DNA from: a virus
Taxonomy: Duplodnaviria > Heunggongvirae > Uroviricota > Caudoviricetes
Length of the DNA stretch: 64,000 nucleotides
Virus record (IMG/VR): IMGVR_UViG_3300033146_003879
Location: 118,990-182,989 of that record
Strand: one strand, 5' to 3'
The translations under genes and the position numbers were made by a program. Position 1 is the first letter of the stretch. Each line of letters opens with the position of its first letter. A model generated the notes under the pieces. It worked only from the letters and a program-made list of their open reading frames with translations. It did not search any database and was not told where the DNA came from. Positions 1 through 64,000 of the stretch are shown here, one piece after another.

Positions 1-3
1 GAT

Positions 4-3000
4 ATGTTTGCCCACCTGCGGATATACGATTACCATAACGCGAGATCACTTGATATAGTGAACGCACCAAAGCGAATAAGTACACTATCTGCATTCAAGA
101 CATACTTACCTGTTGGCAAAGAGAACGGAGGACCTATTTTCCCTACTATGACGGAGATGCAGAGTAAGGTTATAGAGGGCCTTGTTATGGCATCTAGTGC
201 AAAGAAAGCAAGCTCATCAGAAACAAAGACACTGTTATCTACGCTCACCGACATATATAGCTCTATAAATTACACACTGGTACCCTTGCTCAATAAGCCA
301 GTACACGCTGACAAGAGACTTGAGAGAAATTCATCCGGTGGATATAAACACAAGGTAGTCTCCAAAGGGTATATCGCCCCTGAGGTTATGGCGCAGCCTA
401 TATATAATCACTACGCACCTCCTTTATCAAATATTTTCTTCGGACCAGACATAGTGTCCGCAACCACAAAGGTTAGTGGTGGTATAAATAGCAAGTATCT
501 GTTTGTAGTTCGCCCCATCCTCCCCGCTATAAACTCACAAGACCTTCCTCCAAAGGTTTACACCATGGATATTGCATCCGGCCAAGCTACCCTAATAGAG
601 GAAACTGACAGCAACCTATCAGGAGCAGGTGATGCTGCTGCTAGTATTGACGTGGAATCTCCTGAGGACGTCGCATTTGAGTTAAATAATATCATCCAAC
701 GAGATATGTCACACGTCGTATCCCGTAAGTTAAAGTCGCTAATAAATGAGCCTGAAGTTAAACAATCGGTGGTTGATCCCGATGAAGAGGGTGTTAACAA
801 GATGCTCAGCTCAACTAAAGACCTGGAACTATATCTCAATACTGATCTTGTAGGCAATAGTGAGGAGCCTGTTAGTCAGGCCATAATAACACTAACCCTC
901 AACACAAACGAAAAGCCCAAAACAGAGTACAAAGACGTTACAACTACAACAGAAACATTCGATAACCACGATATATATCGTAAGTTCAAACAATCATTCC
1001 GCAAGGCTAACCTCGATGTTAACTGGGTTACTCGCTCGTTTGCTCCGGCATCAGAGGCTCCTCTCATAAAGGATGCCTTACTCTCAACGCAGGATTATGA
1101 CCCAGATGCGGATAAAGACGCTCCAAGCAGTAGCCTCGTTGTTGAAACGGTACTTGCACTTAAAGAAGTTACTACGAGGACAATAACAACAGATGAAGAG
1201 GGAAAAAGTGTTCATGCAGTATCAGGAGGAGCTATTCACACAAAGATAGCAATAAACGTTACTGCGCCATCGAAAGATGTGCTCACATCAATACTCCATC
1301 CTGCTGACGGTCTATTTGACACAGTAGTTAAGCCTCATATCGCTGCCTCAATATCGTACGGGTCTCTTGTTACAGTATCAACAAACACGGTGATGCGTAT
1401 TATATCTAACATTGTTACCGGGTACCTGCGCATACTTATACTAAGCGCCGTTAATAAGGTGTTCGATACATACAGGCAGCAACTTCGTAAAGGAAAGTCT
1501 GATGCGGAACTTATAAAGAATATGACAGAGTTCACAATGCTGTTTAAAAATATGCTTGCAAGCAACTCAACTAAGTTCCACGTTAAGATGATCGCTAAGA
1601 AGGGATTCCCTGTATCTGCAAAAATAGTTAGCGTATCGATGGAAGCCAAAGGGAGTATGCAGCGCCGGATACGAACAAGTTTCACAGGGTACGTGCTTGG
1701 TCAGTCAGGTGCCCCATCCGTAATAATAAACAACGCTTGGAACATAATAGAGTATTACACAACAACTATGTCTGCAGCAGCAATTAACCACGTAAAGGAT
1801 AACTCGAAAGATATGTACGGGGAGATGAATACGTACGGTATGCTATCTATTACTAAATTTACCAGGAAAGTAGGTGGTACGGCTACTCCCGGGAATCTTT
1901 ACGAGTATGTTCCTGTGTCGCCGGAATTAGCAAAGATGCTAAAAAAGAAGGATATAGTCGCACCGGCAACAGTAAATACGTTTGATATCACAAGCGTGAA
2001 CAAGAAAACCATAATGGGAACATTGGCGAACCTTATATTTGACCCTAAGTTATTGTTCCCTGTTAAGAAAGCACCTTGGTCAAAACTAGGATCCTTTACA
2101 CTTAATGCTACATCAGCATACCCTGTATGGGGCGAGAGCCTTTCGGGAGATAACGCCGTGTCATCACCTACTGCTAGTTTCACTAGTAACGGTAACATAA
2201 CCTCCTTAATGGACTCTCTGGCAGGATGTCTACTTGGGTGTGCACGGATAAGTGCTTCCGAAAAACTACACCACGGAATTGGTTTAAACAGAAGAGCTAC
2301 ACTTATGTCAAAACCAGATAACAACAAAGCTATTGTGCAAACAGTGCTGCAGGCAGCCCTCGTAAAAGGTGTTTCTGTATTTAATGACGTGATAGGGTCT
2401 AGTGTAGGCAAGTACATACAATTCTTGCAAGGTACAATAATAGCTGCTACTCACGTTGAGGTGTATCGCCCTGATATAAAGTCACCGCCTCCTGTTACGC
2501 AGACAACAGCGACAAACTCAGGTAAATCTACTGCATATAAGCTCACAAAGCTGTATCCATGGTTCTTACAGGGAACCAGTTCTCTTGGGGACGCAATAAC
2601 ATTGCGCAACCCGGCCACCGACACATTCAAGCCGCGGCATTACCTCGGGCCAAGAAAAGATGACACTCTCCACGTAGGACTTGACCTTATACTTACGCAG
2701 GGCATTAAGGGGAAGCCTTTGGGTAAGCTTTATGACTCAAAAGAAGCATTAGAGATACAACAAAAGGTGTGGGCTGACCCTACTGTTAAGTCAAAGGGGT
2801 CTGACATTCCTGTAGCAGTAGCTCCGTATGAAGGATATGTGTGCTACTCGCTAAATAACGGGTATGGAATTACTTGCAGATATGTCCCAAAAGATCGAAG
2901 GGTGGAGAGCAATAGTATTCCAGTATTTCTTCTCGGTCATAATGACCCTACATCATTCTTGTATGCTGGCCCCGCAAATGACACTCGTCTTCAGGTGTAT

Positions 3001-4761
3001 ATGCAGGGAATATTCAAACAGAAGTTACCGGATGCAGCAATCAAGAAGCTAAAGAGAATATCTGATGCAGATATTACGGATTATACTATATATAACTCAG
3101 CGGTTAAAGGACACGCTAAAGAGAACTTTGTCAGAATAAAAGATGCATACAAGAAAGATACGTACGCCTATTTCTTCTATGTATACATAAATTATTTCCA
3201 CGACCTTTACACCGAATCGGCAAGGCTTACTATAAAGGCTGCAACTAACATCGTGAAAGGGGTGATCAACGATGACCTTGCGAAGATACAGATGCGGGTT
3301 GCGGAAGGTGATGTACTATGCGTGTATGGTCATTCAGGAAGCAGTAGGACAAACTACCACTATGATGATGGTCACGCCGCACACATCCACTTTCTCCCGT
3401 ACCGTATACATAAGGATGGGCCTGTATGCAGGAAAAGTGGGAGGTTAAGGAAAATAGTTGAGAGGAGTTCCTCCTCCTTGAGTTCAGCAGAAGCATCTAC
3501 ATTGCTCATAAGTGGTGTGAATGGAATGCTTAAGTCAGTACACCCCTACCTAAAGAAAGAGAAAGACCTAAGAAGACTAACGTACAATCCAGACCTATTC
3601 TTGTATAATATCGATGAGATATCGACGGTATACCAATTCAGTAGGTCATCAGATGTCGGTGCAGCTTCTGACGAGGACGTTCGGGGTGAACTCAATGCTA
3701 CCGCGGACCCAGGAACGATACAGCTGAAGCACTTATATGAGAAAAGTGACTGGCGTAGATATATAGATTTTGAAGCGATGAATATAATGTTGGAGGAACA
3801 GTACTCGATAGATCTACCTTCTGTTTCTATGAGGTATTGTGATGTAGATGTTGCGGCTAACCTTCCTGCTGCGTACATCACATACGATGACATATATCTT
3901 GCGGGGATAAGGTCAACCGCCGTATCCGTTCGAGGAAACGGGTCTCATGTGGGAACTACAGTAAGCTTTACTAGAGGTATGTCGGTTAGGGCTCTTTGGC
4001 TTGTTATTCGTGCTCGAATAGAGCAAGGGGTGAGGGCGGAGCTTAAGATATCAAAACAAAGTGGGATATTTTCACTAGCGTACCTGCATGCTATGGGGAA
4101 GAGCTCGTCTGATATAGCTAACGCTGTGTCAAAGGCGGTTACTGCGACTCTGGCTTCTCCTTATATCCAACCAGCACTATCGGGGATATCACTCACCGTT
4201 GCAAACCATAGTGTAATTAAGAAGGAGTATGAAGATACGTTTGGTAAATCGGAGTTTGTGTTTGACTGGACTGAATATGTAACATTCTTGGATTTGTCAG
4301 GCCCGCACTATCTAAAAGATATACCTGAGTTGCTTGTTAGCAGTGATAATGTAGAAGATGCTCTGACCTTAGCGGTTGACATCATATTGAATCCCGGAAA
4401 TAATGGGAGGGTTCTTGATAAACAGGACCCTTACTTCAGGATAGAGGCCAGAAGCATTATGGCAGGGGAGGAGGGTCTACTGCAGGGAGAATTGGATCAG
4501 CTCTTAACAACAAGAGCCTGGGCTAATGATAGATACCTAACGTTCGATAAGTTCATAAATGAGCTAAAGATGTATTCTGATAAGACGGTTGTGTTTTCTA
4601 AAGACCCTGGAAAAGTTCTTGATATAACTACACGAGGACACGCACGCACGACTCTAGTTCAGAGCGCATTTGAGCGAGTATCGCTGATAACAGATAGATC
4701 TATGACGTATTATGATTGGTCAACTTCGTTCGGTGATGAGGATAAAAGTAAAGAAGAGTAG
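4..4761 (+). CDS. giant virion/structural-like protein, 5' end cut by window edge (>=1585 aa)
   Basis: Single uninterrupted ORF of 1585 aa on +. Converges with the minus-strand block at a shared hairpin terminator. No catalytic motif recognised. Confidence 0.5.
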   Translation: MFAHLRIYDYHNARSLDIVNAPKRISTLSAFKTYLPVGKENGGPIFPTMTEMQSKVIEGLVMASSAKKASSSETKTLLSTLTDIYSSINYTLVPLLNKPVHADKRLERNSSGGYKHKVVSKGYIAPEVMAQPIYNHYAPPLSNIFFGPDIVSATTKVSGGINSKYLFVVRPILPAINSQDLPPKVYTMDIASGQATLIEETDSNLSGAGDAAASIDVESPEDVAFELNNIIQRDMSHVVSRKLKSLINEPEVKQSVVDPDEEGVNKMLSSTKDLELYLNTDLVGNSEEPVSQAIITLTLNTNEKPKTEYKDVTTTTETFDNHDIYRKFKQSFRKANLDVNWVTRSFAPASEAPLIKDALLSTQDYDPDADKDAPSSSLVVETVLALKEVTTRTITTDEEGKSVHAVSGGAIHTKIAINVTAPSKDVLTSILHPADGLFDTVVKPHIAASISYGSLVTVSTNTVMRIISNIVTGYLRILILSAVNKVFDTYRQQLRKGKSDAELIKNMTEFTMLFKNMLASNSTKFHVKMIAKKGFPVSAKIVSVSMEAKGSMQRRIRTSFTGYVLGQSGAPSVIINNAWNIIEYYTTTMSAAAINHVKDNSKDMYGEMNTYGMLSITKFTRKVGGTATPGNLYEYVPVSPELAKMLKKKDIVAPATVNTFDITSVNKKTIMGTLANLIFDPKLLFPVKKAPWSKLGSFTLNATSAYPVWGESLSGDNAVSSPTASFTSNGNITSLMDSLAGCLLGCARISASEKLHHGIGLNRRATLMSKPDNNKAIVQTVLQAALVKGVSVFNDVIGSSVGKYIQFLQGTIIAATHVEVYRPDIKSPPPVTQTTATNSGKSTAYKLTKLYPWFLQGTSSLGDAITLRNPATDTFKPRHYLGPRKDDTLHVGLDLILTQGIKGKPLGKLYDSKEALEIQQKVWADPTVKSKGSDIPVAVAPYEGYVCYSLNNGYGITCRYVPKDRRVESNSIPVFLLGHNDPTSFLYAGPANDTRLQVYMQGIFKQKLPDAAIKKLKRISDADITDYTIYNSAVKGHAKENFVRIKDAYKKDTYAYFFYVYINYFHDLYTESARLTIKAATNIVKGVINDDLAKIQMRVAEGDVLCVYGHSGSSRTNYHYDDGHAAHIHFLPYRIHKDGPVCRKSGRLRKIVERSSSSLSSAEASTLLISGVNGMLKSVHPYLKKEKDLRRLTYNPDLFLYNIDEISTVYQFSRSSDVGAASDEDVRGELNATADPGTIQLKHLYEKSDWRRYIDFEAMNIMLEEQYSIDLPSVSMRYCDVDVAANLPAAYITYDDIYLAGIRSTAVSVRGNGSHVGTTVSFTRGMSVRALWLVIRARIEQGVRAELKISKQSGIFSLAYLHAMGKSSSDIANAVSKAVTATLASPYIQPALSGISLTVANHSVIKKEYEDTFGKSEFVFDWTEYVTFLDLSGPHYLKDIPELLVSSDNVEDALTLAVDIILNPGNNGRVLDKQDPYFRIEARSIMAGEEGLLQGELDQLLTTRAWANDRYLTFDKFINELKMYSDKTVVFSKDPGKVLDITTRGHARTTLVQSAFERVSLITDRSMTYYDWSTSFGDEDKSKEE

Positions 4762-4778
4762 CCCGTCGAAACGGGCTA
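4759..4778. terminator. bidirectional hairpin terminator between convergent genes
   Basis: Perfect hairpin tagcccg-tcgaaa-cgggcta that overlaps the stop codon of the + gene and lies just 3' of the minus gene ending at 4785. Confidence 0.6.
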
Positions 4779-4784
4779 GCGAGA

Positions 4785-5144
4785 TTACTCTGGTTTTTCG
4801 TCGCCTTCGATGATCTTTGCAATAATGTCATCAAGAGAACCGGCAATCTTTGGATCAGCTTCTGAAACAACTTCAGCAGGCTGAACATCAGGATCTGTTG
4901 GTGAATCTTCAGCAATCTTGCTCTTCTTCAGATCTTCCTGAAGTGAGGCGATGATTGATTTGTCAACTGCAGAAATAGCATCTGTGCTTGTTTCTGGCAG
5001 TTCCGGATCGGAAGCGGCTGCGTCTACTTTTGCGACAACCGCGTCAACAACTTCTGCAAATTTAAGCAATACAGTGTTAATGTTTGCTTGTTTCTCCATA
5101 AGCTTTTGCACTCCGATTGCGAGGATCTGTGTCTCTGTAAGCAT
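4785..5144 (-). CDS. acidic helical protein, scaffolding-like; start uncertain (5144, 5156 or 5231)
   Basis: Asp/Glu/Ala-rich and predicted helical. An internal ATG at 5144 is preceded by GGAGAG. Position next to a Cys-cluster protein and the giant structural genes. Confidence 0.35.
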   Translation of the reverse strand: MLTETQILAIGVQKLMEKQANINTVLLKFAEVVDAVVAKVDAAASDPELPETSTDAISAVDKSIIASLQEDLKKSKIAEDSPTDPDVQPAEVVSEADPKIAGSLDDIIAKIIEGDEKPE

Positions 5145-5230
5145 TGTACTCTCCATTATGTACGTTAACGTCAAAACACAGTTATTATAGATACTGTAGT
5201 GTTGGTAAAAAGGAGGTTCTGTGTAACCCA

Positions 5231-5938
5231 CTATTGAGAGACGTATGTTACCATGGCATTTATGTCTCCGTTAACAACGACATAGGAGATATCGAAGTAC
5301 ACCATTCCTGCATTTATCATATGTACAGGAACACCTTCGACGAAGTCAAGAAGCTGATACTTTACGTGGTCGCAGTGTTCACTTGTAGTACGTGCTCTGT
5401 TCCCACAGATAGAGCAGACATCATATTCAACACCGCATCCCATAGATACGAGGATGCCTTTTTTCTGTTTGAGCTTCCGGTATATTGTCGGTGCCGCTTT
5501 CTTCTTTACGGAAAGAACCAACTCAACTCGATGTTGTTCTTCGTTGTAATTCGCATAATAGATGTCCCCAATACTCTTGCTCGGGTCGTCACTTTTGTGA
5601 AACATATAAACACTTCCCTTTTCCATGTAAGTAGGGGTAGCTGCTGGTAGTGTCTGTGTCTCTGACACAAATGGCTTAAACGGCTTCTCGAATACGGAAT
5701 CTCCATTATCGTTCTCACCAAACACTTCAAATGGAAATACCGCGAAGCAGAGCGCTGTGATGGCCCCTTCTCCTGCTGCCTTCTGTGCTTTCTCTACTTC
5801 TTTTATAAGGTATTCTGCGGTGGTCTTTGCTGCCTTTTTTATAAGGCCACATCCAATCTTGCCGTTACAAGTTACTGAGTCTATCACTGTTAGGTTGCTT
5901 GTTAGTGTCTTCTCTAGCATCAGTGCCTCCGTGAGCAT
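5231..5938 (-). CDS. hypothetical protein with cysteine cluster (CGVEYDVCSICG ... EHCDH); possible Zn-binding or prohead-protease-like, unproven
   Basis: 235-aa ORF. Cys/His cluster visible in the translation. Position is adjacent to the scaffolding-like gene. Confidence 0.4.
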   Translation of the reverse strand: MLTEALMLEKTLTSNLTVIDSVTCNGKIGCGLIKKAAKTTAEYLIKEVEKAQKAAGEGAITALCFAVFPFEVFGENDNGDSVFEKPFKPFVSETQTLPAATPTYMEKGSVYMFHKSDDPSKSIGDIYYANYNEEQHRVELVLSVKKKAAPTIYRKLKQKKGILVSMGCGVEYDVCSICGNRARTTSEHCDHVKYQLLDFVEGVPVHMINAGMVYFDISYVVVNGDINAMVTYVSQ

Positions 5939-6137
5939 GTTCCATCAAACATATGAATTATAGAGGAAAAAAAAGAACGCCTAATAGATAGGCGCTCTTG
6001 ATACTTGTTCTTACGTTAATCTGCGTTTCTGCCTTCGCAAAGAGCTGCGTGTAAGGCTTCCTTGCACACCGCATCAGATTCAGGGACTCACTTGGGCAAG
6101 GTGTACTCGCCGCAGTCCTGGAGTGTCCCTCTCTGTG

Positions 6138-7126
6138 TCCGGATATTATCCGGATACAACAAGTGAATTCTCGGTTCTAAAGTGCGCGCGCTGCAGGGAG
6201 CGCCGGCCTGATACGTAACCCGCATGCGCATTACGGGCAGTAATGGCTCTCTCGCAGCCTGGCGGGATCACGGGAGCAACGAAGGAGTGATCCCGCGGCT
6301 GTTCCCTAATGGTAAGTGCTGAAGCTGATATTATCAGCAGACAACCGATAAAAATTACAATCTGAAGTACATCTCCGGTTAAATGGATAGGCCCATACCA
6401 GGATAGTCACAGATCAGGATTCACGCGGTCTCGCGCGAAGCAAGAGTCCGTTTGAATCCTGACAGTGTTGCTGATATTATCAGCGAACATTGTAATCAAT
6501 TCATTAAACTCATCTAAAGAGATCTTACAGATCTCATCCGGTACCTGAAGACCCAGGTTAGTGAATTGTTCGGTTTCACGAAGGTTGAAGGGGGAAGCGG
6601 GATTGCTGCACGTTCAAGCGGATGACAAGCACTCCATCCTGCGGTCCCAACGGGACAAGCAGGCAGTGAGTGGTTGCAGCGTGCTTGAACTAAGCTGGCG
6701 CGACACCTTCCCTTCTGAAACAGCCACAATGAGCTAATTGGGTCTTGTATGAGTGCCGATATTATCAGCAAACATGAGTTCTTTCGTGTGCTTCTTCATC
6801 TAACACTTGGCGCCGCGGGTTACCATCCAGATAACCATCTGCTCCGCCGACTCGAGCTCTCCGAGGGATGCGTAGCAGAGTGAGTCGAGCTCTGGCGGGC
6901 GGCTCATTTTTCCGACATTATCGGAAGACATGAAGAAATAACTTTTGTACATTCGTCTAATGTAGAATCACCGCGCAATTGCAGCCCGGGAACTAGTGTG
7001 ATCGCTGCAAGCATCTCATGAACACCTTCTGTGTGCCGGTCAAGCGCGTAGGCAGGAAATGGATTATTTTCTGTCCCAGCGCGTGAGGCGCACTGCAGGT
7101 GTATGTGATTTCCGATGTTATCGGAA
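6138..7126. repeat. six dispersed 15-17 bp inverted repeats with an ATATTAT centre inside a 1.2-kb GC-rich non-coding island
   Basis: Copies at 6138-6154 tccggatattatccgga, 6324-6338 gctgatattatcagc, 6470-6484 gctgatattatcagc, 6755-6769 ccgatattatcagc, 6910-6926 ttccgacattatcggaa, 7110-7126 ttccgatgttatcggaa. Each copy is followed by an ACA(T)G(A) tract. No ORF longer than 85 aa is present, and those that exist lack an RBS. Confidence 0.7.
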
Positions 7127-7149
7127 TGCATGAATGTATATTTTGTCAA

Positions 7150-7165
7150 CTTCTTATACCATAAT
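7150..7165 (-). promoter_or_regulatory. copy 1 of recurrent promoter-like motif (plus strand cttataccataat; minus strand reads TGGTATAAG, an extended -10)
   Basis: Member of the 14-copy motif family. Oriented so that minus-strand transcription would enter the 5940-7150 non-coding island. Confidence 0.4.
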
Positions 7166-7177
7166 AATAATGGAGTT

Positions 7178-8332
7178 TTACTCGAAAGATAAGCCGTTCT
7201 TTATCGTATGGACAATCTCTTTTGTTGCGTTATTAGCTGTTCGGTAAGGGAGCTTGGTTATACGGGCTATGTCAGTTACTTTTACATTGCCTTCTTCGCC
7301 AGAATCAAGAATCTTGCGCATAGCAGCAAATACCTTTTTCTTAATAGGCTCTTTCTCAAACTCCTTCTCGAGGATATCCATATCAAGACCCATATAGCGT
7401 TCTTTCCAGGGGATATTTGTTGTGTTTATTGAGGAGTCATTAAATACTTTACGACGCTCCGCTATTGCCTTCTCTATGTCAGCTACCGGCAGACCAGTCG
7501 CTGCGGCAAGAAGGTTCTTATCGTATTCGCCTGTCCCGTACTCGTGTTCATATGCCTCAAATGCTTTGTCGAGATCAGACCACTGGCTAATACGGTGCTC
7601 CGGTGTATGGAGCATAGGGCCGTATTTATTAACATATCTGTGTAGTTTCTGCAGTTGGTTTGTTACGTGTGTTGCTAACTTCGCTTTGCTGGGGTCCCAT
7701 GTGTCGATTGCGTGTGATGCAAGACCTACTCCTTTTCCGTATAGAGACCCGTGACTAATTGACTTGCTGACGTTTATCTCACCGACACGTTTCATTATGA
7801 GGGGTTTAAGTGCCTGGAGGGCTTTGTCTTTTGAATCCATATTACCTGTCTCGAGATACTGTTTAGCCCAGTATCCTTCATTGTATTTCTGATCCCGTTC
7901 AGGAACAGGCTCCTTAACTACTTCCTTAACTACATCATCGATCGCATCAGGTATGCCGTCAGCAGCCTTTGCTTCTTTAATAAGCCCGGCTATACAGTAA
8001 GCCAATGAGGATGTTTTCATTATGTCTTGTCTGAGATCCTCGAGGAACTGATCGTCATCTTTATTCTCATCTAACCTTCTGAATCGAGACTTCGTTCGTG
8101 TTGGTATCGGCCCAGCGCTGTCCAGCGGTGATGGATCTATTCCCAACTTAGCTACGACACTCCTTAGAATATCGTTTTCTTGTAATAACCTTACTAGCTC
8201 TCCTTTATTCAGCGCATTAGTTGCTACATTCATACTCTCCGATCGGGCACCAGAGCTTGCTGTGATAGCAGCTCTCCTTCCGGTCTTCGCAACCGATTTC
8301 AGCACTGCTGATGGGTTTATTCCTACTACCAT
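7178..8332 (-). CDS. putative sigma-70-like / helix-turn-helix transcription factor (low confidence)
   Basis: C-terminal segment VTDIARITKLPYRTANNATKEIVHTIKNGL resembles a sigma region-4 HTH. Segment GLASHAIDTWDPSKAKLATHVTNQLQKL resembles region 2. Based on motif resemblance only. Confidence 0.3.
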   Translation of the reverse strand: MVVGINPSAVLKSVAKTGRRAAITASSGARSESMNVATNALNKGELVRLLQENDILRSVVAKLGIDPSPLDSAGPIPTRTKSRFRRLDENKDDDQFLEDLRQDIMKTSSLAYCIAGLIKEAKAADGIPDAIDDVVKEVVKEPVPERDQKYNEGYWAKQYLETGNMDSKDKALQALKPLIMKRVGEINVSKSISHGSLYGKGVGLASHAIDTWDPSKAKLATHVTNQLQKLHRYVNKYGPMLHTPEHRISQWSDLDKAFEAYEHEYGTGEYDKNLLAAATGLPVADIEKAIAERRKVFNDSSINTTNIPWKERYMGLDMDILEKEFEKEPIKKKVFAAMRKILDSGEEGNVKVTDIARITKLPYRTANNATKEIVHTIKNGLSFE

Positions 8333-8343
8333 TATGGCTCCTG

Positions 8344-9294
8344 TTAAGATCCCATGAGGGTATTATATGATGCCTTATAGTCATCGTATGCTTTAACGCG
8401 TTTGCGAGCTGAGTATATTCTAGGTATATCACTCGCCATATATCCGAGGCCAAGTCCTGCGACAGCTGCTCCGGGTGTCCAGAATCTTGTCTTTGCGTCG
8501 ACCGCGTCTTGCGCTTTCTTATCAATATAACGCTTTGCAAACGGGAGGGCAGCAAGCGTTGTTCCGGTAGCTCCGAGGCCGATAAGTTGGGCTAATCTGC
8601 CGGTTGACATCGCATGTTTTATCAGATCTAACTCATTCGATGAGTACTTCCTTCCATATCGAGAAGCATTGCGAACGTTGCTTCGCATTGCAGCCATACT
8701 TCCTGTTGCGGCATTACCTCGTGTTATATAGTTGCGGGCAGAATCATTCAGCTTGTAGCCAAGTGCCCCTGTTGCTACTGCTGCGAGCAGTGCTCTTGGA
8801 ATACGTGTCATTGCTGTATGTTTTGCCCTATCTGTCGCGTCCTTCTTATAATCATATATCTTCTTGCCACCATAAGCTACAGTACCTGCCCCGAGGGCAG
8901 CAGCCGCTAGTTGTCCTACACTCATAGATTGTTTAGGCATACTAGGGATTGCAGGAGCTGCTGGTGATTGCCCGTTAACATTCCACGGCTGGAATTGAGG
9001 CTGTGTGGTTTGTACACTTTGCTGCTGCCACAAATCAGTGTACCCTGGAGTTGTACCTACTTTACCTATGTTTGAATAGTCGTTTATTCCGGTGTTGTTT
9101 GCGTCGGTCTGCCCTTTAGGTGCCATACCCATGTTATTACTTTCTACAGCCAGTGGTGTGAGGTCTGCTTGCTGCTGGGAAGGTTGAGCTTCGCTCTTCA
9201 TGGTCAGTGATGCTTCCGGCGTGCTAAGATTCATGTTGTTGTCACTAGAACTCTTGTTAAGGTTCTTGACAGCATACTTGTATAGTGCTCCCAT
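8344..9294 (-). CDS. hypothetical Q/N/G/A-rich protein (virion or ejection protein?)
   Basis: 316-aa ORF in the structural block with low-complexity composition. Confidence 0.45.
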   Translation of the reverse strand: MGALYKYAVKNLNKSSSDNNMNLSTPEASLTMKSEAQPSQQQADLTPLAVESNNMGMAPKGQTDANNTGINDYSNIGKVGTTPGYTDLWQQQSVQTTQPQFQPWNVNGQSPAAPAIPSMPKQSMSVGQLAAAALGAGTVAYGGKKIYDYKKDATDRAKHTAMTRIPRALLAAVATGALGYKLNDSARNYITRGNAATGSMAAMRSNVRNASRYGRKYSSNELDLIKHAMSTGRLAQLIGLGATGTTLAALPFAKRYIDKKAQDAVDAKTRFWTPGAAVAGLGLGYMASDIPRIYSARKRVKAYDDYKASYNTLMGS

Positions 9295-9309
9295 TACGAA
9301 ACCTCTTTG

Positions 9310-9894
9310 TTATTTCTTCCCACGTCGGCGGTAGTTGTGCTCTGATTCTACAAGGGTGTTCACCATCTCTGGTCGCAATGACATGGATCCAGAATCAATG
9401 GCCGTCTGCAAGATAGGTAGTATTGCAGAAGGGGCTGCGCTTGTTGCTTGCGGAGCAAGTGCTAGGACTTCACCTACAAGGTCACGAGCACGTTTACTTC
9501 CGATTGCCTGGATCTCAGGTGATTTTGACAGAGATCGCACAATAGCGTCAGCTGTACTTAGTGGTTGATATTTTGCTGTAGTGAAATCGGAGAGTGTTGT
9601 CCCCAAGCCTTTTCCTGTTGCTTTTGCGGCTTCCTCAGGAGTATTAAATAACATATTGTACATCATCTCTTTTGCACGAGTGCTTCTATACAAGTTGCCG
9701 TAGTCACTCATGAGTCTTGATTGACCTGAAGTCTCCCATACAGGCGCTGCTTGTGTAATGTACTTCTGTTTTATAACATCACCGATGTCGTCAACGATAT
9801 CATCGAGAGCGAGAGCTCCTGCGAGAGCGCCTCCACCAAGGCCGAGTGTCAGTAACGCAGGTCCCATTTTCGCTTGTTTATCCATCATAATCAT
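9310..9894 (-). CDS. hypothetical protein
   Basis: 194-aa ORF, tightly packed within the minus-strand operon. Confidence 0.45.
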   Translation of the reverse strand: MIMMDKQAKMGPALLTLGLGGGALAGALALDDIVDDIGDVIKQKYITQAAPVWETSGQSRLMSDYGNLYRSTRAKEMMYNMLFNTPEEAAKATGKGLGTTLSDFTTAKYQPLSTADAIVRSLSKSPEIQAIGSKRARDLVGEVLALAPQATSAAPSAILPILQTAIDSGSMSLRPEMVNTLVESEHNYRRRGKK

Positions 9895-9928
9895 TACCTC
9901 AAAGTAAACTCAACTTCTGCCATTGTAA

Positions 9929-11794
9929 TTATAGTAACGTGACTGCACACTCGTCTTTAATGATATTCTTCGGGAAAATTGACTCTGTTATAGGTAGTAT
10001 ATATTCTGTAGTATATAGTGCCCAGAGTGGCATAATATCATCTATGAAAGACAAGTCACTCAGAACGTGAATACCAGCTGTGGGGATACGTATTATTACC
10101 TTCAGGTGGGAGTTTTTGATGAGATCTTCCCAGATATAAGTATTGTATTCCTTTATTGTTACTCTATCTGGGAGAAGCTTATACTTCTCAGGAGATGTCG
10201 TTGTGAATACATCGTAGTTAGAATCTATGTCTCGTGTGAAGAAATCAAATGTTATTTGTTTCTGATCGGCACAGGGCGGCGGTGCTGTTGTGTATACCGA
10301 ATCGAGTGGAAAAAAAGAATCGGAGAAATCGTCCCTGACAAAGTAATCGCCGGGAGAAAATGTTGCAGTGTTACCGTCGAAATCAAGGTATGTTATTGCG
10401 GTGGCTGAGAGGGGTAGATGGAACACGTGGTACTCTTCACGGTGAAGCTGGTAGTCTGTTTGTGTTGGTAGTGTAGTAACGTCTCCTTTGAATATAAGGT
10501 TGCGGTAGCGCTCCCAACGCGTGCCGTCAGGTGCTACATAAAGAATGTCGCCCTTTACGTATGTCTGAGTATCTCCTCCCCGTTCTATCGGGTAGGATAA
10601 CACTATTGTGTCTGGTGTTACACGTAGGTAGTCTCCTGCTGCGTGAGGCGTCGCATCGAGGTCAAGGTCGCTAGGCACACTTGCTGTTCCAACATTATTG
10701 CGGAGCATTGCGTACTTGTAGTGCAGTGGTACTTCACCGGTTACATTTAATGTCGGTGTATACACACTAGCGGATACTGTTGTTGAAACCGGGGAATAGG
10801 GGTTTATTCGTACAAGGTGCTCACTGAATGTTGCTGGAGGAACACCTTCCTCAATAGTAACAACGGAGTGGAATGGGGTGTATACAGGAAGAGTTGCTCC
10901 GAGTAGTAGTATTCCATTATTAAACGGTATTGTGTTATCGAGTATGTATGTTTCTCTATCTGTCCTCACCTCTGTGTGGGTAGGACCTGGTGTTATTGAT
11001 ACAATAGTTTCTCCTTCATAAAGTGTTATAGGGAGTCCTATTATCGTATTTATAGATGCTTCCAGTGCGACCTTTGTTGTTCCGTGATAGTAGGTAAGCA
11101 TAAGCCCTACGATCTTTCTACGGTATTCTATTTCTGGCTCAATATCATTTATATCTCTGTAATATACCAGAGTTCCGTAGTCTCTGTAGAGAGGCCCTTC
11201 TTTAAACTCAATTCCCTGAAATAGGAATGATCCTGTGAGAACAGAGTAGGTCTTACCTGAGGGGCATACAATGTCACTGTGGGCCGCTCCCTTAATGGAC
11301 TCAATAGGGTCAACATCAAACCGCATGTAGTCTGTGAAACATGCGTAGTTTATGTCCTTTATCAGGAGAACCTCAGGAGCAAAATATCTATCTGTTACTT
11401 TTGAGACGTATTTTGTATCTTCGTAAAAAAGGTCGAACGATCCGAGGAAAGTAGAGAAACCACCAACCGGTTCATAGTGTTTCATAAGTACATTTCGCTC
11501 AATAAGGTATTCTCTGTCAACAGGAAGGAGGGTATCTTCGTCGTTGATGTTAACGAGTCTTCGTACTGACACGAACCGTACTGCAGCCGGACTTGTTATG
11601 TCCGCCAATTGAGGGTTAATACTGGCTTGCTCTGCGATTATCCCTTCAAGGATGTCATTCATAAGAAGGTTTCCCGCTTCAACAAAAGCAGCCTCCTTAT
11701 CGAAGGCGTACTTTATTACAGACCAGTAGAATGGCGTATTAACGGGTACGAGACTCATGTCTTGTATAATCATGTTACACTCCTGCTGGTACAA
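9929..11794 (-). CDS. hypothetical structural protein (621 aa)
   Basis: Long ORF in the structural block. Overlaps the next gene by about 20 nt, typical of operon packing. Confidence 0.5.
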   Translation of the reverse strand: MYQQECNMIIQDMSLVPVNTPFYWSVIKYAFDKEAAFVEAGNLLMNDILEGIIAEQASINPQLADITSPAAVRFVSVRRLVNINDEDTLLPVDREYLIERNVLMKHYEPVGGFSTFLGSFDLFYEDTKYVSKVTDRYFAPEVLLIKDINYACFTDYMRFDVDPIESIKGAAHSDIVCPSGKTYSVLTGSFLFQGIEFKEGPLYRDYGTLVYYRDINDIEPEIEYRRKIVGLMLTYYHGTTKVALEASINTIIGLPITLYEGETIVSITPGPTHTEVRTDRETYILDNTIPFNNGILLLGATLPVYTPFHSVVTIEEGVPPATFSEHLVRINPYSPVSTTVSASVYTPTLNVTGEVPLHYKYAMLRNNVGTASVPSDLDLDATPHAAGDYLRVTPDTIVLSYPIERGGDTQTYVKGDILYVAPDGTRWERYRNLIFKGDVTTLPTQTDYQLHREEYHVFHLPLSATAITYLDFDGNTATFSPGDYFVRDDFSDSFFPLDSVYTTAPPPCADQKQITFDFFTRDIDSNYDVFTTTSPEKYKLLPDRVTIKEYNTYIWEDLIKNSHLKVIIRIPTAGIHVLSDLSFIDDIMPLWALYTTEYILPITESIFPKNIIKDECAVTLL

Positions 11795-12284
11795 GCGTAT
11801 AGGTATATTCCAAGGTAAGTGCAGTTGCGTCGTCTATGTCGAGTGCCGATGAAAATGTTACTCGTGAAAATGCCGTGGTCGTGCCGCCGTGGTTCACGGA
11901 TACAGCTGCCATGTGTTGTGTTGTTGCTGGGAAGTACCCGGCGGGTATTCCTATCTCAAAAACAACTGAGGCGGGAACTGCAGGATCTGATGTGTATGCT
12001 ATTGTTGTAGATGAGGACACGGTAAGTGCTCCTTCCGATAACCCGGTTCCGTCAAGAGGGATGTCTGCGGTAGGAGGAGTTGTGAATGTTGTTGCTAGGG
12101 GTGCTTGTGAAGAGTCTTCGAGCGATAGTGTATCAGGTGCCAACAATGATGCAGGGTGTGCTGTGTAGGCAAGGAATGTTGCAAGGGCATTGACAGATCC
12201 AGTTGGATCAAGAGCGTTGAATTTGTCGACTATTTTGCCATTCTTCCTGACAAGTATTCTGCAGCGGCCTATTACTTTCATCAT
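11775..12284 (-). CDS. hypothetical protein (169 aa)
   Basis: ORF packed between two large structural genes. Confidence 0.4.
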   Translation of the reverse strand: MMKVIGRCRILVRKNGKIVDKFNALDPTGSVNALATFLAYTAHPASLLAPDTLSLEDSSQAPLATTFTTPPTADIPLDGTGLSEGALTVSSSTTIAYTSDPAVPASVVFEIGIPAGYFPATTQHMAAVSVNHGGTTTAFSRVTFSSALDIDDATALTLEYTYTLVPAGV

Positions 12285-12286
12285 AA

Positions 12287-15200
12287 TTATGACCCCTTCT
12301 TGACTGTTGAATATATCTTAACATTACGCATGCGCTGTGTTATTACTACTTTTCCTGGGCGGACGGTGGTGCGTTCTTGGGAGGCGAACTCATCAGAGTT
12401 TTGTGCTGTTAACAGCCCGCTATTTACTGTGCACGCAAACTTATTTTCCGTGTCAGCGGAGTACATTATTGCGTCCTGTATTGTTGAGTAAGGAACTAGG
12501 TCAGCATCTGTATCGTGAAAATAGAGAGGTAGGTATCCTATCGATACCGTGATTGGCACTGATAGCCCTGGAATAGATCCAGCATCTGACCATTGTGTGT
12601 GGTCTGCTGCTGTGTCGCCTACTTTTATTGCAGCTCGTGTTATACCTGAGTAAGGTGCTGTAAAGTCATCTGACAAAACAGTAGGGTCGGTACCCAACAC
12701 TAAGCCGTGATCGTGTAGCACATCTACTAGATCATCGACTAGGTCTATTTCTAAGCTTATTCCTAATGATAGGTCAGCAAATGCATTTATTGGGGAGATC
12801 TCTATCTCGTGATCTAGGTTTAGTGGATCAGTTGCTGTGCTAGGGGTGTTGAGTTTTATGTCTACGGCGATCTGTTCGAACGTGAGTTCCCGCAAAACAC
12901 TATCCGACACAGCCATGGCTATTGTGTGTAGAGTTGCTTTCCCAGGGACAGGCGGTGTATACATGTCAGGGTTACTAACAAGCACATTGTTGTCTTCAAA
13001 CACAATGTCAGTTGCTGTTCTTGTGATTATGAGAGGTGATGACACATCAGGGTAGTAGGAGAGATCACTGAGTGTATCGTTCATGGTCATGGTTTCAAGG
13101 GTTGTTTCTCGGGTACCATCAACACTGGATATGGTAGGGTCAGCAAGCTGTAGTACGTGGAACTCTCCGCTACTATCCTGTACGGAGGCGTCGTACTGTT
13201 GTCTTATGAATGTTGCGCTGTAGTCTTTCGCCGCTTCTGCCAGAGGAGGGTAGGCTACTATATCTTTGTTCCTTCCGAGAGAATCATCTCTATCAGCAAC
13301 GTACTTGGTAAGTCCTAGGTCTAATACAGTCCTCTCGGTACCTTTATATAAGTTGGTTATGTCGACACGGGTCTCCCCTGCTGCGTATACACCCGGGGTG
13401 CTCCTTATTAAGGTTACTTTTTTTATGTAGTTTGCAGCATCTACGTTGAAATACTTACGGGAAACACCGGGGGATACCTCTGATACTGCGTATACAGGAA
13501 GTGTAATCATTGCGAATGGAAATACCTTTGTTTTGTTTGCAGTAGAAGTTGCCCCTGCGAGCTTTATTTTCGATAACAGCCCTAAACTTTGCGCAAAGGA
13601 ACCTGAACCTAGATCTGAATCTGGACTATCTATTTCACGATAATAAGTAGACATTCTATATTTTTCTGAAGTGGGGTTGGTGTCGGTATTAGGCACTGTG
13701 TTTAACTGTATTGGGTTAAATACAAAAGTGTCGGATGCGGAGGTGGGGTCAGTTGTAGCATCAGTCTTTGTGGCAATTATTGATGGGTTAAACAAAGCTA
13801 TGTGAGCTATGTCGTATTGGGGTGCGGATGTATAGGTTGCTGCCCTTGATGATTCTATTGCTGGGTAGAACTTCTCTGTTGTTGTTGTTGCTGTTATGTA
13901 ATCTCCGTAAGTCGTGCTTGTTAAGGACTCATATGAAATCCCGTACACAAGAGCTAGTATGTACTCAGCGGAGAACAGTACAGATCTGTTTTTCGCACAA
14001 TTACCTCTAGCGCTAGAACTGAGCTTCAGGTCAGTATAATAGTCAACATCTACTGTGAAGTTGTCCACCATCGCATCCGGTAATGATCTGTTTAATGTCC
14101 TCTTTAAGTAAGTTTGTACCAGAGATGTGCTGTAGGTTTTTCTTAAAAGTGTTCTGAATCTTGTGAATGTATCGATTGTTAGTGTGTCGTGCGCTGGAGG
14201 TGGGCTGTAGTCAGAAAGGCTCTCCAAGACGTGCTGTACGTTGATGTATGTGTCTATGTTTGTGGCGGCAGATGTGAATACAGTTCTCCGTAACAGTGAT
14301 GCCTCATTATATCTGCCAAATGCTCGCTGATCGTGGCCGTTGGTCCCATCCGATCCCGCTACAGCGGTAGTGTAAATAGAATTAACTGTAGCGTCAACCA
14401 CCAGGTCTCCTGCTTGTCCGCCGAGGCGTGCTCCGGATGATTTGTCGTTTATTGCTATTGTTGTAGCTTGCCCCATTGATAGATTGCTTAGGAGATCCGA
14501 TAAAACGACGTGCATTGACGCCTGAGGCTCGTGGGTTATAGATATTGTGTCTGATATATCTCCGAAATGTATGGAGTATCCTGTTGCGGTGTCTCCTGTG
14601 TGTTCTATTTTTGTTTCATTAACGCCGCCGTATATACGTTTTGTGGATCCCCCGAGAAATAAGTTCAGAGATGAGTATATTGACGAATACCCTGTAAACT
14701 GGTCTCCTACTAATCCATGTTCAGGGGACTCAAGTGCAGGTAGAGGTCTTCTCATAATCGCTTGTTGAGGGAGAGGGGTGAATGGAGGTAACCCTTCACC
14801 ACTATTGGTTGTTGTTATAGCTCCGTTCGTCCCTATTATTGTTCCACCAGATCTAAAGTTCCCTACATTAACGCCGGGATCTCTCACATTACCTATGTAT
14901 GTGCTGCGTTTTGTTGCTCCTAGTATGTCTGTCACAACATACGCTTTTGGTTCTGCCCCGTGGGCATTGGGAGTTATTATGTTTATGAAACCTGTTGGTA
15001 GTATTGCCCCGACATATACAGGTGTTGTTGGGCTAGGCGTCCCTAGTAACAAAGGGATGAGAGGCAGTGTGTATGTTGTTGGTGATATTCTTTTCCATCT
15101 ATCAACGTGTATATTGTTTAAGTCGCTCGCCAAATCCGTTACCTCAATAGAGAACCCAACAGCAGATACTGTCTCAGGGTTTATCAACAACTCGGTACGC

Positions 15201-17101
15201 TTAACTGAATCAGGGTACACAGAAGATCTTCTGTTTATCAGCTCATAAAGAGCGGTAAACATCTGATCAATATACACAAGACTATCTTTTCCTGGTATTG
15301 TTGTGGTAGCCTCGTCTTGTGGTACTACTGGCCCTAACATTGTTGGAAATAGGTCTTTGTATGGCGCCGATGGGGTACCTCCCCACTCCTCTATGGCGTC
15401 GTAGGTTACGTTTGATAAGCGGGTTGCACCACCCGAAAAGAAACTTCCTCCAGACCCCGTCGACATAACGATGCTCGTCTCCCCTGTATGGAGAAAGTAG
15501 TCGAGATAATCATCGAGGTTTATTACTGTTCCATCAAGGAATGTTATCTTTTTCTCAGTAACAGTAAACATAGGTAAGAATGTGTCCTTCATGTATGCTG
15601 TACCGTCGCCAGGGTCAGGTGCACCTGTGTTGTGGTACAGGTAAGGATTGTTCTTATGGGAAGGTTTGTAGATGTCCCAAACTGGTACTTTCAGGCTTGG
15701 GTCAAACGTAGGATCTAGTTCTGTTGTTCCAGGCGCCATATTTGCTATAGCGTGTCCTAGTGATGCTGGTATGAATGCAAATTGAGCACTGGATGATGAT
15801 CCGTTTAAGTATTCGAAGTTTGTGTTTCCGGTTGAGGTTACGGTAGGGGTGTCGAACATTGATTTTTGTACCCCTTCTCTAGCAACAACAAATCCATAAG
15901 TTCCTGTATTTATGAAGTTAGCGTCGTATTTGGGGTGACCGTTTATCTCAGTGCTTGTGAGTTCGCCTGACACATCCCCTCGAGAAAACAAGAAGGGGTG
16001 GTGTCTTCCGTACGTAGGAACATCACCGTCATCAAGAGGTAGTTGATCATCAAATGAAACAGGTCTACCCTCAAACACAGGAGGAAACGCCGATGCTCCA
16101 GGGATCTCTATTCGGACACTACGTGGTTTTATTGTGGCTATGTAAGGTTTTTCTTCTCGGTTCTTCATGAATGTCATGTTGAGAGGGGTGGTCAACAAGG
16201 TGGATGGTGGTACTACCTCAGGGAATATCTTAACGTGAAGCGGGAATAAACCGTCATTAAACGTGCGTGCTGACCCAGCTGTAACAGACCCTAGTGCAGA
16301 TAACAAGTCACCTACAGTCATACTTGCAATGTCACACACAATGCGAATTGTAGTATACCTCTTTTTATTGTCAATAAGAACAGGATCCTCAACAAACGTA
16401 CCGTGCTTGTCTGCCTCAGTATTGTGCTCAACGATAATCGAGATGTTGTGATGTACTGCGGTCGTAAATATATCAGGGTTAGCACCCCCCTCATCAACGT
16501 ACAACATAAGAACTGTTTCTGCGTCGAAAGGAGATGGTTCGTCAGGTGATAGAGGTATCGCATGGTAGTATTCACCGTAACCTCCGAGCCCGTAGTTAAG
16601 AATCAGGGTGTAAGCGTCAGCTGTGTCAATAGATCCTGAAGAGTCCCAGTTACTTGCTGCCGCAAATCGAACCGGAACATATTGTAAGAGACGGCTGCCA
16701 GGAACACTTGTTCCGATAACACCAGAAAGGTCTCCCGGTTTCCATACTCGGATATTCACATCGCGGTCTTTCTTGTAGTAAGGGCTTCCGTAGGTCGCTT
16801 CCGGTGGGGGAGGAACAGCCGCAGGATGTCCCACAGCAGTTGCGCTAGGTTCACTTTGAGCGCTCATATACAGTTGGATCTTATCGAGGAACAACCTATG
16901 CTCAAGGCTTGACACCTCACTTTGGTTAATCCCATGCATTAGGCTAACCATCCGAGAATAAGCAGAACTACCGTAGAGCTCCGATTGACGAACGGGGTCA
17001 CAGTCCTTGTAAAAAATACCGCTGTTCTTAATGTTGTTCTTTTTGTAATCGCGAGCCATGAGTCTCCTCCTTGTTGTCACATCGAAATTATAGTAGAACA
17101 A
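12287..17101 (-). CDS. giant structural protein (1604 aa)
   Basis: Uninterrupted 4.8-kb ORF. First gene of the minus-strand structural operon, downstream of an AT-rich divergent control region. Confidence 0.6.
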   Translation of the reverse strand: MFYYNFDVTTRRRLMARDYKKNNIKNSGIFYKDCDPVRQSELYGSSAYSRMVSLMHGINQSEVSSLEHRLFLDKIQLYMSAQSEPSATAVGHPAAVPPPPEATYGSPYYKKDRDVNIRVWKPGDLSGVIGTSVPGSRLLQYVPVRFAAASNWDSSGSIDTADAYTLILNYGLGGYGEYYHAIPLSPDEPSPFDAETVLMLYVDEGGANPDIFTTAVHHNISIIVEHNTEADKHGTFVEDPVLIDNKKRYTTIRIVCDIASMTVGDLLSALGSVTAGSARTFNDGLFPLHVKIFPEVVPPSTLLTTPLNMTFMKNREEKPYIATIKPRSVRIEIPGASAFPPVFEGRPVSFDDQLPLDDGDVPTYGRHHPFLFSRGDVSGELTSTEINGHPKYDANFINTGTYGFVVAREGVQKSMFDTPTVTSTGNTNFEYLNGSSSSAQFAFIPASLGHAIANMAPGTTELDPTFDPSLKVPVWDIYKPSHKNNPYLYHNTGAPDPGDGTAYMKDTFLPMFTVTEKKITFLDGTVINLDDYLDYFLHTGETSIVMSTGSGGSFFSGGATRLSNVTYDAIEEWGGTPSAPYKDLFPTMLGPVVPQDEATTTIPGKDSLVYIDQMFTALYELINRRSSVYPDSVKRTELLINPETVSAVGFSIEVTDLASDLNNIHVDRWKRISPTTYTLPLIPLLLGTPSPTTPVYVGAILPTGFINIITPNAHGAEPKAYVVTDILGATKRSTYIGNVRDPGVNVGNFRSGGTIIGTNGAITTTNSGEGLPPFTPLPQQAIMRRPLPALESPEHGLVGDQFTGYSSIYSSLNLFLGGSTKRIYGGVNETKIEHTGDTATGYSIHFGDISDTISITHEPQASMHVVLSDLLSNLSMGQATTIAINDKSSGARLGGQAGDLVVDATVNSIYTTAVAGSDGTNGHDQRAFGRYNEASLLRRTVFTSAATNIDTYINVQHVLESLSDYSPPPAHDTLTIDTFTRFRTLLRKTYSTSLVQTYLKRTLNRSLPDAMVDNFTVDVDYYTDLKLSSSARGNCAKNRSVLFSAEYILALVYGISYESLTSTTYGDYITATTTTEKFYPAIESSRAATYTSAPQYDIAHIALFNPSIIATKTDATTDPTSASDTFVFNPIQLNTVPNTDTNPTSEKYRMSTYYREIDSPDSDLGSGSFAQSLGLLSKIKLAGATSTANKTKVFPFAMITLPVYAVSEVSPGVSRKYFNVDAANYIKKVTLIRSTPGVYAAGETRVDITNLYKGTERTVLDLGLTKYVADRDDSLGRNKDIVAYPPLAEAAKDYSATFIRQQYDASVQDSSGEFHVLQLADPTISSVDGTRETTLETMTMNDTLSDLSYYPDVSSPLIITRTATDIVFEDNNVLVSNPDMYTPPVPGKATLHTIAMAVSDSVLRELTFEQIAVDIKLNTPSTATDPLNLDHEIEISPINAFADLSLGISLEIDLVDDLVDVLHDHGLVLGTDPTVLSDDFTAPYSGITRAAIKVGDTAADHTQWSDAGSIPGLSVPITVSIGYLPLYFHDTDADLVPYSTIQDAIMYSADTENKFACTVNSGLLTAQNSDEFASQERTTVRPGKVVITQRMRNVKIYSTVKKGS

Positions 17102-17294
17102 AACAACAACGCAAATTTTTTAAGCAAAACACAAGAAAAACATAAGGTAGAGAAAATGTCAATAATCCTATGTGCGCGGGTGGCGCGGTATTAATTCTTA
17201 CGCGCGTTCGCGCCGGCGTAACTATTCTCTATATATTTTTTTCTTTCTTTAAAAAAGTTTTTTTCTGAGAGGAAACTTTTAAAAACGTGATTTT

Positions 17295-17570
17295 AGTCCC
17301 CAAATCAACGTAACTACCTGATAATACTACATGCACTTGGGGACTACTCGGGGACTTACTCTGATATTCGGGGACTTATTCCTCCTTTGCAAAGTAGCAT
17401 TAGTTGTATACTTTATTTAGTATCACAAGTGATACGTTAGGTTTACTGTAGTATACAATCCAAATAATTAAACGTCTTGTGTTCGTGTTTTTGTGTATTT
17501 CTGTGCAATGCTAGTCCCCAGATTTGCCGAGTAACTCCCCGGATCTTGGAATAACTCCCCAAATTTACCC
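17295..17570. promoter_or_regulatory. divergent control region with about 7 GGGGACT / AGTCCCC repeats
   Basis: agtcccca at 17295 and 17513, ggggact x3 at 17337-17385, actcccc at 17544 and 17564. Lies between the starts of 12287..17101 (-) and 17721..20115 (+). Confidence 0.45.
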
Positions 17571-17720
17571 TTCTGTTTTTCGCCACTTTATCCTCTTGTT
17601 TATTTTTGTGTGCGGCATTTTAATTAGACGCATATTTAATCAACAAATTATTTTTAATCAACCAGTACTTCCCCTTGTTATATACCCTATAATTAGAGTG
17701 ACGTTATTTTGGAGGCATAA

Positions 17721-20115
17721 AATGCATAATGTAAAACCGTATCAAGTTAGAAGACAAGCGGATGGTGAGCTCCACCCTGTAGCTATAACGGAGAGGCTAC
17801 TCGCTGTTCGTGACAAACAGTACTCAAGCCCTGTATTATTGCTTCGAGAACAACCCTACCTGCTTGATGGAACACCTACTGTTGCTGTGACACGTGTGTT
17901 AGCAGTGAGTTCACCACTAACAGAGGTTGCTCCTACGGCCGTTGTTCCTATAGAGTCCTTTGTTGTTAGTTACACAGAAGGCATTATATACCTGAACGAG
18001 TCTGAGGTCCCTACCGGAAGTGATGTAAGTGCTGCTTTATATATAGTAGAGTATAGTGGGCTAGGTACACTCGTCAGCACAAGAGATATTCTCAGCCGAG
18101 ACGCTGATGCGTCAAACGCGAGTGACACAAATAGTGCTCTCCAGCGCTTTAACGTAACAGATTCTTACAAACTGGACCCCTCATCATATACGGCGTCTGC
18201 ACAAACAACAGCAGACTCAGTCAATGATGTCTTCTCCTTCGTCCTCTCCGGGGTATATATAACTGTTGCGCGCAATTCTACGGTCTCGTTTATGGAGATG
18301 GATAGATCCACAGCAACACTGAACGCAGTAGCAATAACATCAGACGCGATACCTAATCTAGCAGCCTCAAACCCTGCAGATATATGCATCATATCAGAGT
18401 CTGCTACTGCAATACACGACGGGCTTGGCGGCTTACACTTATTTACCTTGTCAGGAACCTCTTCCGGGACAGCGCGCCGCCTCAAAGTAACATCATTTAA
18501 ACTAGGCTTTACTCCGATAAAACTTGCGGTATTATCACCAGGGAACGACTCTATTATTGTGACATATGTCATGGGTAACGGTACTGGTGCTTATTCCACA
18601 GGGTATTTGCGCTTAACATCCGGACTTATGTTGTTTGATCAAGTAAACATAGACATAAGTAGTCACATAGATACCGGGTTTATTGATATACTCAGTGTGT
18701 CCTCAATACAAGGACCAAACACAACATTTAGTATTTTACAGAGCACCGGAGGAACAACAGTAAGCGTGACGTCGCTGTACTTCAATAGTTATATTTACGA
18801 CGCTCCTGCAGGAGAAGTTATAAGAACAGGAACCCTACCATTTTCAGGGAACATGTACTCCTTCGCCGCCGGCTACGGACCCGACGGCTCTGTTGTAGTA
18901 GCAACGTTTGCCTCATTTACTATGGGACCAAATCTCTATACTACAGCAATACACCCAGATGGAGAGTGCACTACCCTAACCTTCCCGCTGATGCCGAACG
19001 AACAGATTGTGAGCACCACCCGATCACACGGACTCTACATAGGTGTTACTCGCTACCTCGACGGCTCGGATGTGCACTTAAGAACAGCGTTATTCGACTT
19101 TGCAAATTATGAGATAAGCCCCCCTTTAGACATAAATGCATCCGTCACAATCGGTCCGGTTGCACACAGAGAGAACCTTTCTGTATTTACCTATGAATAC
19201 GGAGGCTTTGCCCAAATTATTTACTACGACAACCGCACAGCGAGTAACACGAAGTACGTCCTTGACTATGCGCGGTTCGACACAAAAAGAGACGACTGCG
19301 TACATCCTGACGGACTGCTCCAATGGGAAGGCGACGTCATTAGTGACGAGACTTACATAGACGATACAACACCAGGAGTCCAACTTACTCTGCTAACAAC
19401 ATGTAAAGACACAGAGATTGAGGCAAATTCAGCAGGAACAATCGAGGCTACCGTAACAGGAAAACAAGATGTAACAGGGGACGTCGCGAGCTTCAGAGTT
19501 ACTGCAACTATTCATAATGATGGAATGGCAACAACTATTGTAGGGACCCCAACAACAACAGTACTCGCGAGCACGGCTGGTGCTACAGGCTGGGTAGCGC
19601 GCGCATACAATGCAGGAAACTATCTTATTATCTTTGTACATGCAGACGGCTCTACAAACAACGTACACTGGTCAGCAGAAGGGTTTGTTGTTAAAACAGA
19701 ACTACCTGCAGTTTACACACCAGGAAGCCTTGCTGTATGGGAAGGAGAGACGACAACAGATGAAACTTACGTCAACGATACGACACCAGGAACAAAGTTC
19801 ACATTAGTGCCGGCATCAACAGTAGATACACTAGCGAGTGGTGAGATTGCCAACGTATCAGCTGTAGTTACTGCCGCATCTGTTTCTGGTGAAGCTGCAA
19901 GCTTTAGAATAGAAGGGACTGTGCAGTATGACGGATCCACAACAATTCTTATAGGAACACCTACCGTGTCTGTTCTCGCAGCGTCTGCCGCCGCAGTTAC
20001 ATGGAGAGCACGTGTTTACTTCGATAGCAATCAGATCGTTATTTATGGACACGGGGACGGTAGTGGCGGCGACACTATTACTTGGAACGCCAAAGGTATT
20101 CTTATTAAGTTCTAA
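17721..20115 (+). CDS. tail-fibre / receptor-binding-like protein with internal ~130-aa domain duplication
   Basis: Start at ATG 17721 is preceded by ggagg. Two C-terminal repeats (TYIDDTTPG...WSAEGFVVK and TYVNDTTPG...WNAKGILIKF). Ser/Thr/Gly-rich composition typical of fibres. Confidence 0.5.
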
Positions 20116-20116
20116 T

Positions 20117-20154
20117 GAAAAAAAGAAAGCCCCCAACACGTAGTGTGTTAGGGG
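20117..20154 (-). terminator. rho-independent terminator for the minus-strand lipoprotein gene (hairpin cccccaacacg-tag-tgtgttagggg plus U-run on minus)
   Basis: GC hairpin at 20130-20154, followed on the minus strand by UUUCUUUUUUUC (20117-20128). Confidence 0.55.
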
Positions 20155-20163
20155 TGAACATAA

Positions 20164-20985
20164 TTAAGGTAGATGGTAATACACACCATCTACGTCTATG
20201 TCTATAAGGGCTTCAATTCGCCCTATAACCACTCCGGTCGCTACTGGACTATACGTAACAACCTCGTATGAGTCAGAATAATTGTAATCCAGAGATGTTA
20301 CGGTAAATGATAGATTATGCCTATCCCGCAGCATATCAACTGTCCTATCACCTAGTCGGGCTGGCATGCTCACGTTCGATTCTTTATTAAGTGTAAAGTA
20401 TAATGTAAGACTACTCATATCAGACACAACTGCGAAATACATAGTAAGTATGTAGCCGGAATAACGACCTACAAGCTCACACTCCATCACAGACCCGAGT
20501 AGTAGGTCACCGTCTTTCCTTAGAACCTCTTCACAAACAACATCTGTTATAGGCACGTCCGTGTCATCCGACTCCTCAGAATCATCAGCGACAGCGTCAT
20601 CATCAGCCGACTCCTCAGAATCAACAGTCTCATCGACACCACCAGCCGACTCATCAGAATCAACAGTCTCATCGACACCATCAGCCGACTCATCAGAATC
20701 AACAGTCTCATCGACACCATCAGCCGACTCATCAGAATCAACAGTCTCATCGACACCACCAGTAGCCTCCTCTGAGTCTACATCAGCAACTTCATCAGCA
20801 ACACAGATCGAGTCAATACACTCGAGCCTTGAATCACAGGTGTTATTATCGTAGCACTTTTCATGCCATCCTCCAACATCACCTGATCCTTTCGCCGCGT
20901 CTCCACCGCAGCTAACAACAAACATGTTCATCAAAACCACCAACAAAACCACCAACCACCCCTTTCTTCTTGTAACCTTAGTCAT
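20164..20985 (-). CDS. secreted lipoprotein with Cys-rich N-domain and acidic 13-aa tandem repeats (GVDETVDSDESAD x ~5)
   Basis: Start MTKVTRRKGWLVVLLVVLMNMFVVSCGG has GGAGG 7 nt upstream. Signal peptide plus lipobox VVSC. Repeats are visible in both protein and DNA. Confidence 0.65.
   Translation of the reverse strand: MTKVTRRKGWLVVLLVVLMNMFVVSCGGDAAKGSGDVGGWHEKCYDNNTCDSRLECIDSICVADEVADVDSEEATGGVDETVDSDESADGVDETVDSDESADGVDETVDSDESAGGVDETVDSEESADDDAVADDSEESDDTDVPITDVVCEEVLRKDGDLLLGSVMECELVGRYSGYILTMYFAVVSDMSSLTLYFTLNKESNVSMPARLGDRTVDMLRDRHNLSFTVTSLDYNYSDSYEVVTYSPVATGVVIGRIEALIDIDVDGVYYHLP
20569..20763. repeat. 5 x 39-bp tandem repeat inside the lipoprotein gene
   Basis: Unit ccgactcMtcagaatcaacagtctcatcgacaccaYcag repeated head-to-tail. 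Generates spurious shadow ORFs on both strands. Confidence 0.8.
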
Positions 20986-21225
20986 AACAACCTCCTGTTT
21001 TTTAACGTGGTTGTCTCCACATTGATATATACTACACAATAAAACCAGAAGTAATGGCTCAGACTACGCTTGCCTAGGCCTGTACGTAACTTCACGAGGT
21101 CTTTCTCCTCGCACACAGACATCTCAACACCTCCTCCTTTGTTGACATACCATACATATTCTTATACCTCAAAAACGCAGTTTTTATATCAAAAAAAGAA
21201 ACCCTGCAACTTAAGTAACAGGGTA

Positions 21226-21582
21226 TCATAACCCTCCATCTTGATTAATATTACGATGCCTAAGATCAATCCGAAAGCTCTTTTCAAATAACTTCGGGGG
21301 GAATACCAGCAGCGTACCATCTGTCCTACGTACTATATAGTCCCCTATGTTTGCTCCCGCATATGACTTGGCCCCATCCTGCATAAGCTGAGGCTTATTT
21401 GAGATAGGGCAAAGAACTATAGACAAATTCTTAATGTTTGTCCGTTTTGAGAACGCGTCGGCTTCCTCTTGGGTTTCTCCCCACCAGCGCTCAGCCATAA
21501 TTTCCTCTGCATGGGTTCCGGGACCCTTCTTGAACACATATCTATTCACAACACACCTCCTAGCGGTGGTATATTGTCGCAC
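21226..21582 (-). CDS. small protein, paralogue family A member 1
   Basis: Shares Y-x-[KR]...AAQW[LI]G[EN][TS]..AF and C-terminal GDY[VI]..G..[VI]F...F[EN][KR] motifs with three neighbouring ORFs. Confidence 0.5.
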   Translation of the reverse strand: MRQYTTARRCVVNRYVFKKGPGTHAEEIMAERWWGETQEEADAFSKRTNIKNLSIVLCPISNKPQLMQDGAKSYAGANIGDYIVRRTDGTLLVFPPKLFEKSFRIDLRHRNINQDGGL

Positions 21583-21902
21583 CTAAGATACACACCATAC
21601 CTACTATTAAAGAACTTCTCGGTAAACACCCTTATAACCCCCTTACCGTCGACAGCTATAAAGTTACCGTACTCGGCACTCCTAACTATTTTATCTTCAC
21701 CCGGTGTTACCACCACCTCCAGCTGTTGTGTGAAAGGATTTTCATCAAGAAATAGCCTACCTTGGAGTCCGTGTTCTTCCATGAACGCCTCCAGATCTTC
21801 CTTCGTATTACCTAACCACTGTGCTGCATAGAGTTCTTTGTCACACACCCTCCTATTATTGCTAAAGCCTGGAGGAGACCAACGTATTTTATACCTATCC
21901 AT
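21546..21902 (-). CDS. small protein, paralogue family A member 2
   Basis: LYAAQWLGNTKEDLEAF ... GNFIAVDGKGVIRVFTEKFFNSRY. Confidence 0.5.
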   Translation of the reverse strand: MDRYKIRWSPPGFSNNRRVCDKELYAAQWLGNTKEDLEAFMEEHGLQGRLFLDENPFTQQLEVVVTPGEDKIVRSAEYGNFIAVDGKGVIRVFTEKFFNSRYGVYLRCDNIPPLGGVL

Positions 21903-21944
21903 ATCTCACAACCCCCTTAGCAGTATACTGTTATTTATTAAGAA

Positions 21945-22493
21945 TCACCAATCAACATCATCGTCGTCCCAGCCATCATCATCGTCGTCCCAATCATCAT
22001 CATCGTCGTCCTCATCGTCCTCATCATCCTCATCCTCATCATACTCGCCAAGGAACTCCGCAGCTTCTTCATCATCACATGCGGCATAATCATACTTATT
22101 AGGATCTGATGCTGGGATATAGTCATCTCTCATGTTATCAACCCATATCTTTGGGAGCGATGGTTCGTAGGCACGCTCAAAGGGAATGCCTGGAATAATT
22201 AATATCTTTCCTGATTCACGCCTTACAACATAATCCCCTTGGCTAGCGTGTCTGAATGTCGCACCAAAACCCTCTTGCGTGAGCACCTTATTACCAGACC
22301 GGACACGAATAACCGTAAGCCCCTCAATTCCATGCTCCTCACCAAACACCTTAGCATAACACACGGTAGACCCGATCCAACACGCTGCGCGTATCCTTTC
22401 TGGTAAAGCCTTTCCTTCAGAGTCTGTTTTGTATCCGCTTTTCTTTAGTTTATACTCAATCACAACACCCTCCGCTACCCCATAGGTCCACAC
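21945..22493 (-). CDS. family A member 3 with a 60-aa poly-acidic, Trp-punctuated C-terminal tail
   Basis: Core matches family A (AACWIGS ... GDYVVRRESGKILIIPGIPFERAYE). Tail is EYDEDEDDEDDEDDDDDDWDDDDDGWDDDDVDW. Confidence 0.5.
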   Translation of the reverse strand: MWTYGVAEGVVIEYKLKKSGYKTDSEGKALPERIRAACWIGSTVCYAKVFGEEHGIEGLTVIRVRSGNKVLTQEGFGATFRHASQGDYVVRRESGKILIIPGIPFERAYEPSLPKIWVDNMRDDYIPASDPNKYDYAACDDEEAAEFLGEYDEDEDDEDDEDDDDDDWDDDDDGWDDDDVDW

Positions 22494-22912
22494 CCAACAG
22501 CTTTACCTGGAGTGCATAATTTCTCTCCTGGTACGAGGGCTTTTCTAGCTTCTTCCTCGCCCCCGAACGGAGTAAACCCGTGTATCAACAGGCGCATAAT
22601 TACCCCGTGGTTCTTTCTAATAGCAATCACACACATCACATTCTTATTGTGAGCGAGGATAGCTTGCTGAAGTGCTGACTCAACGTAATCTTCGCATGTT
22701 GTATTAGCAACACTCAGTAAGAGTGCGTCATGCACCCCTTGCAGTTCGCTTGTCCTCTGTTCCGTAGAAACGGCATCGACGGATATAACGAGCGCTACAA
22801 AGAACGCACTGCCAACCGCTGACCTGACAACAGCATCAGTCGTCTGTGCTGAGTGGGACTCGAGCACCAGAAACCCGATAATAAACAGAAATATCAGTAA
22901 TACAAAACTCAT
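22475..22912 (-). CDS. hypothetical protein with N-terminal signal/anchor
   Basis: Starts MSFVLLIFLFIIGFLVLES (hydrophobic). Confidence 0.4.
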   Translation of the reverse strand: MSFVLLIFLFIIGFLVLESHSAQTTDAVVRSAVGSAFFVALVISVDAVSTEQRTSELQGVHDALLLSVANTTCEDYVESALQQAILAHNKNVMCVIAIRKNHGVIMRLLIHGFTPFGGEEEARKALVPGEKLCTPGKAVGCGPMG

Positions 22913-22921
22913 GATCTCCTC

Positions 22922-23260
22922 CTAAATTAAACGCCCTTCTTGAGCAAGATTATTACCCACCAGCACAGGTTTTCTCACTTCTACATACTTCTTTTCGAAG
23001 ATATGCCTACTAAACACAGCTATACCGTTCTCCCAATCAAGAGCAACGTAATCACCCTGTTTTGCTACAGTAGATGCTATGAACGATCCTTTCAGTCTTA
23101 TGTGGTACACTTGTGAGTAATATGCTTTGTAGTATTTCAGCGCAGGTAACCCCTCTTTCTTTGCGAAAGCATCAGCATCAGCCTGGGACTCACCTAACCA
23201 CTGAGCCGCGTACAAAAAGCGCTCACCTATACCACGTCTCCGATACTTTTTCACAAACAA
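22922..23260 (-). CDS. small protein, paralogue family A member 4
   Basis: LYAAQWLGESQADADAF ... GDYVALDWENGIAVFSRHIFEKKY. Confidence 0.5.
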   Translation of the reverse strand: MFVKKYRRRGIGERFLYAAQWLGESQADADAFAKKEGLPALKYYKAYYSQVYHIRLKGSFIASTVAKQGDYVALDWENGIAVFSRHIFEKKYVEVRKPVLVGNNLAQEGRLI

Positions 23261-23353
23261 TGTCCTCCTACGACTTAAGATAAGCAGCGCCTTCTATACC
23301 GACAACCATCACACTGAATACTATAAAAGCAAGACCCCTTAATAAAAGTCTCT

Positions 23354-23665
23354 TCATTTCTTTCTCCTTATTACGTTCGTTGTGAATTCATATCTGTGAT
23401 CATAGACTCCTTTACACCCCCACACGGTTACTTTTGCCGGAGGGAACTTGAATCCACCGCACGAGTTATCAGGGAGTGCCTCTACAAAAGACGATACATT
23501 CACGGTAGGGTTATTCGGCTTAAGAGTAATCTCCCAAGACACATCGTCCCATCCGTACGGAATGACCTCTCCTAGCTTATCGTCAGAACTGTCGTTTCTA
23601 CCAGACATAATAGATGATAACAATAACGGGATAGCAAGGATCCCCATAATAACACTTACTTTCAT
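23354..23665 (-). CDS. small secreted protein (signal peptide)
   Basis: Starts MKVSVIMGILAIPLLLSSIMSG, followed by a hydrophilic domain containing CGG and GCKG. Confidence 0.45.
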   Translation of the reverse strand: MKVSVIMGILAIPLLLSSIMSGRNDSSDDKLGEVIPYGWDDVSWEITLKPNNPTVNVSSFVEALPDNSCGGFKFPPAKVTVWGCKGVYDHRYEFTTNVIRRKK

Positions 23666-23735
23666 TTTTTACTCCTGCGCTATCTGAGCGCAATTGTCAA
23701 TAAACATACACCGTGATAGTAACTATATACAGAGT

Positions 23736-24101
23736 TTAGTCAAGTTGCTTGGTTGTGACGTATTCCCTAACTGTCTTAGGAGACCCAGACACACGTATCT
23801 CTATTTGCGTGAACTCACTATATTTGCGAGACAGTATATAATCAACCACTTTCTGATAACAACTTGAGCTACAGGCATTTAGCTTCAAGGTAGCCCTACC
23901 TTGCACGTCACCTTTATCAATACCGCGTATTTCTACAAAATCATCTCGAGCACCTGCGTGAATACCTATTGTCTTTTCACACCCATCGCACTTTATGTGA
24001 TCTGGTTGATATTCACGATGCGTGTAACTCTCCACGGAGCTATTATCATCCACACGCTTTACACTCACGCTGCGCATAACCTCTCTTGCAACAACACTCA
24101 T
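23736..24101 (-). CDS. hypothetical protein with CDGC...C..SSSC cysteines
   Basis: 121-aa ORF immediately 3' of the tmRNA. Confidence 0.4.
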   Translation of the reverse strand: MSVVAREVMRSVSVKRVDDNSSVESYTHREYQPDHIKCDGCEKTIGIHAGARDDFVEIRGIDKGDVQGRATLKLNACSSSCYQKVVDYILSRKYSEFTQIEIRVSGSPKTVREYVTTKQLD

Positions 24102-24158
24102 GATGTAACCTCCTTAACGAATTTTAATTATTATCATATCACACCTGCTACTAAAAAT

Positions 24159-24499
24159 TGGTGGAGGCGGCGGGAATCGAACCCGCGTCCTAAAAACCTT
24201 CAAGATAGATACTACATGTTTAGTCCGTCTTTACTAAAATCTTCGGCGCCAACGGACAGGCCCCTCGAAGTTTCCTACGCTAAAGTTTTCGTGGCATCTC
24301 CCACATAGAAAGGATCAACCCTTAGTCTCACAGTTGTGCGCCCCAATTGGTGTCGTGAGCACCCCTCCAATAGGACGGCAGCTTATGCTGCTATGAGTTC
24401 AGTTTTTGCGTCTCTGAACGTGCCGCTTTTTACGAGGCCCGCGGCGCCTCGACATGCATCTATTCTCTCCGCGAATCCAGTCGAAACCAGGTCGCCCCC
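24159..24499 (-). ncRNA. ssrA: tmRNA (ssrA-like), about 341 nt, phage-encoded
   Basis: Minus strand reads 5' GGGGGCGACCUGGUUUCGACUGGAUUCG ... GGACGCGGGUUCGAUUCCCGCCGCCUCCACCA 3'. The 7-bp acceptor stem (GGGGGCG / CGCCUCC) carries a G3.U pair. T-arm GCGGG-UUCGAUU-CCCGC with terminal CCA. Internal putative tag frame ends ...ACU GAA CUC AUA GCA GCA UAA (TELIAA*). Confidence 0.8.
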
Positions 24500-24502
24500 A
24501 TA

Positions 24503-24907
24503 TTACAAACTACACTCCTTAACAATATGTTCTGTTCTCAAAGTGTCCTCAAACAACATAGAATGATAATACATCCTATGCCAACCGACCCAGGTAATGC
24601 TGTATGCATAGCAATACGCATGCTGGGAACGGAAATCAATAGATCCGTCAAAGATAGCGCTAACAGGAACTATCTCACCAGCGTATTCGATGATTCTCTC
24701 AGGCAGCAACAGGTAGCGCCCTCGCGCATACATCTTACCAAACGAGGTGAGCGCCTCCACATCTATTCTGTGGACCTTCCCCACTACCCCAATAACGGTA
24801 CCGACAAGGCCTTCATTAACAAGCTTACGCAAATAGGTCTCGCCCTTTATGCGCATATATTCGCGCAAGCTACCGTCAACTCTGTCACCATACATAGATC
24901 TAGCCAC
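24503..24907 (-). CDS. small protein, paralogue family B member 1 (probable GTG start)
   Basis: KIDVEALTSFGKMYARGRYLLLP motif shared with B2 and B3. Leader AGGGGG + 6 nt + GTG is conserved with B2. Confidence 0.45.
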   Translation of the reverse strand: MARSMYGDRVDGSLREYMRIKGETYLRKLVNEGLVGTVIGVVGKVHRIDVEALTSFGKMYARGRYLLLPERIIEYAGEIVPVSAIFDGSIDFRSQHAYCYAYSITWVGWHRMYYHSMLFEDTLRTEHIVKECSL

Positions 24908-24917
24908 AACGCACCCC

Positions 24918-25274
24918 CTAAACACTACCTATATTATCAACAGTTAAGCTATCAGTAAACAATAGAGGGCTAAGTATGATACCGCCTTCCGATATTCGGT
25001 AACCATCTACCATACCGTATGAAGACCTAAAGTCCGTGGCTAGCATAGGGCACACCTCCGCCTCTACCACCATACCTGCATTAGATATCATATCACAAGG
25101 CATCAACAAGAACTTGTTTCTACTAAACATCTTTCCGAATGTCTTAAGCATATTTATCCTTATTTTATATAAACCAGAGGGAGACCTTGTATCATTCACC
25201 CTTGAGTAAATCCCCTCATATATCATTCTCCCAAGGAACTCTGAACTCTGGACACGAAGTACTTTTGTCCGCAC
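24918..25274 (-). CDS. small protein, paralogue family B member 2 (GTG start)
   Basis: KIRINMLKTFGKMFSRNKFLLMP. About 65 bp of conserved upstream sequence shared with B1 (minus-strand TTTACT-17-TAATAT promoter-like). Confidence 0.45.
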   Translation of the reverse strand: MRTKVLRVQSSEFLGRMIYEGIYSRVNDTRSPSGLYKIRINMLKTFGKMFSRNKFLLMPCDMISNAGMVVEAEVCPMLATDFRSSYGMVDGYRISEGGIILSPLLFTDSLTVDNIGSV

Positions 25275-25413
25275 GCCACACCCCCTAAACGTTACCTATA
25301 TTACCAACAGTTAGGTTATCAGTAAACAATAAAGGGTTAAGTATAACACCATCACCCATAACCTTAGCGCCTATACCGCCAACAGAAACCCCAAGCCCTG
25401 TAACTACTTACAG

Positions 25414-25429
25414 TATCTTATACCACAAT
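25414..25429 (-). promoter_or_regulatory. recurrent promoter-like motif, copy 2
   Basis: cttataccacaat. Minus strand reads TGTGGTATAAG. Confidence 0.4.
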
Positions 25430-25668
25430 AGCAGCTCGTTAAATGTCACTGTCTGCAATATTGTTCACCATAAAACCAGTTGTAAATAGTGTAGGTTGGT
25501 AATGCAACGCATCATGCGTGCCGTCATTTACTAGGTCCCTAGGAATACCTTACTTTATATATGCACAGTAATCTCACCGCCTCTTACCATATAGCACTCT
25601 CCAATAAACGCCCCTCCCGAAGGAGAGGCAACACTATAAGCAGCGAGCTGCGCCCGCTTCCTAATACT

Positions 25669-26058
25669 TTAGATACCACCTAGATTATCCCCCAAGAGAC
25701 TATCGCGGAATAGTAATTGACTAAGACCGAATCCTCCATCCCGCAGTTGATACCCGACAGCATATCCTTTACTAGCGAAGTAATCGCACAACCAAGACTC
25801 ACTCGCCTTTACGTAGACAAGTCTATCAGCCATATCGAATAACTCTAAAGGAAGGACCAGGTAGTACTTCCTTCTATATAGCGGACCGAACGACATAAGC
25901 TTACCTACATCAATCTTATAGGCCTCACCTTCTCTTCCGTATGACCTAGCGACACTTCCTTCTTTAACCATTGTATCCAAAAAACCCCTACTCTGGGCAC
26001 GTACTACTCTTATAGCCACTCTACTTTCCCAATCAAACGGTCTCAGAATCTCACTCAC
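25669..26058 (-). CDS. small protein, paralogue family B member 3 (GTG start after GGAGGG)
   Basis: KIDVGKLMSFGPLYRRKYYLVLP. Confidence 0.45.
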   Translation of the reverse strand: MSEILRPFDWESRVAIRVVRAQSRGFLDTMVKEGSVARSYGREGEAYKIDVGKLMSFGPLYRRKYYLVLPLELFDMADRLVYVKASESWLCDYFASKGYAVGYQLRDGGFGLSQLLFRDSLLGDNLGGI

Positions 26059-26070
26059 AGCACCCTCCAC

Positions 26071-26094
26071 TCAAAACCCCGCCCGAAGGCGGGG
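26071..26094 (-). terminator. rho-independent terminator (ccccgcc-cgaa-ggcgggg plus U-run on minus)
   Basis: 7-bp GC stem with a CGAAG-type loop. Minus strand continues UUUUGAG. Lies after the radical-SAM operon. Confidence 0.5.
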
Positions 26095-26215
26095 TAACAC
26101 CACAACATTTACGAGCAGTGGCCGTTACCGCCACCCCCACTGTCTCCAGAACAATGGCCGTTACGGCCTTCATCCAAACGGCGAACAATTCGCCTCAATA
26201 GCCTTGTCCACATGC

Positions 26216-27079
26216 CTACCTCCATCCATTCGTCAGCGTCCCATCTTCATAGATTACGCCGTACTTGTTATTAACTGCTCCTGCGAGCGCCTTGTATGCC
26301 ACTTTCACTCCATCCATGACAGATGCTTTCAGCGTCTCTTCACACATAAAGCATGATCTCTTTAACAGCAACGGGGTCTTCATCCCAGGAAACAACCGGT
26401 TCGTGTCAATATGTTTCTGACACCCACTAAAGTAAGGGCTCCCGAGCTTAATGTCAAACACGTCCTCAAATGAGACGAAATACTCTTCTCCGTGCTGGAT
26501 CTCACTCAGCTTTATTTCACTGAATCCCATTGCGTCGTAGTGCCGGAGGCACGCTTCAATATCCTCTCTCTTATAGAGAAAAGGCTTCACGATGTTTATA
26601 TTGATCCGGATTTTCTCCTTGTGCGGCAAGCTGTTGTAAAACGCCTGCCTGTCATACTCAGACTTTGTTCTTCGTATCGAGTCTGCGACAGCTTCGTCAT
26701 GATGTTGCACACTCAGGTTGATACCGTCACACATGTCAATGAGTCGCTCAAACATCTCACGCTCATCATGGCATATCTTCGGGACCGCCGTCGTCACAAA
26801 CACTTTGAGTTTCGTGTTCGCTTTAATGAGGATAACACAATCAAGCAACTCTTTCAGATACAGAGCCGGTTCTCCTCCAAGAAACAACACATCATCATAC
26901 CCTTCAGCATTGTTCGCAACCGTATCAGCGATAGCATAGATGTCCGGTTTGTTAATACCGAACCCCGCATAGTGCGTATCGATGCAATGTGCACACTTGT
27001 TGTCACATGCACTTGTGAAGTGTATGTCGAAACTGTTGTATGTGCCGTCGCAGCTGTTTTTTACGAATTGGTTCTTCAT
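26216..27079 (-). CDS. radical SAM enzyme (CxxxCxxC), viperin-like features
   Basis: HFTSACDNKCAHC close to the N-terminus, LFLGGEPAL glycine-rich SAM motif, C-terminal ...TNGWR. Compare viperin HFTRQCNYKCGFC, SGGEPFL and its terminal Trp. Confidence 0.6.
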   Translation of the reverse strand: MKNQFVKNSCDGTYNSFDIHFTSACDNKCAHCIDTHYAGFGINKPDIYAIADTVANNAEGYDDVLFLGGEPALYLKELLDCVILIKANTKLKVFVTTAVPKICHDEREMFERLIDMCDGINLSVQHHDEAVADSIRRTKSEYDRQAFYNSLPHKEKIRININIVKPFLYKREDIEACLRHYDAMGFSEIKLSEIQHGEEYFVSFEDVFDIKLGSPYFSGCQKHIDTNRLFPGMKTPLLLKRSCFMCEETLKASVMDGVKVAYKALAGAVNNKYGVIYEDGTLTNGWR

Positions 27080-27100
27080 TCCACATCTCCATGCAAATTG

Positions 27101-27382
27101 TCAATCAAGATTCACAGCAAGAGCCCTCTCGATACTGTTGATAACGTCCTCTGTCGTAAAGGGAGCACTTTTACGCATAAAGAGTTTAATACCAACTTCA
27201 ATTTCTTCAAAGTTCTCGCCTTGCTGGCTAACACATGTTCCCCACAGCATCACTGCGTTCATCGGGTGCAGCACCTCATCAACAGAGACATCTGCATACC
27301 GATTTGAGAAGTGGGTAACAACAGCCTGCTTGTTTGCAGATACCGCTGCCCACTCCTCCACATTGTTATATTTCTTTTTCAT
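27101..27382 (-). CDS. hypothetical protein (93 aa) in the rSAM cluster
   Basis: ORF in a compact cluster. Confidence 0.4.
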   Translation of the reverse strand: MKKKYNNVEEWAAVSANKQAVVTHFSNRYADVSVDEVLHPMNAVMLWGTCVSQQGENFEEIEVGIKLFMRKSAPFTTEDVINSIERALAVNLD

Positions 27383-27398
27383 AGTCTTCTCCTATTGT

Positions 27399-28436
27399 TC
27401 ACTGCGCGAACTCACTCCATGATATAACTGGCTTAACAGGAACAGGGTAGTTCTCCTCATAAGTAAAGCTCCTCTTTCCTTCAATATCAGCCTCGCGCCG
27501 TGCGCACGCATCCCAATAAGCATGCAGCAGTGCACTGTTCTTACGCAGCTGTTTCTGCTGACCAGAAGTAAGCCTCTCTTCGATCACTTCCCAGACCTTG
27601 CTTAACGTAGACTCATTGTCATCAATGAATGTTCTGTCGAATTCGAGCTTCGGCCCAGCGTGCCCACGGCACCACTTGACAAAGGCAGCATCAGACATAA
27701 CGCGAAGATAAGGTAACTCTTGCACAAGGCCACCGTTCGTAAAACTAATGTCACCACAGACAACATTGTCGTACAGTTCAGAAGGAATCTTCTTGTTGAA
27801 GTCTCCTGTTGCACCACAATACAGATAGAGCGCCAGCGCTCTAAACTCCCCCTCCCGGAAATATGAGATCATATCATCGGTCTTATGAGCGAACATGTAC
27901 TTCAACTTCGCCTTAATGGCCTTATCCTCCATGTAGTAGCGATAGTCATACGCTCTTTGTGCAGACCGGCACACTATGGTTAGCCATTGATCAACACTCG
28001 CCTTCTTAATCTCCGGGGTAAACCCCGGGTCAAGTAGCAACGCCACATCGATCTTTCCAACAATCTCAGGGTACCATATTACGCGCTTATGCTCTTCGGG
28101 AGTCATTTCGTAAGGGTAGTACACCGCAGCGTACAGTGCAAACGTGTCAGAGTCACTGTTTTCGCTTTTCAATATATAGTGGTAGTACGCCCGCTCCTCG
28201 TCGGACAGAGGACTTACTTTCGACAGGCTCACAAGGAATGCCGAAGGATTTACATCACGTAACCATTTCTTCGCGTGCTTACCTAGCGCCTGCTTTCTTT
28301 CTTCGGATACTTTCCCAAAGGCGTCTATATTCTCCTTGGTACACCTCGGAAAGTATGGCGCCCTCACCCCCCTTCTCTCCTTGACAAGCTCGTTCAATAA
28401 CGGAACAAGTTTGTTTAACCTACTGATGTTACTCAT
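27399..28436 (-). CDS. hypothetical protein (345 aa) in the rSAM cluster
   Basis: ORF, no motif recognised. Confidence 0.45.
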   Translation of the reverse strand: MSNISRLNKLVPLLNELVKERRGVRAPYFPRCTKENIDAFGKVSEERKQALGKHAKKWLRDVNPSAFLVSLSKVSPLSDEERAYYHYILKSENSDSDTFALYAAVYYPYEMTPEEHKRVIWYPEIVGKIDVALLLDPGFTPEIKKASVDQWLTIVCRSAQRAYDYRYYMEDKAIKAKLKYMFAHKTDDMISYFREGEFRALALYLYCGATGDFNKKIPSELYDNVVCGDISFTNGGLVQELPYLRVMSDAAFVKWCRGHAGPKLEFDRTFIDDNESTLSKVWEVIEERLTSGQQKQLRKNSALLHAYWDACARREADIEGKRSFTYEENYPVPVKPVISWSEFAQ

Positions 28437-28445
28437 ATTACCCTC

Positions 28446-29267
28446 TCAAAAAGTTTTCCATTCTAAGTTCGGTTCATCAGGAGCCTCGTCCTGTTTTCCC
28501 CGATCATAATACGATTGTTCATCGTAGTACTTCCACATAATAGCCATGTTACGCGTAAGCTCCTCAGACACATCCTCAGAGAAGGAGTCCACCATCTGCA
28601 TAAGTAATGCGGGATACCCCGTAAGCTTACCGGTATACTCCTTTGCGATCTCCTTTAAGAAGTCAATCGGTAGTTTTTCCGGGATGACATCAAGCATACA
28701 CAGGTATTTTTCGACAAGATTATATCTCTTGAGCTCAGAAATAATCAACCTGATGTCTACGGAGGTAAGTTTCTCACGCATAACAGACATGAGCATGACA
28801 GCTATATAACTGCTTATTCTCTCTTCCTCAATACGTCTTACAGGAGCACGAGCAAACCAGTGATACCACGTGTTATCAACCAGCTTATCAAGGTTTCTAT
28901 TTTCCCCGAGAAGCTCAACTGTCACTGCACTCCGCACCGGAAGAGCAGCAAGCGCACGTAGCGCCTCCAGTTCCTCAGCAGGACTTTCATATTCTTCAAC
29001 ATGGCGCATCTTTGTGATGACATCAATAACGAACCCATCTGATGGATTCATGTCGTGCGCCGCATGCAGGAGTTGAGCGCGCCCTAGCTCTGTATCCCAC
29101 AACCCGTCAAACACCGTTCGCACAAACGGGTACTCTTCCTCCAACTCCCCGATTGACGCCTTCTCCCACAACCCTCTACGGGTAAGAGAAATAATATGGA
29201 AGATCTTTTCCTCTATGCTACATTGCTGCTGCAGATAGCAGAGGTGCTTCTCTTGCACTTCATTCAT
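28446..29267 (-). CDS. hypothetical protein (273 aa) in the rSAM cluster
   Basis: ORF, no motif recognised. Confidence 0.45.
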   Translation of the reverse strand: MNEVQEKHLCYLQQQCSIEEKIFHIISLTRRGLWEKASIGELEEEYPFVRTVFDGLWDTELGRAQLLHAAHDMNPSDGFVIDVITKMRHVEEYESPAEELEALRALAALPVRSAVTVELLGENRNLDKLVDNTWYHWFARAPVRRIEEERISSYIAVMLMSVMREKLTSVDIRLIISELKRYNLVEKYLCMLDVIPEKLPIDFLKEIAKEYTGKLTGYPALLMQMVDSFSEDVSEELTRNMAIMWKYYDEQSYYDRGKQDEAPDEPNLEWKTF

Positions 29268-29294
29268 GTAGGACTCTCCTTTTCCTAAGTATTT

Positions 29295-29807
29295 TCATAG
29301 TCGGAAATCCCTCATTGTTTCTCCTGTACCCTCTGCCCTTACATACTGTGCGTGTGCTAGTTCTGGTTCTCCTGCAGCGGTGAATATGTCGCCCTGCAAC
29401 TTGGCGAGTATAGCTCGTGACTCAGTAGAGTATCCAGAGTAGTACTCCGCCTTCTCCACAACGGCAATATACCGCCAGAACCACCTGTCATCATCACGTA
29501 GATCCCGTCGAACAAGAGCACTTCTTACAAATGTGTCTGCGATAGTTGCAGCATGTGCAATGTGATTAACATGTTCAAGCCTTCCCATGAAACGAACAAC
29601 ACAGTCAATAGCACCTACTTGACTAGTTGCCATCGACACGCACCGCCGCGCGTTAGCCTCCATCCGTGCTCTCGGTGCGGGCACAAGGGAATCATGTAGC
29701 TTCATAGCTACAGGAGCAACAATCAACAACAAAACCAAAGCAATCGCTATTAAGTCAATACAGGGAGACCAACAGAACTTCCCATCTAGTTTACATAAGT
29801 TAAACAT
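29295..29807 (-). CDS. hypothetical membrane-anchored protein (170 aa), first gene of the rSAM cluster
   Basis: Hydrophobic helix LIAIALVLLLIVAPVA. Promoter motif about 85 nt upstream. Confidence 0.45.
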   Translation of the reverse strand: MFNLCKLDGKFCWSPCIDLIAIALVLLLIVAPVAMKLHDSLVPAPRARMEANARRCVSMATSQVGAIDCVVRFMGRLEHVNHIAHAATIADTFVRSALVRRDLRDDDRWFWRYIAVVEKAEYYSGYSTESRAILAKLQGDIFTAAGEPELAHAQYVRAEGTGETMRDFRL

Positions 29808-29891
29808 AGCACTACCCCTATCAAATAAAAATAAACAACCAACAAGCCCATAACATTACATTACAGGATCGATACACAGCATAAGTCTCAT

Positions 29892-29907
29892 TATCTTATA
29901 CCATAAA
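29892..29907 (-). promoter_or_regulatory. recurrent promoter-like motif, copy 3
   Basis: cttataccataaat, upstream of 29295..29807. Confidence 0.4.
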
Positions 29908-29992
29908 TATGAGAAAATAGAGGCAGTTATCCAACAGCCCGTAAAACCCGGTCTCTGTAGGCCAGGCCCGACAAAGGCCGGGATATAAGGGC

Positions 29993-30367
29993 TTACTGAT
30001 TCTTAATGTATGTCTTGATGACTTCGAGCGGTGCGCCGCCAGAAGACGTAACGTAATAAGACGGGGACCATAATTTCTTGTGCCGTCTTAATTCCGGGTA
30101 TAAAGCTCTGAGCTTTTTGCTTGTTGGCCCCTTAACTGCCTGCACTATAGAGGAGATTGACTCTGTCGAAGGGTATTCAATAAGGAGGTGGACGTGATCT
30201 AAATCGCCGTTACATTCCTCAAGCGTGATCCCCTTCTTCTTGAACGCCTGTCTTGCATAATATGCGAAGTCTCCAAGTATTCTCGGAGAAAGCACCTTTC
30301 TCCTATACTTCGTTACCAATACGAGGTGTGCATGCAAGCTGCTTATGTTTGTTCTTGACTTCCTCAT
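29993..30367 (-). CDS. tnpA: IS200/IS605 Y1 (HUH) transposase TnpA
   Basis: LHAHLVLVTKYRRKVL ... DHVHLLIEYP (HuH) ... LWSPSYYVTS (catalytic Tyr). Confidence 0.85.
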   Translation of the reverse strand: MRKSRTNISSLHAHLVLVTKYRRKVLSPRILGDFAYYARQAFKKKGITLEECNGDLDHVHLLIEYPSTESISSIVQAVKGPTSKKLRALYPELRRHKKLWSPSYYVTSSGGAPLEVIKTYIKNQ

Positions 30368-30389
30368 AACCCTAAGTATACTCTTTTGT

Positions 30390-31508
30390 ATGAAAGTGTC
30401 AAGAGCATATAAATACCGCCTTTACCCTACGCGAGAACAAGAGATTAAGTTGTCTCAGTTCGTTGGAAACAATAGATATCTCTGGAACTTCGTTCTATCC
30501 GCTCTCGAAGGCAAGAAGTGGGACCGATTCGCTGTTTCCAAACAACTTCCTTCACTTAAGTCTGAAATACCATTCCTTAAAGAATCTCCGTCTCAAGCGT
30601 TTCAACAATTGTTAATTGATATGGATGCTGCATTTAAGAGCTTCTTTCGGAAGAAACACGGATATCCGAAGTTTAAGAAACGCGGTATGCACGACTCTTT
30701 TAGAATACCGGTTGTGAAGTCCCCTGAATCTATAAACAAGAATAGCTGCGTCTGGATACCAAAATTGGGTTTTGTGGAACTGCGTTTGTCGCGTGAGGTG
30801 AGAGGAGAAGCGAAGTCTATCACTGTGTCTCGGAGAGCGGGAAAATGGTTTGTCTCAATATTGACGAAAAGCGAGATGCAGGAAACAGGCGGAAAGACAG
30901 GAAATAGTGTAGGAATTGATCTCGGCGTTAAACACTTCGCGACAACGTCGGGCGGAAAGCATATACATGCTCCAGAGGAAAGAGTGCGCTATTTAGAGAA
31001 GAGAATAGAGCGCATGCAGAGGAAAGTCAGTAGAGCGAAGAAAGGATCAAGCAACAGAAGCAAGTTGCGTCTTAAATTAAGTAGACTCCACTTAACTCTC
31101 GCGAATGTGAAAGAAGACTTCTTGCACAAGGTGAGCACACAGTTAATCAAGAACCACGATTTACTTGTGCTCGAAGACCTTGGTGTAAAGGAGATGACAG
31201 AAGCAGGAGCGAGAAAAGCGAAGTTAAATAGAGCAATCTTGCGTCAAGGTTGGTATAAATTTAGGACTTTACTTGAGTATAAGAGTATGTGGTATGGCTG
31301 TGCCGTAGTGTTCGTCCCGCCTCAATTCACGAGTCAGCGCTGTAGCGAATGCGGGAATATAAACGCAGCAAACAGAAAGACACAATCGTCATTTAAATGC
31401 CTTTCGTGTGGCCATACTGAAAACGCTGATATAAACGCAGCTAAGAACATTTTCACCGTCGGGCAGACGGGTAGAGCCTTTGGAGACGCCGCGCTAGCGG
31501 GTCGATGA
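30390..31508 (+). CDS. tnpB: TnpB (OrfB, RuvC-like, RNA-guided nuclease family)
   Basis: N-terminus KVSRAYKYRLYPTREQ, GIDLGVKHFATTSGG (RuvC-I), C-terminal zinc finger CSECG...CLSCGH, DINAAKNI. Confidence 0.85.
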   Translation: MKVSRAYKYRLYPTREQEIKLSQFVGNNRYLWNFVLSALEGKKWDRFAVSKQLPSLKSEIPFLKESPSQAFQQLLIDMDAAFKSFFRKKHGYPKFKKRGMHDSFRIPVVKSPESINKNSCVWIPKLGFVELRLSREVRGEAKSITVSRRAGKWFVSILTKSEMQETGGKTGNSVGIDLGVKHFATTSGGKHIHAPEERVRYLEKRIERMQRKVSRAKKGSSNRSKLRLKLSRLHLTLANVKEDFLHKVSTQLIKNHDLLVLEDLGVKEMTEAGARKAKLNRAILRQGWYKFRTLLEYKSMWYGCAVVFVPPQFTSQRCSECGNINAANRKTQSSFKCLSCGHTENADINAAKNIFTVGQTGRAFGDAALAGR

Positions 31509-31526
31509 ATTAGGAATCCCGGTCTT

Positions 31527-32180
31527 TCAAGGCCGGGAGGATGTCAAGACGTTGAAACCCATCTCAATCAACTTTACGAGATGTTCTGGGCTGTGCCCGA
31601 CATTAAGTGTATAGGGGCCTCCACCGACAGTGTAATCCAACATAACGCTGGAGTCTCCCTCATTGAAGCGTAGTTTACCAAACTTCGCAATCATGATTCC
31701 TGGGAACCAACTCTCAATAATCTTTTTCTCATGCTCTTTGATGTCGGACAGGAGCCTACTGCCCATTTTAACCCTACAAGGTTCACCGCAGTTTACCATT
31801 CTATCCTCCCCAAATACATCGCATATTTCATACACGATTTGATTACTACCGTTAAACCGAGACACAGGAAGCTTTCTAGCCACCATCTTATCCTGGTTAT
31901 GCCACACAGAACCTCTTGGAGACAGTGCTACAAATCGCGTTTCCCAGTCTTTAACCTTATCAAGGTAGTGTTTATAGTGCTCCGGGGAAATATCATATGA
32001 GATATCAGTTATTTCATTGCTTGCTGCTATATCAGACAGTGCCTGCATAGCGACTTCATGCTGCCCTACATTCCCGACAGGAATATAGATTGGACTAAAG
32101 TGCTTTTTGTCTTCCCAGTCTTTCTGGGAGACTCTCTTAATCGATTCGATTTGTTCTTTGCTGAGACTTTCTTTAACCAC
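31527..32180 (-). CDS. hypothetical protein (217 aa) next to the RNA ligase
   Basis: ORF. No clear phosphoesterase or kinase motifs seen. Confidence 0.4.
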   Translation of the reverse strand: MVKESLSKEQIESIKRVSQKDWEDKKHFSPIYIPVGNVGQHEVAMQALSDIAASNEITDISYDISPEHYKHYLDKVKDWETRFVALSPRGSVWHNQDKMVARKLPVSRFNGSNQIVYEICDVFGEDRMVNCGEPCRVKMGSRLLSDIKEHEKKIIESWFPGIMIAKFGKLRFNEGDSSVMLDYTVGGGPYTLNVGHSPEHLVKLIEMGFNVLTSSRP

Positions 32181-32598
32181 TCTTCTCCTCCCATTTTCTC
32201 AACTGTTTCATCAAACTTCCATCAACATCAAGGCGTCCGTCACCCATGGGATTTCCAAAACTGAACCACCCACCATCGACGGTACGAGTAAATGTTAGCG
32301 GGGTATTTTCTTCATCATCCAGATGACCATATACTAGCACGTCAGTTTCCTTTGCATACAATCCCGAGCACTGGTCAACCTCTTGTTTCCACAGCTCTCT
32401 CAGATCCTTTCGCGCGGTATTAAAGGAAGCAACGGTTTGTATATAGGCCCGGTTGTGCCGGGTCATTTTGACCTTTCCGTCGTCGAAGAAGTCATACTCC
32501 TCCCCTACCAACGGGACAGGCATTAATTTTCTAACTCCCATAGTGTTCCCCTCCATCTCCGTGGTTAGTAACAGCCGCTCTAATACCCTCTGCGACAC
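32173..32598 (-). CDS. hypothetical protein (141 aa); part of it is duplicated at 34156-34400
   Basis: PLVGEEYDFFDDGKVKMT...SGLYAKETDVLVYGHLDDEE recurs in the downstream ORFs. Confidence 0.4.
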   Translation of the reverse strand: MSQRVLERLLLTTEMEGNTMGVRKLMPVPLVGEEYDFFDDGKVKMTRHNRAYIQTVASFNTARKDLRELWKQEVDQCSGLYAKETDVLVYGHLDDEENTPLTFTRTVDGGWFSFGNPMGDGRLDVDGSLMKQLRKWEEKSG

Positions 32599-33511
32599 TT
32601 CCGATAGCTATAACACCATCGATAAGGAGCATGCCGAGATGAATTAGTGTTTTAACGCTATCATGCTGTACCCCAGACACAGGTAAAGAAGGGTTAACCT
32701 CTTTCCCTGACACCGCGAGCTTCCCATCGTCTGCCGCAGAGAATTCAACATCAACAAGAATATCTTTGACACCCTCTCGAACAGAGTCAAGAACAGCAGG
32801 ATCTTTGATAAACAACTCAACATCCTTTCTTGTAGCGGGAACAGGCTCCATATCCCACTCTTCAATGATATTCCTCTCCGGCTTTATCTTAACCATGATA
32901 CGCTTACCACTTCTGGTGAGCATACCAAGAGGCGCCTTCAATACGACACCTTCTGCGGGATACTCTTTGTTCTCCGCAATTAACGACTTGAAGTCGTTGT
33001 TGACCAGGGCATCTGCTTCGGCAAGACTCATGTTTCCGAGAAACGGAACAACAAGAATCCCTATACGGGCCGCAATGTTTTCTATATCTTTTCTCTGCAA
33101 CCACCAGCCCCCTACACGAATATCAAACAGAATGAAGGACACATCTTTCTTTATGTAGTTCCCTCCTTTCTGAATCTTCACACCATACCCTTCTCCATAG
33201 AGACAGACGACCTGTCCACCCTCAAGAGTAAACCCTTTCTTAAGAGTCTCCGGAGTAAACAACTCATGCAGCTTCTTGTCAAGGTGCCCCGGCAAGATAG
33301 CTTTATCCGTCTTACCCCGGATATCGACTTTCTCTCCATCCCAGATAACACGAATGTTCGTGCCGTCTATTTTCTCTGTTGCTTCCCACAGGGCGTTCTC
33401 GAGTACCTCAAATTCAGGCATTGCGTACGCGCCTCTTATGAGAGGCTTATTTTTCATATGCATAGCCCTCTTCCACAAAGAGTTTATCTTTGTATACTTT
33501 CCTCCGTTCAT
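32531..33511 (-). CDS. ATP-dependent RNA ligase, Rnl2-like
   Basis: Motif I EKIDGTN (compare T4 Rnl2 EKIHGTN), motif IV EGVVLK, motif V IMVKIKPE. Start MNGG is preceded by GGAGGGAGAAGG. Confidence 0.7.
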   Translation of the reverse strand: MNGGKYTKINSLWKRAMHMKNKPLIRGAYAMPEFEVLENALWEATEKIDGTNIRVIWDGEKVDIRGKTDKAILPGHLDKKLHELFTPETLKKGFTLEGGQVVCLYGEGYGVKIQKGGNYIKKDVSFILFDIRVGGWWLQRKDIENIAARIGILVVPFLGNMSLAEADALVNNDFKSLIAENKEYPAEGVVLKAPLGMLTRSGKRIMVKIKPERNIIEEWDMEPVPATRKDVELFIKDPAVLDSVREGVKDILVDVEFSAADDGKLAVSGKEVNPSLPVSGVQHDSVKTLIHLGMLLIDGVIAIGSVAEGIRAAVTNHGDGGEHYGS

Positions 33512-33524
33512 CCTTCTCCCTCCT

Positions 33525-33806
33525 CTAAACACTATCAATAAACTTGAGAAGCTCCTCTTTCTTTTTCTTGACCTCTGGAGTCAGTTCCACCTCGTGTCTC
33601 CTGATCCTCGGGAACACACCGTACTCATCTTCATAGATACTATACATTATACCCAGACCTACAGCAGGCTCTACGTATCCAAACAGATGAGAAGGCAGGG
33701 ATAACGTCACTTTCCCAAACCTAACGGAAACGAACTCGTCACTGTACGAAACTATTACACCTGACTTCTCTGCTATCAGGTTAATCATCTGCTTTCCCGT
33801 CCACAA
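33525..33806 (-). CDS. hypothetical protein (93 aa)
   Basis: ORF. Confidence 0.35.
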   Translation of the reverse strand: MWTGKQMINLIAEKSGVIVSYSDEFVSVRFGKVTLSLPSHLFGYVEPAVGLGIMYSIYEDEYGVFPRIRRHEVELTPEVKKKKEELLKFIDSV

Positions 33807-34050
33807 CAGTAGCTCTATCGCCCGCTACATAACACTCCCTCCCCACGAGTTCCGGGTATACATCCTTCAGCAATCTCCACGCCTTCGCCCTCAACCGCCC
33901 TTGTTCTTTCGCCAAGGCTATTATCTTTTTCGTAGTAAAGGGGAAACGGCATAGTCTCTCCAAAGTCACCCTACACCCTGTTGCCTCATCAAACAGCAGC
34001 ATAATATCTTGTGGGACTACCCACTCTTGTTTCTTTTCCTTAGCACTCAT
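33781..34050 (-). CDS. hypothetical protein (89 aa)
   Basis: ORF. Confidence 0.35.
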   Translation of the reverse strand: MSAKEKKQEWVVPQDIMLLFDEATGCRVTLERLCRFPFTTKKIIALAKEQGRLRAKAWRLLKDVYPELVGRECYVAGDRATVVDGKADD

Positions 34051-34170
34051 GTACTTCTCCTCCTAATAAGATTATTCTGTTCTTCTAAACCCCCGACTGG
34101 ATTGTGAGCTCAATTATCCTCTCCGCTCCTCCTACAGCCACCAATACCTCTAGTACTATTCCTCCCTTAT

Positions 34171-34378
34171 GTCCTTCCTCGCGGTGTTAAAGGAGGTAAC
34201 GGTTTGTATATAGACCTGCCTGAGGCTTGTCATTTTGCCCTCCCCGTCGTCGAAGAAGTCATACTCTTCCCCCACCAACGGGATAGGTTTCCTCATCCTC
34301 AAAGCGTCCGTATACGAACACGTCAGTTTCCTTTGCATACAACCCTGAGCACCGGCCAACCTCTTGTTTCCTCCTGTT
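34171..34378. repeat. about 200-bp duplicated and circularly permuted copy of 32300-32520
   Basis: cgtcgtcgaagaagtcatactc..ccaacggga, cggtttgtatata and cgtcagtttcctttgcatacaa blocks all recur, but in permuted order. Confidence 0.7.
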
Positions 34379-34792
34379 CCGCTCGGGCTTTATTTTACCC
34401 ATCTCCTCTCCGCGAGAAGTGTCTCGGTTCTCTTCTGCCACGAGCGTCACCGTAACATCCATTGGGCCAAGATCACGCAAATAACCACCGGACTCGGGGC
34501 CAGTATTCTTGACAACAAAGAACACTTTTTCCTCCCCTGCTATTTCGATTAGACGCTCTTTCGTTATTTCGATAACACGGAAGCCGGCGTCTACGTAGAC
34601 ATGCGTGACCTGAGGCAGTACATCAACAAGTTCATTATTCCCAGCCCTAAGCATGCGCACTTGCTCTCTCTTTACTTTTAATTCAGATTCGGTCGCCGCG
34701 AGCTCCACGTTAGACTTATTTAACGCGTCTGCAAGAAAAGCAACAAAAGTGGCAGCGATCAGCACTGCGATTACAAATAGGATGTATATCAT
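34259..34792 (-). CDS. hypothetical membrane-anchored coiled-coil protein (carries the duplicated fragment in its C-terminus)
   Basis: N-terminal TM helix MIYILFVIAVLIAATFVAFL and a helical region. C-terminus is SGLYAKETDVFVYGRFEDEE. Confidence 0.4.
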   Translation of the reverse strand: MIYILFVIAVLIAATFVAFLADALNKSNVELAATESELKVKREQVRMLRAGNNELVDVLPQVTHVYVDAGFRVIEITKERLIEIAGEEKVFFVVKNTGPESGGYLRDLGPMDVTVTLVAEENRDTSRGEEMGKIKPERNRRKQEVGRCSGLYAKETDVFVYGRFEDEETYPVGGGRV

Positions 34793-35313
34793 AGCAATCC
34801 TTCCTCCATCATCCTGTCCACCACCTCTTTGAGGTAGTAGTGTGTTTGTAGCAACGCGGTTACGTCAGTAAACTCCCTGATAGCAGTGAATAGAGCATCT
34901 TCCTCCTGATCAGTCACTTTTCTAATAGACGCCACCTTTCCCATGTCCCCTACTCTTTGCGCCATGAGGAATTGGTCTGCATTCTGTGCCTCTGCCTGCC
35001 TCCTCGCAATTGTCTTGAGTATATCTTGTGTTAGCTCCGGGCGAGTATCCCTGACAAAAACATCAGGGTAGTCCCGAATAAGAACACGCTGCCCAAGGGC
35101 CGCCTGACATATATGTATGCCATCGGCCCAATTCCTCCCAACATCTTCTCGGAGGACAGGGAGTCGCGCATACTTGTTATGCGCTTCGATGAGCAGGTCC
35201 ATTACCTCCCGCTCCTCCTCGGTAAAGGGGTCTTTACTAGTCATAATTTTCTCCCCCGTCAACAATAACATCGAGTTCTTTAGTTGTAACAGTACCACCT
35301 TCGCGGACGGCAT
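34789..35313 (-). CDS. hypothetical protein (174 aa)
   Basis: ORF. Confidence 0.4.
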   Translation of the reverse strand: MPSAKVVLLQLKNSMLLLTGEKIMTSKDPFTEEEREVMDLLIEAHNKYARLPVLREDVGRNWADGIHICQAALGQRVLIRDYPDVFVRDTRPELTQDILKTIARRQAEAQNADQFLMAQRVGDMGKVASIRKVTDQEEDALFTAIREFTDVTALLQTHYYLKEVVDRMMEEGLL

Positions 35314-35623
35314 AACTTAACTTCCGCGTAAGAGCCTCACGCAGTATCTCATCTCTACCAATTGGGACCTCGACTCCTGAGATTGTCATAAATAATCGAC
35401 ACTCCCTACTTTCAATCAAGGAAATAAGTTTATCGTTGCCTGCCTTCACGCGATACAGCGTAAACGCAGCTTCCTCTTTATCCTCTTGCAGCCTTTTTAT
35501 GTAGTCACTAAGGTCTGCTAGTGTTTTGTTTGCCTCCCACAGTAGTAGTGAGGTAACGGTTGCTATTATTGTCATACACAAAGCGAGCATTGGCATAAAT
35601 ATATTAAATAAATCAACAGGCAT
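35237..35623 (-). CDS. hypothetical membrane-anchored protein (128 aa)
   Basis: N-terminal helix FMPMLALCMTIIATVTSLLLW. Confidence 0.4.
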   Translation of the reverse strand: MPVDLFNIFMPMLALCMTIIATVTSLLLWEANKTLADLSDYIKRLQEDKEEAAFTLYRVKAGNDKLISLIESRECRLFMTISGVEVPIGRDEILREALTRKLSYAVREGGTVTTKELDVIVDGGENYD

Positions 35624-35638
35624 AATATTGCCCTCCTT

Positions 35639-36235
35639 TTAAAAGTTAACAATCCCCGTCGCATCAGGCAACGTCTCAGTAGGGTCCCTATCTCCATTCT
35701 TATTGAGCTCCCAATTTACCATATGAGGGTATCGGATAGCCTCCCAGTTTATGTTGTATTTAACTGGGAGCAGGGCAAGTATTTTCTTAACCCCATCCTC
35801 TACCTCAGCAGGCAGTACGCCACAGAGCGAATCCCCTACTTTGAATCGTTTTGCAATATGACGAGCTTTCCTCTCAACTTCCTTAGAAGAAGGACTGTTG
35901 TAGAAAGAGTCAGTCTTCACGTGTACGACATTGAAGCTCTTATCGATAACGACTTTCAGTGGAGCTTTAGTCACGTGACTTGCGCCTCCACCCCAATCAC
36001 CGTAGCCTGATATGACACTACCGAACCCGATCTCGAGGCATTTACTGTTATACAGTTTTTTGTCGGTTATAGATGTATAACCAACACCGTTTCTCACACG
36101 AATATCCTTCCCGAGCACATCTGCTATTCTGAGTAGCTTCTTCTCGACAACAACCTCCCTCTCTGGCTGAATCAATGTAAAGATTGCTCCTGAAAGCGCG
36201 ATGGCGAATACCAATACTACTATCCACATAATCAC
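35639..36235 (-). CDS. hypothetical membrane-anchored protein (198 aa)
   Basis: N-terminal helix MIMWIVVLVFAIALSGAIFTLI. Confidence 0.4.
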   Translation of the reverse strand: MIMWIVVLVFAIALSGAIFTLIQPEREVVVEKKLLRIADVLGKDIRVRNGVGYTSITDKKLYNSKCLEIGFGSVISGYGDWGGGASHVTKAPLKVVIDKSFNVVHVKTDSFYNSPSSKEVERKARHIAKRFKVGDSLCGVLPAEVEDGVKKILALLPVKYNINWEAIRYPHMVNWELNKNGDRDPTETLPDATGIVNF

Positions 36236-36471
36236 TTACCCTCCTTTTTGTAGTCGTCAAGCCCTTTTAAGTATTGCCCCTTAATCGGCGTACACTCGAA
36301 CTCAACAACAGTTTCATCACCCGCAGCTCTAACACATTTGGCTTCCACTTTGACACCAAAAATAGGTCCGAGCACTCCTGCAACAGAATCGGCATCTGTG
36401 TCAAGAAGCCATGCAACTAACGCATTGTGCGCCTCGTTGTCTGTTACTGTAAATGTCTTTTTATTACTCAT
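36232..36471 (-). CDS. hypothetical protein (79 aa)
   Basis: ORF. Confidence 0.35.
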   Translation of the reverse strand: MSNKKTFTVTDNEAHNALVAWLLDTDADSVAGVLGPIFGVKVEAKCVRAAGDETVVEFECTPIKGQYLKGLDDYKKEGK

Positions 36472-36537
36472 GATTAAACTCCTATTATCGTATATATACT
36501 AATGCATCTTCCAGCTCAGCTAACCTTTCCTCTATTG

Positions 36538-36918
36538 TCATAAATTGCCCCCCTCAACTATATTAGACTCAAATCGCGTACCCTTAATATCTGTGATACC
36601 TGTAGGTACCACGCGAGCACCATACCTACTCACTGAGATTAGGTCCTGATGCGTGATTACCATCCGTCCTTGCGGCAATCGATTAAATGAGCAGTGCGAC
36701 ACCAGCAGTACCTCAGCGTAGGGATGTATGACTACATCCTGCCCTTCCCTCCAGTAAATACCCATTTCGAATAGGGCCAACTGTATTCTACGGGATGCAG
36801 CAGCGCTGGTTGGATAGATAGCGAGGAGTAAAGGCTCACCTGTTGTCACACTGATTTTCATCGCGTCAGCACGCGCATCAATAATGCGAGCAAGATAACT
36901 TTTATGGTAACTACACAC
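36538..36918 (-). CDS. hypothetical protein (126 aa)
   Basis: ORF. Confidence 0.4.
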   Translation of the reverse strand: MCSYHKSYLARIIDARADAMKISVTTGEPLLLAIYPTSAAASRRIQLALFEMGIYWREGQDVVIHPYAEVLLVSHCSFNRLPQGRMVITHQDLISVSRYGARVVPTGITDIKGTRFESNIVEGGNL

Positions 36919-36939
36919 ACCTCACCTCTCAAATAACTG

Positions 36940-37656
36940 TTACACAATATCCCGTATTAACGTTTCAATGCGTTTAAGCTTCCTTTCGCTATCCCGCAAC
37001 CGATCCAACTCCCGATGTTTAATAATAACCACGTCAATCTCAAACTGAGATTCTTCGTGCTTACTACTGTCTGCATACACCGTCCCAGCTATATCAACAA
37101 GCATCTTAATGTCGGTAATCGGAATACTGTGCAAGAAGTGCAGGAACTTCTCCTGTAATCTGGTAGTAGCATTGAGCAGACTCGTATTCGCATCCGCCTC
37201 TTCATCAACTAGCTTAATTGCTATCTCTACCTTCCTGCGCCTCTCCAGATAACTCTCACGTTCGACATGCATAGTAGAACTATCTCCTACCACAAACTTC
37301 TTAACCGCTTCTATGTTGTCCGTAACAATAGAAACGTAGTTCGTGAACTCAGTCGCCGCAGCCTCAACCTCTGTAGAAATATCGATAGTATGTACCACAA
37401 ACTGCTTCGCGTCTCGAACTACCACATTAACCGTCACACCATCACTGAACGCATGAACTTCTTCTCTAAGCATACTCCGCAGCATCTTACTCGTACACTC
37501 ATAAGGGGCCTGAGTCTCCACATGGACAATTGCATTAAGTGGGTGCACAAAGCCATCAATACCAACAACTGAGGCACCTATCTCATCCTCAATAAGCTTG
37601 AATTTCATACCCGTTGCATATAACAACACTACGCTATTCTTATGCATAACATACAC
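36940..37656 (-). CDS. hypothetical protein (238 aa)
   Basis: ORF. Confidence 0.4.
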   Translation of the reverse strand: MYVMHKNSVVLLYATGMKFKLIEDEIGASVVGIDGFVHPLNAIVHVETQAPYECTSKMLRSMLREEVHAFSDGVTVNVVVRDAKQFVVHTIDISTEVEAAATEFTNYVSIVTDNIEAVKKFVVGDSSTMHVERESYLERRRKVEIAIKLVDEEADANTSLLNATTRLQEKFLHFLHSIPITDIKMLVDIAGTVYADSSKHEESQFEIDVVIIKHRELDRLRDSERKLKRIETLIRDIV

Positions 37657-37819
37657 CTCTCATAAATTGTTATTAAAAGTCGCTCGACCTACGTCTTACC
37701 TCAATGCTCATGATCACCCCCGGTTAGTATCAACAGCAGCGTTCTCTTTCGCAATAGGAAGCAGCGTAAACATATCCGTACCCCAGTCTCCTATAAAAAT
37801 TAAAGATATATTGTTACAG

Positions 37820-37835
37820 TATCTTATACCACAAT
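37820..37835 (-). promoter_or_regulatory. recurrent promoter-like motif, copy 4
   Basis: cttataccacaatac. Confidence 0.4.
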
Positions 37836-37874
37836 ACATAAAAAATAGGGCGTAGAATTAACCACGCCTTATCT

Positions 37875-38303
37875 TTAGTTTACGACTACGCAGTTTATCT
37901 GCTCCTCAATGATACGAGTCGCATCCTCCTTATTTTTTGCGTCATATACAAACACCATACGCTCTTGGTACGATGCTATTGGGCAATTCTTGATGAGCCA
38001 TAAGTCCGCTTCATAGGAAGTGCTCCATATAGCTACATCCGCTTCACCCTCTGCCTCAACCCACTCGAGGTCCTTCTTGTTGGTTGCGAGTATTCTTGGT
38101 GTAGGCTCCACTTCCGCATCGAGCTCGAGTAGTGCGAACGGATACAACCAAATGCACCTACCTAACTCTTCCATCATCTTGTCGTAGTTAGCAATCCACC
38201 ACTCTCGGTAGATCTTGTATTCCTTTCCAGGAACGTACGTCTTGTCAATTCCAGCCACGTCACCCTCCAAACAGGTTAGTAAGAACAATCTAAAAGCCCC
38301 CAC
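37875..38303 (-). CDS. hypothetical protein (142 aa)
   Basis: ORF. Confidence 0.4.
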   Translation of the reverse strand: MGAFRLFLLTCLEGDVAGIDKTYVPGKEYKIYREWWIANYDKMMEELGRCIWLYPFALLELDAEVEPTPRILATNKKDLEWVEAEGEADVAIWSTSYEADLWLIKNCPIASYQERMVFVYDAKNKEDATRIIEEQINCVVVN

Positions 38304-38673
38304 CGGACTCCAACATGCGGTAGCTAAAGTAGACGAGCCCTGTTCCTGTTGAAAAAGCTAACACAGCAACACTCATACTAACGATAACAAACACTACATT
38401 TACTATAAAATGAAATGCCATGCCCACTGTGATCCTTAACCTGTACGCCAACAGCACAAACCATCGCCTACCAAACGTACGTCTCAGGTAAGATGCTAAT
38501 ACTCCCCCATACGTCCACGTACAGGATTCTCCGCGAGTGCCGACGCTATGGACTCAACAGCAATATAAAGCAACGACGGACCAATAAACAAAACCGTAAT
38601 CATACCGAACGTGCCTGCCCCAGGTATAAAAGGAACAGCATCTTGTTAGCTATATCAAGGTCAGGAGCAGGCA

Positions 38674-38970
38674 TTACGTAATCTCCTTAAGCGCAATAAT
38701 AAGGTCTTTTCTCTGGTCGGATGTAAGACCGTAGTACCCTGAGATAGCCATCTCAACAGCAGCGTCATCAAGCTTACCCTCATCAATGAACTGTCTAACA
38801 TCGCTAGGAGTTACGCCTGTCTTGCTTTCAAGTAGCCTCCCCTCATTCATGCCAACAATGTCGTCTACATTTTTGTAAACCTTATCTGAGGCATGTAAGA
38901 ATAGCGGCAACATAGTAACGAGCGTTGTCGCTCTGCCTACAGCGTGCTCCAATACATCACGATCACTCAT
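38674..38970 (-). CDS. hypothetical protein (98 aa)
   Basis: ORF. Confidence 0.4.
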   Translation of the reverse strand: MSDRDVLEHAVGRATTLVTMLPLFLHASDKVYKNVDDIVGMNEGRLLESKTGVTPSDVRQFIDEGKLDDAAVEMAISGYYGLTSDQRKDLIIALKEIT

Positions 38971-38980
38971 ACGATTCTCC

Positions 38981-39006
38981 TTTAGAATAAAAGCCCCCGA
39001 AGGGGC
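38981..39006 (-). terminator. rho-independent terminator (gcccc-cgaa-ggggc plus U-run on minus)
   Basis: Hairpin at 38993-39006. Minus strand continues CUUUUAUUCUAAA. Confidence 0.45.
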
Positions 39007-39011
39007 CTTTG

Positions 39012-39386
39012 TTAAACTTCAATCTCGAACGTGCCATCCCAGGCAGGCTCATTAACTGGCATCTCTCTGATTGCTGCAGCAAACACCTTTATCATGAGCG
39101 TAAGCTGCTTCTTTGGAAGCTCAATTAACAAGACTCCGGCAGGGTTTATGTTTTTATCCCGCAGGTTAAAGACCTTGGAAACTGAGTTACTTGATACAGA
39201 TACCTCTCCGGCAGGTCTGCCATCAGCATCGACGATGCTTGCACCGTGAACGCCGGGGTACTTCCCTACCGCTTTTGACAAAGCGTCAATAAGCCCCGCT
39301 TCGTCAATAGCCGTAGATCCATCAACAGTAATAAACACACCACTCTTACCAACTTTTACTCTTTTACTCATACCTTTGATCCCCAA
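39012..39386 (-). CDS. hypothetical protein (124 aa)
   Basis: ORF. Confidence 0.4.
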   Translation of the reverse strand: MGIKGMSKRVKVGKSGVFITVDGSTAIDEAGLIDALSKAVGKYPGVHGASIVDADGRPAGEVSVSSNSVSKVFNLRDKNINPAGVLLIELPKKQLTLMIKVFAAAIREMPVNEPAWDGTFEIEV

Positions 39387-39401
39387 ATATATGGTTTCTA
39401 T

Positions 39402-39635
39402 TTAAGATTCCTTTTCTCCCTCATCTACCTCACCAACGGCGCGATCACTCTTTTTATAGGCCTCACCAGACTTACAATCTTTTGTAAGTTCAATAAATGC
39501 GGTATACGCATCGAGTATACGTATTTTCTCATCGATAATATTGTATCTATTCCGGATATACCCTCTGATCACCATACTAAGCACGGCTACCAGTAATATA
39601 CCTAGCCCAAGACCTGTTGCAATAACACTACTCAT
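39402..39635 (-). CDS. small membrane protein (about 78 aa; the long ORF is trimmed to avoid overlapping the upstream gene)
   Basis: MSSVIATGLGLGILLVAVLSMVI. Confidence 0.35.
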   Translation of the reverse strand: MSSVIATGLGLGILLVAVLSMVIRGYIRNRYNIIDEKIRILDAYTAFIELTKDCKSGEAYKKSDRAVGEVDEGEKES

Positions 39636-40122
39636 GATCTTCCTCCTTTGTGTTAGCGTCCAATCCTGTAGCTGGGTACTGCGGCCGTGCCCCTTCATAA
39701 TTACCCCACAACTTAAACATACAATTACATGTGAAATGTTCCCAATGCGGTAACCCGCTATCAGGATCAACATCCAGTAGATGGTCAATCTCGTTATCTG
39801 CTCGACTCCGCCCGTTAAACACAGATGCAAGGTGTCTTATAGAGGCGCTAAAATAACGCTCTTGGAAATTAGCGAGATACTTCCAATTGTCAATACCGTA
39901 TTTTAATGCTCCGTGTTGCATAACCTCCTCTGTTGCCGCGATAGCAATGAGTCTCCAATCATCACCTACTTCCCCCGCATCAAACACAATACTTATGGCG
40001 TCCTTAACCATCTTAACGAGATGGTCATCATTTTTTTCATATAGAAGCTCAACCATTCTCTCAGGAATAAGTACGCGAGGCTTGTTACTATCATACTTAG
40101 TTCCTACTACCTCCTTACTCAT
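39628..40122 (-). CDS. dATP/dGTP pyrophosphohydrolase-like domain protein
   Basis: KYDSNKPRV ... MQHGALKYGIDNWKY, the motif pattern of the phage dATP/dGTP PPHase N-terminal domain. Based on motif resemblance only. Confidence 0.45.
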   Translation of the reverse strand: MSKEVVGTKYDSNKPRVLIPERMVELLYEKNDDHLVKMVKDAISIVFDAGEVGDDWRLIAIAATEEVMQHGALKYGIDNWKYLANFQERYFSASIRHLASVFNGRSRADNEIDHLLDVDPDSGLPHWEHFTCNCMFKLWGNYEGARPQYPATGLDANTKEEDHE

Positions 40123-40477
40123 GGCTCATTACCTCCAACCATTTACAGTTCCACAAATCAACATCTGGAGAAACACCTTTACGATGTCCATACCACAAAC
40201 CATTACTCTTTCTACGCACAGTACACTTAACAGTGTCACCTTTAGAACCCGCTCGCGGGTGATGCACCAACACGATATCATGCTCATATATAGCAACACC
40301 GTTTCTATCAACCCTCCCAATGTACTCACCTTCGGTACCCCTAACACAGGTGGTGAATAGCATTTCACGAGGGGCCTTTATGCAAGGTACCCCTCTATCG
40401 TAAACAAGATCACCATACATGAATTTACCGAATTTCGATATGTCGTCAGGCCGAGCTCTAAATACTCTTCTTTTCAA
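40115..40477 (-). CDS. hypothetical protein (120 aa)
   Basis: ORF. Confidence 0.4.
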   Translation of the reverse strand: MKRRVFRARPDDISKFGKFMYGDLVYDRGVPCIKAPREMLFTTCVRGTEGEYIGRVDRNGVAIYEHDIVLVHHPRAGSKGDTVKCTVRRKSNGLWYGHRKGVSPDVDLWNCKWLEVMSHE

Positions 40478-40691
40478 TCTTCCCCTCCTTATACAACTTC
40501 AGAAATGCTCTTTTCTCCAGTCCTTCCGGAAGAAGTTTGCATTTATGGTCAGGACGAGATGCTTCATAGCGGACAATCCGCTTGACAAGATCTAGCTCAC
40601 TATCGGCCGACAGTATCTCACCAACCTCAATATCAATGACTTCTCCGAGGGCAGTGTCCTCGGTTATCACAACATACATCTTCTCAGACAT
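40458..40691 (-). CDS. hypothetical protein (77 aa)
   Basis: ORF. Confidence 0.35.
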   Translation of the reverse strand: MSEKMYVVITEDTALGEVIDIEVGEILSADSELDLVKRIVRYEASRPDHKCKLLPEGLEKRAFLKLYKEGKIEKKSI

Positions 40692-40704
40692 GATATTACA
40701 CCCC

Positions 40705-41517
40705 CTACCTTAGGTTACGAATCACAGGTATGCCATTTGCACCCGAAGGTATATAAACAGTCGTGTGGTTTGGGGAATTTGCCATCTTCTTCTGAGCAGA
40801 GATGGCTTCATGCTGCAGGTAATTCTTTGTGAGAGTCGCGTTAATAATACGCTGCGCCTCCGCAATACCTTTCGCCTCTTCAATGCGTATCTCTGCATCT
40901 TTCTTGGCGATCTCCCTCTGCGTCTCTTTTTCTTCAAGTTTTTGTTTTGCAGCGAGCTTCTTTTCGACAGCTTTTGTAACAACGTCGGGATAATTTATGT
41001 TACCGACTACAGCTGAGATGAGTATAAAAGGTGTATCTTTCAAGTACTCCTGCATCTTCTTCATTACCGCTTTCGCAATAACAATACGTTGCGCTTTAAC
41101 AGCCCTACTGTTTAAAGGTTGTACATTCTCACGAACGGCAGAACGTAAAGGCTCATGAATATATTTCTCGTAGAACTTCGCTCCCGAGAACTCTTCTACA
41201 ACTCTCCGAATCGTTCCTTTCCGCACCTTTATGATTGTTTGGAACCTGAACCCAATGTTTAGCTCATCTTTCGCAAGGATCCTAAATCCCTCCGTATATG
41301 TCTGCGGACGGAAGTCCACGTTCTCAACCTCGTTACGCCACAGCGACACCCCGAAGTTACCTGGACCAGTAATCGCTCCTTGAAATCCACCGGAACCAAA
41401 GATTCGTGGATCCTCGAATACATATCCTTCATGCCCGGCAGGAGTGCTTGGGTTGCTGCAACTGATAGATGCAAGGGATACGAACAACAACATAATAACA
41501 AACAAGATCTTTTTCAT
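40705..41517 (-). CDS. lipoprotein with SPFH (band-7 / prohibitin / HflC-like) domain
   Basis: Signal peptide plus lipobox LASISC. Charged Ala/Glu/Lys-rich helical tail (KAVEKKLAAKQKLEEKETQREIAKKDAEIRIEEAKGIAEAQRII) typical of SPFH proteins. Confidence 0.55.
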   Translation of the reverse strand: MKKILFVIMLLFVSLASISCSNPSTPAGHEGYVFEDPRIFGSGGFQGAITGPGNFGVSLWRNEVENVDFRPQTYTEGFRILAKDELNIGFRFQTIIKVRKGTIRRVVEEFSGAKFYEKYIHEPLRSAVRENVQPLNSRAVKAQRIVIAKAVMKKMQEYLKDTPFILISAVVGNINYPDVVTKAVEKKLAAKQKLEEKETQREIAKKDAEIRIEEAKGIAEAQRIINATLTKNYLQHEAISAQKKMANSPNHTTVYIPSGANGIPVIRNLR

Positions 41518-41519
41518 TT

Positions 41520-42096
41520 CTTCTTCTCCAATAATTGTTTAAGTTTTTCTTTCATCTCCGGAATATTATTCTCAAGACTTCTTGTCTTGTACGACTCCAT
41601 ACTATCGTCTCCTGATAATAGGTAGTATTCTTTCAAGTAGTTCTGCACCAAGCGCTAGAGCGACTCTAGCGAGATGGAAATCCTCCTCCGTGACGTCGAT
41701 AATTTCTTTACCGTAACCGTTGTCAGGATCTTCCCCTTCACCTCTATCATCGCGTCTTAGTTCTTCAAGCTCTTCCGCGAAGTAGCGGATACGCCTCTAC
41801 TCATAGTCGAAGTGACTTCCACTACCTCAATGTAATCTCCATCTTTACTCATAACCGAGCTCCGCGAACAACTATAAATAGTAATGTTAGTAATATACCT
41901 CCCTTGGTACGGGAGCAAATCCTTTCGGATATCTTTCCAGGGCAGCATTTGCAAGCTCCACTTTCTCATCTCGTGAAGCCTTGTTGTACTTCGCAAGATA
42001 CTTCCTAATGGCTGTAGCGTTGATGGCACAACCTGTTAGCAGCTCTCCTAACAGTAGAGCATGCGTCCCGGCCAATACACTTCTATCTCTTACCAT
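41520..42096 (-). pseudogene. possible frameshift-disrupted gene (three overlapping partial ORFs in three frames)
   Basis: 41887..42096, 41757..42029, and a start-less acidic ORF fragment at about 41600-41760 sit in different frames and tile the region. A 28-aa ORF (41518-41604) overlaps the next start by ATGA. Confidence 0.25.
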
Positions 42097-42097
42097 C

Positions 42098-42346
42098 TTA
42101 AACCCCTGTAATATGTCTGAAAAGTTCCTTGTTTAGTACCTCAAGATTCTGCAAGTAATAATATAGATATTTGGAATCTATCTTGGTGCGATCGTACTCA
42201 AAAACAACGTCACCACGCACCACATGCACAGTAATACCCTTTGGTACGAACTCAATCTGTTTATCTTTCGACCGGAAAATAACAGCGTCACCAACAACGT
42301 CACCATCCTTTTCTACACTATTCGATGTAAGTTCACCTCTACTCAC
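42098..42346 (-). CDS. hypothetical protein (82 aa)
   Basis: ORF. Confidence 0.35.
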   Translation of the reverse strand: MSRGELTSNSVEKDGDVVGDAVIFRSKDKQIEFVPKGITVHVVRGDVVFEYDRTKIDSKYLYYYLQNLEVLNKELFRHITGV

Positions 42347-42355
42347 AACAGCCTC

Positions 42356-42883
42356 CTAATAGTTAAACGAGTCAAGGTGCCACGCCATAACGTTAAGCTC
42401 CTTCTCTGTTATTTTCCCATCCACAGCGCGGAATACACCAGGCATTCCTGTCATAGTATCAAGCATAGAGGGTAGCTCGACGACAATACAGTAGCGTCTG
42501 AACTTATGAGTACGGTGCTCATCTATCCAGGTACTCACACTAACCATATTTCCAGACCCTCCCTTTATGCGCACAACCTCGGCTTTGTACTCCTTAACGA
42601 AGTCAGCTAAGCCATCTTCATCAATCCCTTCCTCAAGGAATATGACAGGGGCAGCTAAATGAGGTCTTAACAACACCTCTCCTTTAGTAAGCTCCTTCAA
42701 CGTAAGTACGCATCTGTTAACGAGGGCAACGCGACTTGTGCACGCAACACCACTAGGGGTTCTCCCGTGGGCGTGCTTGCATTTACCTACTTCACCCTTG
42801 TTGTACACACAAGGGTTTTCTTTACTGTCCTGACATAACAACGACAACGACGCTCGGTTATCTCTTAACTTTTCTTCACACAT
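42356..42883 (-). CDS. hypothetical Cys-rich protein (start MCEEKL after GGAGG)
   Basis: ORF with an internal RBS-supported start. Confidence 0.4.
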   Translation of the reverse strand: MCEEKLRDNRASLSLLCQDSKENPCVYNKGEVGKCKHAHGRTPSGVACTSRVALVNRCVLTLKELTKGEVLLRPHLAAPVIFLEEGIDEDGLADFVKEYKAEVVRIKGGSGNMVSVSTWIDEHRTHKFRRYCIVVELPSMLDTMTGMPGVFRAVDGKITEKELNVMAWHLDSFNY

Positions 42884-42893
42884 CACCACCTCC

Positions 42894-43274
42894 TTAGTTC
42901 CACAAGCTGAGGAAATTTTCCCCAAGCAACTTGAGTCCTTCCTCCACCTTTTCCTTCTCACCTTCCACAGTAAACAATCCTCCTCCCCCTTCCTTGATTA
43001 TCATCTCAAGTGCGACAACAATCTTGTCAAGGTCACTAATAAACTCTGCACTCTGTTCTGCATCTCCAGGGTATGTGTCCCTGAATTCTTTTATTCTCGG
43101 GAGCATGAACTTCGAGAGAGTAAGATCGAGGCTCCACAATTCACTTTCATCAAACCCACGCGCTAGGCGCTGTTCCCTGAACTGCTCCACCCTACCATCA
43201 TCTTCTGATACAGCAGTGAAGTTTACGTTTGGCACCCCGCACTCTTTCGGGTCAAAAATCCTTCTTTCAGACAT
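42894..43274 (-). CDS. hypothetical acidic protein (126 aa)
   Basis: aggaggagg RBS. Preceded by a 500-nt structured leader. Confidence 0.45.
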   Translation of the reverse strand: MSERRIFDPKECGVPNVNFTAVSEDDGRVEQFREQRLARGFDESELWSLDLTLSKFMLPRIKEFRDTYPGDAEQSAEFISDLDKIVVALEMIIKEGGGGLFTVEGEKEKVEEGLKLLGENFLSLWN

Positions 43275-43781
43275 AATAGTAACCTCCTCCTCCTTTTGCT
43301 ATAAAAAATGTGGCTTCCGCCAGTAAAACATCCTGCAGTAGTTAGCAAGACAACGTCACACAGACATCCTCGTGTGGCAATAACGGCTCCCTTATATAGC
43401 AGGGAACTGCAGACGTGAGTGTAGAGCAAAGGGCCACCTTCGCTACGCACACTCACTAATTTTATGCACAGAGTCCATCTTGTGCAACCTCCTATCGCGG
43501 AAGGGTTCGGCCTCACCCGTAGTAGTAAACTCATACACCGGTGAGGAGATATATGAGCCGTAGAAGCATAGCCGTGGAGCCAGGAAGCTATCCCAACTTC
43601 GCACGAACTATAACTTTTACACACGTTGCTTAAGCGTGCAACCTGGCTCCTGCAGGTATAGGGTATGTCCAGTCTTCACTACGGGATAGGACATACAAAC
43701 GTCCCGCAGAGCCCCGTTCTTACACGAGGATTTTACCGTCAGCTAATACGGCTTAATGAATATACATTGATATTCATTCAA

Positions 43782-43797
43782 CTTCTTATACCACATA
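43782..43797 (-). promoter_or_regulatory. recurrent promoter-like motif, copy 5
   Basis: cttataccacatatctaggatttttacact. Confidence 0.4.
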
Positions 43798-43807
43798 TCT
43801 AGGATTT

Positions 43808-46442
<2,635 letters not shown>

Positions 46443-46578
46443 TACCCTCCTCTTTCGTCTCTACCTCAATCTCTACGGGGTTGTGCTCGACAGCCTCCCC
46501 AACAGGAACAGGCTTCTCTTTAAGGAACATCTTAAATACATTAAACATGATTACCTCCAAGGTAAATAAATTATCCAT

Positions 46579-46594
46579 AATCTTATACCATAAA
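46579..46594 (-). promoter_or_regulatory. recurrent promoter-like motif, copy 6 (divergent region; a separate TATAAT + GGAGG serves the + gene)
   Basis: cttataccataaacaccctccTATAATttac. Confidence 0.4.
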
Positions 46595-46633
46595 CACCCT
46601 CCTATAATTTACACAGAATAGATGGAGGGTAAT

Positions 46634-47506
46634 ATGGGAAGCTTTCTTAAGTATGCTAAATTAATGCTCGACATAAATATCGGAGATATTATGTTAACCG
46701 GTCGATTCAAGAATCACCGCGAGGTAGTAAAAACAATGGGTACTGACGAGCTTGGGCAGCCACTGATAAATGGGAAGAAACTACTTGATATGCGCATCGA
46801 GAAGAAACTCCCTTTTGAGAAGAGAAGTAAGAAGACAAAGGAAGAGTCAGGAAAGAGTGTAAAGAAGTTCAGTAAGAAAGCGGACCAAAAGTCAATGGTG
46901 ATAGACGGCGACAAGATACAAGGCGTAGGCATGAGAAGAACACTGCATGACTATCTTGATGAAAAAGGAATTAAAGGCGTTGCTGTTAATGATGCGAAGA
47001 CCGGGAATGTCGAGGTGACTGTAGATGCCCCAACAAAAGACGATGCGGTGCGCGCTCTTGAAGAACTAAAGGTGATCGCAAACAACCGTGTTGGTGAACC
47101 GCTGCGCTACAATATGCCTAAGCGTCCTCTACCGTTACGGGACGCAGTAATAACAAACGAGGACATGGAGCGGTTCAACACAAAGTCATACGAAAGCTTT
47201 CTCCGATCACGTAAGCTTCATCCTGAAATGCGGTTCTCAACAGGTAGACTTCCGCTTGAAGATGTCATAAGGGAAACAGCAGAACGCTATCGACTACAGC
47301 GCGGAGAAGGTGATGTTGCCTTGCAAGGACTCGTCACAGCAAGAGCATTACGGCAACTCCTAAACAAGGAAACACAATACGAATTCATGCGTAGAGAGAA
47401 CCTTGTTCGCAGTAAAGCCGAGGGGTATGCGTTACTCGCTAAGATAAAAGCGATGCGTGAGGCAAATGGAAGAGGAGACGACACCGACTGGCCATCAAAA
47501 AAATAA
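46634..47506 (+). CDS. protein with acylphosphatase-like domain
   Basis: IDGDKIQGVGMRRTLHDYLDEKGIKGVAVNDAKTGNVEVTV matches the acylphosphatase V-x-G-x-VQGV-x-FR signature. GGAGGG RBS. Confidence 0.45.
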   Translation: MGSFLKYAKLMLDINIGDIMLTGRFKNHREVVKTMGTDELGQPLINGKKLLDMRIEKKLPFEKRSKKTKEESGKSVKKFSKKADQKSMVIDGDKIQGVGMRRTLHDYLDEKGIKGVAVNDAKTGNVEVTVDAPTKDDAVRALEELKVIANNRVGEPLRYNMPKRPLPLRDAVITNEDMERFNTKSYESFLRSRKLHPEMRFSTGRLPLEDVIRETAERYRLQRGEGDVALQGLVTARALRQLLNKETQYEFMRRENLVRSKAEGYALLAKIKAMREANGRGDDTDWPSKK

Positions 47507-48016
47507 ATAACGCCACCACCACAGTATGCGGGAATGGGGCACTATCAATGCATAACAACAGCTGTCTTCAGCCAATCGCTCCAAACCGCTACGCCGTGAA
47601 GGCTCGGTGGATTGAGATGTTATGCATTGATAGTTGCACACCAGATTTGATTTTTACTTCCAGTTTTCTCTGGAACCCAAGTTTCACCACTGCCTCCTGT
47701 GTGGATCCCCCGGGGAGCAACTCTTGTTTATCCCGGCGTCGCAGTGCTATCGCGACGGAGCACACCCTCTGTTTTTAAGTGGTATCGGGTGCTCCCTTCC
47801 ACTGGTTATTGATGGCTGTTCGCGCAGCTCGGGATGTGAGTCCCGCCATCTAGGTATGGCAATCGTCACCCTAACCACCCTACTTACCGCGAGGTGGAAG
47901 CGTCTGACAGTTTTCACTGTCGGTCGGGTGCTAACTAACGTGTTCGACCATTACGCTCGCATAGTTTTCCATCTATACGAGTATGACGTATACATCGGGA
48001 GTATACTTCATATCAT

Positions 48017-48032
48017 ATTCTTATACCACAGA
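48017..48032 (-). promoter_or_regulatory. recurrent promoter-like motif, copy 7
   Basis: catattcttataccacagaatacgattttttgcagg. Confidence 0.45.
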
Positions 48033-48083
48033 ATACGATTTTTTGCAGGGTATTTAGGGCGGATCTATCTGGAACCCGGATCG

Positions 48084-48136
48084 AAAAAAATATACTTACT
48101 CCCAGGGGACACCGCTCGTCAGCGGCTACCCCTGGT
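48084..48136 (-). terminator. rho-independent terminator (ccaggggacaccgctcgtcagcggctacccctgg plus U7 on minus)
   Basis: Long GC hairpin. Minus strand continues GAGUAAGUAUAUUUUUUUCG. Confidence 0.55.
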
Positions 48137-48378
48137 TTCAGGCACCCCTCTACAACTAGGCTCTAGCCTAGACCAATACCCTTGAGGGGAAAGTATATTG
48201 GTCACCGCGTTTCTTTTTACCCATGAGGCTCGCGGCTAGCCTCTGCGGATGACCTTTCTCAAGGCTCCGCTTCCTTTATTCTCTTCATGATCTCTGCACC
48301 TCCCAGTGCTTGCCCGGTGACCAACCCGGATAATGGCCAATAGTATCCCGGCTGCCTGGCAGGGATACTTCATATCAT
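48084..48378 (-). ncRNA. candidate about 290-nt structured ncRNA bounded by a promoter (48379-48394) and a terminator (48084-48136)
   Basis: No ORF with an RBS. GC-rich, with multiple hairpins. Discrete promoter-to-terminator unit on the minus strand. Confidence 0.3.
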
Positions 48379-48394
48379 GTTCTTATACCATAGA
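48379..48394 (-). promoter_or_regulatory. recurrent promoter-like motif, copy 8
   Basis: catgttcttataccatagaatcacagtttttgcagg. Confidence 0.45.
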
Positions 48395-48605
48395 ATCACA
48401 GTTTTTGCAGGTGCCTATCTGGAAGCCGAAAAAAGAAACGCACTGCTGAGTACTACGCAGTTTGTTCCTTTTACCACGTGGCGTTCGTGGATTTGTGCAT
48501 CGTCTTTTCTATGTACTACGGGGCGGATTGCAGTTCCCCTCATGTCTATTTATATTTTGTTTTACATCAGCGCCAACACGGCGAGCGCTGATAGACGGCC
48601 AAGGC

Positions 48606-49115
48606 TCAACCCACAGGAGGAGTAGAGACGATAGGTCCGTAGTAGACCCACACCTCATGATATGAGCCCACTATGCTCACACCATACTCCACACCATACT
48701 CCTTGCTAAGGTCCGCCTTAATCTCCTCGAGATCAGGGTACCCATTCACAGGAGCATCTGTGCAGTGATCTGCTACTTGGTAGTAGATGTCACCCTCTAC
48801 ATCGTAGAGTTTGCCACTTACCTCGCAGATCTTGAGATCAGACAGACTGATGTCTTTGGCATGAAGGTCCACCAGAAGTGCGTATGCACCTCTCGAGTAC
48901 TTCAATGCGTCAGCATCAGATGTCCCTTTATCAACAATACCCTTATCACGGGCACAGTCGAGTATAAGGGCAGCACCGATACGGTGCATGTCCGCTAGGC
49001 CCTCATGCAGAATCTTTGCTGCACGAACACCCAGGATCTCATTCTTGTAGTCACGTACCGTTGCGACGTACTCCCAAACGGAGCGTCGAACGATAGAACC
49101 ACAAGCCTCCACCAT
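48606..49115 (-). CDS. hypothetical protein (169 aa)
   Basis: ORF. Confidence 0.45.
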   Translation of the reverse strand: MVEACGSIVRRSVWEYVATVRDYKNEILGVRAAKILHEGLADMHRIGAALILDCARDKGIVDKGTSDADALKYSRGAYALLVDLHAKDISLSDLKICEVSGKLYDVEGDIYYQVADHCTDAPVNGYPDLEEIKADLSKEYGVEYGVSIVGSYHEVWVYYGPIVSTPPVG

Positions 49116-49232
49116 CTTTATAGACAGTATGTTATCAACACACCTCCTACAAAGAGAGAGCCCACCTCAATCAGGGCAGCACGCATACACCTATACACGT
49201 ACCAGCGATCTACACAATGTATAGACTACCAT

Positions 49233-49248
49233 ATTCTTATACCACAGA
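49233..49248 (-). promoter_or_regulatory. recurrent promoter-like motif, copy 9
   Basis: catattcttataccacagaaaac. Confidence 0.45.
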
Positions 49249-49518
49249 AAACAAGTTCTTACGAAAAAAGAGAAGGGCACATATTATAAACACATGCCCT
49301 TTGTCGACCTACCAGATCTTCCCGGTATTTCTATCCCGCCCCGGTCGGCGGTAAGCAGTGTGTGACCCCCGAAGGGGTCTCTTACTCTTCTTTGTCGCGG
49401 CTTGCCTTGCGGGCGAATTTCTTCGCTCCGCGTACAATCCAATAGCCCGCCACGTAGGCTATTGCAAGGTCTACTGCGACCACAGCCGCTTTTACAACAC
49501 TTCCCATAAAATTCTCCC

Positions 49519-50367
49519 CTAGGTTTGTGGCAACGCTTCCGTCACCAGTTTTTTGTACTCCGATTCATCAGACGGGATGAAGTTCAACAAGAATCCGCCC
49601 TTATGGGCGAACACAAGGTTCTTCGGTCTTGACTTCACAAAGTCGAGACCAGCGTCCTCTCCTTGCCGGGTTCGGAACAGGGTGCGTGTCTTGCCGGCGA
49701 GGTCACGAGGATCAAACGAGTATGTTGCAACTGCATCATACTTGTTGATTAACTCCCCTTGGGCCGCGTTCACGACTGCTGTCTCAAGCCCTGCGGCTCT
49801 CGGGTTAGACAACAATTCAATGACCGCATGCCCACCGACGGTAACAACAGCGTGGTTCTCCTCCAACCACGCCCCTGCCTCCTTTACGGAGCGCATGAAC
49901 TCGAGGCGATCTTTCACGATCTCCCCTACAAGCCCTGCGACATCCGTCGGCGCATGCTCGAAGAGTCGGATAAGCCCGAACTCGAGCGTGAGCAGCGGAG
50001 CCACTCTGTTCCCGCCAAACTCCGCGTCCAACGAACGGAGGCCGCCGTTATCTTGAATCTCGACTAGCTTCAAGAACGGACCCCATACGGAGTCCTTGAG
50101 AAGATCTGGAGCAAACGCCTGGGAGATCAGAGTCGCCGCGCATTCGCCTGCAACAGCAGCCTCCTTTTGATGATGATCAAACAGACGGACTCCGTCATAC
50201 TGACCACCTACGTCGAGGATATAATCCTCGTCGCCGGTGGGGTTATTCGTACGAATTACTTCATACGAACCTTGGTACCACCCTTTTGCCGCGATGAGTA
50301 TGCCTGCGGCAAGCAGGTCATCCTTGTGTGCGGCCCCGGCATGGACCGCAATAATTATTTTCTTCAT
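49519..50367 (-). CDS. putative metal-dependent hydrolase (H-x-G-x-x-H-x-DD N-terminal motif plus DHHQ); family assignment tentative (MYG1/UPF0160-like?)
   Basis: IIAVHAGAAHKDDLLAAGIL ... LFDHHQ. GGAGG RBS. Confidence 0.3.
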   Translation of the reverse strand: MKKIIIAVHAGAAHKDDLLAAGILIAAKGWYQGSYEVIRTNNPTGDEDYILDVGGQYDGVRLFDHHQKEAAVAGECAATLISQAFAPDLLKDSVWGPFLKLVEIQDNGGLRSLDAEFGGNRVAPLLTLEFGLIRLFEHAPTDVAGLVGEIVKDRLEFMRSVKEAGAWLEENHAVVTVGGHAVIELLSNPRAAGLETAVVNAAQGELINKYDAVATYSFDPRDLAGKTRTLFRTRQGEDAGLDFVKSRPKNLVFAHKGGFLLNFIPSDESEYKKLVTEALPQT

Positions 50368-50460
50368 AATAGTACCTCCTAAGTACTTTCCCGGAGACTA
50401 ATCCGGATTAAGTCTTATCAGCACGCAGACTACTGCGCGTACCGAAACATATACATTCAC

Positions 50461-50476
50461 ATTCTTATACCACAGA
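50461..50476 (-). promoter_or_regulatory. recurrent promoter-like motif, copy 10
   Basis: cacattcttataccacagaatgtgagttcttgcat. Confidence 0.45.
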
Positions 50477-50548
50477 ATGTGAGTTCTTGCATAAAAAATA
50501 AACGCACAAAGAGCAGCCACCAACCCCGAAGGGTTGGCAGCGGAGATA

Positions 50549-51463
50549 TCACATGCATCCTGAGTTGTAAATAAACTCATTGAATGCAAGGCTGTCTAAC
50601 TCATCAGAAAGGGCTTGCACAGAAATGGCTACTTGTACTTGCGCCTTATTCATGTTTGCAATGTTTCCTCGGACGAACGCTGCGAGAATACCACGCAGGC
50701 TGTGTCCCCTACTTCTTATTGAGGACGCATACTTACGTACAGCTTTTATGCGCTTCATCTGACGTTGCTGTACGATTCCCGTTTTCATACCCTTGCCATT
50801 TTTGTCATAGGCAAGAACTTCTTCTCGACCGGTATATGACTTCGCAAGGGTCGGTAATACTTCTTCGACCTGCTCGACAGAGACATGGATAGGAGCCCAC
50901 ATGTGAGCCAACCACGTCAGTGAACCATCAGGCATAGTTACAATAATATCATGCACTGGATCAGCGTGCATCTGCGGGGTGTCTGTTAGAATGACAATAG
51001 TGTACACCCCCTCCTCCTCAACTTCGTGATTCTTCAGCACGATGCCGAGCTCCGCATCCGTACCAACCTCATTGAGGTTGACTCGTATAATGTCTCCTAC
51101 TTCACAGTAGGGATTTCCTGCAGTAAACCCAGCAATGGAGTAAGTAAGGTCTGATAGTTTAACCCACTCCTTACCGAGTTGCTCCAGCATGTCATCAGTA
51201 CCGCCCGCGAGCGATATCTCCTCCGAAATGGCGCGCACGTCCTTCATCATAGTACGTGCTTGCTCTCGCATATCTCTCTTCTCCGCATCAGAGCTTCCGA
51301 GAGCGTTATCGAGGTCGCTCCTGAACTCATGCACTGCGTGGGACAACCCACCAATTATCTCAGAGAGACTATCTACGTCTCCTGAAGATGCGGTTACCTT
51401 CTCTTTGTACTCTTTTATCACCACTCTCTCCCGTGTAGTTGCTACCGAGCACATGAAGCTCAA
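50549..51463 (-). CDS. hypothetical protein (304 aa)
   Basis: ORF. Confidence 0.45.
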   Translation of the reverse strand: MSFMCSVATTRERVVIKEYKEKVTASSGDVDSLSEIIGGLSHAVHEFRSDLDNALGSSDAEKRDMREQARTMMKDVRAISEEISLAGGTDDMLEQLGKEWVKLSDLTYSIAGFTAGNPYCEVGDIIRVNLNEVGTDAELGIVLKNHEVEEEGVYTIVILTDTPQMHADPVHDIIVTMPDGSLTWLAHMWAPIHVSVEQVEEVLPTLAKSYTGREEVLAYDKNGKGMKTGIVQQRQMKRIKAVRKYASSIRSRGHSLRGILAAFVRGNIANMNKAQVQVAISVQALSDELDSLAFNEFIYNSGCM

Positions 51464-51695
51464 TAATTACAAATAATACCGTAGGTGTCATGAACGCCAC
51501 CATAACCCAGAACGTACCTCCCGTTCCGAGCGCACTCGCCTGCCACGCATACGACGTGATAAGAGCCCCTGCCATAATACCAGACAGGGAATCAACTACT
51601 CCAGGCCTGATGAATAGATAGTTCTTAATAGTACGAAACAGTGTGTACTGTGCAGCAAATACTAATGCTACGGACACCCATACACAACTAGACAT
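51369..51695 (-). CDS. small polytopic membrane protein
   Basis: About 3 hydrophobic helices (VWVSVALVFAAQYTLF, GIMAGALITSYAW, FWVMVAFMTPTVLFVIIEL). Confidence 0.35.
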   Translation of the reverse strand: MSSCVWVSVALVFAAQYTLFRTIKNYLFIRPGVVDSLSGIMAGALITSYAWQASALGTGGTFWVMVAFMTPTVLFVIIELHVLGSNYTGESGDKRVQREGNRIFRRRR

Positions 51696-52311
51696 TTTGC
51701 ACCCCCTTAATTTCAGGATATGTTTCTTCAATCGCCTCTTCGTAATATCGCTCTACAGCCATCACAACACGCTCACCTCGGTTAAGCAATCGGCTTACGT
51801 CAAGTACGCGTTTAGCAATATCGTCAGCAGCTTCCCTCGCCTTTGCTGAGTACCTATCTCCGTGTACTCCTGCATAGGCTAGAGAATACAGCCTATGCGT
51901 TAAGACTAACGCCTGGGCAGCACCTACTAGATCCATGTCGAAGTCTTCTGCTCGTCTTGCCAGACCAACAACGGAATTCAACATATCACCCGGTCTCCCG
52001 GTCCGCAGTTCATCCCACACTGCCGCATACTTATTATTACGCATACCGCCTCGAGTAACTTCCCCACGCAAGGCTGTATCCCGATACAAAAGAACGTATG
52101 CATGGAGTAACGTATACTCTCGCAGCTGCCTGGTATTTATGAATATACCAAACATAGTGTCCGAAACACTACGCGCTTTTATGGCTGCGTCCATGTTGTT
52201 GTGTGATATGTACCACTGCCATTTGTGCAGTAGCACGAGGTCATAAGCCACAAGGATAGCGGCAGTTAGTATCTGCAGCGCTATCATTATGAAGATAGTT
52301 TTGACGTCCAT
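51688..52311 (-). CDS. hypothetical membrane-anchored protein (207 aa)
   Basis: N-terminal helix IFIMIALQILTAAILVAY. AAGGAGGG RBS. Confidence 0.45.
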   Translation of the reverse strand: MDVKTIFIMIALQILTAAILVAYDLVLLHKWQWYISHNNMDAAIKARSVSDTMFGIFINTRQLREYTLLHAYVLLYRDTALRGEVTRGGMRNNKYAAVWDELRTGRPGDMLNSVVGLARRAEDFDMDLVGAAQALVLTHRLYSLAYAGVHGDRYSAKAREAADDIAKRVLDVSRLLNRGERVVMAVERYYEEAIEETYPEIKGVQNV

Positions 52312-52505
52312 TACGCCGCCCTCCTTTATAAAAATTAAAGTACCTCATGCAGGTTGACCCTCTCCTGGTTGGGAGGGGTCGGTGTCCTGCACTAACCGTA
52401 TTAACTGACGGCTAACAGCGCGATAGATTAACTGCTATCACTGGTGATGCTTTCGCTGACGGAGTCACTTACCCGGGCCCTTTACGTCTAGCCGTAGACG
52501 GGTTA

Positions 52506-52676
52506 TTATTTTACATCCAGTATGCTCTGGAGTGTTGGGCGAACGCCCCGGGCATGCTGAGCAGCATGGTAGATCCCACGACCTTTAGGAAGGCCGTACC
52601 TATTACGTACAACAGGTAAGCTGTTAGAAGTGGGGCTTGCACGCGGGGTTTCCCCCGTCATAAGTTCATAATACAT
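52506..52676 (-). CDS. small ORF (56 aa) with a strong RBS inside a long leader
   Basis: GGAGG + 7 nt + ATG. Leader and start are near-identical over about 50 nt to those of gene 49519..50367. Falls below the 60-aa ORF-track cutoff. Confidence 0.3.
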   Translation of the reverse strand: MYYELMTGETPRASPTSNSLPVVRNRYGLPKGRGIYHAAQHARGVRPTLQSILDVK

Positions 52677-52790
52677 AATAGTACCTCCTAAGTACCTTCC
52701 CGGCGACCAACCCGGATAATAGTCATCGCACCAACCACACGGTCAATACTTATAGGAGGTATGCTATTACATGCGCAAATCTCCTATCAT

Positions 52791-52806
52791 ATTCTTATAC
52801 CACAGA
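52791..52806 (-). promoter_or_regulatory. recurrent promoter-like motif, copy 11
   Basis: catattcttataccacagaatctgaatttttacact. Confidence 0.45.
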
Positions 52807-52848
52807 ATCTGAATTTTTACACTGATTCTAGGCACCTATCTGGAAGCC

Positions 52849-52880
52849 GAAAAAAGAAACCCCCAGCGTTTAGCTAGGGG
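52849..52880 (-). terminator. rho-independent terminator after gene 52889..53263
   Basis: Hairpin cccccagc-gttta-gctagggg, followed on minus by UUUCUUUUUUCGG. Confidence 0.5.
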
Positions 52881-52888
52881 TGTGCATG

Positions 52889-53263
52889 TTATTTCTTTGC
52901 GGTGTCAGGCATCAGTCTGAACCTCCGCATGGTGGCTTTTGCTTTCCTGAGCTCTCCACGAACTATGTGCTCGTAGAACCGCAGACGTTTCCAATCTGTC
53001 TTGTTTTCAAACTCTTTTAGTGAGGCACGCAAACCTTCAGCGTCACGTTTTATGTCCGCTATGTACTTTTCCTTGTCCTCCTCAAGTACCGAGACATGCG
53101 TCGCGTCAGCTATGAGCTGTAGAGCAACGGCGTTCAGCCGTCCCGCCTCTTCTATCAGGTCATCCGCCTTCTTCTCGAGCGCTTCATAGTTAACGCCCTC
53201 CCACGCTTGTTTTTCGTTACTACTCATAATCTCCTCCACCTTCATTAATAATATACCTGTCAT
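52889..53263 (-). CDS. hypothetical helical protein (124 aa)
   Basis: ORF. Confidence 0.45.
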   Translation of the reverse strand: MTGILLMKVEEIMSSNEKQAWEGVNYEALEKKADDLIEEAGRLNAVALQLIADATHVSVLEEDKEKYIADIKRDAEGLRASLKEFENKTDWKRLRFYEHIVRGELRKAKATMRRFRLMPDTAKK

Positions 53264-53513
53264 CCAGCCACTGGATTAGCTCCGCATTCTCGTTACACAC
53301 TTCGAGCTCACCTCGGGCAATTGCGAACCCTGCAATCCCATCGGGAGTTATAAGTGTATACCCATTAATGTCGACCTCCCAGTTCTCAGGGTTACTCAAA
53401 GGTCTGTCCGAGATACTGCTGCTTGTTGGTCCAATGTACTCACGGCTGACGTCCTCGATGACTTGTACTCCGGCATCTACAGCACGATCAACGTTAAACA
53501 TAACTACTTTCAT
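53220..53513 (-). CDS. hypothetical protein (alternative longer start at 53630)
   Basis: MKVVMFNVD start is preceded by GGAGG. The ORF track extends the ORF to 53630. Confidence 0.4.
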   Translation of the reverse strand: MKVVMFNVDRAVDAGVQVIEDVSREYIGPTSSSISDRPLSNPENWEVDINGYTLITPDGIAGFAIARGELEVCNENAELIQWLDDRYIINEGGGDYE

Positions 53514-54041
53514 AACTACCTCCTGCGGTATGAAAAATAATATCTTAGTAATGTATTTTGTTAAGAAACATAAGGGGCGCCGCGCAGGTTTCTGTACAGA
53601 TCCGAAAGGATCCATGCTCCACCTGCGCATGATTCAGTTTCCTTCGCCGGAACGCACGTTCCGGTTCAGATACGTACAGCATGTCGGCCGAACCACACCG
53701 TTTGCTGCACGAGAAGTAAGTAGAGGTGCACCCCTAATTACTTCTTTGATTTTTCAGAGCTCGCATTACATTCCTGCTCCCTAGGGTTTACTCCCTGACC
53801 TACCGCCCGATTGTTTTTTATAGCAGTATTCACCGGTAGGTGCCCTCTGCAACCGCACTCCAAGGTACGGAGGTCCTTAATTTATATTGCGGTTCGACCC
53901 TGCCCGCTAACTCTGTTGCCCTCTGAGAGGTGTCGGCTGAGTTTACATGCGCCTTGTGTGTGCTTGGTGGTTAACCTAACGTCTCGCCCAGACGCTACGT
54001 ATCACTACGTAGTAAAGAATCACGTGAAGATACTTTATCTA

Positions 54042-54057
54042 ACTCTTATACCACAAA
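54042..54057 (-). promoter_or_regulatory. recurrent promoter-like motif, copy 12 (a TATAAT for the + gene follows at about 54073)
   Basis: ctaactcttataccacaaacctcagatttttcacactacTATAAT. Confidence 0.4.
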
Positions 54058-54114
54058 CCTCAGATTTTTCACACTACTATAATTACCATGTACCACTCGA
54101 TGGAGGGAGCCGTG

Positions 54115-54594
54115 GATAAGGAAGCAAAGAAGCTAACGACGTACGCTCGTAAACACATAGCAGACAAGAACTTCGCAGGTAAAAAGAAATCATATCCTAT
54201 ACATGATATATCCCATGCAAGATCTGCTCTATCTTACGGATCACGTTTCCTGCCGAAGGATGAGTACAGTAAGCTGCGGACACGCGTTCACAAGAAGTAT
54301 CCAAGTCTCGCTAAAAAGAGTAATCTCACAAGCTACGTTGGGAGCATGTTGAAGGAATCTGCGTATGACCCGCTCCCACAAGAGCTCGGTCACTTCGTGG
54401 GGAGAAAGGCAGCCCGCGATCAAGATGCTCGATACAGTTACGGCGGAGCAGCGACAGCAGCTCTCGGAACAGCTGCTCTTACAAGTCTCTTCGGTGAAAA
54501 CAAGTGGAAGGCACTGCGTAACGGAACGCTCGCTATCTTCCCAGGAATGTTTGCAGGTGAAGCTGCGAAGCATTATGTAAATAACAAAAAATAG
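54115..54594 (+). CDS. hypothetical protein (GTG start after GGAGGG; ORF track extends to 54088)
   Basis: ORF with an RBS. Confidence 0.4.
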   Translation, partial: DKEAKKLTTYARKHIADKNFAGKKKSYPIHDISHARSALSYGSRFLPKDEYSKLRTRVHKKYPSLAKKSNLTSYVGSMLKESAYDPLPQELGHFVGRKAARDQDARYSYGGAATAALGTAALTSLFGENKWKALRNGTLAIFPGMFAGEAAKHYVNNKK

Positions 54595-54787
54595 TACAAA
54601 CAGGCTGCATAATTCCAAAGGGAGACCCCAAGGCCCTCCTTATTTCAAGTTACTTATAATTCATCGAGCTATAACTGCGCGCCCTCTGTCTAGTGCCTTT
54701 GATATCTGGGTCAAAAGGCGCTGCTGCATGTTATCCCACACTATTTAATAAATTACATCTGCGCAGGATGAAGTGAACACAAGAAAA

Positions 54788-54848
54788 AATAAAACAACAA
54801 AACAACAAAACAACAAAGCAATAAAGCAATAAAGCAATAAAACAACAT
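54788..54848. repeat. short tandem repeats (aacaaaac)x3 followed by (caataaag)x3
   Basis: aaaacaacaaaacaacaaaacaacaaagcaataaagcaataaagcaataaaa, in a 1.1-kb non-coding stretch. Confidence 0.8.
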
Positions 54849-55648
54849 CGGCGCAGTCCCCTGAGTGTTCGGGGTACGTAGCGCCATGGTAGCATTTTTA
54901 ACCTTTCGGCCATTACACACACCCACATTTCTGTAGGTAGCCACCAGAAACACAGCAGATAAGTTCTGCCGCAAACTCCTGCGCTGCTCATCATAGGTTT
55001 CCTCTGCTAGCAACCCCTTTGGTAGGGTTCAACGACTCCCGCCGTTTATTGTCCAACATTTTCCGCCTCACAGTTCACCTTGTGGGATTCCTGCGTCATC
55101 ATTTTTCAGATGAATAAGTTTCTTTTCAGAATCAGCGCCTACACCGCTTTTTACCATTTGTTTTCTTGATTAATAGTCAAGTAGTTGATTTCGAGTCGCC
55201 GGTGTAGCCGATAACCTAGATGCCTTTTGAGCACCCGTGCGGTCCTACGCCTCGTTGTTTCAAGTTAGACCGGGTAAGGTCCTGAAACGGGAATCTTTTC
55301 TTGAACCGCGTGATTTCGCACGTGGCCCAAAAGTCCTTACGTAAAGCCCTTGCTCCTCAGCTCGAACAATACACAGTGCAACCCCCTATTGCCTCTCAGC
55401 TCACCTACCATACTACTGATAGGCATTACCACTTCTGCGCCGCCAGTTGGCCTTGCATTCCCGTGATAACGGTAGTTGTACTCCTCTCTACGGTCACGGT
55501 TTAACCCGCGCGCATCCGTGGTTCACTTTCCACTAAATGCCTTTTAGGCTCATCACTGAGCTTACCCTAACGACAAGAAGGCTGCCGTCGCAAAGATATA
55601 CGGTAGATGTTTCTAACTAGGTTAGCATACAAACATATACCTTTGCAA

Positions 55649-55664
55649 CTACTTATACCAGGTT
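55649..55664 (-). promoter_or_regulatory. recurrent promoter-like motif, copy 13 (divergent variant: cttataccaggttttactgtgagttttacact)
   Basis: Oriented towards the 54600-55645 non-coding stretch. Confidence 0.35.
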
Positions 55665-55847
55665 TTACTGTGAGTTTTACACTTATTTCTCAGCTAGTCT
55701 CTGTTTCTGTCTCGAAGTTAGATTTAATACCACTTAGCCATCTATCCCGTGTCTTTGTAGACACCATAAAATCGTGATACCAATCTGCTGCAGTATCGTT
55801 GCCCCACGGCTTCGGTCCCCATGTTCCCATATTAAACCTCCAGCTTA

Positions 55848-56432
55848 CTAATTGTAATTGTACCCAATCCAACGGGCAATAGTGATAAGTGAAGCACGCT
55901 TCACCTTGCCGTGATCATCAACGTAATCCGGCTCTAGCTTAGGAAGCAGCCTTTCAAGGTCTTCTCTATTTCTACTTACGTGCACTGAGTCAACATCCCG
56001 CATAACGTAGCCAAAGTAGTCATCAACTATTGTATAAAATACTTTTGCCGCCGTAAATTTTATATTTGATATTATCCCAGTATGAATGCCAAACTTCAAG
56101 TTACTATGCTCATTCAAGTTATCTGCCATAGGTATGTAATTCACGCTCTCGCCTAGATTCAGGTTGCTTATGAATGTAGGTCTCACCTCATCAGGCGGAC
56201 GCTCGTTAAGTAACTCCATTGAACGCTGGTATAGAGGTCCAAGCATGTACCCGCCCTCGTCAACAAGTGATGCTTGGGGGAGATCTTCGCTGAATAGTAC
56301 TGACGTGATAGGTCCTGTCGCCGCCTTCCCGCTTCCGTTATTCTTTGTGCGAACAATGTCGCCGATAGCAACTTTAGAAGAGAACATCTCTTCGGCAAAC
56401 TTTAAGAGTCTGTTAGTCATCACTTCCCCCAT
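55848..56432 (-). CDS. hypothetical protein, paralogue family C member 1
   Basis: N-terminal TNRLLKFAEEMFSSKVAIGD is shared with the next two ORFs. Confidence 0.45.
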   Translation of the reverse strand: MGEVMTNRLLKFAEEMFSSKVAIGDIVRTKNNGSGKAATGPITSVLFSEDLPQASLVDEGGYMLGPLYQRSMELLNERPPDEVRPTFISNLNLGESVNYIPMADNLNEHSNLKFGIHTGIISNIKFTAAKVFYTIVDDYFGYVMRDVDSVHVSRNREDLERLLPKLEPDYVDDHGKVKRASLITIARWIGYNYN

Positions 56433-56559
56433 ATGCGTTTACTATGTTCCTGTCGGGAACGTCCCTTATCATAAGGCTTGTCTCAGCATCAAGTATATCG
56501 TACAAGATACCTTTGCGTGTGAAGATGACACCCATAACAGTTCCTGCTCGAGGTTCATC

Positions 56560-56886
56560 TTACTTGACATCAGGATCCTTGTACACATCTTCTGGCATAT
56601 ATATAATCGAATCACCTAAATCAACATCACTTTGGTAGATCACGTCGGAATAATCAGGGTGCTCACCATGGTAATCAAATACATGACTTAAGTTATGTTC
56701 GAGATTAGAACCGCTAACCATCTGAGGCATACCATTGTCATTACGATTACCCTCAGTGAATGCTATCCTTGAAACAATACCGTTAATAGAGTCGCTATTA
56801 TTCTCGTTAATTGCTCTAGCACGCTCACCAATCCTTATGTTTGACTTGAATAATGCCTTTCTTGCAAATTTAAGAAGCGTTGCCAC
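56560..56886 (-). CDS. hypothetical protein, paralogue family C member 2
   Basis: MATLLKFARKALFKSNIRIGERARA. Confidence 0.4.
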   Translation of the reverse strand: MATLLKFARKALFKSNIRIGERARAINENNSDSINGIVSRIAFTEGNRNDNGMPQMVSGSNLEHNLSHVFDYHGEHPDYSDVIYQSDVDLGDSIIYMPEDVYKDPDVK

Positions 56887-56892
56887 GACAAC

Positions 56893-57177
56893 CTACCTAT
56901 GAACATACGCAAGTATGTCTACATACACGGACGCGAGTGATTGCATCTGAGAGACAGTCTTCTTTTTAAGCCCACTACCGATATTGCTTTCTTGAATACT
57001 TCGTATGAGTTCTTTTACGTTAATCTTCTTCTTAGCTGCAGATGAGACTGCGTCACCTCCGGCATTTAAGATCTTACTCTTATTCTTGTTGAATAACTCA
57101 GCAAGAGCGCGTTTTGCTGGTCCGATGCTTTTCATCTCAAGTCTAGCATATTTAAGAAGTCTTCCCTCAGTAATCAT
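56893..57177 (-). CDS. hypothetical protein, paralogue family C member 3
   Basis: EGRLLKYARLEMKSIGPAKRA. Confidence 0.4.
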   Translation of the reverse strand: MITEGRLLKYARLEMKSIGPAKRALAELFNKNKSKILNAGGDAVSSAAKKKINVKELIRSIQESNIGSGLKKKTVSQMQSLASVYVDILAYVHR

Positions 57178-57192
57178 TAGCTCCTCCTATCG

Positions 57193-57747
57193 TTACTTAT
57201 TTTTATTGTAGATATCGTAACCAACACCGCCAGCAACCCCTGAGCTAACTAAGCCTGCAAGAGCTTGCTTCCTTGCTTTGGCAACAAGCGCATCCTGATA
57301 GGAAACTTCACGCGCCGCTTTTGCAAGGAAAGGGGAGTGTGCAATGTTTCCGAAGATGAGACTAGGGTTTGGTACCCCTTGTGCGAGACGTAGTTTTGGG
57401 TGTGTCGCAAGCATGTTATACACAGCTTGAGGATTCCCTACTCCGAGGTTACTTAAATAGTTAGGATCAAACTTCGTAGCAAACTCCTTAACGATATCGT
57501 CAGTTACGTTTGCCTGCCCCTCCTTTACCCACTTCCCGAAGTCCAGAGAGGCAAGGGACTTCCACGAATCTACTTTAAGAGGAACGCGGCTGAATATCTT
57601 CTTTTGTTTAGCAAGAGCAGCAGCGTAAGCAGCTATAGCCTCCATACGCTGAGACTCCACAATCCCTTTAACGTTATTCAGATTAGAAACAGCATCACGG
57701 GCAGATGTCCCCAACACGCGGCTTATAAACTTAGTTACTTTACCCAT
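57193..57747 (-). CDS. hypothetical protein (184 aa)
   Basis: ORF. Confidence 0.45.
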   Translation of the reverse strand: MGKVTKFISRVLGTSARDAVSNLNNVKGIVESQRMEAIAAYAAALAKQKKIFSRVPLKVDSWKSLASLDFGKWVKEGQANVTDDIVKEFATKFDPNYLSNLGVGNPQAVYNMLATHPKLRLAQGVPNPSLIFGNIAHSPFLAKAAREVSYQDALVAKARKQALAGLVSSGVAGGVGYDIYNKNK

Positions 57748-57833
57748 TAGCGTTTACCTCGTATATGGGTTACCCTTCCTTCAGCCATGTTCGTCTCCAC
57801 ATAAATCATCAGCTGATATAATTATAGGCTAAC

Positions 57834-58130
57834 TCAAGAAGGATTAGATGCATTACCGACAATAGCGAACAGATCTTTTGCGGCGATGAGCAAGCATGTC
57901 TGACCATCGACGACTACCTCTCTACCACTGTAGCTATTGTACAGCACTATATCATCTTTCTTGATAGGAAGTTCAACATCATCTGCGGCGTCCATAACAA
58001 TACCCTCTGGGATACCAGGCTTGTCATCATCGTCAATTGATACTGGTATGATAATACCACCAGCTGTCTTTCTCTCATCTGCCTCTGGTTTGTCAACACT
58101 TAGCAATACATGTCCGTTCAATGGCTTCAT
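57834..58130 (-). CDS. groES: co-chaperonin GroES (Hsp10) homologue
   Basis: MKPLNGHVLLSVDKPEADERKTAGGIIIP ... KKDDIVLYNSYSGREVVVDGQTCLLIAAKDLFAIV. Compare E. coli GroES KSAGGIVL...VGDIVIF..YG..EV..D..E.L...E.DILAIV. Confidence 0.75.
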   Translation of the reverse strand: MKPLNGHVLLSVDKPEADERKTAGGIIIPVSIDDDDKPGIPEGIVMDAADDVELPIKKDDIVLYNSYSGREVVVDGQTCLLIAAKDLFAIVGNASNPS

Positions 58131-58224
58131 AGCAATCTCCTTATAGTGTTTTATTAAAATAACACAGCCCAAAAAAACTGACGCACGGCATTTAGCTGTG
58201 CGTCATAGGTACTGTTTTACAATT

Positions 58225-59322
58225 TTACTTATTAGACTTACGTCTATTACAGCTCTTACAAAGCACCTGGCAGTTAGCGGAGATGGTTTTCCCACCTTCG
58301 CTCCACGGTGTAATGTGGTCAGCCTCCATGTCCTCTATGATAAACTTCTTCTTGCACATAGAACATTTCTTTTTCTGTTTCTCATACACAGCTATTTTCA
58401 TAGCAGGTGTGAACGCACGGATTGATAAGTAGCGCTCATCTCCGGTAAGAACGTAGGAGTACATGCCGCGTTTTGCTGTGACGTCATCATCAAGTATTAG
58501 TCTAGCGATCTCGACTTCGAGGGCATCGGTGTCATAGGTGTTATCCTTGAACGCATTGTACAGGTAGCCCCACTCAACACCCTTCATGAATTTTGTTCTG
58601 CCCTTATTGTATTTCACTGGAAAAGTATCCTCTACCCATGTCACTACCGATTGAAAATACCTCCACAGTGCTCCTGCGTTTTGTTCTCCTTGGTGTTTTG
58701 CCATGTACGCTTCGATATTATCATCCGATATCCATCGAATCGCAGTCTCGAGATAATCTTGCCGAATAGCGGATCCAGTCAGGTACACACTTCCGATACG
58801 GTGTGCTGTGCACCCGGTCTTGCTGAAGCGCGCTTTAGCAGCAGTTACCCACGGCCCAGAATAAACAGCGTTGCGCAACTCTTGATCAGTAAGCTTCATA
58901 CCTGAGATATTAACCGTTTTAAACCACTCAAGCTTGTCGCTGTCCCCACCCTCACAGAAGTACACCATTAACTCGTAATTAAGAACCTCTTCTTTCTTAT
59001 CGGATGGGAGGTTGCTAAACAACATACCCTCAACAGAGAAGTCATCGTTAACATACTGGCATATAGACAACGTGCGCTGCTGACCATCTATTATCTCGAA
59101 TGATTCTTCTGAATTCACTGCCCAGTAGATAGCACTGAGCGGGAACCCTTTCATAACAGTGTCAATAACAGCAGCGCGCTGCTTATCATTATACACAAAC
59201 TCTCTCTGATAAGGAGGCCTGATGTCAAGTTTTCCATCTAACCCAACAACACCCCCTTCGTCAGCATCCTTGAATCCATGAACAACATCTCTTACTGTAA
59301 CTCTTTTTAATTCAACTCGCAC
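58225..59322 (-). CDS. DUF262 (ParB-like, DGQQR) + HNH nuclease fusion, GmrSD / type-IV-restriction-like
   Basis: N-terminal EIIDGQQRTLSI. C-terminal CSMCKKKF...ADHITPWSEGGKT...NCQVLCKSCNRRKSN (HNH). Confidence 0.65.
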   Translation of the reverse strand: MRVELKRVTVRDVVHGFKDADEGGVVGLDGKLDIRPPYQREFVYNDKQRAAVIDTVMKGFPLSAIYWAVNSEESFEIIDGQQRTLSICQYVNDDFSVEGMLFSNLPSDKKEEVLNYELMVYFCEGGDSDKLEWFKTVNISGMKLTDQELRNAVYSGPWVTAAKARFSKTGCTAHRIGSVYLTGSAIRQDYLETAIRWISDDNIEAYMAKHQGEQNAGALWRYFQSVVTWVEDTFPVKYNKGRTKFMKGVEWGYLYNAFKDNTYDTDALEVEIARLILDDDVTAKRGMYSYVLTGDERYLSIRAFTPAMKIAVYEKQKKKCSMCKKKFIIEDMEADHITPWSEGGKTISANCQVLCKSCNRRKSNK

Positions 59323-60415
59323 TTGATTCTCCTTTTCTTCTTATTAAAACTCTAGCGTACGGGACAACTACTACCTCTTCTGAGACCATATACAAGTCTC
59401 CGTCCACCGCTCCTCTTTTTTGAACATCCCTACGGTACTCCCTGTGCTCTACCGTATAGGGGCGTACCCCTATTTCCGTACCAGATCCTGCTATCCCTAA
59501 CCCAATAACCTCAAATTGTTCAGGATTATACTTAGATAGGAACGTCACAGGGACACCCATGACACCGTCATAGTCCTCTGGTATGTCAGAAACCTTGTCG
59601 ATATTTATAGCATCGTAGTTATAATATCTTGTATACAGCAGAGGATCATATTTACGGTACATTAATAGGTCTACGTGCCTCTTTGTAATATCCAGGTTTG
59701 TAAACCAGCAAATGTTTCCAAACTTTCGTAATTCGTAATCTGAACCGCCTCTCTCCCGCGCACCGCCAACAGGAGAACGGAAACTCATAGCACCACTTCT
59801 ATACCCTAACCATACTCTGTCTTCCTTTATTAATGCAAATATCGCTTTATACGTCAACGCATTCATGTTACCTATAATCAGGAACTGTTTGTTATTTGAA
59901 ACAAGCGCATGCATGAACTCTCTGAACAAAGAGAATGGAGGATTTGTAACAACTACGTCAGCCTCACGCATTAAAGCTAAGCACTCTTCACTGCGAAAAT
60001 CACCATCACCAGCAAGAGCGGTAGCCACATTACCATCATGCAGTAACAGGTGTTCGACGTCAAATATGTTTACCGACCCGTCACCGGTGTAATCGCGTAC
60101 CTCTGTGATCTCAATCTTTATAGGTGCTCCCCGGTCACTCTCTGCTATACCTTGCATATCGCTAATAGAAACCTGATCCCCGATTATAGGAGAGCTGACG
60201 TAACTTGTAGCTATAAGCTTCTTCAGCCCGAGTATATTAAATTGCATAGCGAAGTACTTGAAAAAGTTACTCTCGAAAGGGTCGTCTGCATTACAGTACA
60301 CAGTTTTCCCTCTAAAGTAATGCTTATAGTGCTTTAGCTCCTTCTCAATATCTGATAACTGAGTGTAGAACTCGTCATTCTTATTCTGCTTCGCATTCCG
60401 TAAACTAGCGTTTGC
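59312..60415 (-). CDS. N6-adenine DNA methyltransferase (NPPF motif IV)
   Basis: NDEFYTQ near the N-terminus. VVVTNPPFS. Size and layout fit gamma-class adenine MTases. Confidence 0.65.
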   Translation of the reverse strand, partial: ANASLRNAKQNKNDEFYTQLSDIEKELKHYKHYFRGKTVYCNADDPFESNFFKYFAMQFNILGLKKLIATSYVSSPIIGDQVSISDMQGIAESDRGAPIKIEITEVRDYTGDGSVNIFDVEHLLLHDGNVATALAGDGDFRSEECLALMREADVVVTNPPFSLFREFMHALVSNNKQFLIIGNMNALTYKAIFALIKEDRVWLGYRSGAMSFRSPVGGARERGGSDYELRKFGNICWFTNLDITKRHVDLLMYRKYDPLLYTRYYNYDAINIDKVSDIPEDYDGVMGVPVTFLSKYNPEQFEVIGLGIAGSGTEIGVRPYTVEHREYRRDVQKRGAVDGDLYMVSEEVVVVPYARVLIRRKGESSAS

Positions 60416-60462
60416 CATAATTAACACATCCTCAATAAAATGTTGTATAAGATACCATCCAC

Positions 60463-60478
60463 TATCTTATACCACAAA
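60463..60478 (-). promoter_or_regulatory. recurrent promoter-like motif, copy 14
   Basis: cttataccacaaacaac, 35 nt upstream of the MTase start. Confidence 0.45.
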
Positions 60479-60499
60479 CAACACTCAGTTGCACTACAC

Positions 60500-60868
60500 C
60501 TATCTTTTACCATCACCGCGTTTCTCTCGACGCCTGCGAGCTTTCTCTAACGCGTCATACCGCAAGTGATCTAGCTGGCACATAGCACGCAGCCTATCAT
60601 CAGCAACCTCTTCATTCTCTTCATCATGATCAAGGTGAGCAACAGTAAGCACCACCTTCACATCTTTCCCTTTGTCCCAAATATCATTGTCAATGTGAAG
60701 CTTATAGTGCATTGGTAACCACTGTCTAAATCCATCAGTCCCAATAACGCTGCGTACGGTATCCCCGTTCTCTAGCCCGCAAACTTCGCATCTATTGTTT
60801 GCGCGTTCCAGTATGCGTGCTCTTGTTTCCTTCCAGTCTTTTGGGTACCTATTGTAGTCAATTGGCAT
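60500..60868 (-). CDS. HNH endonuclease (start trimmed to MPIDYNRY)
   Basis: NRCEVCG ... VAHLDHDEENE ... LRAMCQLDH (C..C...H..H..N...C..H pattern). Confidence 0.6.
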   Translation of the reverse strand: MPIDYNRYPKDWKETRARILERANNRCEVCGLENGDTVRSVIGTDGFRQWLPMHYKLHIDNDIWDKGKDVKVVLTVAHLDHDEENEEVADDRLRAMCQLDHLRYDALEKARRRREKRGDGKR

Positions 60869-61469
60869 TCTTTCTGTCACTCCGGATGTGGTTGTACCAG
60901 GCCTCAATGATGTACGCGTCGTACAGTGAATTGTGTTTCTGCACCCCTCTCTCCTCGGCGTCGCCAAAGGTAGGTGTATGCAGGTCAACTACATCTTCCC
61001 GCGTGACATCGGGGTCGATGCCGGACATCTTCATAAGAGTAGCTATATCAAAGGGGATATAATATACTTGTTTCGGCAAGTTCGGGTAACCATTCTCGTA
61101 TGTTGCGAAGATCTTGTTGAATAACACCCAATCGTAAGCGAGGACATCGGACCACATCTCTACATCCTCTCCTGCTAGATCGTCACGCAGCCAGTACCCA
61201 AATGCATCACGTACTGTATCGGTATTTCCACACACTGTTGTGTGTACGCCATTCGTATGAACTCCTGAAGTGCCAACTCTTCCTAGAAGCGTAAGCTTAT
61301 CAAGTACGTTCTTTTGCAGCCAGTCATTTATATGGGACTTATCATAATCAGTGAACTCAGCGTAGAACGTGTGTCCTGTCTCCGATACGATACCTATAGA
61401 TATAGGCGTTGTGTCTTGTCTCAATCCAGTAAACTCCATATCAAAAAAAAGCTTAAGTCGCTCACTCAT
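60858..61469 (-). CDS. DnaQ-like DEDDh 3'-5' exonuclease
   Basis: Exo I LFFDMEFTGL. Exo III HNSLYDAYI. Start MSERLK after GGAGG. Confidence 0.7.
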   Translation of the reverse strand: MSERLKLFFDMEFTGLRQDTTPISIGIVSETGHTFYAEFTDYDKSHINDWLQKNVLDKLTLLGRVGTSGVHTNGVHTTVCGNTDTVRDAFGYWLRDDLAGEDVEMWSDVLAYDWVLFNKIFATYENGYPNLPKQVYYIPFDIATLMKMSGIDPDVTREDVVDLHTPTFGDAEERGVQKHNSLYDAYIIEAWYNHIRSDRKNAN

Positions 61470-61902
61470 TATCAAGTTCCTCCAAAGCAGACTCAAGCAC
61501 TCCTGTATAGACTTCTCCTGTAGCATTTCTCACAACAGTATAGGTAGCTGCATCTCGTGTGAACCGGATGGAACTGACGGTAACCTTGTGCCTCATCACA
61601 ATAGGAGGGTCACATGCTGCATCTACGTACACTAACTGCTGTACCTGGTTACCTACGCGAAACTTGTGAAGCAGTCCCCTACGAACAGGCGTGTCTCTGA
61701 CGTTTTCCACAGGAACAGAGTCGTGGGTTGTTTTTGGAGTACGAACGATATCCTCTTCTTTAAGTGTGCAGGTAGCTCCTGTATAATCAACTAGCTCGTA
61801 GAAGTTTGACACCCCGTCATAGACAATAAAGCATATTGTCCCTACGAAAGGTGAATACTGTTTTTGAACGACGTCATTAAATGAAAAAGAAGGTACATGC
61901 AT
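61462..61902 (-). CDS. hypothetical protein
   Basis: Start MHVPSF after GGAGG. Confidence 0.4.
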   Translation of the reverse strand: MHVPSFSFNDVVQKQYSPFVGTICFIVYDGVSNFYELVDYTGATCTLKEEDIVRTPKTTHDSVPVENVRDTPVRRGLLHKFRVGNQVQQLVYVDAACDPPIVMRHKVTVSSIRFTRDAATYTVVRNATGEVYTGVLESALEELDNE

Positions 61903-62008
61903 ATTACCTCCTCTCACCTCTTTACTTGCCGATTTACTCATGATTAACCTCCAAGGATCATTTACTGGCTGCAGGAGAGATTATTACATCTCCCCTGCAG
62001 TGTCAAGT

Positions 62009-62641
62009 TTATAGTGATGCTAACAACTCTTGGATATCGAACTTCGATATGTCGTTCTCACCAACCGCTTTAAGCTTCTCATTTTGCATCTCAGCGTAAG
62101 GAGCCTGAGCAATCGCCTCCTTCTCCGCTTCTTTTGCAGTAGCATACCACCCAACAGGATACCCGTCGACATATCCGCAGAATGGACGTTTAAATTGAAC
62201 ACCTTCGTAAATAACAGTTATGACTCTTCCGTCAACAACTCGACGTACCGCTGCCTTTGTATCACCATTACCATCTCTTGCATGTATAGCATCAGATAGC
62301 TTTCCAAATACACCCAGTGTGAGTCCTCTGCTAGAGGTTGAATTGGATAAAGCGGTAAAAGTGACGCTCCCATCTGCGTACGCTCTTTTATATATCCTCG
62401 GTGCTACCTTCTCTTTGTTAATTAGAGTACGATCTTTCTGATTAGCAACAATACAGTTATCTTCCGAATAGACACCTAATCGGCTCCTTCTACGTACAGT
62501 AGGTGAAACTATGCCCTTACTATTCTTGTTAAACCACTCCTCAAACACAGAGAAGTCTTCCCACTCCGAAGACACACCTACCCCATTCTTGAGCTGCCTC
62601 CAACGAAGTATTAGTTTCTTTCCCTTACCTTTCTTCTGCAT
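62009..62641 (-). CDS. hypothetical basic protein (DNA-binding?)
   Basis: Start MQKKGKGKK after GGAGG. Lys/Arg-rich N-terminus. Confidence 0.4.
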   Translation of the reverse strand: MQKKGKGKKLILRWRQLKNGVGVSSEWEDFSVFEEWFNKNSKGIVSPTVRRRSRLGVYSEDNCIVANQKDRTLINKEKVAPRIYKRAYADGSVTFTALSNSTSSRGLTLGVFGKLSDAIHARDGNGDTKAAVRRVVDGRVITVIYEGVQFKRPFCGYVDGYPVGWYATAKEAEKEAIAQAPYAEMQNEKLKAVGENDISKFDIQELLASL

Positions 62642-63062
62642 CGGGATCCTCCCCCATTGAAACAAATATCTCCCTGTCTATCTCAGCAACAAGATCAATT
62701 ATCGAGCCCCTATACTGAACAGCACGTTTCCGGAAATCAGACAACTCTTCATCAGGATCACGTTGAGGTATATTATCCGGGACATCACGGTCATAGGAAT
62801 CTGCCTCAAGTATTGACTCGACCCATTGATTGGCTATACGGAATGGATCTTCATGCATTCCGTCCCACACATAGAAGGAGTACAACGTGTCGGATTCTTC
62901 GGAAGGTACCGCCGGTAAGACACGGCCAAGGAGGTTATTAATCTCGCTTGTATACAGTGCCCCTTCTGGGCTGAGAAATCCTCCCATGTAGTTACTGTAG
63001 CCTCCGTCTACTGATAGCACTGCCCGCATGTCTTCTACGGACTTCATCTTAACAAATAGCAT
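62625..63062 (-). CDS. hypothetical acidic protein (145 aa)
   Basis: ORF. Confidence 0.4.
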   Translation of the reverse strand: MLFVKMKSVEDMRAVLSVDGGYSNYMGGFLSPEGALYTSEINNLLGRVLPAVPSEESDTLYSFYVWDGMHEDPFRIANQWVESILEADSYDRDVPDNIPQRDPDEELSDFRKRAVQYRGSIIDLVAEIDREIFVSMGEDPDAEER

Positions 63063-63572
63063 TTATTCCTCCGGGAATAGTTCACGAGCCGTGTTCTCAA
63101 GAATATGACACAGCTGGTCAGATAAGCCAAACCTTTTCTTGTTTATCTTGATAGACTCAAATATATTACCGTCAGCATGGCGTTCTGACGCAGCCTTCCA
63201 ATCGAAGAACATCTCAATGAGATCGAATAAGTCAAAGCCATCAACACCATTCTCGTAATGTTCCGGGTGGTGGCTGTTGTTCTCATAGTGGTGTTTAAGT
63301 GCAACACCTAGCCCTTTGAGTAACTCTGCATACTCAGGACTCCCATAAGTAGATCCTTTCAGCTTCGGTGTATATTCGTCGAACAACTCTTTCTCTTCCT
63401 TGCTCAACTTAGACAAGTCGTGATCGATACCACGTCTCCTTAACTCGGAAGAAGCTTCCTCGAGCAACTCTCTAACTCGGTTAATATGAGCTTCCGTGTC
63501 TCTCCTGCTATCATACTTCTTCATATCATTCTCCCATGATGTCTGCGAACATCGTGTCAACGATTGCTGCAA
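63063..63572 (-). CDS. HD-domain phosphohydrolase-like protein
   Basis: RRGIDHDLSKL (HD motif) followed by H-rich KHHYENNSHHPEHY. Confidence 0.5.
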   Translation of the reverse strand: MQQSLTRCSQTSWENDMKKYDSRRDTEAHINRVRELLEEASSELRRRGIDHDLSKLSKEEKELFDEYTPKLKGSTYGSPEYAELLKGLGVALKHHYENNSHHPEHYENGVDGFDLFDLIEMFFDWKAASERHADGNIFESIKINKKRFGLSDQLCHILENTARELFPEE

Positions 63573-63900
63573 ATAATTTATCCTTCATCTTTTCAGACTT
63601 AGGTAGTTTCCCGTATGGAACCATACTGGGGTGGGTCTTTGCTTCCGCGTCTTTTACCTTACCGTATACCCATCCTTCTTTCTCTTTTTTCTTAACCCAC
63701 TCCTCATGCAGTGCTTTAGCACTTACTTTCGGGTTATTAATCTTAAACTGAACACCTGCTATTGCTGATTTCCGCTGCCACTGAGGAGCTTTATCCCAAA
63801 CTACCTGAGATCGGTCACCCGTATACACACTGAACACTCTGTTTACTTCATGACATAACCTAGCTGCTTCTAACAATGCAGCGTCTGATACTACAACCAT
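63526..63900 (-). CDS. RyR-domain protein (phage ryanodine-receptor-like domain)
   Basis: HEEWVKKKEKEGWVYGKVKDAEAKTHPSMVPYGKLPKSEKMKDK fits the RyR-domain pattern HE.W...K..EGW.YG......K.HP.LVPY..L...EK..D. Confidence 0.5.
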   Translation of the reverse strand: MVVVSDAALLEAARLCHEVNRVFSVYTGDRSQVVWDKAPQWQRKSAIAGVQFKINNPKVSAKALHEEWVKKKEKEGWVYGKVKDAEAKTHPSMVPYGKLPKSEKMKDKLFAAIVDTMFADIMGE

Positions 63901-64000
63901 TACGCAATCCTCCGTCTATGTACTAAGTAATAACAGATACACGTTAGCAAATGTGGATTTTGAAGTCAAGTTATTTGCGAAATGCTTTTTGTTGCTCCTT

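What the first reader, a model, noticed from the sequence alone, without database searches (positions are those of the whole stretch)
21226..23260. Four tandem paralogues (family A); one carries a poly-Asp/Glu, Trp-punctuated tail (DNA-mimic-like)
ORFs 21226..21582, 21546..21902, 21945..22493 and 22922..23260 share AAQW[LI]G and GDY[VI]...G..[VI]F...F[EN]K motifs and are strongly diverged, which suggests diversifying selection. Member 3 ends in about 45 residues that are more than 75% Asp/Glu with regularly spaced Trp (DDDDDDWDDDDDGWDDDDVDW). This charge pattern recalls DNA-mimic anti-restriction proteins such as Ocr and ArdA. The arrangement is typical of counter-defence or host-takeover loci.
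Basis: partly seen in the sequence, partly recalled or inferred. Interest (0 to 1): 0.65.

Follow-up and report, generated by a model that had tools for sequence, protein, structure and literature searches.

The report
Four SPP1-gp5-like phage paralogues, one acidic-tailed
Four real but very divergent copies of a widespread phage accessory protein of unknown function (the SPP1 gp5 / "PGDYG-like" family) sit in one operon of an uncultured ~183-kb phage, and one carries a predicted-disordered Asp/Glu tail with regularly spaced tryptophans, a tail type common on phage DNA-binding proteins and unlike the folded Ocr/ArdA DNA mimics.

Summary
Four minus-strand genes are homologous: pairwise BLASTP E-values run from 1e-12 to 1e-3, and they are the only hits among 705 window ORFs. 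They share the A-x-Q-W-x-G and G-D-Y-[IV] motifs. Member 3 ends in a 46-residue tail that is 70% Asp/Glu, with W-x6-W-x6-W at the C-terminus. An unrelated membrane-protein gene interrupts the array.

No close relatives exist among 1.84 billion representative proteins. A profile-profile comparison (98.9%, E 2.3e-17) places the family in a widespread group of small phage proteins: PHROG 419/1810, SPP1 gene 5 (dispensable, unknown function) and proteins annotated "PGDYG protein". One member of that group matches 374 phage records.

The Ocr/ArdA DNA-mimic reading is not supported. A disordered polyanionic docking tail is the better analogy. Counter-defence remains possible, through two weak associations with Tad2- and Acb2-like sponges. 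Diversifying selection is untested. Interest is modest.

The parts
22922..23254 (-). Family member A4 (110 aa with the GTG start; the longest ORF runs to 23260). Basic, pI 9.7.
   Evidence: ORF. An AGGAGG ribosome-binding site lies upstream, and the source's gene call is 110 aa. Homologous to A2 and A1. HMM hit E 1.3e-42.
22475..22912 (-). Unrelated 145-aa gene X inside the array, a predicted membrane protein with two N-terminal hydrophobic segments. It belongs to the operon but not to the family.
   Evidence: No BLASTP similarity to A1, A3 or A4. Hydropathy peaks at residues 1-23 and 25-50. A GGAGGAG ribosome-binding site lies 9 nt after the A4 stop. No Pfam family.
21945..22463 (-). Family member A3 (172 aa with the GTG start; the longest ORF runs to 22493). 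Core domain plus linker plus acidic tail.
   Evidence: The AF2 model has core pLDDT 80-93. The source's gene call is 172 aa.
21948..22085 (-). Coding region of the 46-residue acidic tail: AACDDEEAAEFLGEYDEDEDDEDDEDDDDDDWDDDDDGWDDDDVDW.
   Evidence: 24 D and 8 E in 46 residues, with W-x6-W-x6-W at the C-terminus. It is the most acidic 30-residue window among all window ORFs, at 87%. The last 35 residues have no predicted secondary structure, pLDDT 55-57.
21546..21902 (-). Family member A2 (118 aa, ATG start), pI 5.4. It has YGNF in place of GDY.
   Evidence: Identical to the source's 118-aa call P0001.
21226..21549 (-). Family member A1 (107 aa with the GTG start; the longest ORF runs to 21582), pI 9.6. 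Its start overlaps the A2 stop as GTGA, which suggests translational coupling.
   Evidence: An AGGAGG site lies 7 nt upstream of the GTG, and the source's call is 107 aa. Best direct PHROG hit is phrog_1810, E 1.4e-4.
20164..20985 (-). Downstream gene on the same strand, a lipoprotein-like protein (signal peptide plus VVSC lipobox) with four acidic VDETVDSDESADG repeats. A strong terminator-like hairpin follows at 20154-20130.
   Evidence: Translation. A ribosome-binding site and ATG at 20985. Second most acidic segment of the window. Terminator-like hairpin with a 10-bp stem and T-run.

Best explanation
Shown.
- The four genes are old, highly divergent paralogues of a widespread small-protein family of tailed phages whose function is unknown. 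This is the family of Bacillus phage SPP1 gene 5, PHROGs 419/1810/4502/6363, and proteins that depositors label 'PGDYG protein'.
- They are co-transcribed with a small membrane protein. They lie at the 3' end of a long minus-strand unit, in the nucleic-acid-metabolism arm of an uncultured ~183-kb phage-like contig.
- The predicted domain has an N-terminal strand carrying A-x-Q-W-x-G, then a helix, then an SH3/Tudor-like small beta-barrel carrying G-D-[YW]-[IV]. The barrel half is the unit repeated up to 32 times in giant PF14083 (PGDYG) proteins.
- Member A3 has added a C-terminal polyanionic tail with three Trp at heptad spacing, the last being the C-terminal residue. The tail is predicted to be disordered.

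Inferred.
- The core is a protein- or ligand-binding adaptor module, and each paralogue has its own target.
- The A3 tail probably works like the acidic, aromatic-ended C-terminal tails of phage and bacterial single-stranded-DNA-binding proteins (T7 gp2.5, T4 gp32, E. coli SSB) and like eukaryotic DSS1. It would act as a flexible electrostatic stand-in for nucleic acid, docking through its Trp side chains into a basic nucleic-acid-binding groove of a partner.
- The result would be either blocking or recruiting a DNA- or RNA-handling protein of the host or the phage. Which partner is involved, and whether the outcome is host takeover, replication control or counter-defence, is not determined.
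For: Paralogy.

Real genes in an operon: each has a ribosome-binding site. Gaps are 9, 11 and 42 nt, plus a 4-nt GTGA overlap. The starts match the source's gene calls. The unit ends at a strong terminator-like hairpin.

Family assignment.
- HMMER of the four-member profile against 1.84 billion representatives finds small proteins with the same two motifs at E 3.7e-6 to 5e-4. It also finds PF14083-positive repeat proteins at E 5e-26, 2.5e-9 and 3.3e-5.
- hhalign of the window profile against 13 such proteins, including SPP1 gp5 and Streptococcus phage MissE1 'PGDYG protein', gives 98.9% probability, E 2.3e-17.
- Those relatives hit PHROG 419/1810 at E down to 6e-19. One of them matches 374 phage records.
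- BFVD Foldseek returns only phage proteins that are uncharacterised, unnamed or named by annotation only, several of them called 'PGDYG protein'.
- SPP1 ORF 5 is dispensable and of unknown role (PMC6316719).

Tail.
- Composition and spacing; no predicted secondary structure.
These gave 118 ORFs in 73 clusters, most carrying W-(D/E)4-6 repeats at the C-terminus.
- Carriers include an Enc34/gp2.5-type SSB (PF10991, E 4.8e-31), DUF669, a weak gp32-like protein and a SUKH domain.
- The gp2.5 acidic tail contacts replication partners and competes with ssDNA for the same surface (PMC10359462 and its reference 31).

Context of relatives: mostly DNA replication, recombination, nucleotide or DNA-modification modules. 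This matches the window, which carries RNA ligase, NAD-dependent DNA ligase, RNase H and a methyltransferase.
Against: - No member of the family has an experimentally known function, so the adaptor role is inference.
- Pfam PF14083 itself does not hit any window member. It also does not hit SPP1 gp5 or the MissE1 protein.
- Direct PHROG hits of the window proteins are weak, the best being E 1.4e-4.
- The core is not an OB fold, and most family members are acidic or neutral. The SSB analogy therefore applies to the tail only.
- None of the 118 W-acidic-tailed viral ORFs carries this domain, so there is no independent second case of this architecture.
- pLDDT 55-57 is a prediction of disorder, not a measurement.
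- The tail could also be a solubility or autoinhibitory appendage, or a cation binder.
Confidence: 0.45

Rival explanations
1. Counter-defence locus. The family proteins would inhibit bacterial immunity, with A3 acting as a nucleic-acid-mimic decoy against DNA-targeting systems (restriction-modification, BREX and similar).
For: - The acidic tail.
- Accessory character: SPP1 ORF 5 is dispensable, positions in phage genomes vary, and several phages carry multiple copies.
- One relative (P0016) is fused to a Tad2-like domain, PF11195, E 2e-9.
- In Curtobacterium phage AddiRose, three copies flank gp60, which carries the Acb2/Tad1 hairpin domain at E 1.3e-11.
- In phage vB_KsaM-C1 the family gene abuts a Cas4-family nuclease that the depositor labels anti-defence.
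- The window phage also carries a methyltransferase and a GmrSD-HNH gene.
Against: - There are only two or three anecdotal associations among hundreds of occurrences.
- Most sampled contexts are replication, nucleotide-metabolism or packaging modules.
- The tail is predicted to be disordered, unlike Ocr or ArdA.
- Three of the four paralogues have no acidic tail, and two are basic.
- W-acidic tails are common on SSBs and other non-defence proteins.
- No sequence or fold match to any known anti-defence protein.
Confidence: 0.2
2. The core domain is a module that binds nucleotides or small ligands, either as a sensor or regulatory domain or as a sponge. The paralogues would bind different nucleotide-derived molecules.
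For: - The domain forms the N-terminus of phrog_4159, 'nucleotide pyrophosphohydrolase'. Relatives match profile positions 2-96 of 270 at E down to 3.2e-10.
- BFVD structural neighbours include proteins annotated 'Nucleotide pyrophosphohydrolase', 'Nicotinate ribosyltransferase' and QueE.
- It is fused to a Tad2-like domain in P0016.
- In E. coli phage Bas19 it lies inside the 7-deazaguanine DNA-modification cluster.
- Elsewhere it lies next to Sir2, ligase and MazG-like genes, or next to a dCTPase.
- Conserved aromatic residues (W in AxQWxG, Y/W in GD[YW]) could form a binding pocket.
Against: - No ligand-binding fold was recognised.
- Annotations such as 'nicotinate ribosyltransferase' come from depositors and are unverified. 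Pfam finds nothing in that protein.
- A fusion shows functional linkage, not that this domain is the ligand binder.
- This reading does not explain the acidic tail.
Confidence: 0.15
3. An accessory factor for virion assembly or DNA packaging, such as a head-assembly chaperone or a minor capsid-associated protein.
For: - In SPP1 the homologue (gene 5) lies between the terminase and the portal genes.
- In Streptococcus phage MissE1 it lies between the head-morphogenesis and scaffold genes.
- P0016 lies directly upstream of the small terminase subunit.
- One W-acidic tail sits on a 627-aa protein that looks like a terminase large subunit by eye.
Against: - SPP1 ORF 5 is dispensable and has no known assembly role.
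- No structural match to any virion protein above noise.
- In the window, the nearest recognisable genes are nucleic-acid-metabolism genes, on the tmRNA side. The genes immediately beside the array have no Pfam match, and across the convergent terminator lie large unannotated ORFs.
- Gaps between head genes are well-known insertion points for accessory genes.
- Four copies are hard to explain for a structural role.
Confidence: 0.07
4. The ORFs, or the acidic tail, are non-functional. They would be chance ORFs, decaying duplicates, or a trinucleotide-slippage artefact.
For: - No close orthologue exists anywhere.
- The tail is low-complexity GAT/GAC/GAG sequence.
Against: - All four retain the invariant family residues, intact frames, ribosome-binding sites and tight operon packing.
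- The profile matches to an independent phage family cannot arise from non-coding DNA.
- The tail mixes GAT, GAC and GAG codons with precisely spaced TGG codons and ends on Trp.
- The same design recurs in at least 73 viral protein clusters.
Confidence: 0.03

Closest known systems
Bacillus phage SPP1 gene 5 product and its relatives (PHROG 419, 1810, 4502, 6363, 36935)
   Same: - Single small domain of about 85-120 aa, starting M-x-[KR]-[YF].
- The same two motifs: A-x-Q-W-x-G, and G-D-[YW]-[IV] followed by F-x3-Y.
- Profile-profile probability 98.9%.
- Found in phages as a dispensable or accessory gene, sometimes in several copies per genome.
   Different: - The window copies are extreme outliers. 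Direct PHROG E-values are only 1e-4 to 0.16, and tblastn of A4 finds no phage at E up to 1.
- They carry a shared C-terminal extension (R-x3-5-N-[IL]-x3-4-G-x-[LI]) that the sampled relatives lack.
- No sampled relative has an acidic Trp tail.
- Four copies in one operon is the largest cluster seen here.
Pfam PF14083 'PGDYG protein' (domain of unknown function)
   Same: - The C-terminal barrel half, carrying G-D-Y, matches the unit repeated up to 32 times in PF14083-positive giant proteins P0005, P0007 and P0010.
- Depositors label close relatives of the small family 'PGDYG protein'.
   Different: - The PF14083 HMM does not hit any window member at E up to 1. It also misses SPP1 gp5 and the MissE1 protein at E up to 0.1.
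- The window proteins lack the Pro and the second Gly of the name motif.
- The N-terminal A-x-Q-W-x-G strand and the helix are mostly not matched in two of the three giants: most matches in P0005 and P0010 start at profile positions 40-57, whereas several repeats in P0007 start at positions 16-21.
Acidic C-terminal tails of single-stranded-DNA-binding proteins (T7 gp2.5, T4 gp32, E. coli SSB, Enc34-type phage SSBs)
   Same: - A C-terminal Asp/Glu-rich tail predicted to be disordered and ending in an aromatic residue.
- Nearly identical W-(D/E)4-6-W tails are found on Enc34-type and DUF669 proteins in IMG/VR.
- The gp2.5 tail competes with ssDNA and docks replication partners (PMC10359462).
   Different: - The tail here is attached to a non-OB, SH3/Tudor-like domain that is not generally basic.
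- It is much longer and more acidic, at 32 acidic residues.
- No evidence that A3 binds DNA.
Ocr (T7 gp0.3) and ArdA, folded DNA-mimic anti-restriction proteins
   Same: High density of negative charge, and a phage accessory gene.
   Different: - From general knowledge, Ocr and ArdA are rigid folded dimers whose whole surface copies the phosphate pattern of B-DNA.
- Here the charge is confined to a tail with no predicted structure, on one of four paralogues.
- The A3 core has pI 7.7.
- No Pfam match to either family.
DSS1/Sem1 (eukaryotic disordered acidic protein)
   Same: - Disordered, acidic and punctuated by Trp (recalled from memory: WEDNWDDDNVEDDF).
- It acts by occupying DNA-binding OB/helical surfaces of BRCA2 and shuts down their DNA binding (PMC11329725 abstract).
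   Different: Not homologous, eukaryotic, and a free-standing peptide rather than a tail on a folded domain. This is an analogy only.

Membership tests
SPP1 gp5-like small phage proteins (PHROG 419/1810 group) | Statistically supported sequence-profile homology to family members | tested here: met
   hhalign of the window four against 13 members gives probability 98.9%, E 2.3e-17 over 84 columns. hmmsearch of the window profile finds members at E 3.7e-6 to 5e-4 in 1.84 billion proteins.
SPP1 gp5-like small phage proteins (PHROG 419/1810 group) | Direct match of each protein to the PHROG HMMs | tested here: inconclusive
   A1: phrog_1810 E 1.4e-4 and phrog_419 E 1.4e-3. A4: phrog_419 E 5e-3. 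A2: phrog_1810 E 0.04. A3: phrog_1810 E 0.11. The intermediate relatives hit at E 1e-8 to 6e-19.
SPP1 gp5-like small phage proteins (PHROG 419/1810 group) | Conserved motifs A-x-Q-W-x-G and G-D-[YW]-[IV] ... F-x3-Y in a domain of about 90 aa | tested here: met
   Alignments. A, G(D) and F are invariant. A2 has YGNF in place of GDY.
SPP1 gp5-like small phage proteins (PHROG 419/1810 group) | Same predicted fold as family members | tested here: met
   Foldseek against BFVD. The listed hits are phage proteins of 85-372 aa, many of about 85-110 aa, several named PGDYG protein. Three have E at or below 1e-3, and target-normalised TM-score reaches 0.69. The query model is of moderate quality.
Pfam PF14083 (PGDYG) | Score above the Pfam gathering threshold (27 bits) | tested here: not met
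   No Pfam hit for any of the four at E up to 1.
Pfam PF14083 (PGDYG) | P-G-D-Y-G motif | tested here: not met
   The window members have IGDYI, QGDYV (twice) and YGNFI. G-D-Y is kept in three of four, but the Pro and the second Gly are absent.
Pfam PF14083 (PGDYG) | Remote homology to bona fide PF14083 proteins | tested here: met
   The window profile hits P0005, P0007 and P0010 at E 5e-26, 2.5e-9 and 3.3e-5. These score 310, 115 and 82 bits on PF14083. Most matches to P0005 and P0010 cover only the C-terminal barrel half, while several in P0007 extend further towards the N-terminus.
Ocr/ArdA-type DNA-mimic anti-restriction proteins | Sequence membership (Pfam Ocr or ArdA families) | tested here: not met
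   No Pfam family at E up to 1. No PDB sequence match.
Ocr/ArdA-type DNA-mimic anti-restriction proteins | Rigid folded structure displaying carboxylates in a B-DNA-like array | tested here: not met
   AF2 predicts no secondary structure in residues 148-182, pLDDT 55-57. The acidity is confined to the tail, and the core has pI 7.7. This rests on prediction only.
Ocr/ArdA-type DNA-mimic anti-restriction proteins | Inhibition of type I restriction-modification enzymes | not testable with these tools
   Needs plaque assays or in-vitro assays.
SSB-type acidic C-terminal tails | Disordered Asp/Glu-rich C-terminus ending in an aromatic residue | tested here: met
   32 acidic residues in 46, with a terminal Trp. 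Predicted unstructured. The same tail design occurs on PF10991 and DUF669 proteins.
SSB-type acidic C-terminal tails | Tail attached to an OB-fold ssDNA-binding domain | tested here: not met
SSB-type acidic C-terminal tails | Tail competes with nucleic acid and docks partner proteins | not testable with these tools
   Needs binding experiments.

The most novel reading that the evidence does not exclude
The SPP1-gp5/PGDYG-like domain would be a general, fast-evolving recognition module of phage counter-defence. It would occur alone, in multi-copy arrays, or fused to effector parts such as Tad2-like sponges and MazG-like hydrolases. The A3 architecture, recognition module plus W-acidic nucleic-acid-mimic tail, would be a new class of tethered decoy. 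It would block DNA-binding immune proteins in a way different from the folded mimics Ocr and ArdA. W-(D/E)n tails would then be a widespread, portable 'DNA-mimic peptide' of phages.
Probability: 0.12. Interest if true: 0.65.

Novelty: new member of a known kind. Interest (0 to 1): 0.3.

Why it matters
The family is one of the common "dark matter" small proteins of tailed phages. One member alone matches 374 phage records, including the model phage SPP1, and no function is known for any of them. A phage that keeps four divergent copies in one operon, one with a distinctive tail, gives a natural set of variants for finding the family's targets.

The side result may be more useful than the locus itself. 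Trp-punctuated poly-Asp/Glu tails recur on at least 73 unrelated viral protein clusters, notably single-stranded-DNA-binding proteins. This suggests a portable docking or nucleic-acid-competitor peptide that could be tested directly.

As it stands, the locus is a divergent member of a known uncharacterised family. It is not a new kind of system.

Tried and rejected
1. Direct annotation. Pfam gave nothing for the four proteins or their neighbours. PHROGs gave only weak hits to families of unknown function.

2. PDB by sequence. Profiles of 4 and 21 sequences gave nothing below E 0.2.

3. Word-indexed homology search. It returned only the four self proteins, or a handful of relatives, in all three attempts. 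This kept the alignment for structure prediction shallow, at 15 sequences.

4. Fold searches.
- The AFDB50 library was unavailable.

5. Looking for related phages or orthologous arrays.
- IMG/VR scans with the family pattern and with the two neighbouring large proteins found nothing.
- Megablast of 6 kb against 50,697 phage records gave no match.
- Exact-sequence contig look-ups of P0001 and P0002 found nothing on record.
- As a result, no synteny or dN/dS test of diversifying selection was possible.

6. Literature. Searches for 'PGDYG' and 'PF14083' returned nothing relevant.

7. Generic nucleic-acid binding by the core. I considered this because A1 and A4 have pI 9.6-9.7, and rejected it as a family property. 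12 of 17 outside members have pI below 7, and only one has pI above 8.

8. Further family members elsewhere in the 64-kb window. None were found.

9. Promoter scan. It was not above the shuffled expectation, 12 against 10.0 +/- 3.4, so no operon start is claimed.


Full report
**1. The observation**

The region holds four minus-strand ORFs at the stated coordinates.

- All pairs are similar by BLASTP. A1-A3 has E 2.9e-12, A2-A4 2.7e-12, A1-A4 3.7e-10, A1-A2 1.1e-8, A2-A3 6.6e-6 and A3-A4 about 1e-3, at 23-29% identity.
- An HMM built from the four retrieves only these four among all 705 stop-to-stop ORFs of at least 40 aa in the window. The similarity is therefore specific and not a composition effect.
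- Ribosome-binding sites and the source database's own gene calls give corrected starts. A1 is 21226-21549 (107 aa), A2 is 21546-21902, A3 is 21945-22463 (172 aa) and A4 is 22922-23254 (110 aa).
- With these starts, all four begin M-x-[RKE]-Y.
- The A1 start overlaps the A2 stop as GTGA. The other gaps are 9, 11 and 42 nt.
- An unrelated 145-aa gene with two hydrophobic segments (22475-22912) sits between A4 and A3, so the array is interrupted.
- Downstream lies a lipoprotein-like gene with acidic repeats. It is followed by a strong terminator-like hairpin at 20154-20130, facing the end of a convergent plus-strand gene.

**2. The tail**

- A3 ends with AACDDEEAAEFLGEYDEDEDDEDDEDDDDDDWDDDDDGWDDDDVDW. 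This is 46 residues with 32 Asp/Glu, and Trp at exact 7-residue spacing, the last being the C-terminal residue.
- It is by far the most acidic segment of any ORF in the window, at 87% over 30 residues. The only other segment above 45% is the neighbouring lipoprotein.

**3. What kind of genome this is**

- The four proteins come from a single 182,989-bp JGI metagenome contig.
- The window carries a tmRNA gene, NAD-dependent DNA ligase, an RNA-ligase-like protein, RNase H, an EcoRI-type methyltransferase, a GmrSD-HNH protein, a radical-SAM protein and an IS200/IS605 element.
- Several very large ORFs have no match in Pfam or PHROGs.
- Nothing similar exists in 50,697 phage records at the DNA level, in IMG/VR or in the metagenome contig collection.
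- This is most simply a large, uncultured, phylogenetically isolated phage. No capsid or terminase gene lies inside this window, so that identification remains an inference.

**4. What the family is**

- Pfam finds nothing in the four proteins. PHROGs gives only weak hits to families of unknown function, the best being A1 against phrog_1810 at E 1.4e-4.
- A full HMMER search with the four-member profile against 1.84 billion representative proteins found 19 hits:
  - the four themselves;
  - eight proteins of 87-146 aa with the same two motifs (E 3.7e-6 to 5e-4);
  - a protein with two tandem copies (P0009);
  - a protein with the domain followed by a Tad2-like domain (P0016);
  - three giant proteins (P0005, P0007, P0010) carrying many PF14083 'PGDYG' repeats together with Zeta-toxin/AAA_33 and annexin domains;
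  - two other hits, Calx-beta and cadherin repeat proteins, which are probably spurious sums over repeats.
- The small relatives hit PHROG 419/1810/4502/6363 at E down to 6e-19.
- One of them (P0018) matches 374 phage records by tblastn. These include SPP1 gene 5, streptococcal prophages, Gordonia and Arthrobacter phages, T4-like Acinetobacter phages, SPO1-like Bacillus phages and jumbo Erwinia phages. Some are annotated 'PGDYG protein'.
- Profile-profile comparison of the window four against 13 of these proteins gives 98.9% probability, E 2.3e-17.
- The link to Pfam PF14083 itself is indirect.
  - The model misses the window proteins, SPP1 gp5 and the MissE1 'PGDYG protein'.
  - In P0005 and P0010 the repeats mostly match only the C-terminal barrel half of the domain; several in P0007 extend further.
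- The literature held here has nothing on PGDYG or PF14083.
- The SPP1 genome paper states that ORF 5 is dispensable and of unknown role (PMC6316719).

**5. Structure**

- AlphaFold2 on A1 with 4 sequences gave mean pLDDT 68.8. On A3 with 15 sequences the mean was 69.5, with the core at 80-93.
- The core has an N-terminal strand or strands, a helix after the W-x-G motif, and then a set of short strands ending in a helix.
- The barrel assignment is therefore tentative, and no virion, enzyme or known anti-defence fold is indicated.
- Foldseek against BFVD returns only uncharacterised phage proteins, several named PGDYG protein. A few longer ones are annotated nucleotide pyrophosphohydrolase or nicotinate ribosyltransferase.
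- The last 35 residues of A3 have no predicted secondary structure and pLDDT 55-57.

**6. Is the tail special?**

- I scanned IMG/VR for DNA encoding W-(D/E)4, then 1-3 residues, then W-(D/E)4.
- Translated in frame, these give 118 ORFs in 73 clusters. In most, the motif lies within about 30 residues of the C-terminus.
- Representative carriers include an Enc34/gp2.5-type ssDNA-binding protein (PF10991, E 4.8e-31), a DUF669 protein, a weak gp32-like protein and a SUKH immunity-type domain. By eye there are also a dUTPase-like and a terminase-like protein.
- None of them carries the family-A domain.
- W-acidic tails are therefore a recurrent, portable feature of phage proteins, and they stand out on ssDNA-binding proteins.
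- For T7 gp2.5, the acidic tail is reported to contact replication partners and to compete with ssDNA for the same surface (PMC10359462 and its reference 31).
- DSS1 is a eukaryotic disordered acidic protein that shuts down DNA binding by BRCA2 domains (PMC11329725). From memory, it has a very similar Trp-acidic sequence.
- This is the basis for reading the A3 tail as a flexible nucleic-acid competitor or docking peptide. The function of the tail is inferred, not shown.

**7. Context and copy number of relatives**

Relatives sampled in annotated phages fall into two kinds of context.

In replication, recombination, nucleotide or DNA-modification modules:
- between ligase/Sir2 and a MazG-like gene in Erwinia phage Hena1;
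- between a dCTPase and DprA in Acinetobacter phage Apostate;
- next to RusA in Arthrobacter phage Constance and Bacillus phage Shbh1;
- next to a Cas4-family nuclease in vB_KsaM-C1;
- inside the 7-deazaguanine cluster of E. coli phage Bas19;
- after the SSB gene in Curtobacterium phage AddiRose.

In or beside packaging and head modules:
- SPP1, Streptococcus phage MissE1 and the P0016 phage.

Other points:
- Some relatives lie in long arrays of small unannotated genes.
- Several copies per genome recur. AddiRose has three (gp59, gp61, gp64), which flank gp60, a protein with the Acb2/Tad1 hairpin domain. One metagenomic contig has two. P0009 has two domains in one chain.
- The Tad2-like fusion and the Acb2-like neighbour are the only specific links to counter-defence.

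**8. Diversifying selection**

- Each window paralogue scores about as well against outside homologues (33-44 bits for P0013, P0011, P0008 and P0012) as against its window siblings (29-47 bits).
- The copies pair as A1-A3 and A2-A4.
- A1, A2 and A4 share a short C-terminal extension that is absent outside, which hints at a common origin.
- The divergence is old and saturated, and no orthologues exist for a rate test. The claim can neither be supported nor excluded.

**9. Verdict**

- The locus is a four-copy, very divergent branch of a known, widespread phage family whose function is uncharacterised.
- The acidic Trp tail is real and striking. It belongs to a common class of disordered phage tails, not to the folded Ocr/ArdA mimics.
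- The most likely mechanism is a binding module plus a polyanionic docking or competitor tail aimed at a nucleic-acid-binding partner. The confidence of 0.45 given for the best explanation covers the family identification as well; the mechanism taken alone is worth roughly 0.3.
- Counter-defence (0.2) and nucleotide or ligand binding (0.15) remain live alternatives.
- Novelty: new member of a known kind. Interest is modest, at 0.3.

Noticed in passing
window 24159-24499 (-): A complete tmRNA gene (Rfam RF00023, 173.6 bits; ARAGORN tag peptide AKTELIAA) sits about 900 nt beyond the A4 end of the array, inside what looks like a large phage genome. The tag is short and ends in IAA, not the usual LAA.
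   Followed up: partly
window 24503-24925, 24918-25274, 25669-26070 (-): A second three-member family of small paralogues lies next to the tmRNA gene. Pairwise BLASTP E-values are 4e-15 to 1e-21 at 27-34% identity. No Pfam hit.
   Followed up: partly
window 20164-20985 (-): A lipoprotein-like protein: signal peptide, VVSC lipobox, then four tandem acidic repeats VDETVDSDESADG. It lies directly downstream of the array and is the only other strongly acidic segment in the window.
   Followed up: partly
Carriers include Enc34/gp2.5-type SSBs, DUF669 and a SUKH domain. The largest is a 17-member cluster of proteins of about 150-185 aa in which Pfam finds nothing (tail ...DSWDEEEDDWDEEEDYEDEDY).
   Followed up: partly
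L009 (Curtobacterium phage AddiRose PQ868986.1) 1410-3702: Three members of the family (gp59, gp61, gp64) flank gp60, which carries the Acb2/Tad1 hairpin domain (E 1.3e-11). gp61 is annotated 'nicotinate ribosyltransferase', but Pfam finds nothing in it.
   Followed up: partly
L135 (Escherichia phage ChristophMerian/Bas19 MZ501057.1) 2498-2746: A family member (bas19_0029) is embedded in the 7-deazaguanine DNA-modification gene cluster, between Gat-QueC and QueD/FolE/DpdA. This phage is experimentally tractable and could be used to test the family's function.
   Followed up: no
window 29993-31508: An IS200/IS605 element: TnpA Y1 transposase at 29993-30367 (-), E 4e-34, and TnpB/Cas12f-like at 30345-31508 (+). 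It coincides with the only local break in the strong negative GC skew.
   Followed up: no
window 4-4761 (+), 12287-17101 (-), 9929-11794 (-), 17524-20115 (+): Very large ORFs (1585, 1604, 621 and 863 aa) have no Pfam or PHROG match at all. The two that were tested (1604 and 863 aa) have no relatives in IMG/VR, and the 1604-aa one has none in the JGI metagenome scan.
   Followed up: partly
window 58225-60427 (-): An EcoRI-type adenine methyltransferase (E 1.9e-127) lies immediately upstream of a GmrSD-N plus HNH endonuclease protein. This looks like a phage-borne modification and nuclease pair.
   Followed up: no
P0005 (3743 aa), P0010 (3138 aa), P0007 (1612 aa): Giant proteins carry up to 32 tandem PGDYG-like barrel repeats, with a period of about 64 aa. 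P0005 and P0010 also have annexin and Zeta-toxin/AAA_33 kinase domains. Their origin and role are unknown.
   Followed up: partly
window 32176-32607 / 34262-34864 and 55851-56438 / 56563-56892 (-): Two further pairs of paralogous small ORFs (E 1e-11 and 5e-5). The genome seems rich in small multigene families.
   Followed up: no

What the first reader, a model, noticed from the sequence alone, without database searches (positions are those of the whole stretch)
24159..24499. Phage-encoded tmRNA with complete 5' and 3' ends and the G3.U alanine identity pair
Both halves of the tRNA-like domain are present (GGGGGCG... / ...CGCCUCCACCA with a G.U at position 3), together with a T-arm. The internal frame ends TELIAA-UAA. 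Because the 5' end is present and no integrase lies nearby, this is a functional gene rather than an attP remnant of integration into the host ssrA. The tag sequence is atypical: the resume codon is ambiguous (GCA giving AKTELIAA, or GGC giving GTFRDAKTELIAA). The gene sits in the middle of the accessory paralogue arrays.
Basis: partly seen in the sequence, partly recalled or inferred. Interest (0 to 1): 0.55.

Follow-up and report, generated by a model that had tools for sequence, protein, structure and literature searches.

The report
Complete tmRNA gene on phage-like contig
The window carries a genuine, full-length ribosome-rescue RNA (tmRNA) gene on what is most likely a large, very novel phage; phage tmRNAs are already known, so this is a well-preserved new example with an unusual short tag, not a new kind of thing.

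Summary
ARAGORN and Rfam both place a complete one-piece tmRNA at exactly 24159-24499, on the minus strand (RF00023, 173.6 bits, E = 5.7e-69, full model, not truncated). It has a G3.U acceptor stem, an encoded ACCA, a canonical T-arm, helix 2, PK1, PK2, PK4 and a tag frame; PK3 is unclear. The resume codon is not ambiguous. It is GCA (RNA 91-93), giving AKTELIAA. The alternative GGC lies inside PK1. The gene is not an att remnant: both halves are present, no second copy of either end exists in 64 kb, and I found no integrase. An IS200/IS605 element lies 5.5 kb away. The gene starts 3 nt after the stop codon of an upstream ORF and sits between two paralogue arrays unique to this 183-kb contig. 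Phage origin is probable but not proven, because the window holds no capsid or terminase gene. No close tmRNA relative turned up (67% identity or less), so donor and host are unknown. Full-length phage tmRNAs are already known (Bxz1-like mycobacteriophages, phage G, huge phages, IMG/VR contigs). Verdict: a new member of a known kind, of modest interest.

The parts
24159..24499 (-). Complete one-piece tmRNA (ssrA) gene, 341 nt
   Evidence: ARAGORN; Rfam RF00023 173.6 bits, E = 5.7e-69, model 1-374/374, not truncated
24493..24499 (-). Acceptor stem, 5' strand (RNA 1-7, GGGGGCG), with G3 of the G3.U alanine identity pair
   Evidence: Read from sequence; pairs with RNA 331-337
24159..24169 (-). 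Acceptor stem, 3' strand (RNA 331-337, CGCCUCC), then discriminator A and encoded CCA (338-341)
   Evidence: Read from sequence; unique in the window with up to 3 mismatches
24170..24186 (-). T-arm (RNA 314-330): stem GCGGG/CCCGC, T-loop UUCGAUU
   Evidence: Rfam alignment; sequence
24452..24463 (-). Helix 2, 5' strand (RNA 37-48), pairing with RNA 281-295 (window 24205-24219)
   Evidence: Complementarity search: 37-44/288-295 and 42-48/281-287; Rfam alignment
24422..24451 (-). Pseudoknot PK1 (RNA 49-78): stem 1 CGAGGC/GCCUCG (49-54/62-67), stem 2 GCCGC/GCGGC (55-59/74-78)
   Evidence: one loop base different from the PK1 of Spirochaetales MAG tmRNA L148
24383..24409 (-). Tag reading frame GCA AAA ACU GAA CUC AUA GCA GCA UAA = AKTELIAA* (RNA 91-117), preceded by GAGAC with A at -4
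   Evidence: ARAGORN; sequence; A at -4 in 156 of 156 other tmRNAs; role of A86 in E. coli (PMC2481249)
24378..24391 (-). Helix 5 (RNA 109-122): GCAGC/GCUGC with the UAA stop codon in the loop
24327..24377 (-). Pseudoknot PK2 (RNA 123-173): 123-133/150-161 and 141-146/168-173
24285..24326 (-). PK3 region (RNA 174-215): only short competing stems, no clean pseudoknot
   Evidence: poorly aligned in the Rfam match
24223..24270 (-). Pseudoknot PK4 (RNA 230-277): CUUCG/CGAAG (230-234/255-259) and GUCCGUU/GACGGAC (243-249/271-277)
   Evidence: Rfam alignment
24503..24925 (-). Context: upstream co-oriented ORF (140 aa, paralogue family B); its stop codon ends 3 nt before tmRNA G1
   Evidence: the family occurs only on this contig
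24918..26070 (-). Context: two more family-B paralogues (24918-25274 and 25669-26070), 27-34% identical to each other and to the first
23736..24101 (-). Context: downstream co-oriented ORF (121 aa, Cys-rich); AAGGAGG Shine-Dalgarno, and ATG 57 nt after the CCA end
21226..23260 (-). Context: paralogue family A (22922-23260, 21945-22493, 21546-21902, 21226-21582)
   Evidence: blastp E = 1e-4 to 1e-11 between members

Best explanation
This is an intact, one-piece tmRNA (ssrA) gene carried by a large (183-kb contig), very novel, phage-like element. It sits inside a long leftward gene run, 3 nt after the stop codon of the preceding ORF and 57 nt before the next ORF. It has no convincing promoter or terminator of its own. 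Inferred steps: it is most likely co-transcribed with its neighbours and cut out like a phage tRNA, by RNase P at G1 and by trimming to the encoded CCA. The host alanyl-tRNA synthetase then charges it through the G3.U pair. Host SmpB and EF-Tu deliver it to ribosomes stalled on broken mRNAs; the window encodes no smpB. Translation resumes at GCA-91 and adds (A)AKTELIAA before stopping at UAA. The likely benefit is extra ribosome-rescue capacity during infection, when mRNA decay or abortive-infection nucleases strand ribosomes. The hydrophobic-Ala-Ala end plausibly still marks the tagged products for proteolysis. Shown here: the gene, its completeness, its architecture, its reading frame and its context. 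Inferred: expression, processing, charging, trans-translation and the benefit to the phage.
For: Identity and completeness. Functional elements are all present: G3.U, discriminator A and CCA, the T-loop, helix 2, PK1, helix 5 with the stop codon in its loop, PK2 and PK4. A at -4 before GCA-91 matches 156 of 156 other tmRNAs and the E. coli A86 frame determinant (PMC2481249). The Rfam score lies within the bacterial range of 137.6-231.7 bits and above five other phage-borne tmRNAs at 67.6-141.3 bits. Not an att remnant. Operon embedding. Phage-like element: the proteins map to a single 182,989-bp contig. It carries an NAD-dependent ligase, RNA ligase, T4-type RNase H, MazZ-like diphosphohydrolase, HNH nucleases, GroES and a divergent sigma factor. 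The RNase H-like and DUF5662 proteins are 44-60% identical to proteins of large Bacillus-group phages and 48% to one in a 735-kb huge phage. The RNA ligase is 45% identical to that of crAss-like phages. The conserved 621-aa protein has a fold match to an uncultured Caudovirales protein at E = 1.6e-8. I found no cellular housekeeping genes. Precedent: phage tmRNAs in Bxz1-like phages and phage G (PMC4131195), in huge phages together with SmpB (PMC7162821), and 25 full-length tmRNAs among 44 IMG/VR loci. One of these, L224, is similarly wedged between co-oriented ORFs.
Against: No capsid, portal or terminase gene was found in the window, so the viral nature rests on gene content. No related element carries this locus: family B exists only on this contig, and the relatives' contigs are short and lack tmRNAs. 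Conservation and covariation under selection therefore could not be tested. PK3 has no clean fold. The window has no smpB and no tRNA genes. The promoter-like and terminator-like sites do not exceed chance. The tag is atypical: among 137 distinct tmRNAs, 4 have 8 residues, 2 end in IAA and 1 starts with AK. Recognition by proteases is therefore uncertain.
Confidence: 0.72

Rival explanations
1. It is an intact but selectively neutral passenger: a bacterial ssrA captured fairly recently by the element and not yet decayed, with no role in the phage life cycle.
For: Its Rfam score (173.6 bits) is bacterial-like and higher than that of five other phage-borne tmRNAs, as expected for a young acquisition. 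No related element carries it, so there is no evidence of retention. It lies in a region of fast-evolving, contig-specific paralogues.
Against: No bacterial or metagenomic tmRNA found exceeds 67% identity, and the central 160 nt has no detectable relative. That argues against a very recent capture from a sampled lineage. Every functional element remains intact despite this divergence. The gene is packed tightly into an operon with no flanking host DNA.
Confidence: 0.15
2. The window is bacterial: the tmRNA is the host's own ssrA, or the junction of an island or prophage integrated into ssrA.
For: The tmRNA is very canonical. The 3' 76 nt resemble enterobacterial ssrA and att fragments at about 80%. 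ssrA is a classic integration site (PMC12595487).
Against: No integrase was found and no direct repeat of the 3' end. Both flanks carry the same kind of ORFan and paralogue content. In 64 kb I recognised no ribosomal, metabolic or other housekeeping gene and no smpB, but did find many phage-type enzymes. The gene abuts an ORF stop codon by 3 nt, inside a co-oriented operon.
Confidence: 0.05
3. The RNA acts mainly as a manipulator rather than a helper. It might compete with host tmRNA for SmpB and replace the host degron with a different tag, changing the fate of rescued proteins. Or the gene might serve as a decoy or landing site for ssrA-targeting integrative elements.
For: A molecule comprising only the tRNA-like domain, as in phage DS6A, has been shown to inhibit tmRNA, perhaps by titrating SmpB (PMC4131195). 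The tag is short and differs from the common AN...ALAA type over its N-terminal part. Islands that integrate next to tmRNA can be moved by jumbo phages (PMC12595487).
Against: The complete mRNA-like domain, with correct frame-setting signals and a hydrophobic-Ala-Ala end, points to ordinary tagging. Nothing in the window suggests an integrated island or an att site. No phage-encoded adaptor or protease was recognised.
Confidence: 0.08

Closest known systems
Bacterial one-piece tmRNA (SsrA, Rfam RF00023), e.g. E. coli SsrA
   Same: Full architecture: G3.U acceptor stem with ACCA, T-arm, helix 2, PK1, a resume codon GCA preceded by A at -4, a stop codon in the helix 5 loop, PK2 and PK4. The PK1 3' half, GGCCUCGUAAAAAGC, is the same as in Alteromonadales, Verrucomicrobiales and Spirochaetales tmRNAs.
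   Different: It is carried on a phage-like element inside a protein-coding operon, with no smpB nearby. It is compact at 341 nt, against a median of 356 in my sample. The tag AKTELIAA was not found by pattern scans of IMG/VR or of the JGI metagenome collection; the genome collection was not scanned for it. Global identity to every tmRNA collected is 67% or less.
Bacillus phage G tmRNA (gp553; PMC4131195, PMC12484599)
   Same: A full-length tmRNA on a very large phage, among genes of unknown function, with a tag that begins AK (AKLNITNNELQVA). The window also shares an RNase H-like protein with phage G at 46% identity.
   Different: Phage G's copy lies in a tRNA cluster, is 309 nt long, scores only 67.6 bits against RF00023, and its tag does not end in Ala-Ala. 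No sequence similarity exists beyond the tRNA-like domain.
tmRNAs of huge phages (Al-Shayeb et al. 2020, PMC7162821) and of IMG/VR viral contigs (L219, L224, L230 on 184-253 kb contigs; L228 on an 11.5-kb contig)
   Same: Full-length tmRNAs on viral contigs, three of them 184-253 kb. They are compact (330-345 nt), have an identical 3' half of the tRNA-like domain, and carry unusual tags (ANNNNYFEQRLAA, ATPVRLAA, ANDNVRLAA). In L224 the gene is wedged between co-oriented ORFs.
   Different: They score 131-141 bits against 173.6 here, several lie next to tRNA genes, and identity to the window copy is 59-64% with no shared central region.
Mycobacteriophage Bxz1-cluster tmRNAs, and the tRNA-like-domain-only molecule of phage DS6A (PMC4131195)
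   Same: tmRNA genes on lytic phage genomes without an integration role.
   Different: Different host phylum. I did not compare the sequences. DS6A lacks the mRNA-like domain that is complete here.
ssrA 3'-end attP or att fragments of temperate phages (e.g. CP-1639, Klebsiella prophage-derived phages)
   Same: About 80% identity over the last 76 nt.
   Different: In my search those records matched only the last 76 nt of this tmRNA; that they are integration-site fragments is general knowledge, which I did not verify. Here the whole gene is present, I found no integrase, and there is no repeat of the 3' end.

Membership tests
One-piece tmRNA (SsrA, RF00023) | Full-length match to the covariance model above the curated gathering score | tested here: met
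   173.6 bits against a gathering score of 47, model 1-374/374, not truncated. This is within the 137.6-231.7 bits of 20 environmental tmRNAs.
One-piece tmRNA (SsrA, RF00023) | tRNA-like domain: a 7-bp acceptor stem with a G3.U70-equivalent pair, discriminator A, 3' CCA, and a T-arm with a GUUCRANUC-type loop | tested here: met
   G1-C337 through G7-C331 with G3.U335; A338-CCA encoded; T-stem 314-318/326-330 with loop UUCGAUU.
One-piece tmRNA (SsrA, RF00023) | Helix 2 linking the tRNA-like domain to PK1, and PK1 just upstream of the tag frame | tested here: met
   Helix 2 at 37-48/281-295. PK1 at 49-54/62-67 and 55-59/74-78. A 12-nt spacer leads to the resume codon.
One-piece tmRNA (SsrA, RF00023) | mRNA-like domain: a resume codon (usually GCN) with A at -4, a short ORF ending in hydrophobic-Ala-Ala, and a stop codon in the helix 5 loop | tested here: met
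   GAGAC|GCA, tag AKTELIAA, UAA at 115-117 in the loop of GCAGC/GCUGC. A at -4 in 156 of 156 comparators.
One-piece tmRNA (SsrA, RF00023) | Three downstream pseudoknots, PK2 to PK4 | tested here: inconclusive
   PK2 and PK4 have clear crossing stems. The PK3 region (174-215) shows only short competing stems. From general knowledge, PK2-PK4 tolerate replacement in E. coli, so this is not disqualifying.
One-piece tmRNA (SsrA, RF00023) | Alanylation by AlaRS, SmpB binding, and trans-translation activity | not testable with these tools
   This needs biochemistry or genetics. The window encodes no smpB.
Two-piece (permuted) tmRNA | The 3' acceptor half is encoded upstream of the 5' half | tested here: not met
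   The RF00023 match is colinear over 1-374, and no permuted-model hit appeared in the window.
Phage-encoded full-length tmRNA (as opposed to an ssrA att fragment) | The 5' half and the mRNA-like domain are present, not just the 3' end | tested here: met
Phage-encoded full-length tmRNA (as opposed to an ssrA att fragment) | No adjacent integrase and no direct repeat of the 3' end marking an integration junction | tested here: met
   The 32-nt and 18-nt 3'-end probes are unique with up to 3 mismatches. No flanking repeats. No integrase family appeared among the scanned ORFs. The only transposition genes are IS200/IS605 TnpA and TnpB at 29993-31508.
Phage-encoded full-length tmRNA (as opposed to an ssrA att fragment) | The carrier is a virus, with capsid, portal, terminase or tail genes | tested here: inconclusive
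   No hallmark gene was found in the 64-kb window. My candidate capsid protein turned out to be a sigma-like factor. Support is indirect: phage-type enzymes with best matches in phages, a Caudovirales fold match for the 621-aa protein, the 183-kb contig size, and no housekeeping genes recognised.

The most novel reading that the evidence does not exclude
The phage maintains its own highly canonical tmRNA with a shortened, re-written tag (AKTELIAA). It would serve as a counter-defence or takeover device. It would rescue ribosomes stranded by host abortive-infection RNases or by phage-induced mRNA decay, perhaps together with the nearby RNA ligase. It would also give rescued products a degron that lacks the adaptor-binding N-terminal part of host tags, so their fate differs from host-tagged proteins.
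Probability: 0.15. Interest if true: 0.6.

Novelty: new member of a known kind. Interest (0 to 1): 0.3.

Why it matters
Phage-borne tmRNAs have been catalogued, in Bxz1-like mycobacteriophages, phage G and huge phages, but in the papers I read their function was predicted or hypothesised and not tested. This copy is a clean candidate for such a test. It is structurally the most canonical of the phage copies I compared. It has an unambiguous reading frame and a unique 8-residue tag that would be easy to follow by mass spectrometry. It sits without tRNA genes or smpB in an operon of lineage-specific small proteins. It also flags a 183-kb, deeply novel phage-like lineage whose large proteins have no detectable relatives in current phage databases.

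Tried and rejected
1. Head-module idea. I guessed that the minus-strand run of 1604, 169, 621, 194, 316 and 384 aa was a portal, scaffold and capsid block. This is rejected for the 384-aa protein: AlphaFold predicts it all-helical, and its best Foldseek matches are all sigma factors. The 621-aa protein has no PDB match and only one match to an uncharacterised Caudovirales protein.

2. Alternative resume codon GGC, giving GTFRDAKTELIAA. Rejected, because it lies inside PK1 stem 2 and does not align with the resume codons of other tmRNAs.

3. att remnant or integration junction. Rejected.

4. Close relatives of the tmRNA. The exact and codon-degenerate tag patterns found nothing in IMG/VR or the JGI metagenomes. 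The helix-2/T-arm pattern found nothing in IMG/VR. It found more than 120 metagenome loci, all at 64% identity or less. The PK1 pattern hit 69 genome loci, all at 67% or less.

5. Spirochaetales as donor. Two MAG tmRNAs rank first and share PK1. However, region-wise identity is not distinctive, and the shared helix 5/PK2 junction motif also occurs in unrelated tmRNAs. I treat this as a weak lead only.

6. Syntenic loci, to test conservation. Family B exists only on this contig. The relatives' contigs (L001-L003, L193-L199) are short and carry no tRNA or tmRNA.

7. Source contig. Exact look-ups failed, so the rest of the 183-kb contig could not be read.

8. The giant ORFs (1585, 1604 and 863 aa). 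No hit in Pfam, PHROGs, PDB sequences or GenBank phages.

9. The jumbo-phage genomic-island paper (PMC12595487). It concerns islands inserted next to the host tmRNA, not phage-encoded tmRNA.

Full report
**Observation**

ARAGORN finds exactly one RNA gene in the 64-kb window. It is a tmRNA at 24159-24499 on the minus strand, with tag AKTELIAA*. Rfam's covariance model RF00023 matches the same coordinates at 173.6 bits (gathering score 47), E = 5.7e-69. The match covers model positions 1-374 of 374 and is not truncated. No other Rfam family reaches threshold in the window.

The sequence shows the acceptor stem G1-C337, G2-C336, G3.U335, G4-C334, G5-C333, C6-G332 and G7-C331. Discriminator A338 and an encoded CCA follow. 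The T-arm has stem 314-318/326-330 and loop UUCGAUU. The only omission was the strand.

**Anatomy**

A complementarity search, together with the Rfam alignment, gives these elements in RNA positions:
- Helix 2: 37-48 pairing with 281-295.
- PK1: CGAGGC/GCCUCG (49-54/62-67) and GCCGC/GCGGC (55-59/74-78).
- Tag frame: GCA AAA ACU GAA CUC AUA GCA GCA UAA (91-117).
- Helix 5: GCAGC/GCUGC (109-113/118-122), with the stop codon in its loop.
- PK2: 123-133/150-161 and 141-146/168-173.
- PK4: 230-234/255-259 and 243-249/271-277.
- PK3 region (174-215): only short competing stems, so it is reduced or unclear.

The score of 173.6 bits lies within the 137.6-231.7 bits of 20 bona fide environmental tmRNAs. 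It is higher than five other phage-borne tmRNAs: phage G at 67.6 bits and four IMG/VR contigs at 131-141 bits.

**Resume codon**

It is not.
- GGC at 76-78 lies inside the 3' strand of PK1.
- GCA-91 is ARAGORN's call. It aligns with the resume codon of the Rfam consensus and of Shewanella, Moritella and Spirochaetales tmRNAs.
- It is preceded by G-A-G-A-C, which places A at -4. All 156 tmRNAs I collected have A at -4. In E. coli that base (A86) is the main frame determinant, and U85G is tolerated (PMC2481249).

The tag is therefore (A)AKTELIAA. Among 137 distinct comparison tmRNAs, 8-residue tags (4), IAA endings (2) and AK starts (1) are rare but do occur. The tag is unusual but within the natural range, and it keeps the hydrophobic-Ala-Ala end.

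**Not an att remnant**

- Both halves of the tRNA-like domain and the whole mRNA-like domain are present.
- The 32-nt and 18-nt 3'-end probes occur only once in the window, even with 3 mismatches.
- No att-like repeat flanks the gene.
- No integrase family appeared among the ORFs scanned with Pfam and PHROGs.
- The nearest transposition genes are a complete IS200/IS605 element, TnpA at 29993-30367(-) and TnpB at 30345-31508(+), 5.5 kb away.

**Context**

The tmRNA starts 3 nt after the stop codon of ORF 24503-24925. It ends 57 nt before the ATG of ORF 23736-24101, which has an AAGGAGG Shine-Dalgarno sequence. All of these lie on the minus strand. Promoter-like and terminator-like sites around the gene do not exceed shuffled expectation. 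Co-transcription followed by tRNA-like processing is therefore the simplest reading, though it is inferred.

The 'paralogue arrays' are real:
- Family B (24503-24925, 24918-25274, 25669-26070) lies upstream.
- Family A (22922-23260, 21945-22493, 21546-21902, 21226-21582) lies downstream.

Family B occurs only on this contig among 5.8 billion proteins.

**What the element is**

Window proteins map to a single JGI contig of 182,989 bp. I could not retrieve that contig. Most ORFs have no Pfam or PHROG family.

The recognisable genes are phage-typical:
- NAD-dependent DNA ligase, RNA ligase and a T4-type RNase H.
- A MazZ-like dATP/dGTP diphosphohydrolase domain.
- HNH and GmrSD nucleases, and an EcoRI-type methyltransferase.
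- Radical SAM, GroES, a RyR domain and DUF5662.

Their closest matches in GenBank phages are:
- RNase H-like: 44-49% identity to large Bacillus, Enterococcus and Alicyclobacillus phages, including phage G.
- DUF5662: 52-60% to Bacillus and Lysinibacillus phages, and 48% to a 735-kb uncultured phage.
- RNA ligase: 45% to crAss-like phages.
- NAD-dependent ligase: 37-41% to phages of Gram-negative hosts.

The conserved 621-aa protein (AlphaFold mean pLDDT 72.7) has no PDB match. It does have one significant match to an uncultured Caudovirales protein, at E = 1.6e-8.

My guess that the 384-aa ORF was the capsid protein was wrong. It is a divergent sigma-70-like factor. The 1585-, 1604- and 863-aa ORFs are rich in threonine and serine and match nothing.

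I recognised no housekeeping gene, no smpB and no tRNA gene. I conclude the element is probably a large, deeply novel phage, at roughly 85%. The window itself holds no structural hallmark.

**Relatives of the tmRNA**

- The tag, searched exactly and with degenerate codons, is absent from IMG/VR and the JGI metagenomes.
- A helix-2/T-arm pattern found more than 120 metagenome tmRNAs, all at 64% identity or less. Similarity is confined to RNA 1-80 and 240-341.
- A PK1 pattern found 69 species genomes: Alteromonadales, Verrucomicrobiales and Lentisphaerae, and two Spirochaetales MAGs. The best are the Spirochaetales copies at 66.5-66.7%. Region-wise identity is not distinctive, however.
- In IMG/VR, 44 contigs carry the identical 3' half of the tRNA-like domain, and 25 of those have full-length tmRNAs. 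Some sit on contigs of 184-253 kb, are compact (330-345 nt) and have odd tags. All are 64% identical or less.
- Phage G's tmRNA (L244:27061-27369) shares only the tRNA-like domain.

Donor and host therefore remain unknown. These searches were limited by the patterns I chose, so closer tmRNAs may exist.

**Comparison with what is known**

Full-length phage tmRNAs have been reported in:
- eight Bxz1-like mycobacteriophages and Bacillus phage G, with a tRNA-like-domain-only version in DS6A (PMC4131195);
- huge phages, together with SmpB (PMC7162821);
- phage G again, in a recent re-analysis (PMC12484599).

This gene meets every sequence-testable criterion of the one-piece tmRNA family except a clean PK3. 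Activity cannot be tested here. It is a new member of a known kind. It stands out for being more canonical than the other phage copies compared, for its unique short tag, and for standing alone, without tRNA genes, inside an operon of lineage-specific paralogues.

**Mechanism and confidence**

The most likely mechanism (about 0.7) is that the RNA is co-transcribed and then processed by RNase P and 3' trimming. Host AlaRS charges it, and host SmpB and EF-Tu deliver it to stalled ribosomes. Those ribosomes add (A)AKTELIAA and terminate. This would raise ribosome-rescue capacity during infection.

Rival readings:
- A neutral recent passenger (0.15).
- A manipulator or decoy role (0.08).
- A bacterial ssrA or an integration junction (0.05).

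Interest is modest at 0.3, because the class is known and nothing here contradicts expectation.

Noticed in passing
window 29993-31508: A complete IS200/IS605-type element: TnpA (Y1 transposase, PF01797, E = 4e-34) on the minus strand, overlapping head-to-head with TnpB (OrfB_IS605 plus Cas12f1-like TNB domain) on the plus strand. It interrupts the otherwise minus-strand gene run.
   Followed up: partly
window 7178-8332 (-): A 384-aa ORF with no Pfam or PHROG hit is a very divergent sigma-70-like factor. AlphaFold predicts it all-helical (pLDDT 64), and its top Foldseek PDB matches are all sigma factors. It is conserved with synteny in the short related contigs L002 and L193 (in L001 the homologous gene is cut off by the contig end).
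   Followed up: yes
window 4-4761 (+), 12287-17101 (-), 17524-20115 (+): Three very large ORFs (1585, 1604 and 863 aa), rich in threonine and serine, with no match in Pfam, PHROGs, PDB sequences or 50,697 GenBank phage records. They may be virion or fibre proteins of an undescribed lineage.
   Followed up: partly
window 9929-11794 (-): A 621-aa protein conserved at 58% identity in L001 (and about 40% in L193 and L195) and remotely in 26 representative clusters. It always sits in ORFan-dense modules, in several relatives beside a very large protein. It has no PDB fold match and one BFVD match to an uncultured Caudovirales protein (E = 1.6e-8).
   Followed up: yes
window 58225-60427 (-): An EcoRI-type adenine methyltransferase (PF13651, E = 2e-127) directly follows a GmrSD_N plus HNH endonuclease ORF. 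This may be a restriction-modification-like or anti-restriction pair on the element.
   Followed up: no
window 57834-58172 (-), 63526-63900 (-), 63063-63572 (-), 39628-40122 (-): A GroES/Cpn10 homologue, a RyR-domain protein, a DUF5662 protein (52-60% identical to Bacillus and Lysinibacillus phage proteins) and a MazZ-like dATP/dGTP diphosphohydrolase N-terminal domain.
   Followed up: partly
window 24905-24983 and 25272-25350; gap 25275-25668: A 79-nt direct repeat (85% identity) spanning the start/stop junction between family-B genes: the first copy covers the 3' end of ORF 24918-25274 and the 5' end of ORF 24503-24925. The 394-nt ORF-free gap between two paralogues may hold a decayed fourth copy.
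   Followed up: no
window 20164-21039 (-): A lipoprotein-like 291-aa ORF with four tandem acidic repeats (GVDETVDSDESAD).
   Followed up: no
window 26113-26168: Two copies of a GC-rich palindromic motif (GGCCGTTAC(C/G)GCC), 36 nt apart, in the intergenic space between the radical-SAM gene and the first family-B gene. They may mark a transcript boundary or a regulatory site upstream of the run that contains the tmRNA.
   Followed up: no
loci L205, L216, L225, L234, L239, L242 (IMG/VR): In several viral-contig tmRNAs that share the same T-arm and acceptor end, the 3' half lies upstream of the 5' half, so they are permuted two-piece tmRNAs. L219 also hit the Rfam permuted-tmRNA model.
   Followed up: no
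window 23901-24308 (+), 24336-24566 (+): Plus-strand ORFs of 135 and 76 aa overlap the tmRNA and are artefacts. Their only 'homologues' are translated tmRNA genes of bacteria. A naive gene caller would mis-annotate them.
   Followed up: yes

Follow-up and report, generated by a model that had tools for sequence, protein, structure and literature searches.

The radical-SAM (rSAM) gene and the short peptide gene directly downstream of it probably constitute a RiPP-like two-gene phage cassette in which, as gene context and conservation suggest, the enzyme would modify Cys/His motifs of the peptide. The cassette looks like an undescribed and widespread one: many uncultured phages have it, and Lak megaphages possess variants with Cys only. 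Nearly all known radical-SAM systems of the RiPP type are bacterial and provide antibiotics, signals and cofactors. Our literature search found neither a published description of the cassette nor a paper describing the G-H-C core motif.

Five closely packed open reading frames (ORFs), all on the minus strand and separated by 9-27 nucleotides, lie in this part of the window (the whole 64,000-nucleotide stretch of DNA that was analyzed), as the preliminary description had indicated. In the order of transcription, they encode a 170-aa protein with an N-terminal hydrophobic segment (29295..29807), a 273-aa protein (28446..29267), a 345-aa protein (27399..28436), a 93-aa protein (27101..27382) and the rSAM enzyme of 287 aa (26216..27079), and each displays an in-frame codon bias similar to that of other genes in the window. 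An exact copy of the motif TGGTATAAGATAA (29891..29903, minus strand) is situated upstream of the 170-aa gene and the operon. The recurrence noted earlier for this motif was borne out by a total of 11 matches versus 2.1 expected by chance (10 copies on the minus strand with up to 2 mismatches), and it is a putative promoter. The terminator proposed downstream of the rSAM gene is real (26073..26094, minus strand), being an intrinsic one with a CCCCGCC stem, a UUCG loop, a GGCGGGG stem and a UUUU tract (-17.5 kcal/mol), and marks the end of the operon. By contrast, the roughly 120 nucleotides between the rSAM stop codon and this terminator, which had been read as a spacer, hold a sixth gene (26109..26213, minus strand), the stop codon of which lies 14 nucleotides before the terminator. 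One promoter-like motif and one terminator bound all five genes together with this peptide gene, and the cassette would be the last part of a transcript running from the motif at 29891-29903 to the terminator at 26094-26073.

The preliminary description had placed the rSAM gene at the head of a five-gene set, in which a viperin-type or other nucleotide-modifying rSAM enzyme and the four upstream genes would form a modified-nucleotide pathway. The shared promoter-like motif and terminator fit such a pathway. However, the four upstream ORFs look like real genes but orphans. Their products, rightly called unannotatable, gave no match in Pfam, PHROGs, NCBIfam, PADLOC or the PDB. The 345-aa protein matched only itself among 5.8 billion proteins, the sole full-length match of the 273-aa protein among 1.84 billion representative proteins was itself, no relatives of the 170-aa protein were found in IMG/VR, and the 93-aa gene is an orphan as well. 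When the co-occurrence of the five-gene set in other phages was checked, none of the four upstream genes was found near the rSAM gene in any of 110 related loci. This absence and the orphan status of the partners speak strongly against a five-gene functional set; the four genes happen to be lineage-specific orphans lying by chance upstream in the same transcript, and the co-transcribed 170-aa gene is not a conserved partner. Other neighboring genes of the window were not recurrent in the 110 loci either (IS genes in 2 loci and an RNA ligase gene in 1), and the rSAM gene was the only gene common to the first 18 loci, the window included. The annotated 'hypothetical' genes beside the enzyme were misleading; what had been taken for non-coding sequence contained its real partner.

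This partner encodes a 34-residue peptide, MWTRLLRRIVRRLDEGRNGHCSGDSGGGGNGHCS, in which a basic N-terminal segment is followed by two C-terminal G-H-C motifs. Its Shine-Dalgarno sequence GGAGG (26219..26223, minus strand) overlaps the last rSAM codon, 5 nucleotides before the ATG. Almost every locus has a small ORF after the rSAM stop codon, and the peptide ATG is positioned at -1 to +13 nucleotides relative to the first base of that stop codon in 87 of 89 loci, indicating that the peptide gene is translationally coupled to the rSAM gene. A peptide with such motifs was found in 98 of the 105 scorable loci, with 89 fitting HC-x(2-16)-HC-x(0-1)-end, 8 carrying two HC motifs plus a short tail and 1 being a frameshift fusion, while the remaining loci possess Cys-containing variants (5/105) or no such peptide (2/105). 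The peptides are about 30 residues long, and their consensus consists of an M[YFW]T[KR]xLRK... N-terminus and at least two C-terminal G-H-C motifs connected by a Gly/Ser/Asp/Pro-rich linker. Among the 74 distinct peptides, the length of this linker is variable (1 to about 12 residues) but always in frame, with 2-4 motifs per peptide, and one locus contains two tandem peptide genes. Variable motif number and tandem genes are typical of RiPP precursors. The peptide gene is too short for its codon bias in the window to be of use. Nevertheless, the conserved positions use all four Gly, both His, both Cys and all four Thr codons, and this use of all synonymous codons at conserved residues indicates selection on the protein sequence; the peptide gene is a translated one.

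The rSAM family is large and well conserved, comprising 918 proteins at E <= 1e-3, the best 120 of which share 65-73% identity. Members were located on viral contigs of IMG/VR, within a Mu-like structural module and in genomes of Lak megaphages. The enzyme and peptide genes travel as a pair in many habitats, almost solely on viral contigs and within unrelated phage backbones. In distant subfamilies (Lak phages and L028, 36-39% identity), the gene following the rSAM gene ends in two G-G-C motifs, with the motif terminating a 166-aa protein in Lak phages. Replacement of G-H-C by G-G-C makes Cys the constant element.

The enzyme belongs to the radical-SAM superfamily, with a core domain (Pfam PF04055) scoring 44.8 bits versus a cut-off of 29.5. 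Its HFTSACDNKCAHC segment occupies residues 20-32 rather than 20-33 as described earlier, and GGEPAL is found at residues 68-73; the sequence does not end in GW, as had been reported, but in TNGWR with Trp penultimate. The cluster cysteines C25, C29 and C32, the GGEP at 68-71 and W286 are invariant in 48 family sequences with identity down to 32%, and so are two extra cysteines, C10 and C220, with a third, C243, kept in at least 90% of them. The AlphaFold model (pLDDT 92.4) forms a partial (beta/alpha)6 barrel preceded by about 15 N-terminal residues. In this model, C220 comes directly before a beta-hairpin (221-224 and 237-240) and C243 directly after it, followed by a helix (254-266). This order is that of twitch/SPASM auxiliary-cluster domains, and C10, C220 and C243 may bind a putative auxiliary Fe-S cluster. 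Pfam gave no SPASM hit, and the C-terminal 95 residues had neither sequence similarity to solved SPASM/twitch domains nor, in a profile search, a significant match to any solved chain, viperin included.

We then asked which known rSAM family is closest. With a profile built from 48 family members, the nine best PDB sequences were viperins or viperin-like (E = 4e-13 to 1e-10, 45-53 bits), followed by YydG (E 1.6e-5, 28 bits), QueE (E 0.035, 16.8 bits) and a PflA-type chain (E 0.99). This confirms the earlier view that the enzyme is closer to viperin than to QueE or PflA, and on sequence grounds viperins are its closest relatives among solved structures, which denotes relatedness and not membership. 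The match spans residues 12-191 and includes the rSAM core, the GGEP and the HFT-x2-C-x3-C-x2-C motif common to the enzyme and viperins, and the size of about 290 aa is also similar; PADLOC pVip models gave 39 and 32.5 bits. However, the viperin/pVip membership models NF038283 and TIGR04278 gave 33.5 and 21.6 bits versus cut-offs of 180 and 450, and models of other rSAM enzymes (TatD-linked and 'pair X'), unrelated to viperin, were equal to them (36.3 and 35.2 bits). Structural alignments with viperins have 14-22% identity, whereas true viperins are unusually conserved (42% identity between human and bacterial ones; doi 10.1101/2023.09.13.557418). In fold searches, MoaA, GDGT-MAS, SuiB and PflA rank level with viperin. 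Mouse K120, K220 and R245, triphosphate-binding residues of viperin, align provisionally with D63, N160 and G185, positions that lack a conserved basic residue, and most of the basic residues that bind the triphosphate are not kept here. Together with the unmatched C-terminal domain and the three extra conserved cysteines, the sub-threshold scores led us to reject membership in the viperin family; of the viperin-like assignment, the distant kinship stands. Furthermore, this enzyme is phage-borne and paired with a His/Cys peptide, in contrast to viperins and pVips in defense islands or beside kinases. A nucleotide-making role is accordingly very improbable, its four supposed partners being orphans missing from the related loci and the sole gene traveling with the enzyme being one for a short peptide, not a kinase or transferase.

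QueE was rejected by its PDB score and by the absence of an NCBIfam QueE hit, and a scan of proteins encoded close to the cluster revealed no queC, queD or folE partners. MoaA, the GTP 3',8-cyclase, was rejected as well (14 bits versus 231 in NCBIfam, and no MoaA at E <= 1 in the PDB profile search), the likeness being in fold only, and the gene contexts that we inspected contained neither MoaC nor any other gene for the molybdenum cofactor. In MoaA, the auxiliary [4Fe-4S] cluster is held by three cysteines only and the free iron binds the substrate, and the putative cluster of C10, C220 and C243 would follow the same arrangement. A PflA/NrdG-type activase would instead place a radical, for example on a Gly within the peptide's G-H-C motif or on a glycyl-radical enzyme of the host, without forming a stable cross-link. 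Some public sources name relatives of the enzyme 'organic radical activating enzyme' or 'pyruvate formate-lyase-activating enzyme', weak NCBIfam matches to NrdG and PFL activase models exist, and a conserved Gly adjoins His-Cys in the peptide. These matches, however, reach only 21.3 bits versus 131 and 17 versus 174, by which activase membership was rejected, the PflA-type chain in the PDB stood at E 0.99 as above, and a glycyl-radical enzyme gene was near in none of the loci examined. Activases are also not known to have such additional conserved cysteines or a C-terminal domain of 95 residues like this one. We give this reading hardly any credence.

Peptide maturases (SuiB, CteB, SkfB, ChlB and YydG) figured among the top matches by fold and by sequence, although the best solved sequence matches being nucleotide-acting viperins rather than peptide maturases counts against a maturase. 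As in CteB/SCIFF, SkfB/SkfA and PapB, the rSAM gene adjoins a short precursor-like gene with an N-terminal leader-like segment and a Cys-bearing C-terminal core. Sactipeptide and ranthipeptide maturases likewise act on motifs that are often repeated and possess extra conserved cysteines around a beta-hairpin and helix. By contrast, the present enzyme has 287 aa instead of about 400-450, lacks the 7-Cys SPASM motif, has one putative cluster ligand at its N-terminus (C10), and is phage-carried with a G-H-C core peptide and no protease or exporter. A PqqD-like RiPP recognition element was also absent from Pfam and NCBIfam scans, though such an element is not present in every rSAM maturase. In mycofactocin (MftA/MftC) and PQQ (PqqA/PqqE) biosynthesis, a very short precursor is processed at its extreme C-terminus by the adjacent rSAM enzyme, and the conserved motif is C-terminal here, too. 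However, those systems depend on additional tailoring enzymes as well as on a chaperone and a peptidase from the same locus, whereas only two genes are conserved here, and the PqqE model gave 15.4 bits versus a cut-off of 381 (NCBIfam). The epimerase YydG/EpeE, the next-best sequence match after viperins, acts on a peptide of about 49 residues encoded beside it, but the similarity is confined to the first 112 residues, and its precursor bears no relation to the present peptide.

In the favored pathway, the N-terminal segment of the peptide would act as a leader docking the peptide onto the enzyme. Cleavage of SAM at the CxxxCxxC [4Fe-4S] cluster would generate a 5'-deoxyadenosyl radical that modifies the peptide core at or beside the conserved Cys and His residues, most likely yielding a Cys-based thioether or a comparable cross-link, while the substrate thiolate may sit on the putative auxiliary Fe-S cluster of C10, C220 and C243. 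Because the cassette contains no protease or exporter (none was conserved with it in the 18 loci compared), the product probably acts within the infected cell or is freed at lysis.

Two His and two Cys residues could equally well fit a metal-binding or electron-transfer subunit as a substrate. The peptide would then be an accessory subunit whose His-Cys pairs hold a metal or a small Fe-S center, serving as electron donor or cluster chaperone, a role played by Dph3 for the diphthamide enzyme Dph1-Dph2, and the real substrate of the enzyme would be a small molecule, RNA, DNA or protein of host or phage. The strict, translationally coupled pairing suits a 1:1 complex, the four residues make up a classical set of metal ligands, the searches turned up no protease, exporter or recognition element, and the enzyme core is nearest to the nucleotide-acting viperins. 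By contrast, the variation in linker length (1 to about 12 residues) and motif number (2-4) would not be expected of most fixed metal sites, Gly takes the place of His in distant subfamilies, the Lak motif terminates a 166-aa protein, and a leader with a repeated core is typical of modified-peptide precursors. We consider an accessory subunit unlikely on balance, yet clearly less so than a nucleotide pathway or an activase.

If peptide modification by this cassette is true, it would represent a general phage strategy so far unrecognized and a peptide-linked branch beside the antiviral viperins. Enzymology would gain a compact enzyme of 287 aa that has a new core motif (G-H-C) and possibly new C-S or C-C bond chemistry. 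More tentatively, and with less confidence than in the cassette itself, the pair might represent the first widespread virus-specific class of rSAM-modified peptides, a portable cassette of the viperin/MoaA branch with new His-Cys chemistry used for host takeover or disarming. Such a class would extend over phages from ocean, sediment, sludge and gut habitats, the Lak megaphages having variants with Cys only. Its chemistry might, for instance, link His to Cys or Cys to carbon or give a product of the thio-histidine type, and the product itself might be an intracellular effector, a metal-binding peptide or a cofactor. In public records, a homologue of the peptide is labeled only 'hypothetical protein'.

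All five minus-strand ORFs of the cluster that the preliminary description had headed with a radical-SAM (rSAM) enzyme (26216-27079) were found where it had placed them. The ORFs follow one another closely, only 9-27 nt apart, and the codon bias in frame for each of them is on par with that of other genes in the window, indicating that the five are probably real genes. The rSAM motif HFTSACDNKCAHC occupies residues 20-32 of the 287-aa product rather than residues 20-33 as had been reported, GGEPAL lies at residues 68-73, and the C-terminus reads ...TNGWR. The terminator proposed for the end of the cluster corresponds to a strong hairpin at 26094-26073 (−17.5 kcal/mol; stem CCCCGCC, loop UUCG, stem GGCGGGG) followed by UUUU, while the proposed promoter motif is present as TGGTATAAGATAA at 29891-29903, upstream of the gene for the 170-aa protein. 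In its general form, TGGTATAAGA(T/A)A, this promoter-like motif has 11 matches on both strands of the window versus 2.1 expected by chance, and 10 of them lie on the minus strand, the gene-coding one (25413, 29891, 37819, 46578, 48016, 48378, 49232, 52790, 60462 and 60500). The recurring motif is likely a promoter consensus proper to this element. With respect to ORFs, motifs, promoter-like motif and terminator, the initial observation was thus largely correct.

The enzyme belongs to the radical-SAM superfamily by Pfam (44.8 bits versus a cut-off of 29.5), and no curated NCBIfam family claims it, all scores being below cut-off. It reached 33.5 bits with the viperin_w_prok model (cut-off 180), 21.6 bits with the viperin model (cut-off 450), 36.3 bits with the TatD-linked rSAM model (cut-off 129.7) and 35.2 bits with TIGR04100 (cut-off 262), and 39 and 32.5 bits with the PADLOC pVip models. 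At E <= 1e-3 its family comprises 918 proteins; the 120 top-scoring ones are all metagenomic and 65-73% identical to it, and the copy of Lak megaphages is 36-37% identical. An alignment of 48 members with divergence down to 32% identity revealed C25, C29, C32, GGEP and W286 among the invariant residues, and outside the SAM cluster two further invariant cysteines, C10 and C220, together with C243 in at least 90% of the sequences. When a profile built from this alignment was run against all PDB sequences, the top nine matches were all viperins or viperin-like proteins (E = 4e-13 to 1e-10; 45-53 bits, covering residues 12-191), followed by YydG (1.6e-5), QueE (0.035) and a PflA-type chain (0.99). 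Because viperins head this search, the impression that the enzyme is nearer to viperin than to QueE or the activases was right at the sequence level. With the NrdG, PFL activase, MoaA and PqqE models, the enzyme scored well under every cut-off. We consider a model in which it acts as an activase very improbable.

The C-terminal 95 residues of the enzyme matched no solved chain. In an alignment with mouse viperin, the positions of K120, K220 and R245, which we take to be triphosphate ligands, correspond to D63, N160 and G185 of the enzyme, and a conserved basic residue is found at none of these three positions in the 48-member alignment. Human and bacterial viperins are 42% identical, true viperins being unusually conserved (doi 10.1101/2023.09.13.557418), and structural alignments of the enzyme with viperins gave identities of 14-22%. 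The enzyme is only distantly related to viperin and lies outside the viperin family. The nucleotide-pathway model of the preliminary description, with a viperin-like enzyme and dedicated partners making a modified nucleotide, draws on this kinship; in view of the replaced ligand positions and of the partner genes discussed next, we regard it as highly unlikely.

The four partners, ORFs of 93, 345, 273 and 170 aa upstream of the rSAM gene, had no match in Pfam, PHROGs, NCBIfam, PADLOC or PDB, and their relatives were not found in IMG/VR. The 345-aa protein, the one partner searched for in phage genomes, had no match there and only itself as a match among 5.8 billion proteins. The search of 1.84 billion representatives with the 273-aa protein likewise yielded the protein itself and, beyond that, a single marginal match of 38.7 bits over 30 residues. 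A set of 110 related loci, each with 3-10 kb of sequence to either side, was drawn from metagenomes, metagenome-assembled genomes and viral contigs. The rSAM gene was present in 110 of 110 and the four partners in none, and all-against-all clustering of the ORFs of the first 17 loci and the window left the rSAM gene as the sole gene common to all. Its surroundings vary, with a Mu-like head and tail module at one extreme and arrays of small unknown genes at the other. The four upstream genes were therefore rejected as conserved partners, and the supposed dedicated gene set is, by this co-occurrence check across sequenced loci, a lineage-specific accident of position. Overall, the preliminary description was partly right on the enzyme, which is viperin-related, but wrong on its partners.

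When small ORFs following the rSAM gene were listed for each locus, almost all loci proved to have a short one that starts at the rSAM stop codon or a few bases past it. This ORF in the window has its ATG at 26213-26211 (−), preceded by a GGAGG (26223-26219, −) that overlaps the final rSAM codon, and its stop codon at 26111-26109 (−), 14 nt ahead of the terminator stem. The 34-residue product is MWTRLLRRIVRRLDEGRNGHCSGDSGGGGNGHCS, and homologues from other loci include MYTKFLRKLLTRRAYGNGHCVPESPKPSGHCY, MYTKLLRKIVKMMRTMAGHCDGDGGGYNGHCY and MFTRILRKVVKKLENSRNGHCSGDIDGGGGTGHCY. A Cys-rich ORF of 45 aa in a different frame (26051-26188) was rejected since it reads through the terminator and lacks conservation.

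With the window included, 105 of 111 loci could be scored for the peptide. It fits HC-x(2-16)-HC-x(0-1)-end in 89 of the 105, and in 87 of these 89 its ATG lies −1 to +13 nt from the first base of the rSAM stop codon. Eight further loci have a short tail after two HC motifs, five carry Cys-containing variants, one carries a frameshift fusion of rSAM and peptide, and two lack a recognisable peptide. Linker length differs among the 74 distinct peptides with the reading frame always kept, and wherever Gly, His, Cys or Thr is conserved all of its synonymous codons occur, indicating that selection acts on the amino-acid sequence. These loci thus show the pairing of enzyme with peptide, their coupling and conservation, and the coding status of the peptide gene. 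Peptides with three or four motifs occur in some loci: L026 and L027 encode precursors of 74-75 residues with four (N/G)HC motifs, and L005 carries two peptide genes in tandem downstream of 8853. The peptides match no NCBIfam model, and one of them, UniRef A0A8S5NHV3, is found on 55 contigs with 'hypothetical protein' as its only public label.

In Lak megaphages (Lak-B5 phage, locus L017, 7974-9365), the gene after the rSAM gene encodes a 166-aa protein rather than a 30-residue peptide; it ends in SSGGCGNTYGSPYHHWSGGC, and its last 19 residues, SGGCGNTYGSPYHHWSGGC, contain two G-G-C motifs. An 83-aa protein resembling the Lak version, with the end ...SSGGCGSGSSYQPNGGC, is encoded in L028, and these G-G-C-type ends suggest that a protein tail may be the substrate in distant subfamilies. 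The variant in L094 reads GCH...SCH, and cysteine is the sole core residue retained across all subfamilies. The rSAM-peptide fusion (P0177; L011, 7968-8942), a product of 318 aa found on four contigs, is due to a single-base frameshift within an A-run, by which the conserved ...NGELMKGWV end is replaced. As the invariant W286 is thereby lost, we take the fusion for a probable sequencing error or pseudogene and left it out of the evidence.

The AlphaFold model of the enzyme is confident (pLDDT 92.4). In Foldseek, viperins rank first and MoaA, CteB and SuiB follow closely (TM-scores 0.5-0.62), so comparison of this predicted fold fails to discriminate among rSAM families, and BFVD, a set of predicted viral protein structures, gave generic rSAM matches only. 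In the model, two of the three extra conserved cysteines bracket a beta-hairpin (221-224/237-240), with a helix (254-266) coming after it. The same order of Cys, beta-hairpin, Cys and helix is found in twitch/SPASM auxiliary-cluster domains, and when only three cysteines ligate a cluster, one of its irons is available to a substrate, as in MoaA and CteB.

The cassette, that is, the rSAM gene plus the peptide gene, has the anatomy of systems in which a ribosomally made peptide is modified after translation: besides the rSAM enzyme it encodes a short precursor, translationally coupled to it, whose N-terminal segment is basic and conserved and whose C-terminal core is repeated and centred on Cys. 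From this anatomy we infer that the peptide is the substrate of the enzyme, a reading that we consider moderately probable, and the putative auxiliary cluster and the chemistry are inferred along with it. Combining the extra Cys arrangement with the three-Cys, free-iron precedent of MoaA and CteB, we propose that the leader of the peptide would dock onto the enzyme and a core Cys would bind the putative auxiliary cluster, whereupon a 5'-deoxyadenosyl radical could take hydrogen from a residue nearby, resulting in a thioether or similar cross-link. Within this peptide-substrate model, the specific thioether chemistry is tentative. The main rival, in which the peptide serves as a subunit that binds metal or donates electrons and the enzyme acts on something else, appears rather unlikely to us when set against the leader-and-core layout of the precursor.

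Given identities of 65-73% on unrelated phage backbones and no protease or exporter, the cassette behaves as a mobile, self-sufficient accessory module, and its product most likely acts within the infected cell. The distribution is almost exclusively phage: with one genome per species, 185,579 species yielded only 14 loci, all on metagenome-assembled-genome contigs. Radical-SAM-modified peptides as such are an already known kind of system. This family is set apart by a viperin-related core that carries its own C-terminal domain, the G-H-C core motif, the minimal two-gene layout and the near-exclusive phage distribution, and literature and family-library searches returned no account of phage rSAM-peptide systems or of the G-H-C motif.

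In several unrelated loci, RNA-repair genes lie no more than a few kb from the cassette, namely an RNA ligase in the window (32531-33538, −) and in L099 (2688-3308), RtcB in L001 (13909-15135), and a RlaP nucleotidyltransferase with a CCA-adding enzyme in L007 (11609-14027). This proximity may be functional, or only positional through placement among early or accessory genes. A complete tmRNA gene (24159-24499, −; Rfam RF00023, 173.6 bits; ARAGORN tag peptide AKTELIAA) is located 1.6 kb downstream of the cassette. Between it and the cassette terminator (24503-26070, −) are three paralogous genes (25669-26070, 24918-25274 and 24503-24925, all −) that are 30-34% identical and have the motif ...SFG..Y.R..YL.LP... 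in common; a second terminator-like hairpin (25609-25630) and the promoter-like motif copy at 25413-25425 lie in this region.

The source genome looks like a large, very novel phage-like element. A near-identity DNA search of phage genomes left the window unmatched, and neither Pfam nor PHROG gave a match for three very large proteins of 1585 aa (4-4761, +), 1604 aa (12287-17101, −) and 863 aa (17524-20115, +); tblastn against 50,697 phage genomes, run with the 1604-aa protein alone, gave no match either. The window also encodes RNase H, NAD-dependent DNA ligase, RNA ligase and an HNH endonuclease. An IS200/IS605 element (29993-31508) lies directly upstream of the promoter-like motif of the operon, with tnpA (Y1 transposase; 29993-30367, −), tnpB (30345-31508, +) and a hairpin-rich end near 29930-29990, and tnpA and tnpB are also present ~3 kb upstream of the rSAM gene in L011. 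GC skew is strong and sustained (−0.19 to −0.27) from 20000 to 46000 along a long minus-strand gene array, interrupted only at the IS element (30001-32000).
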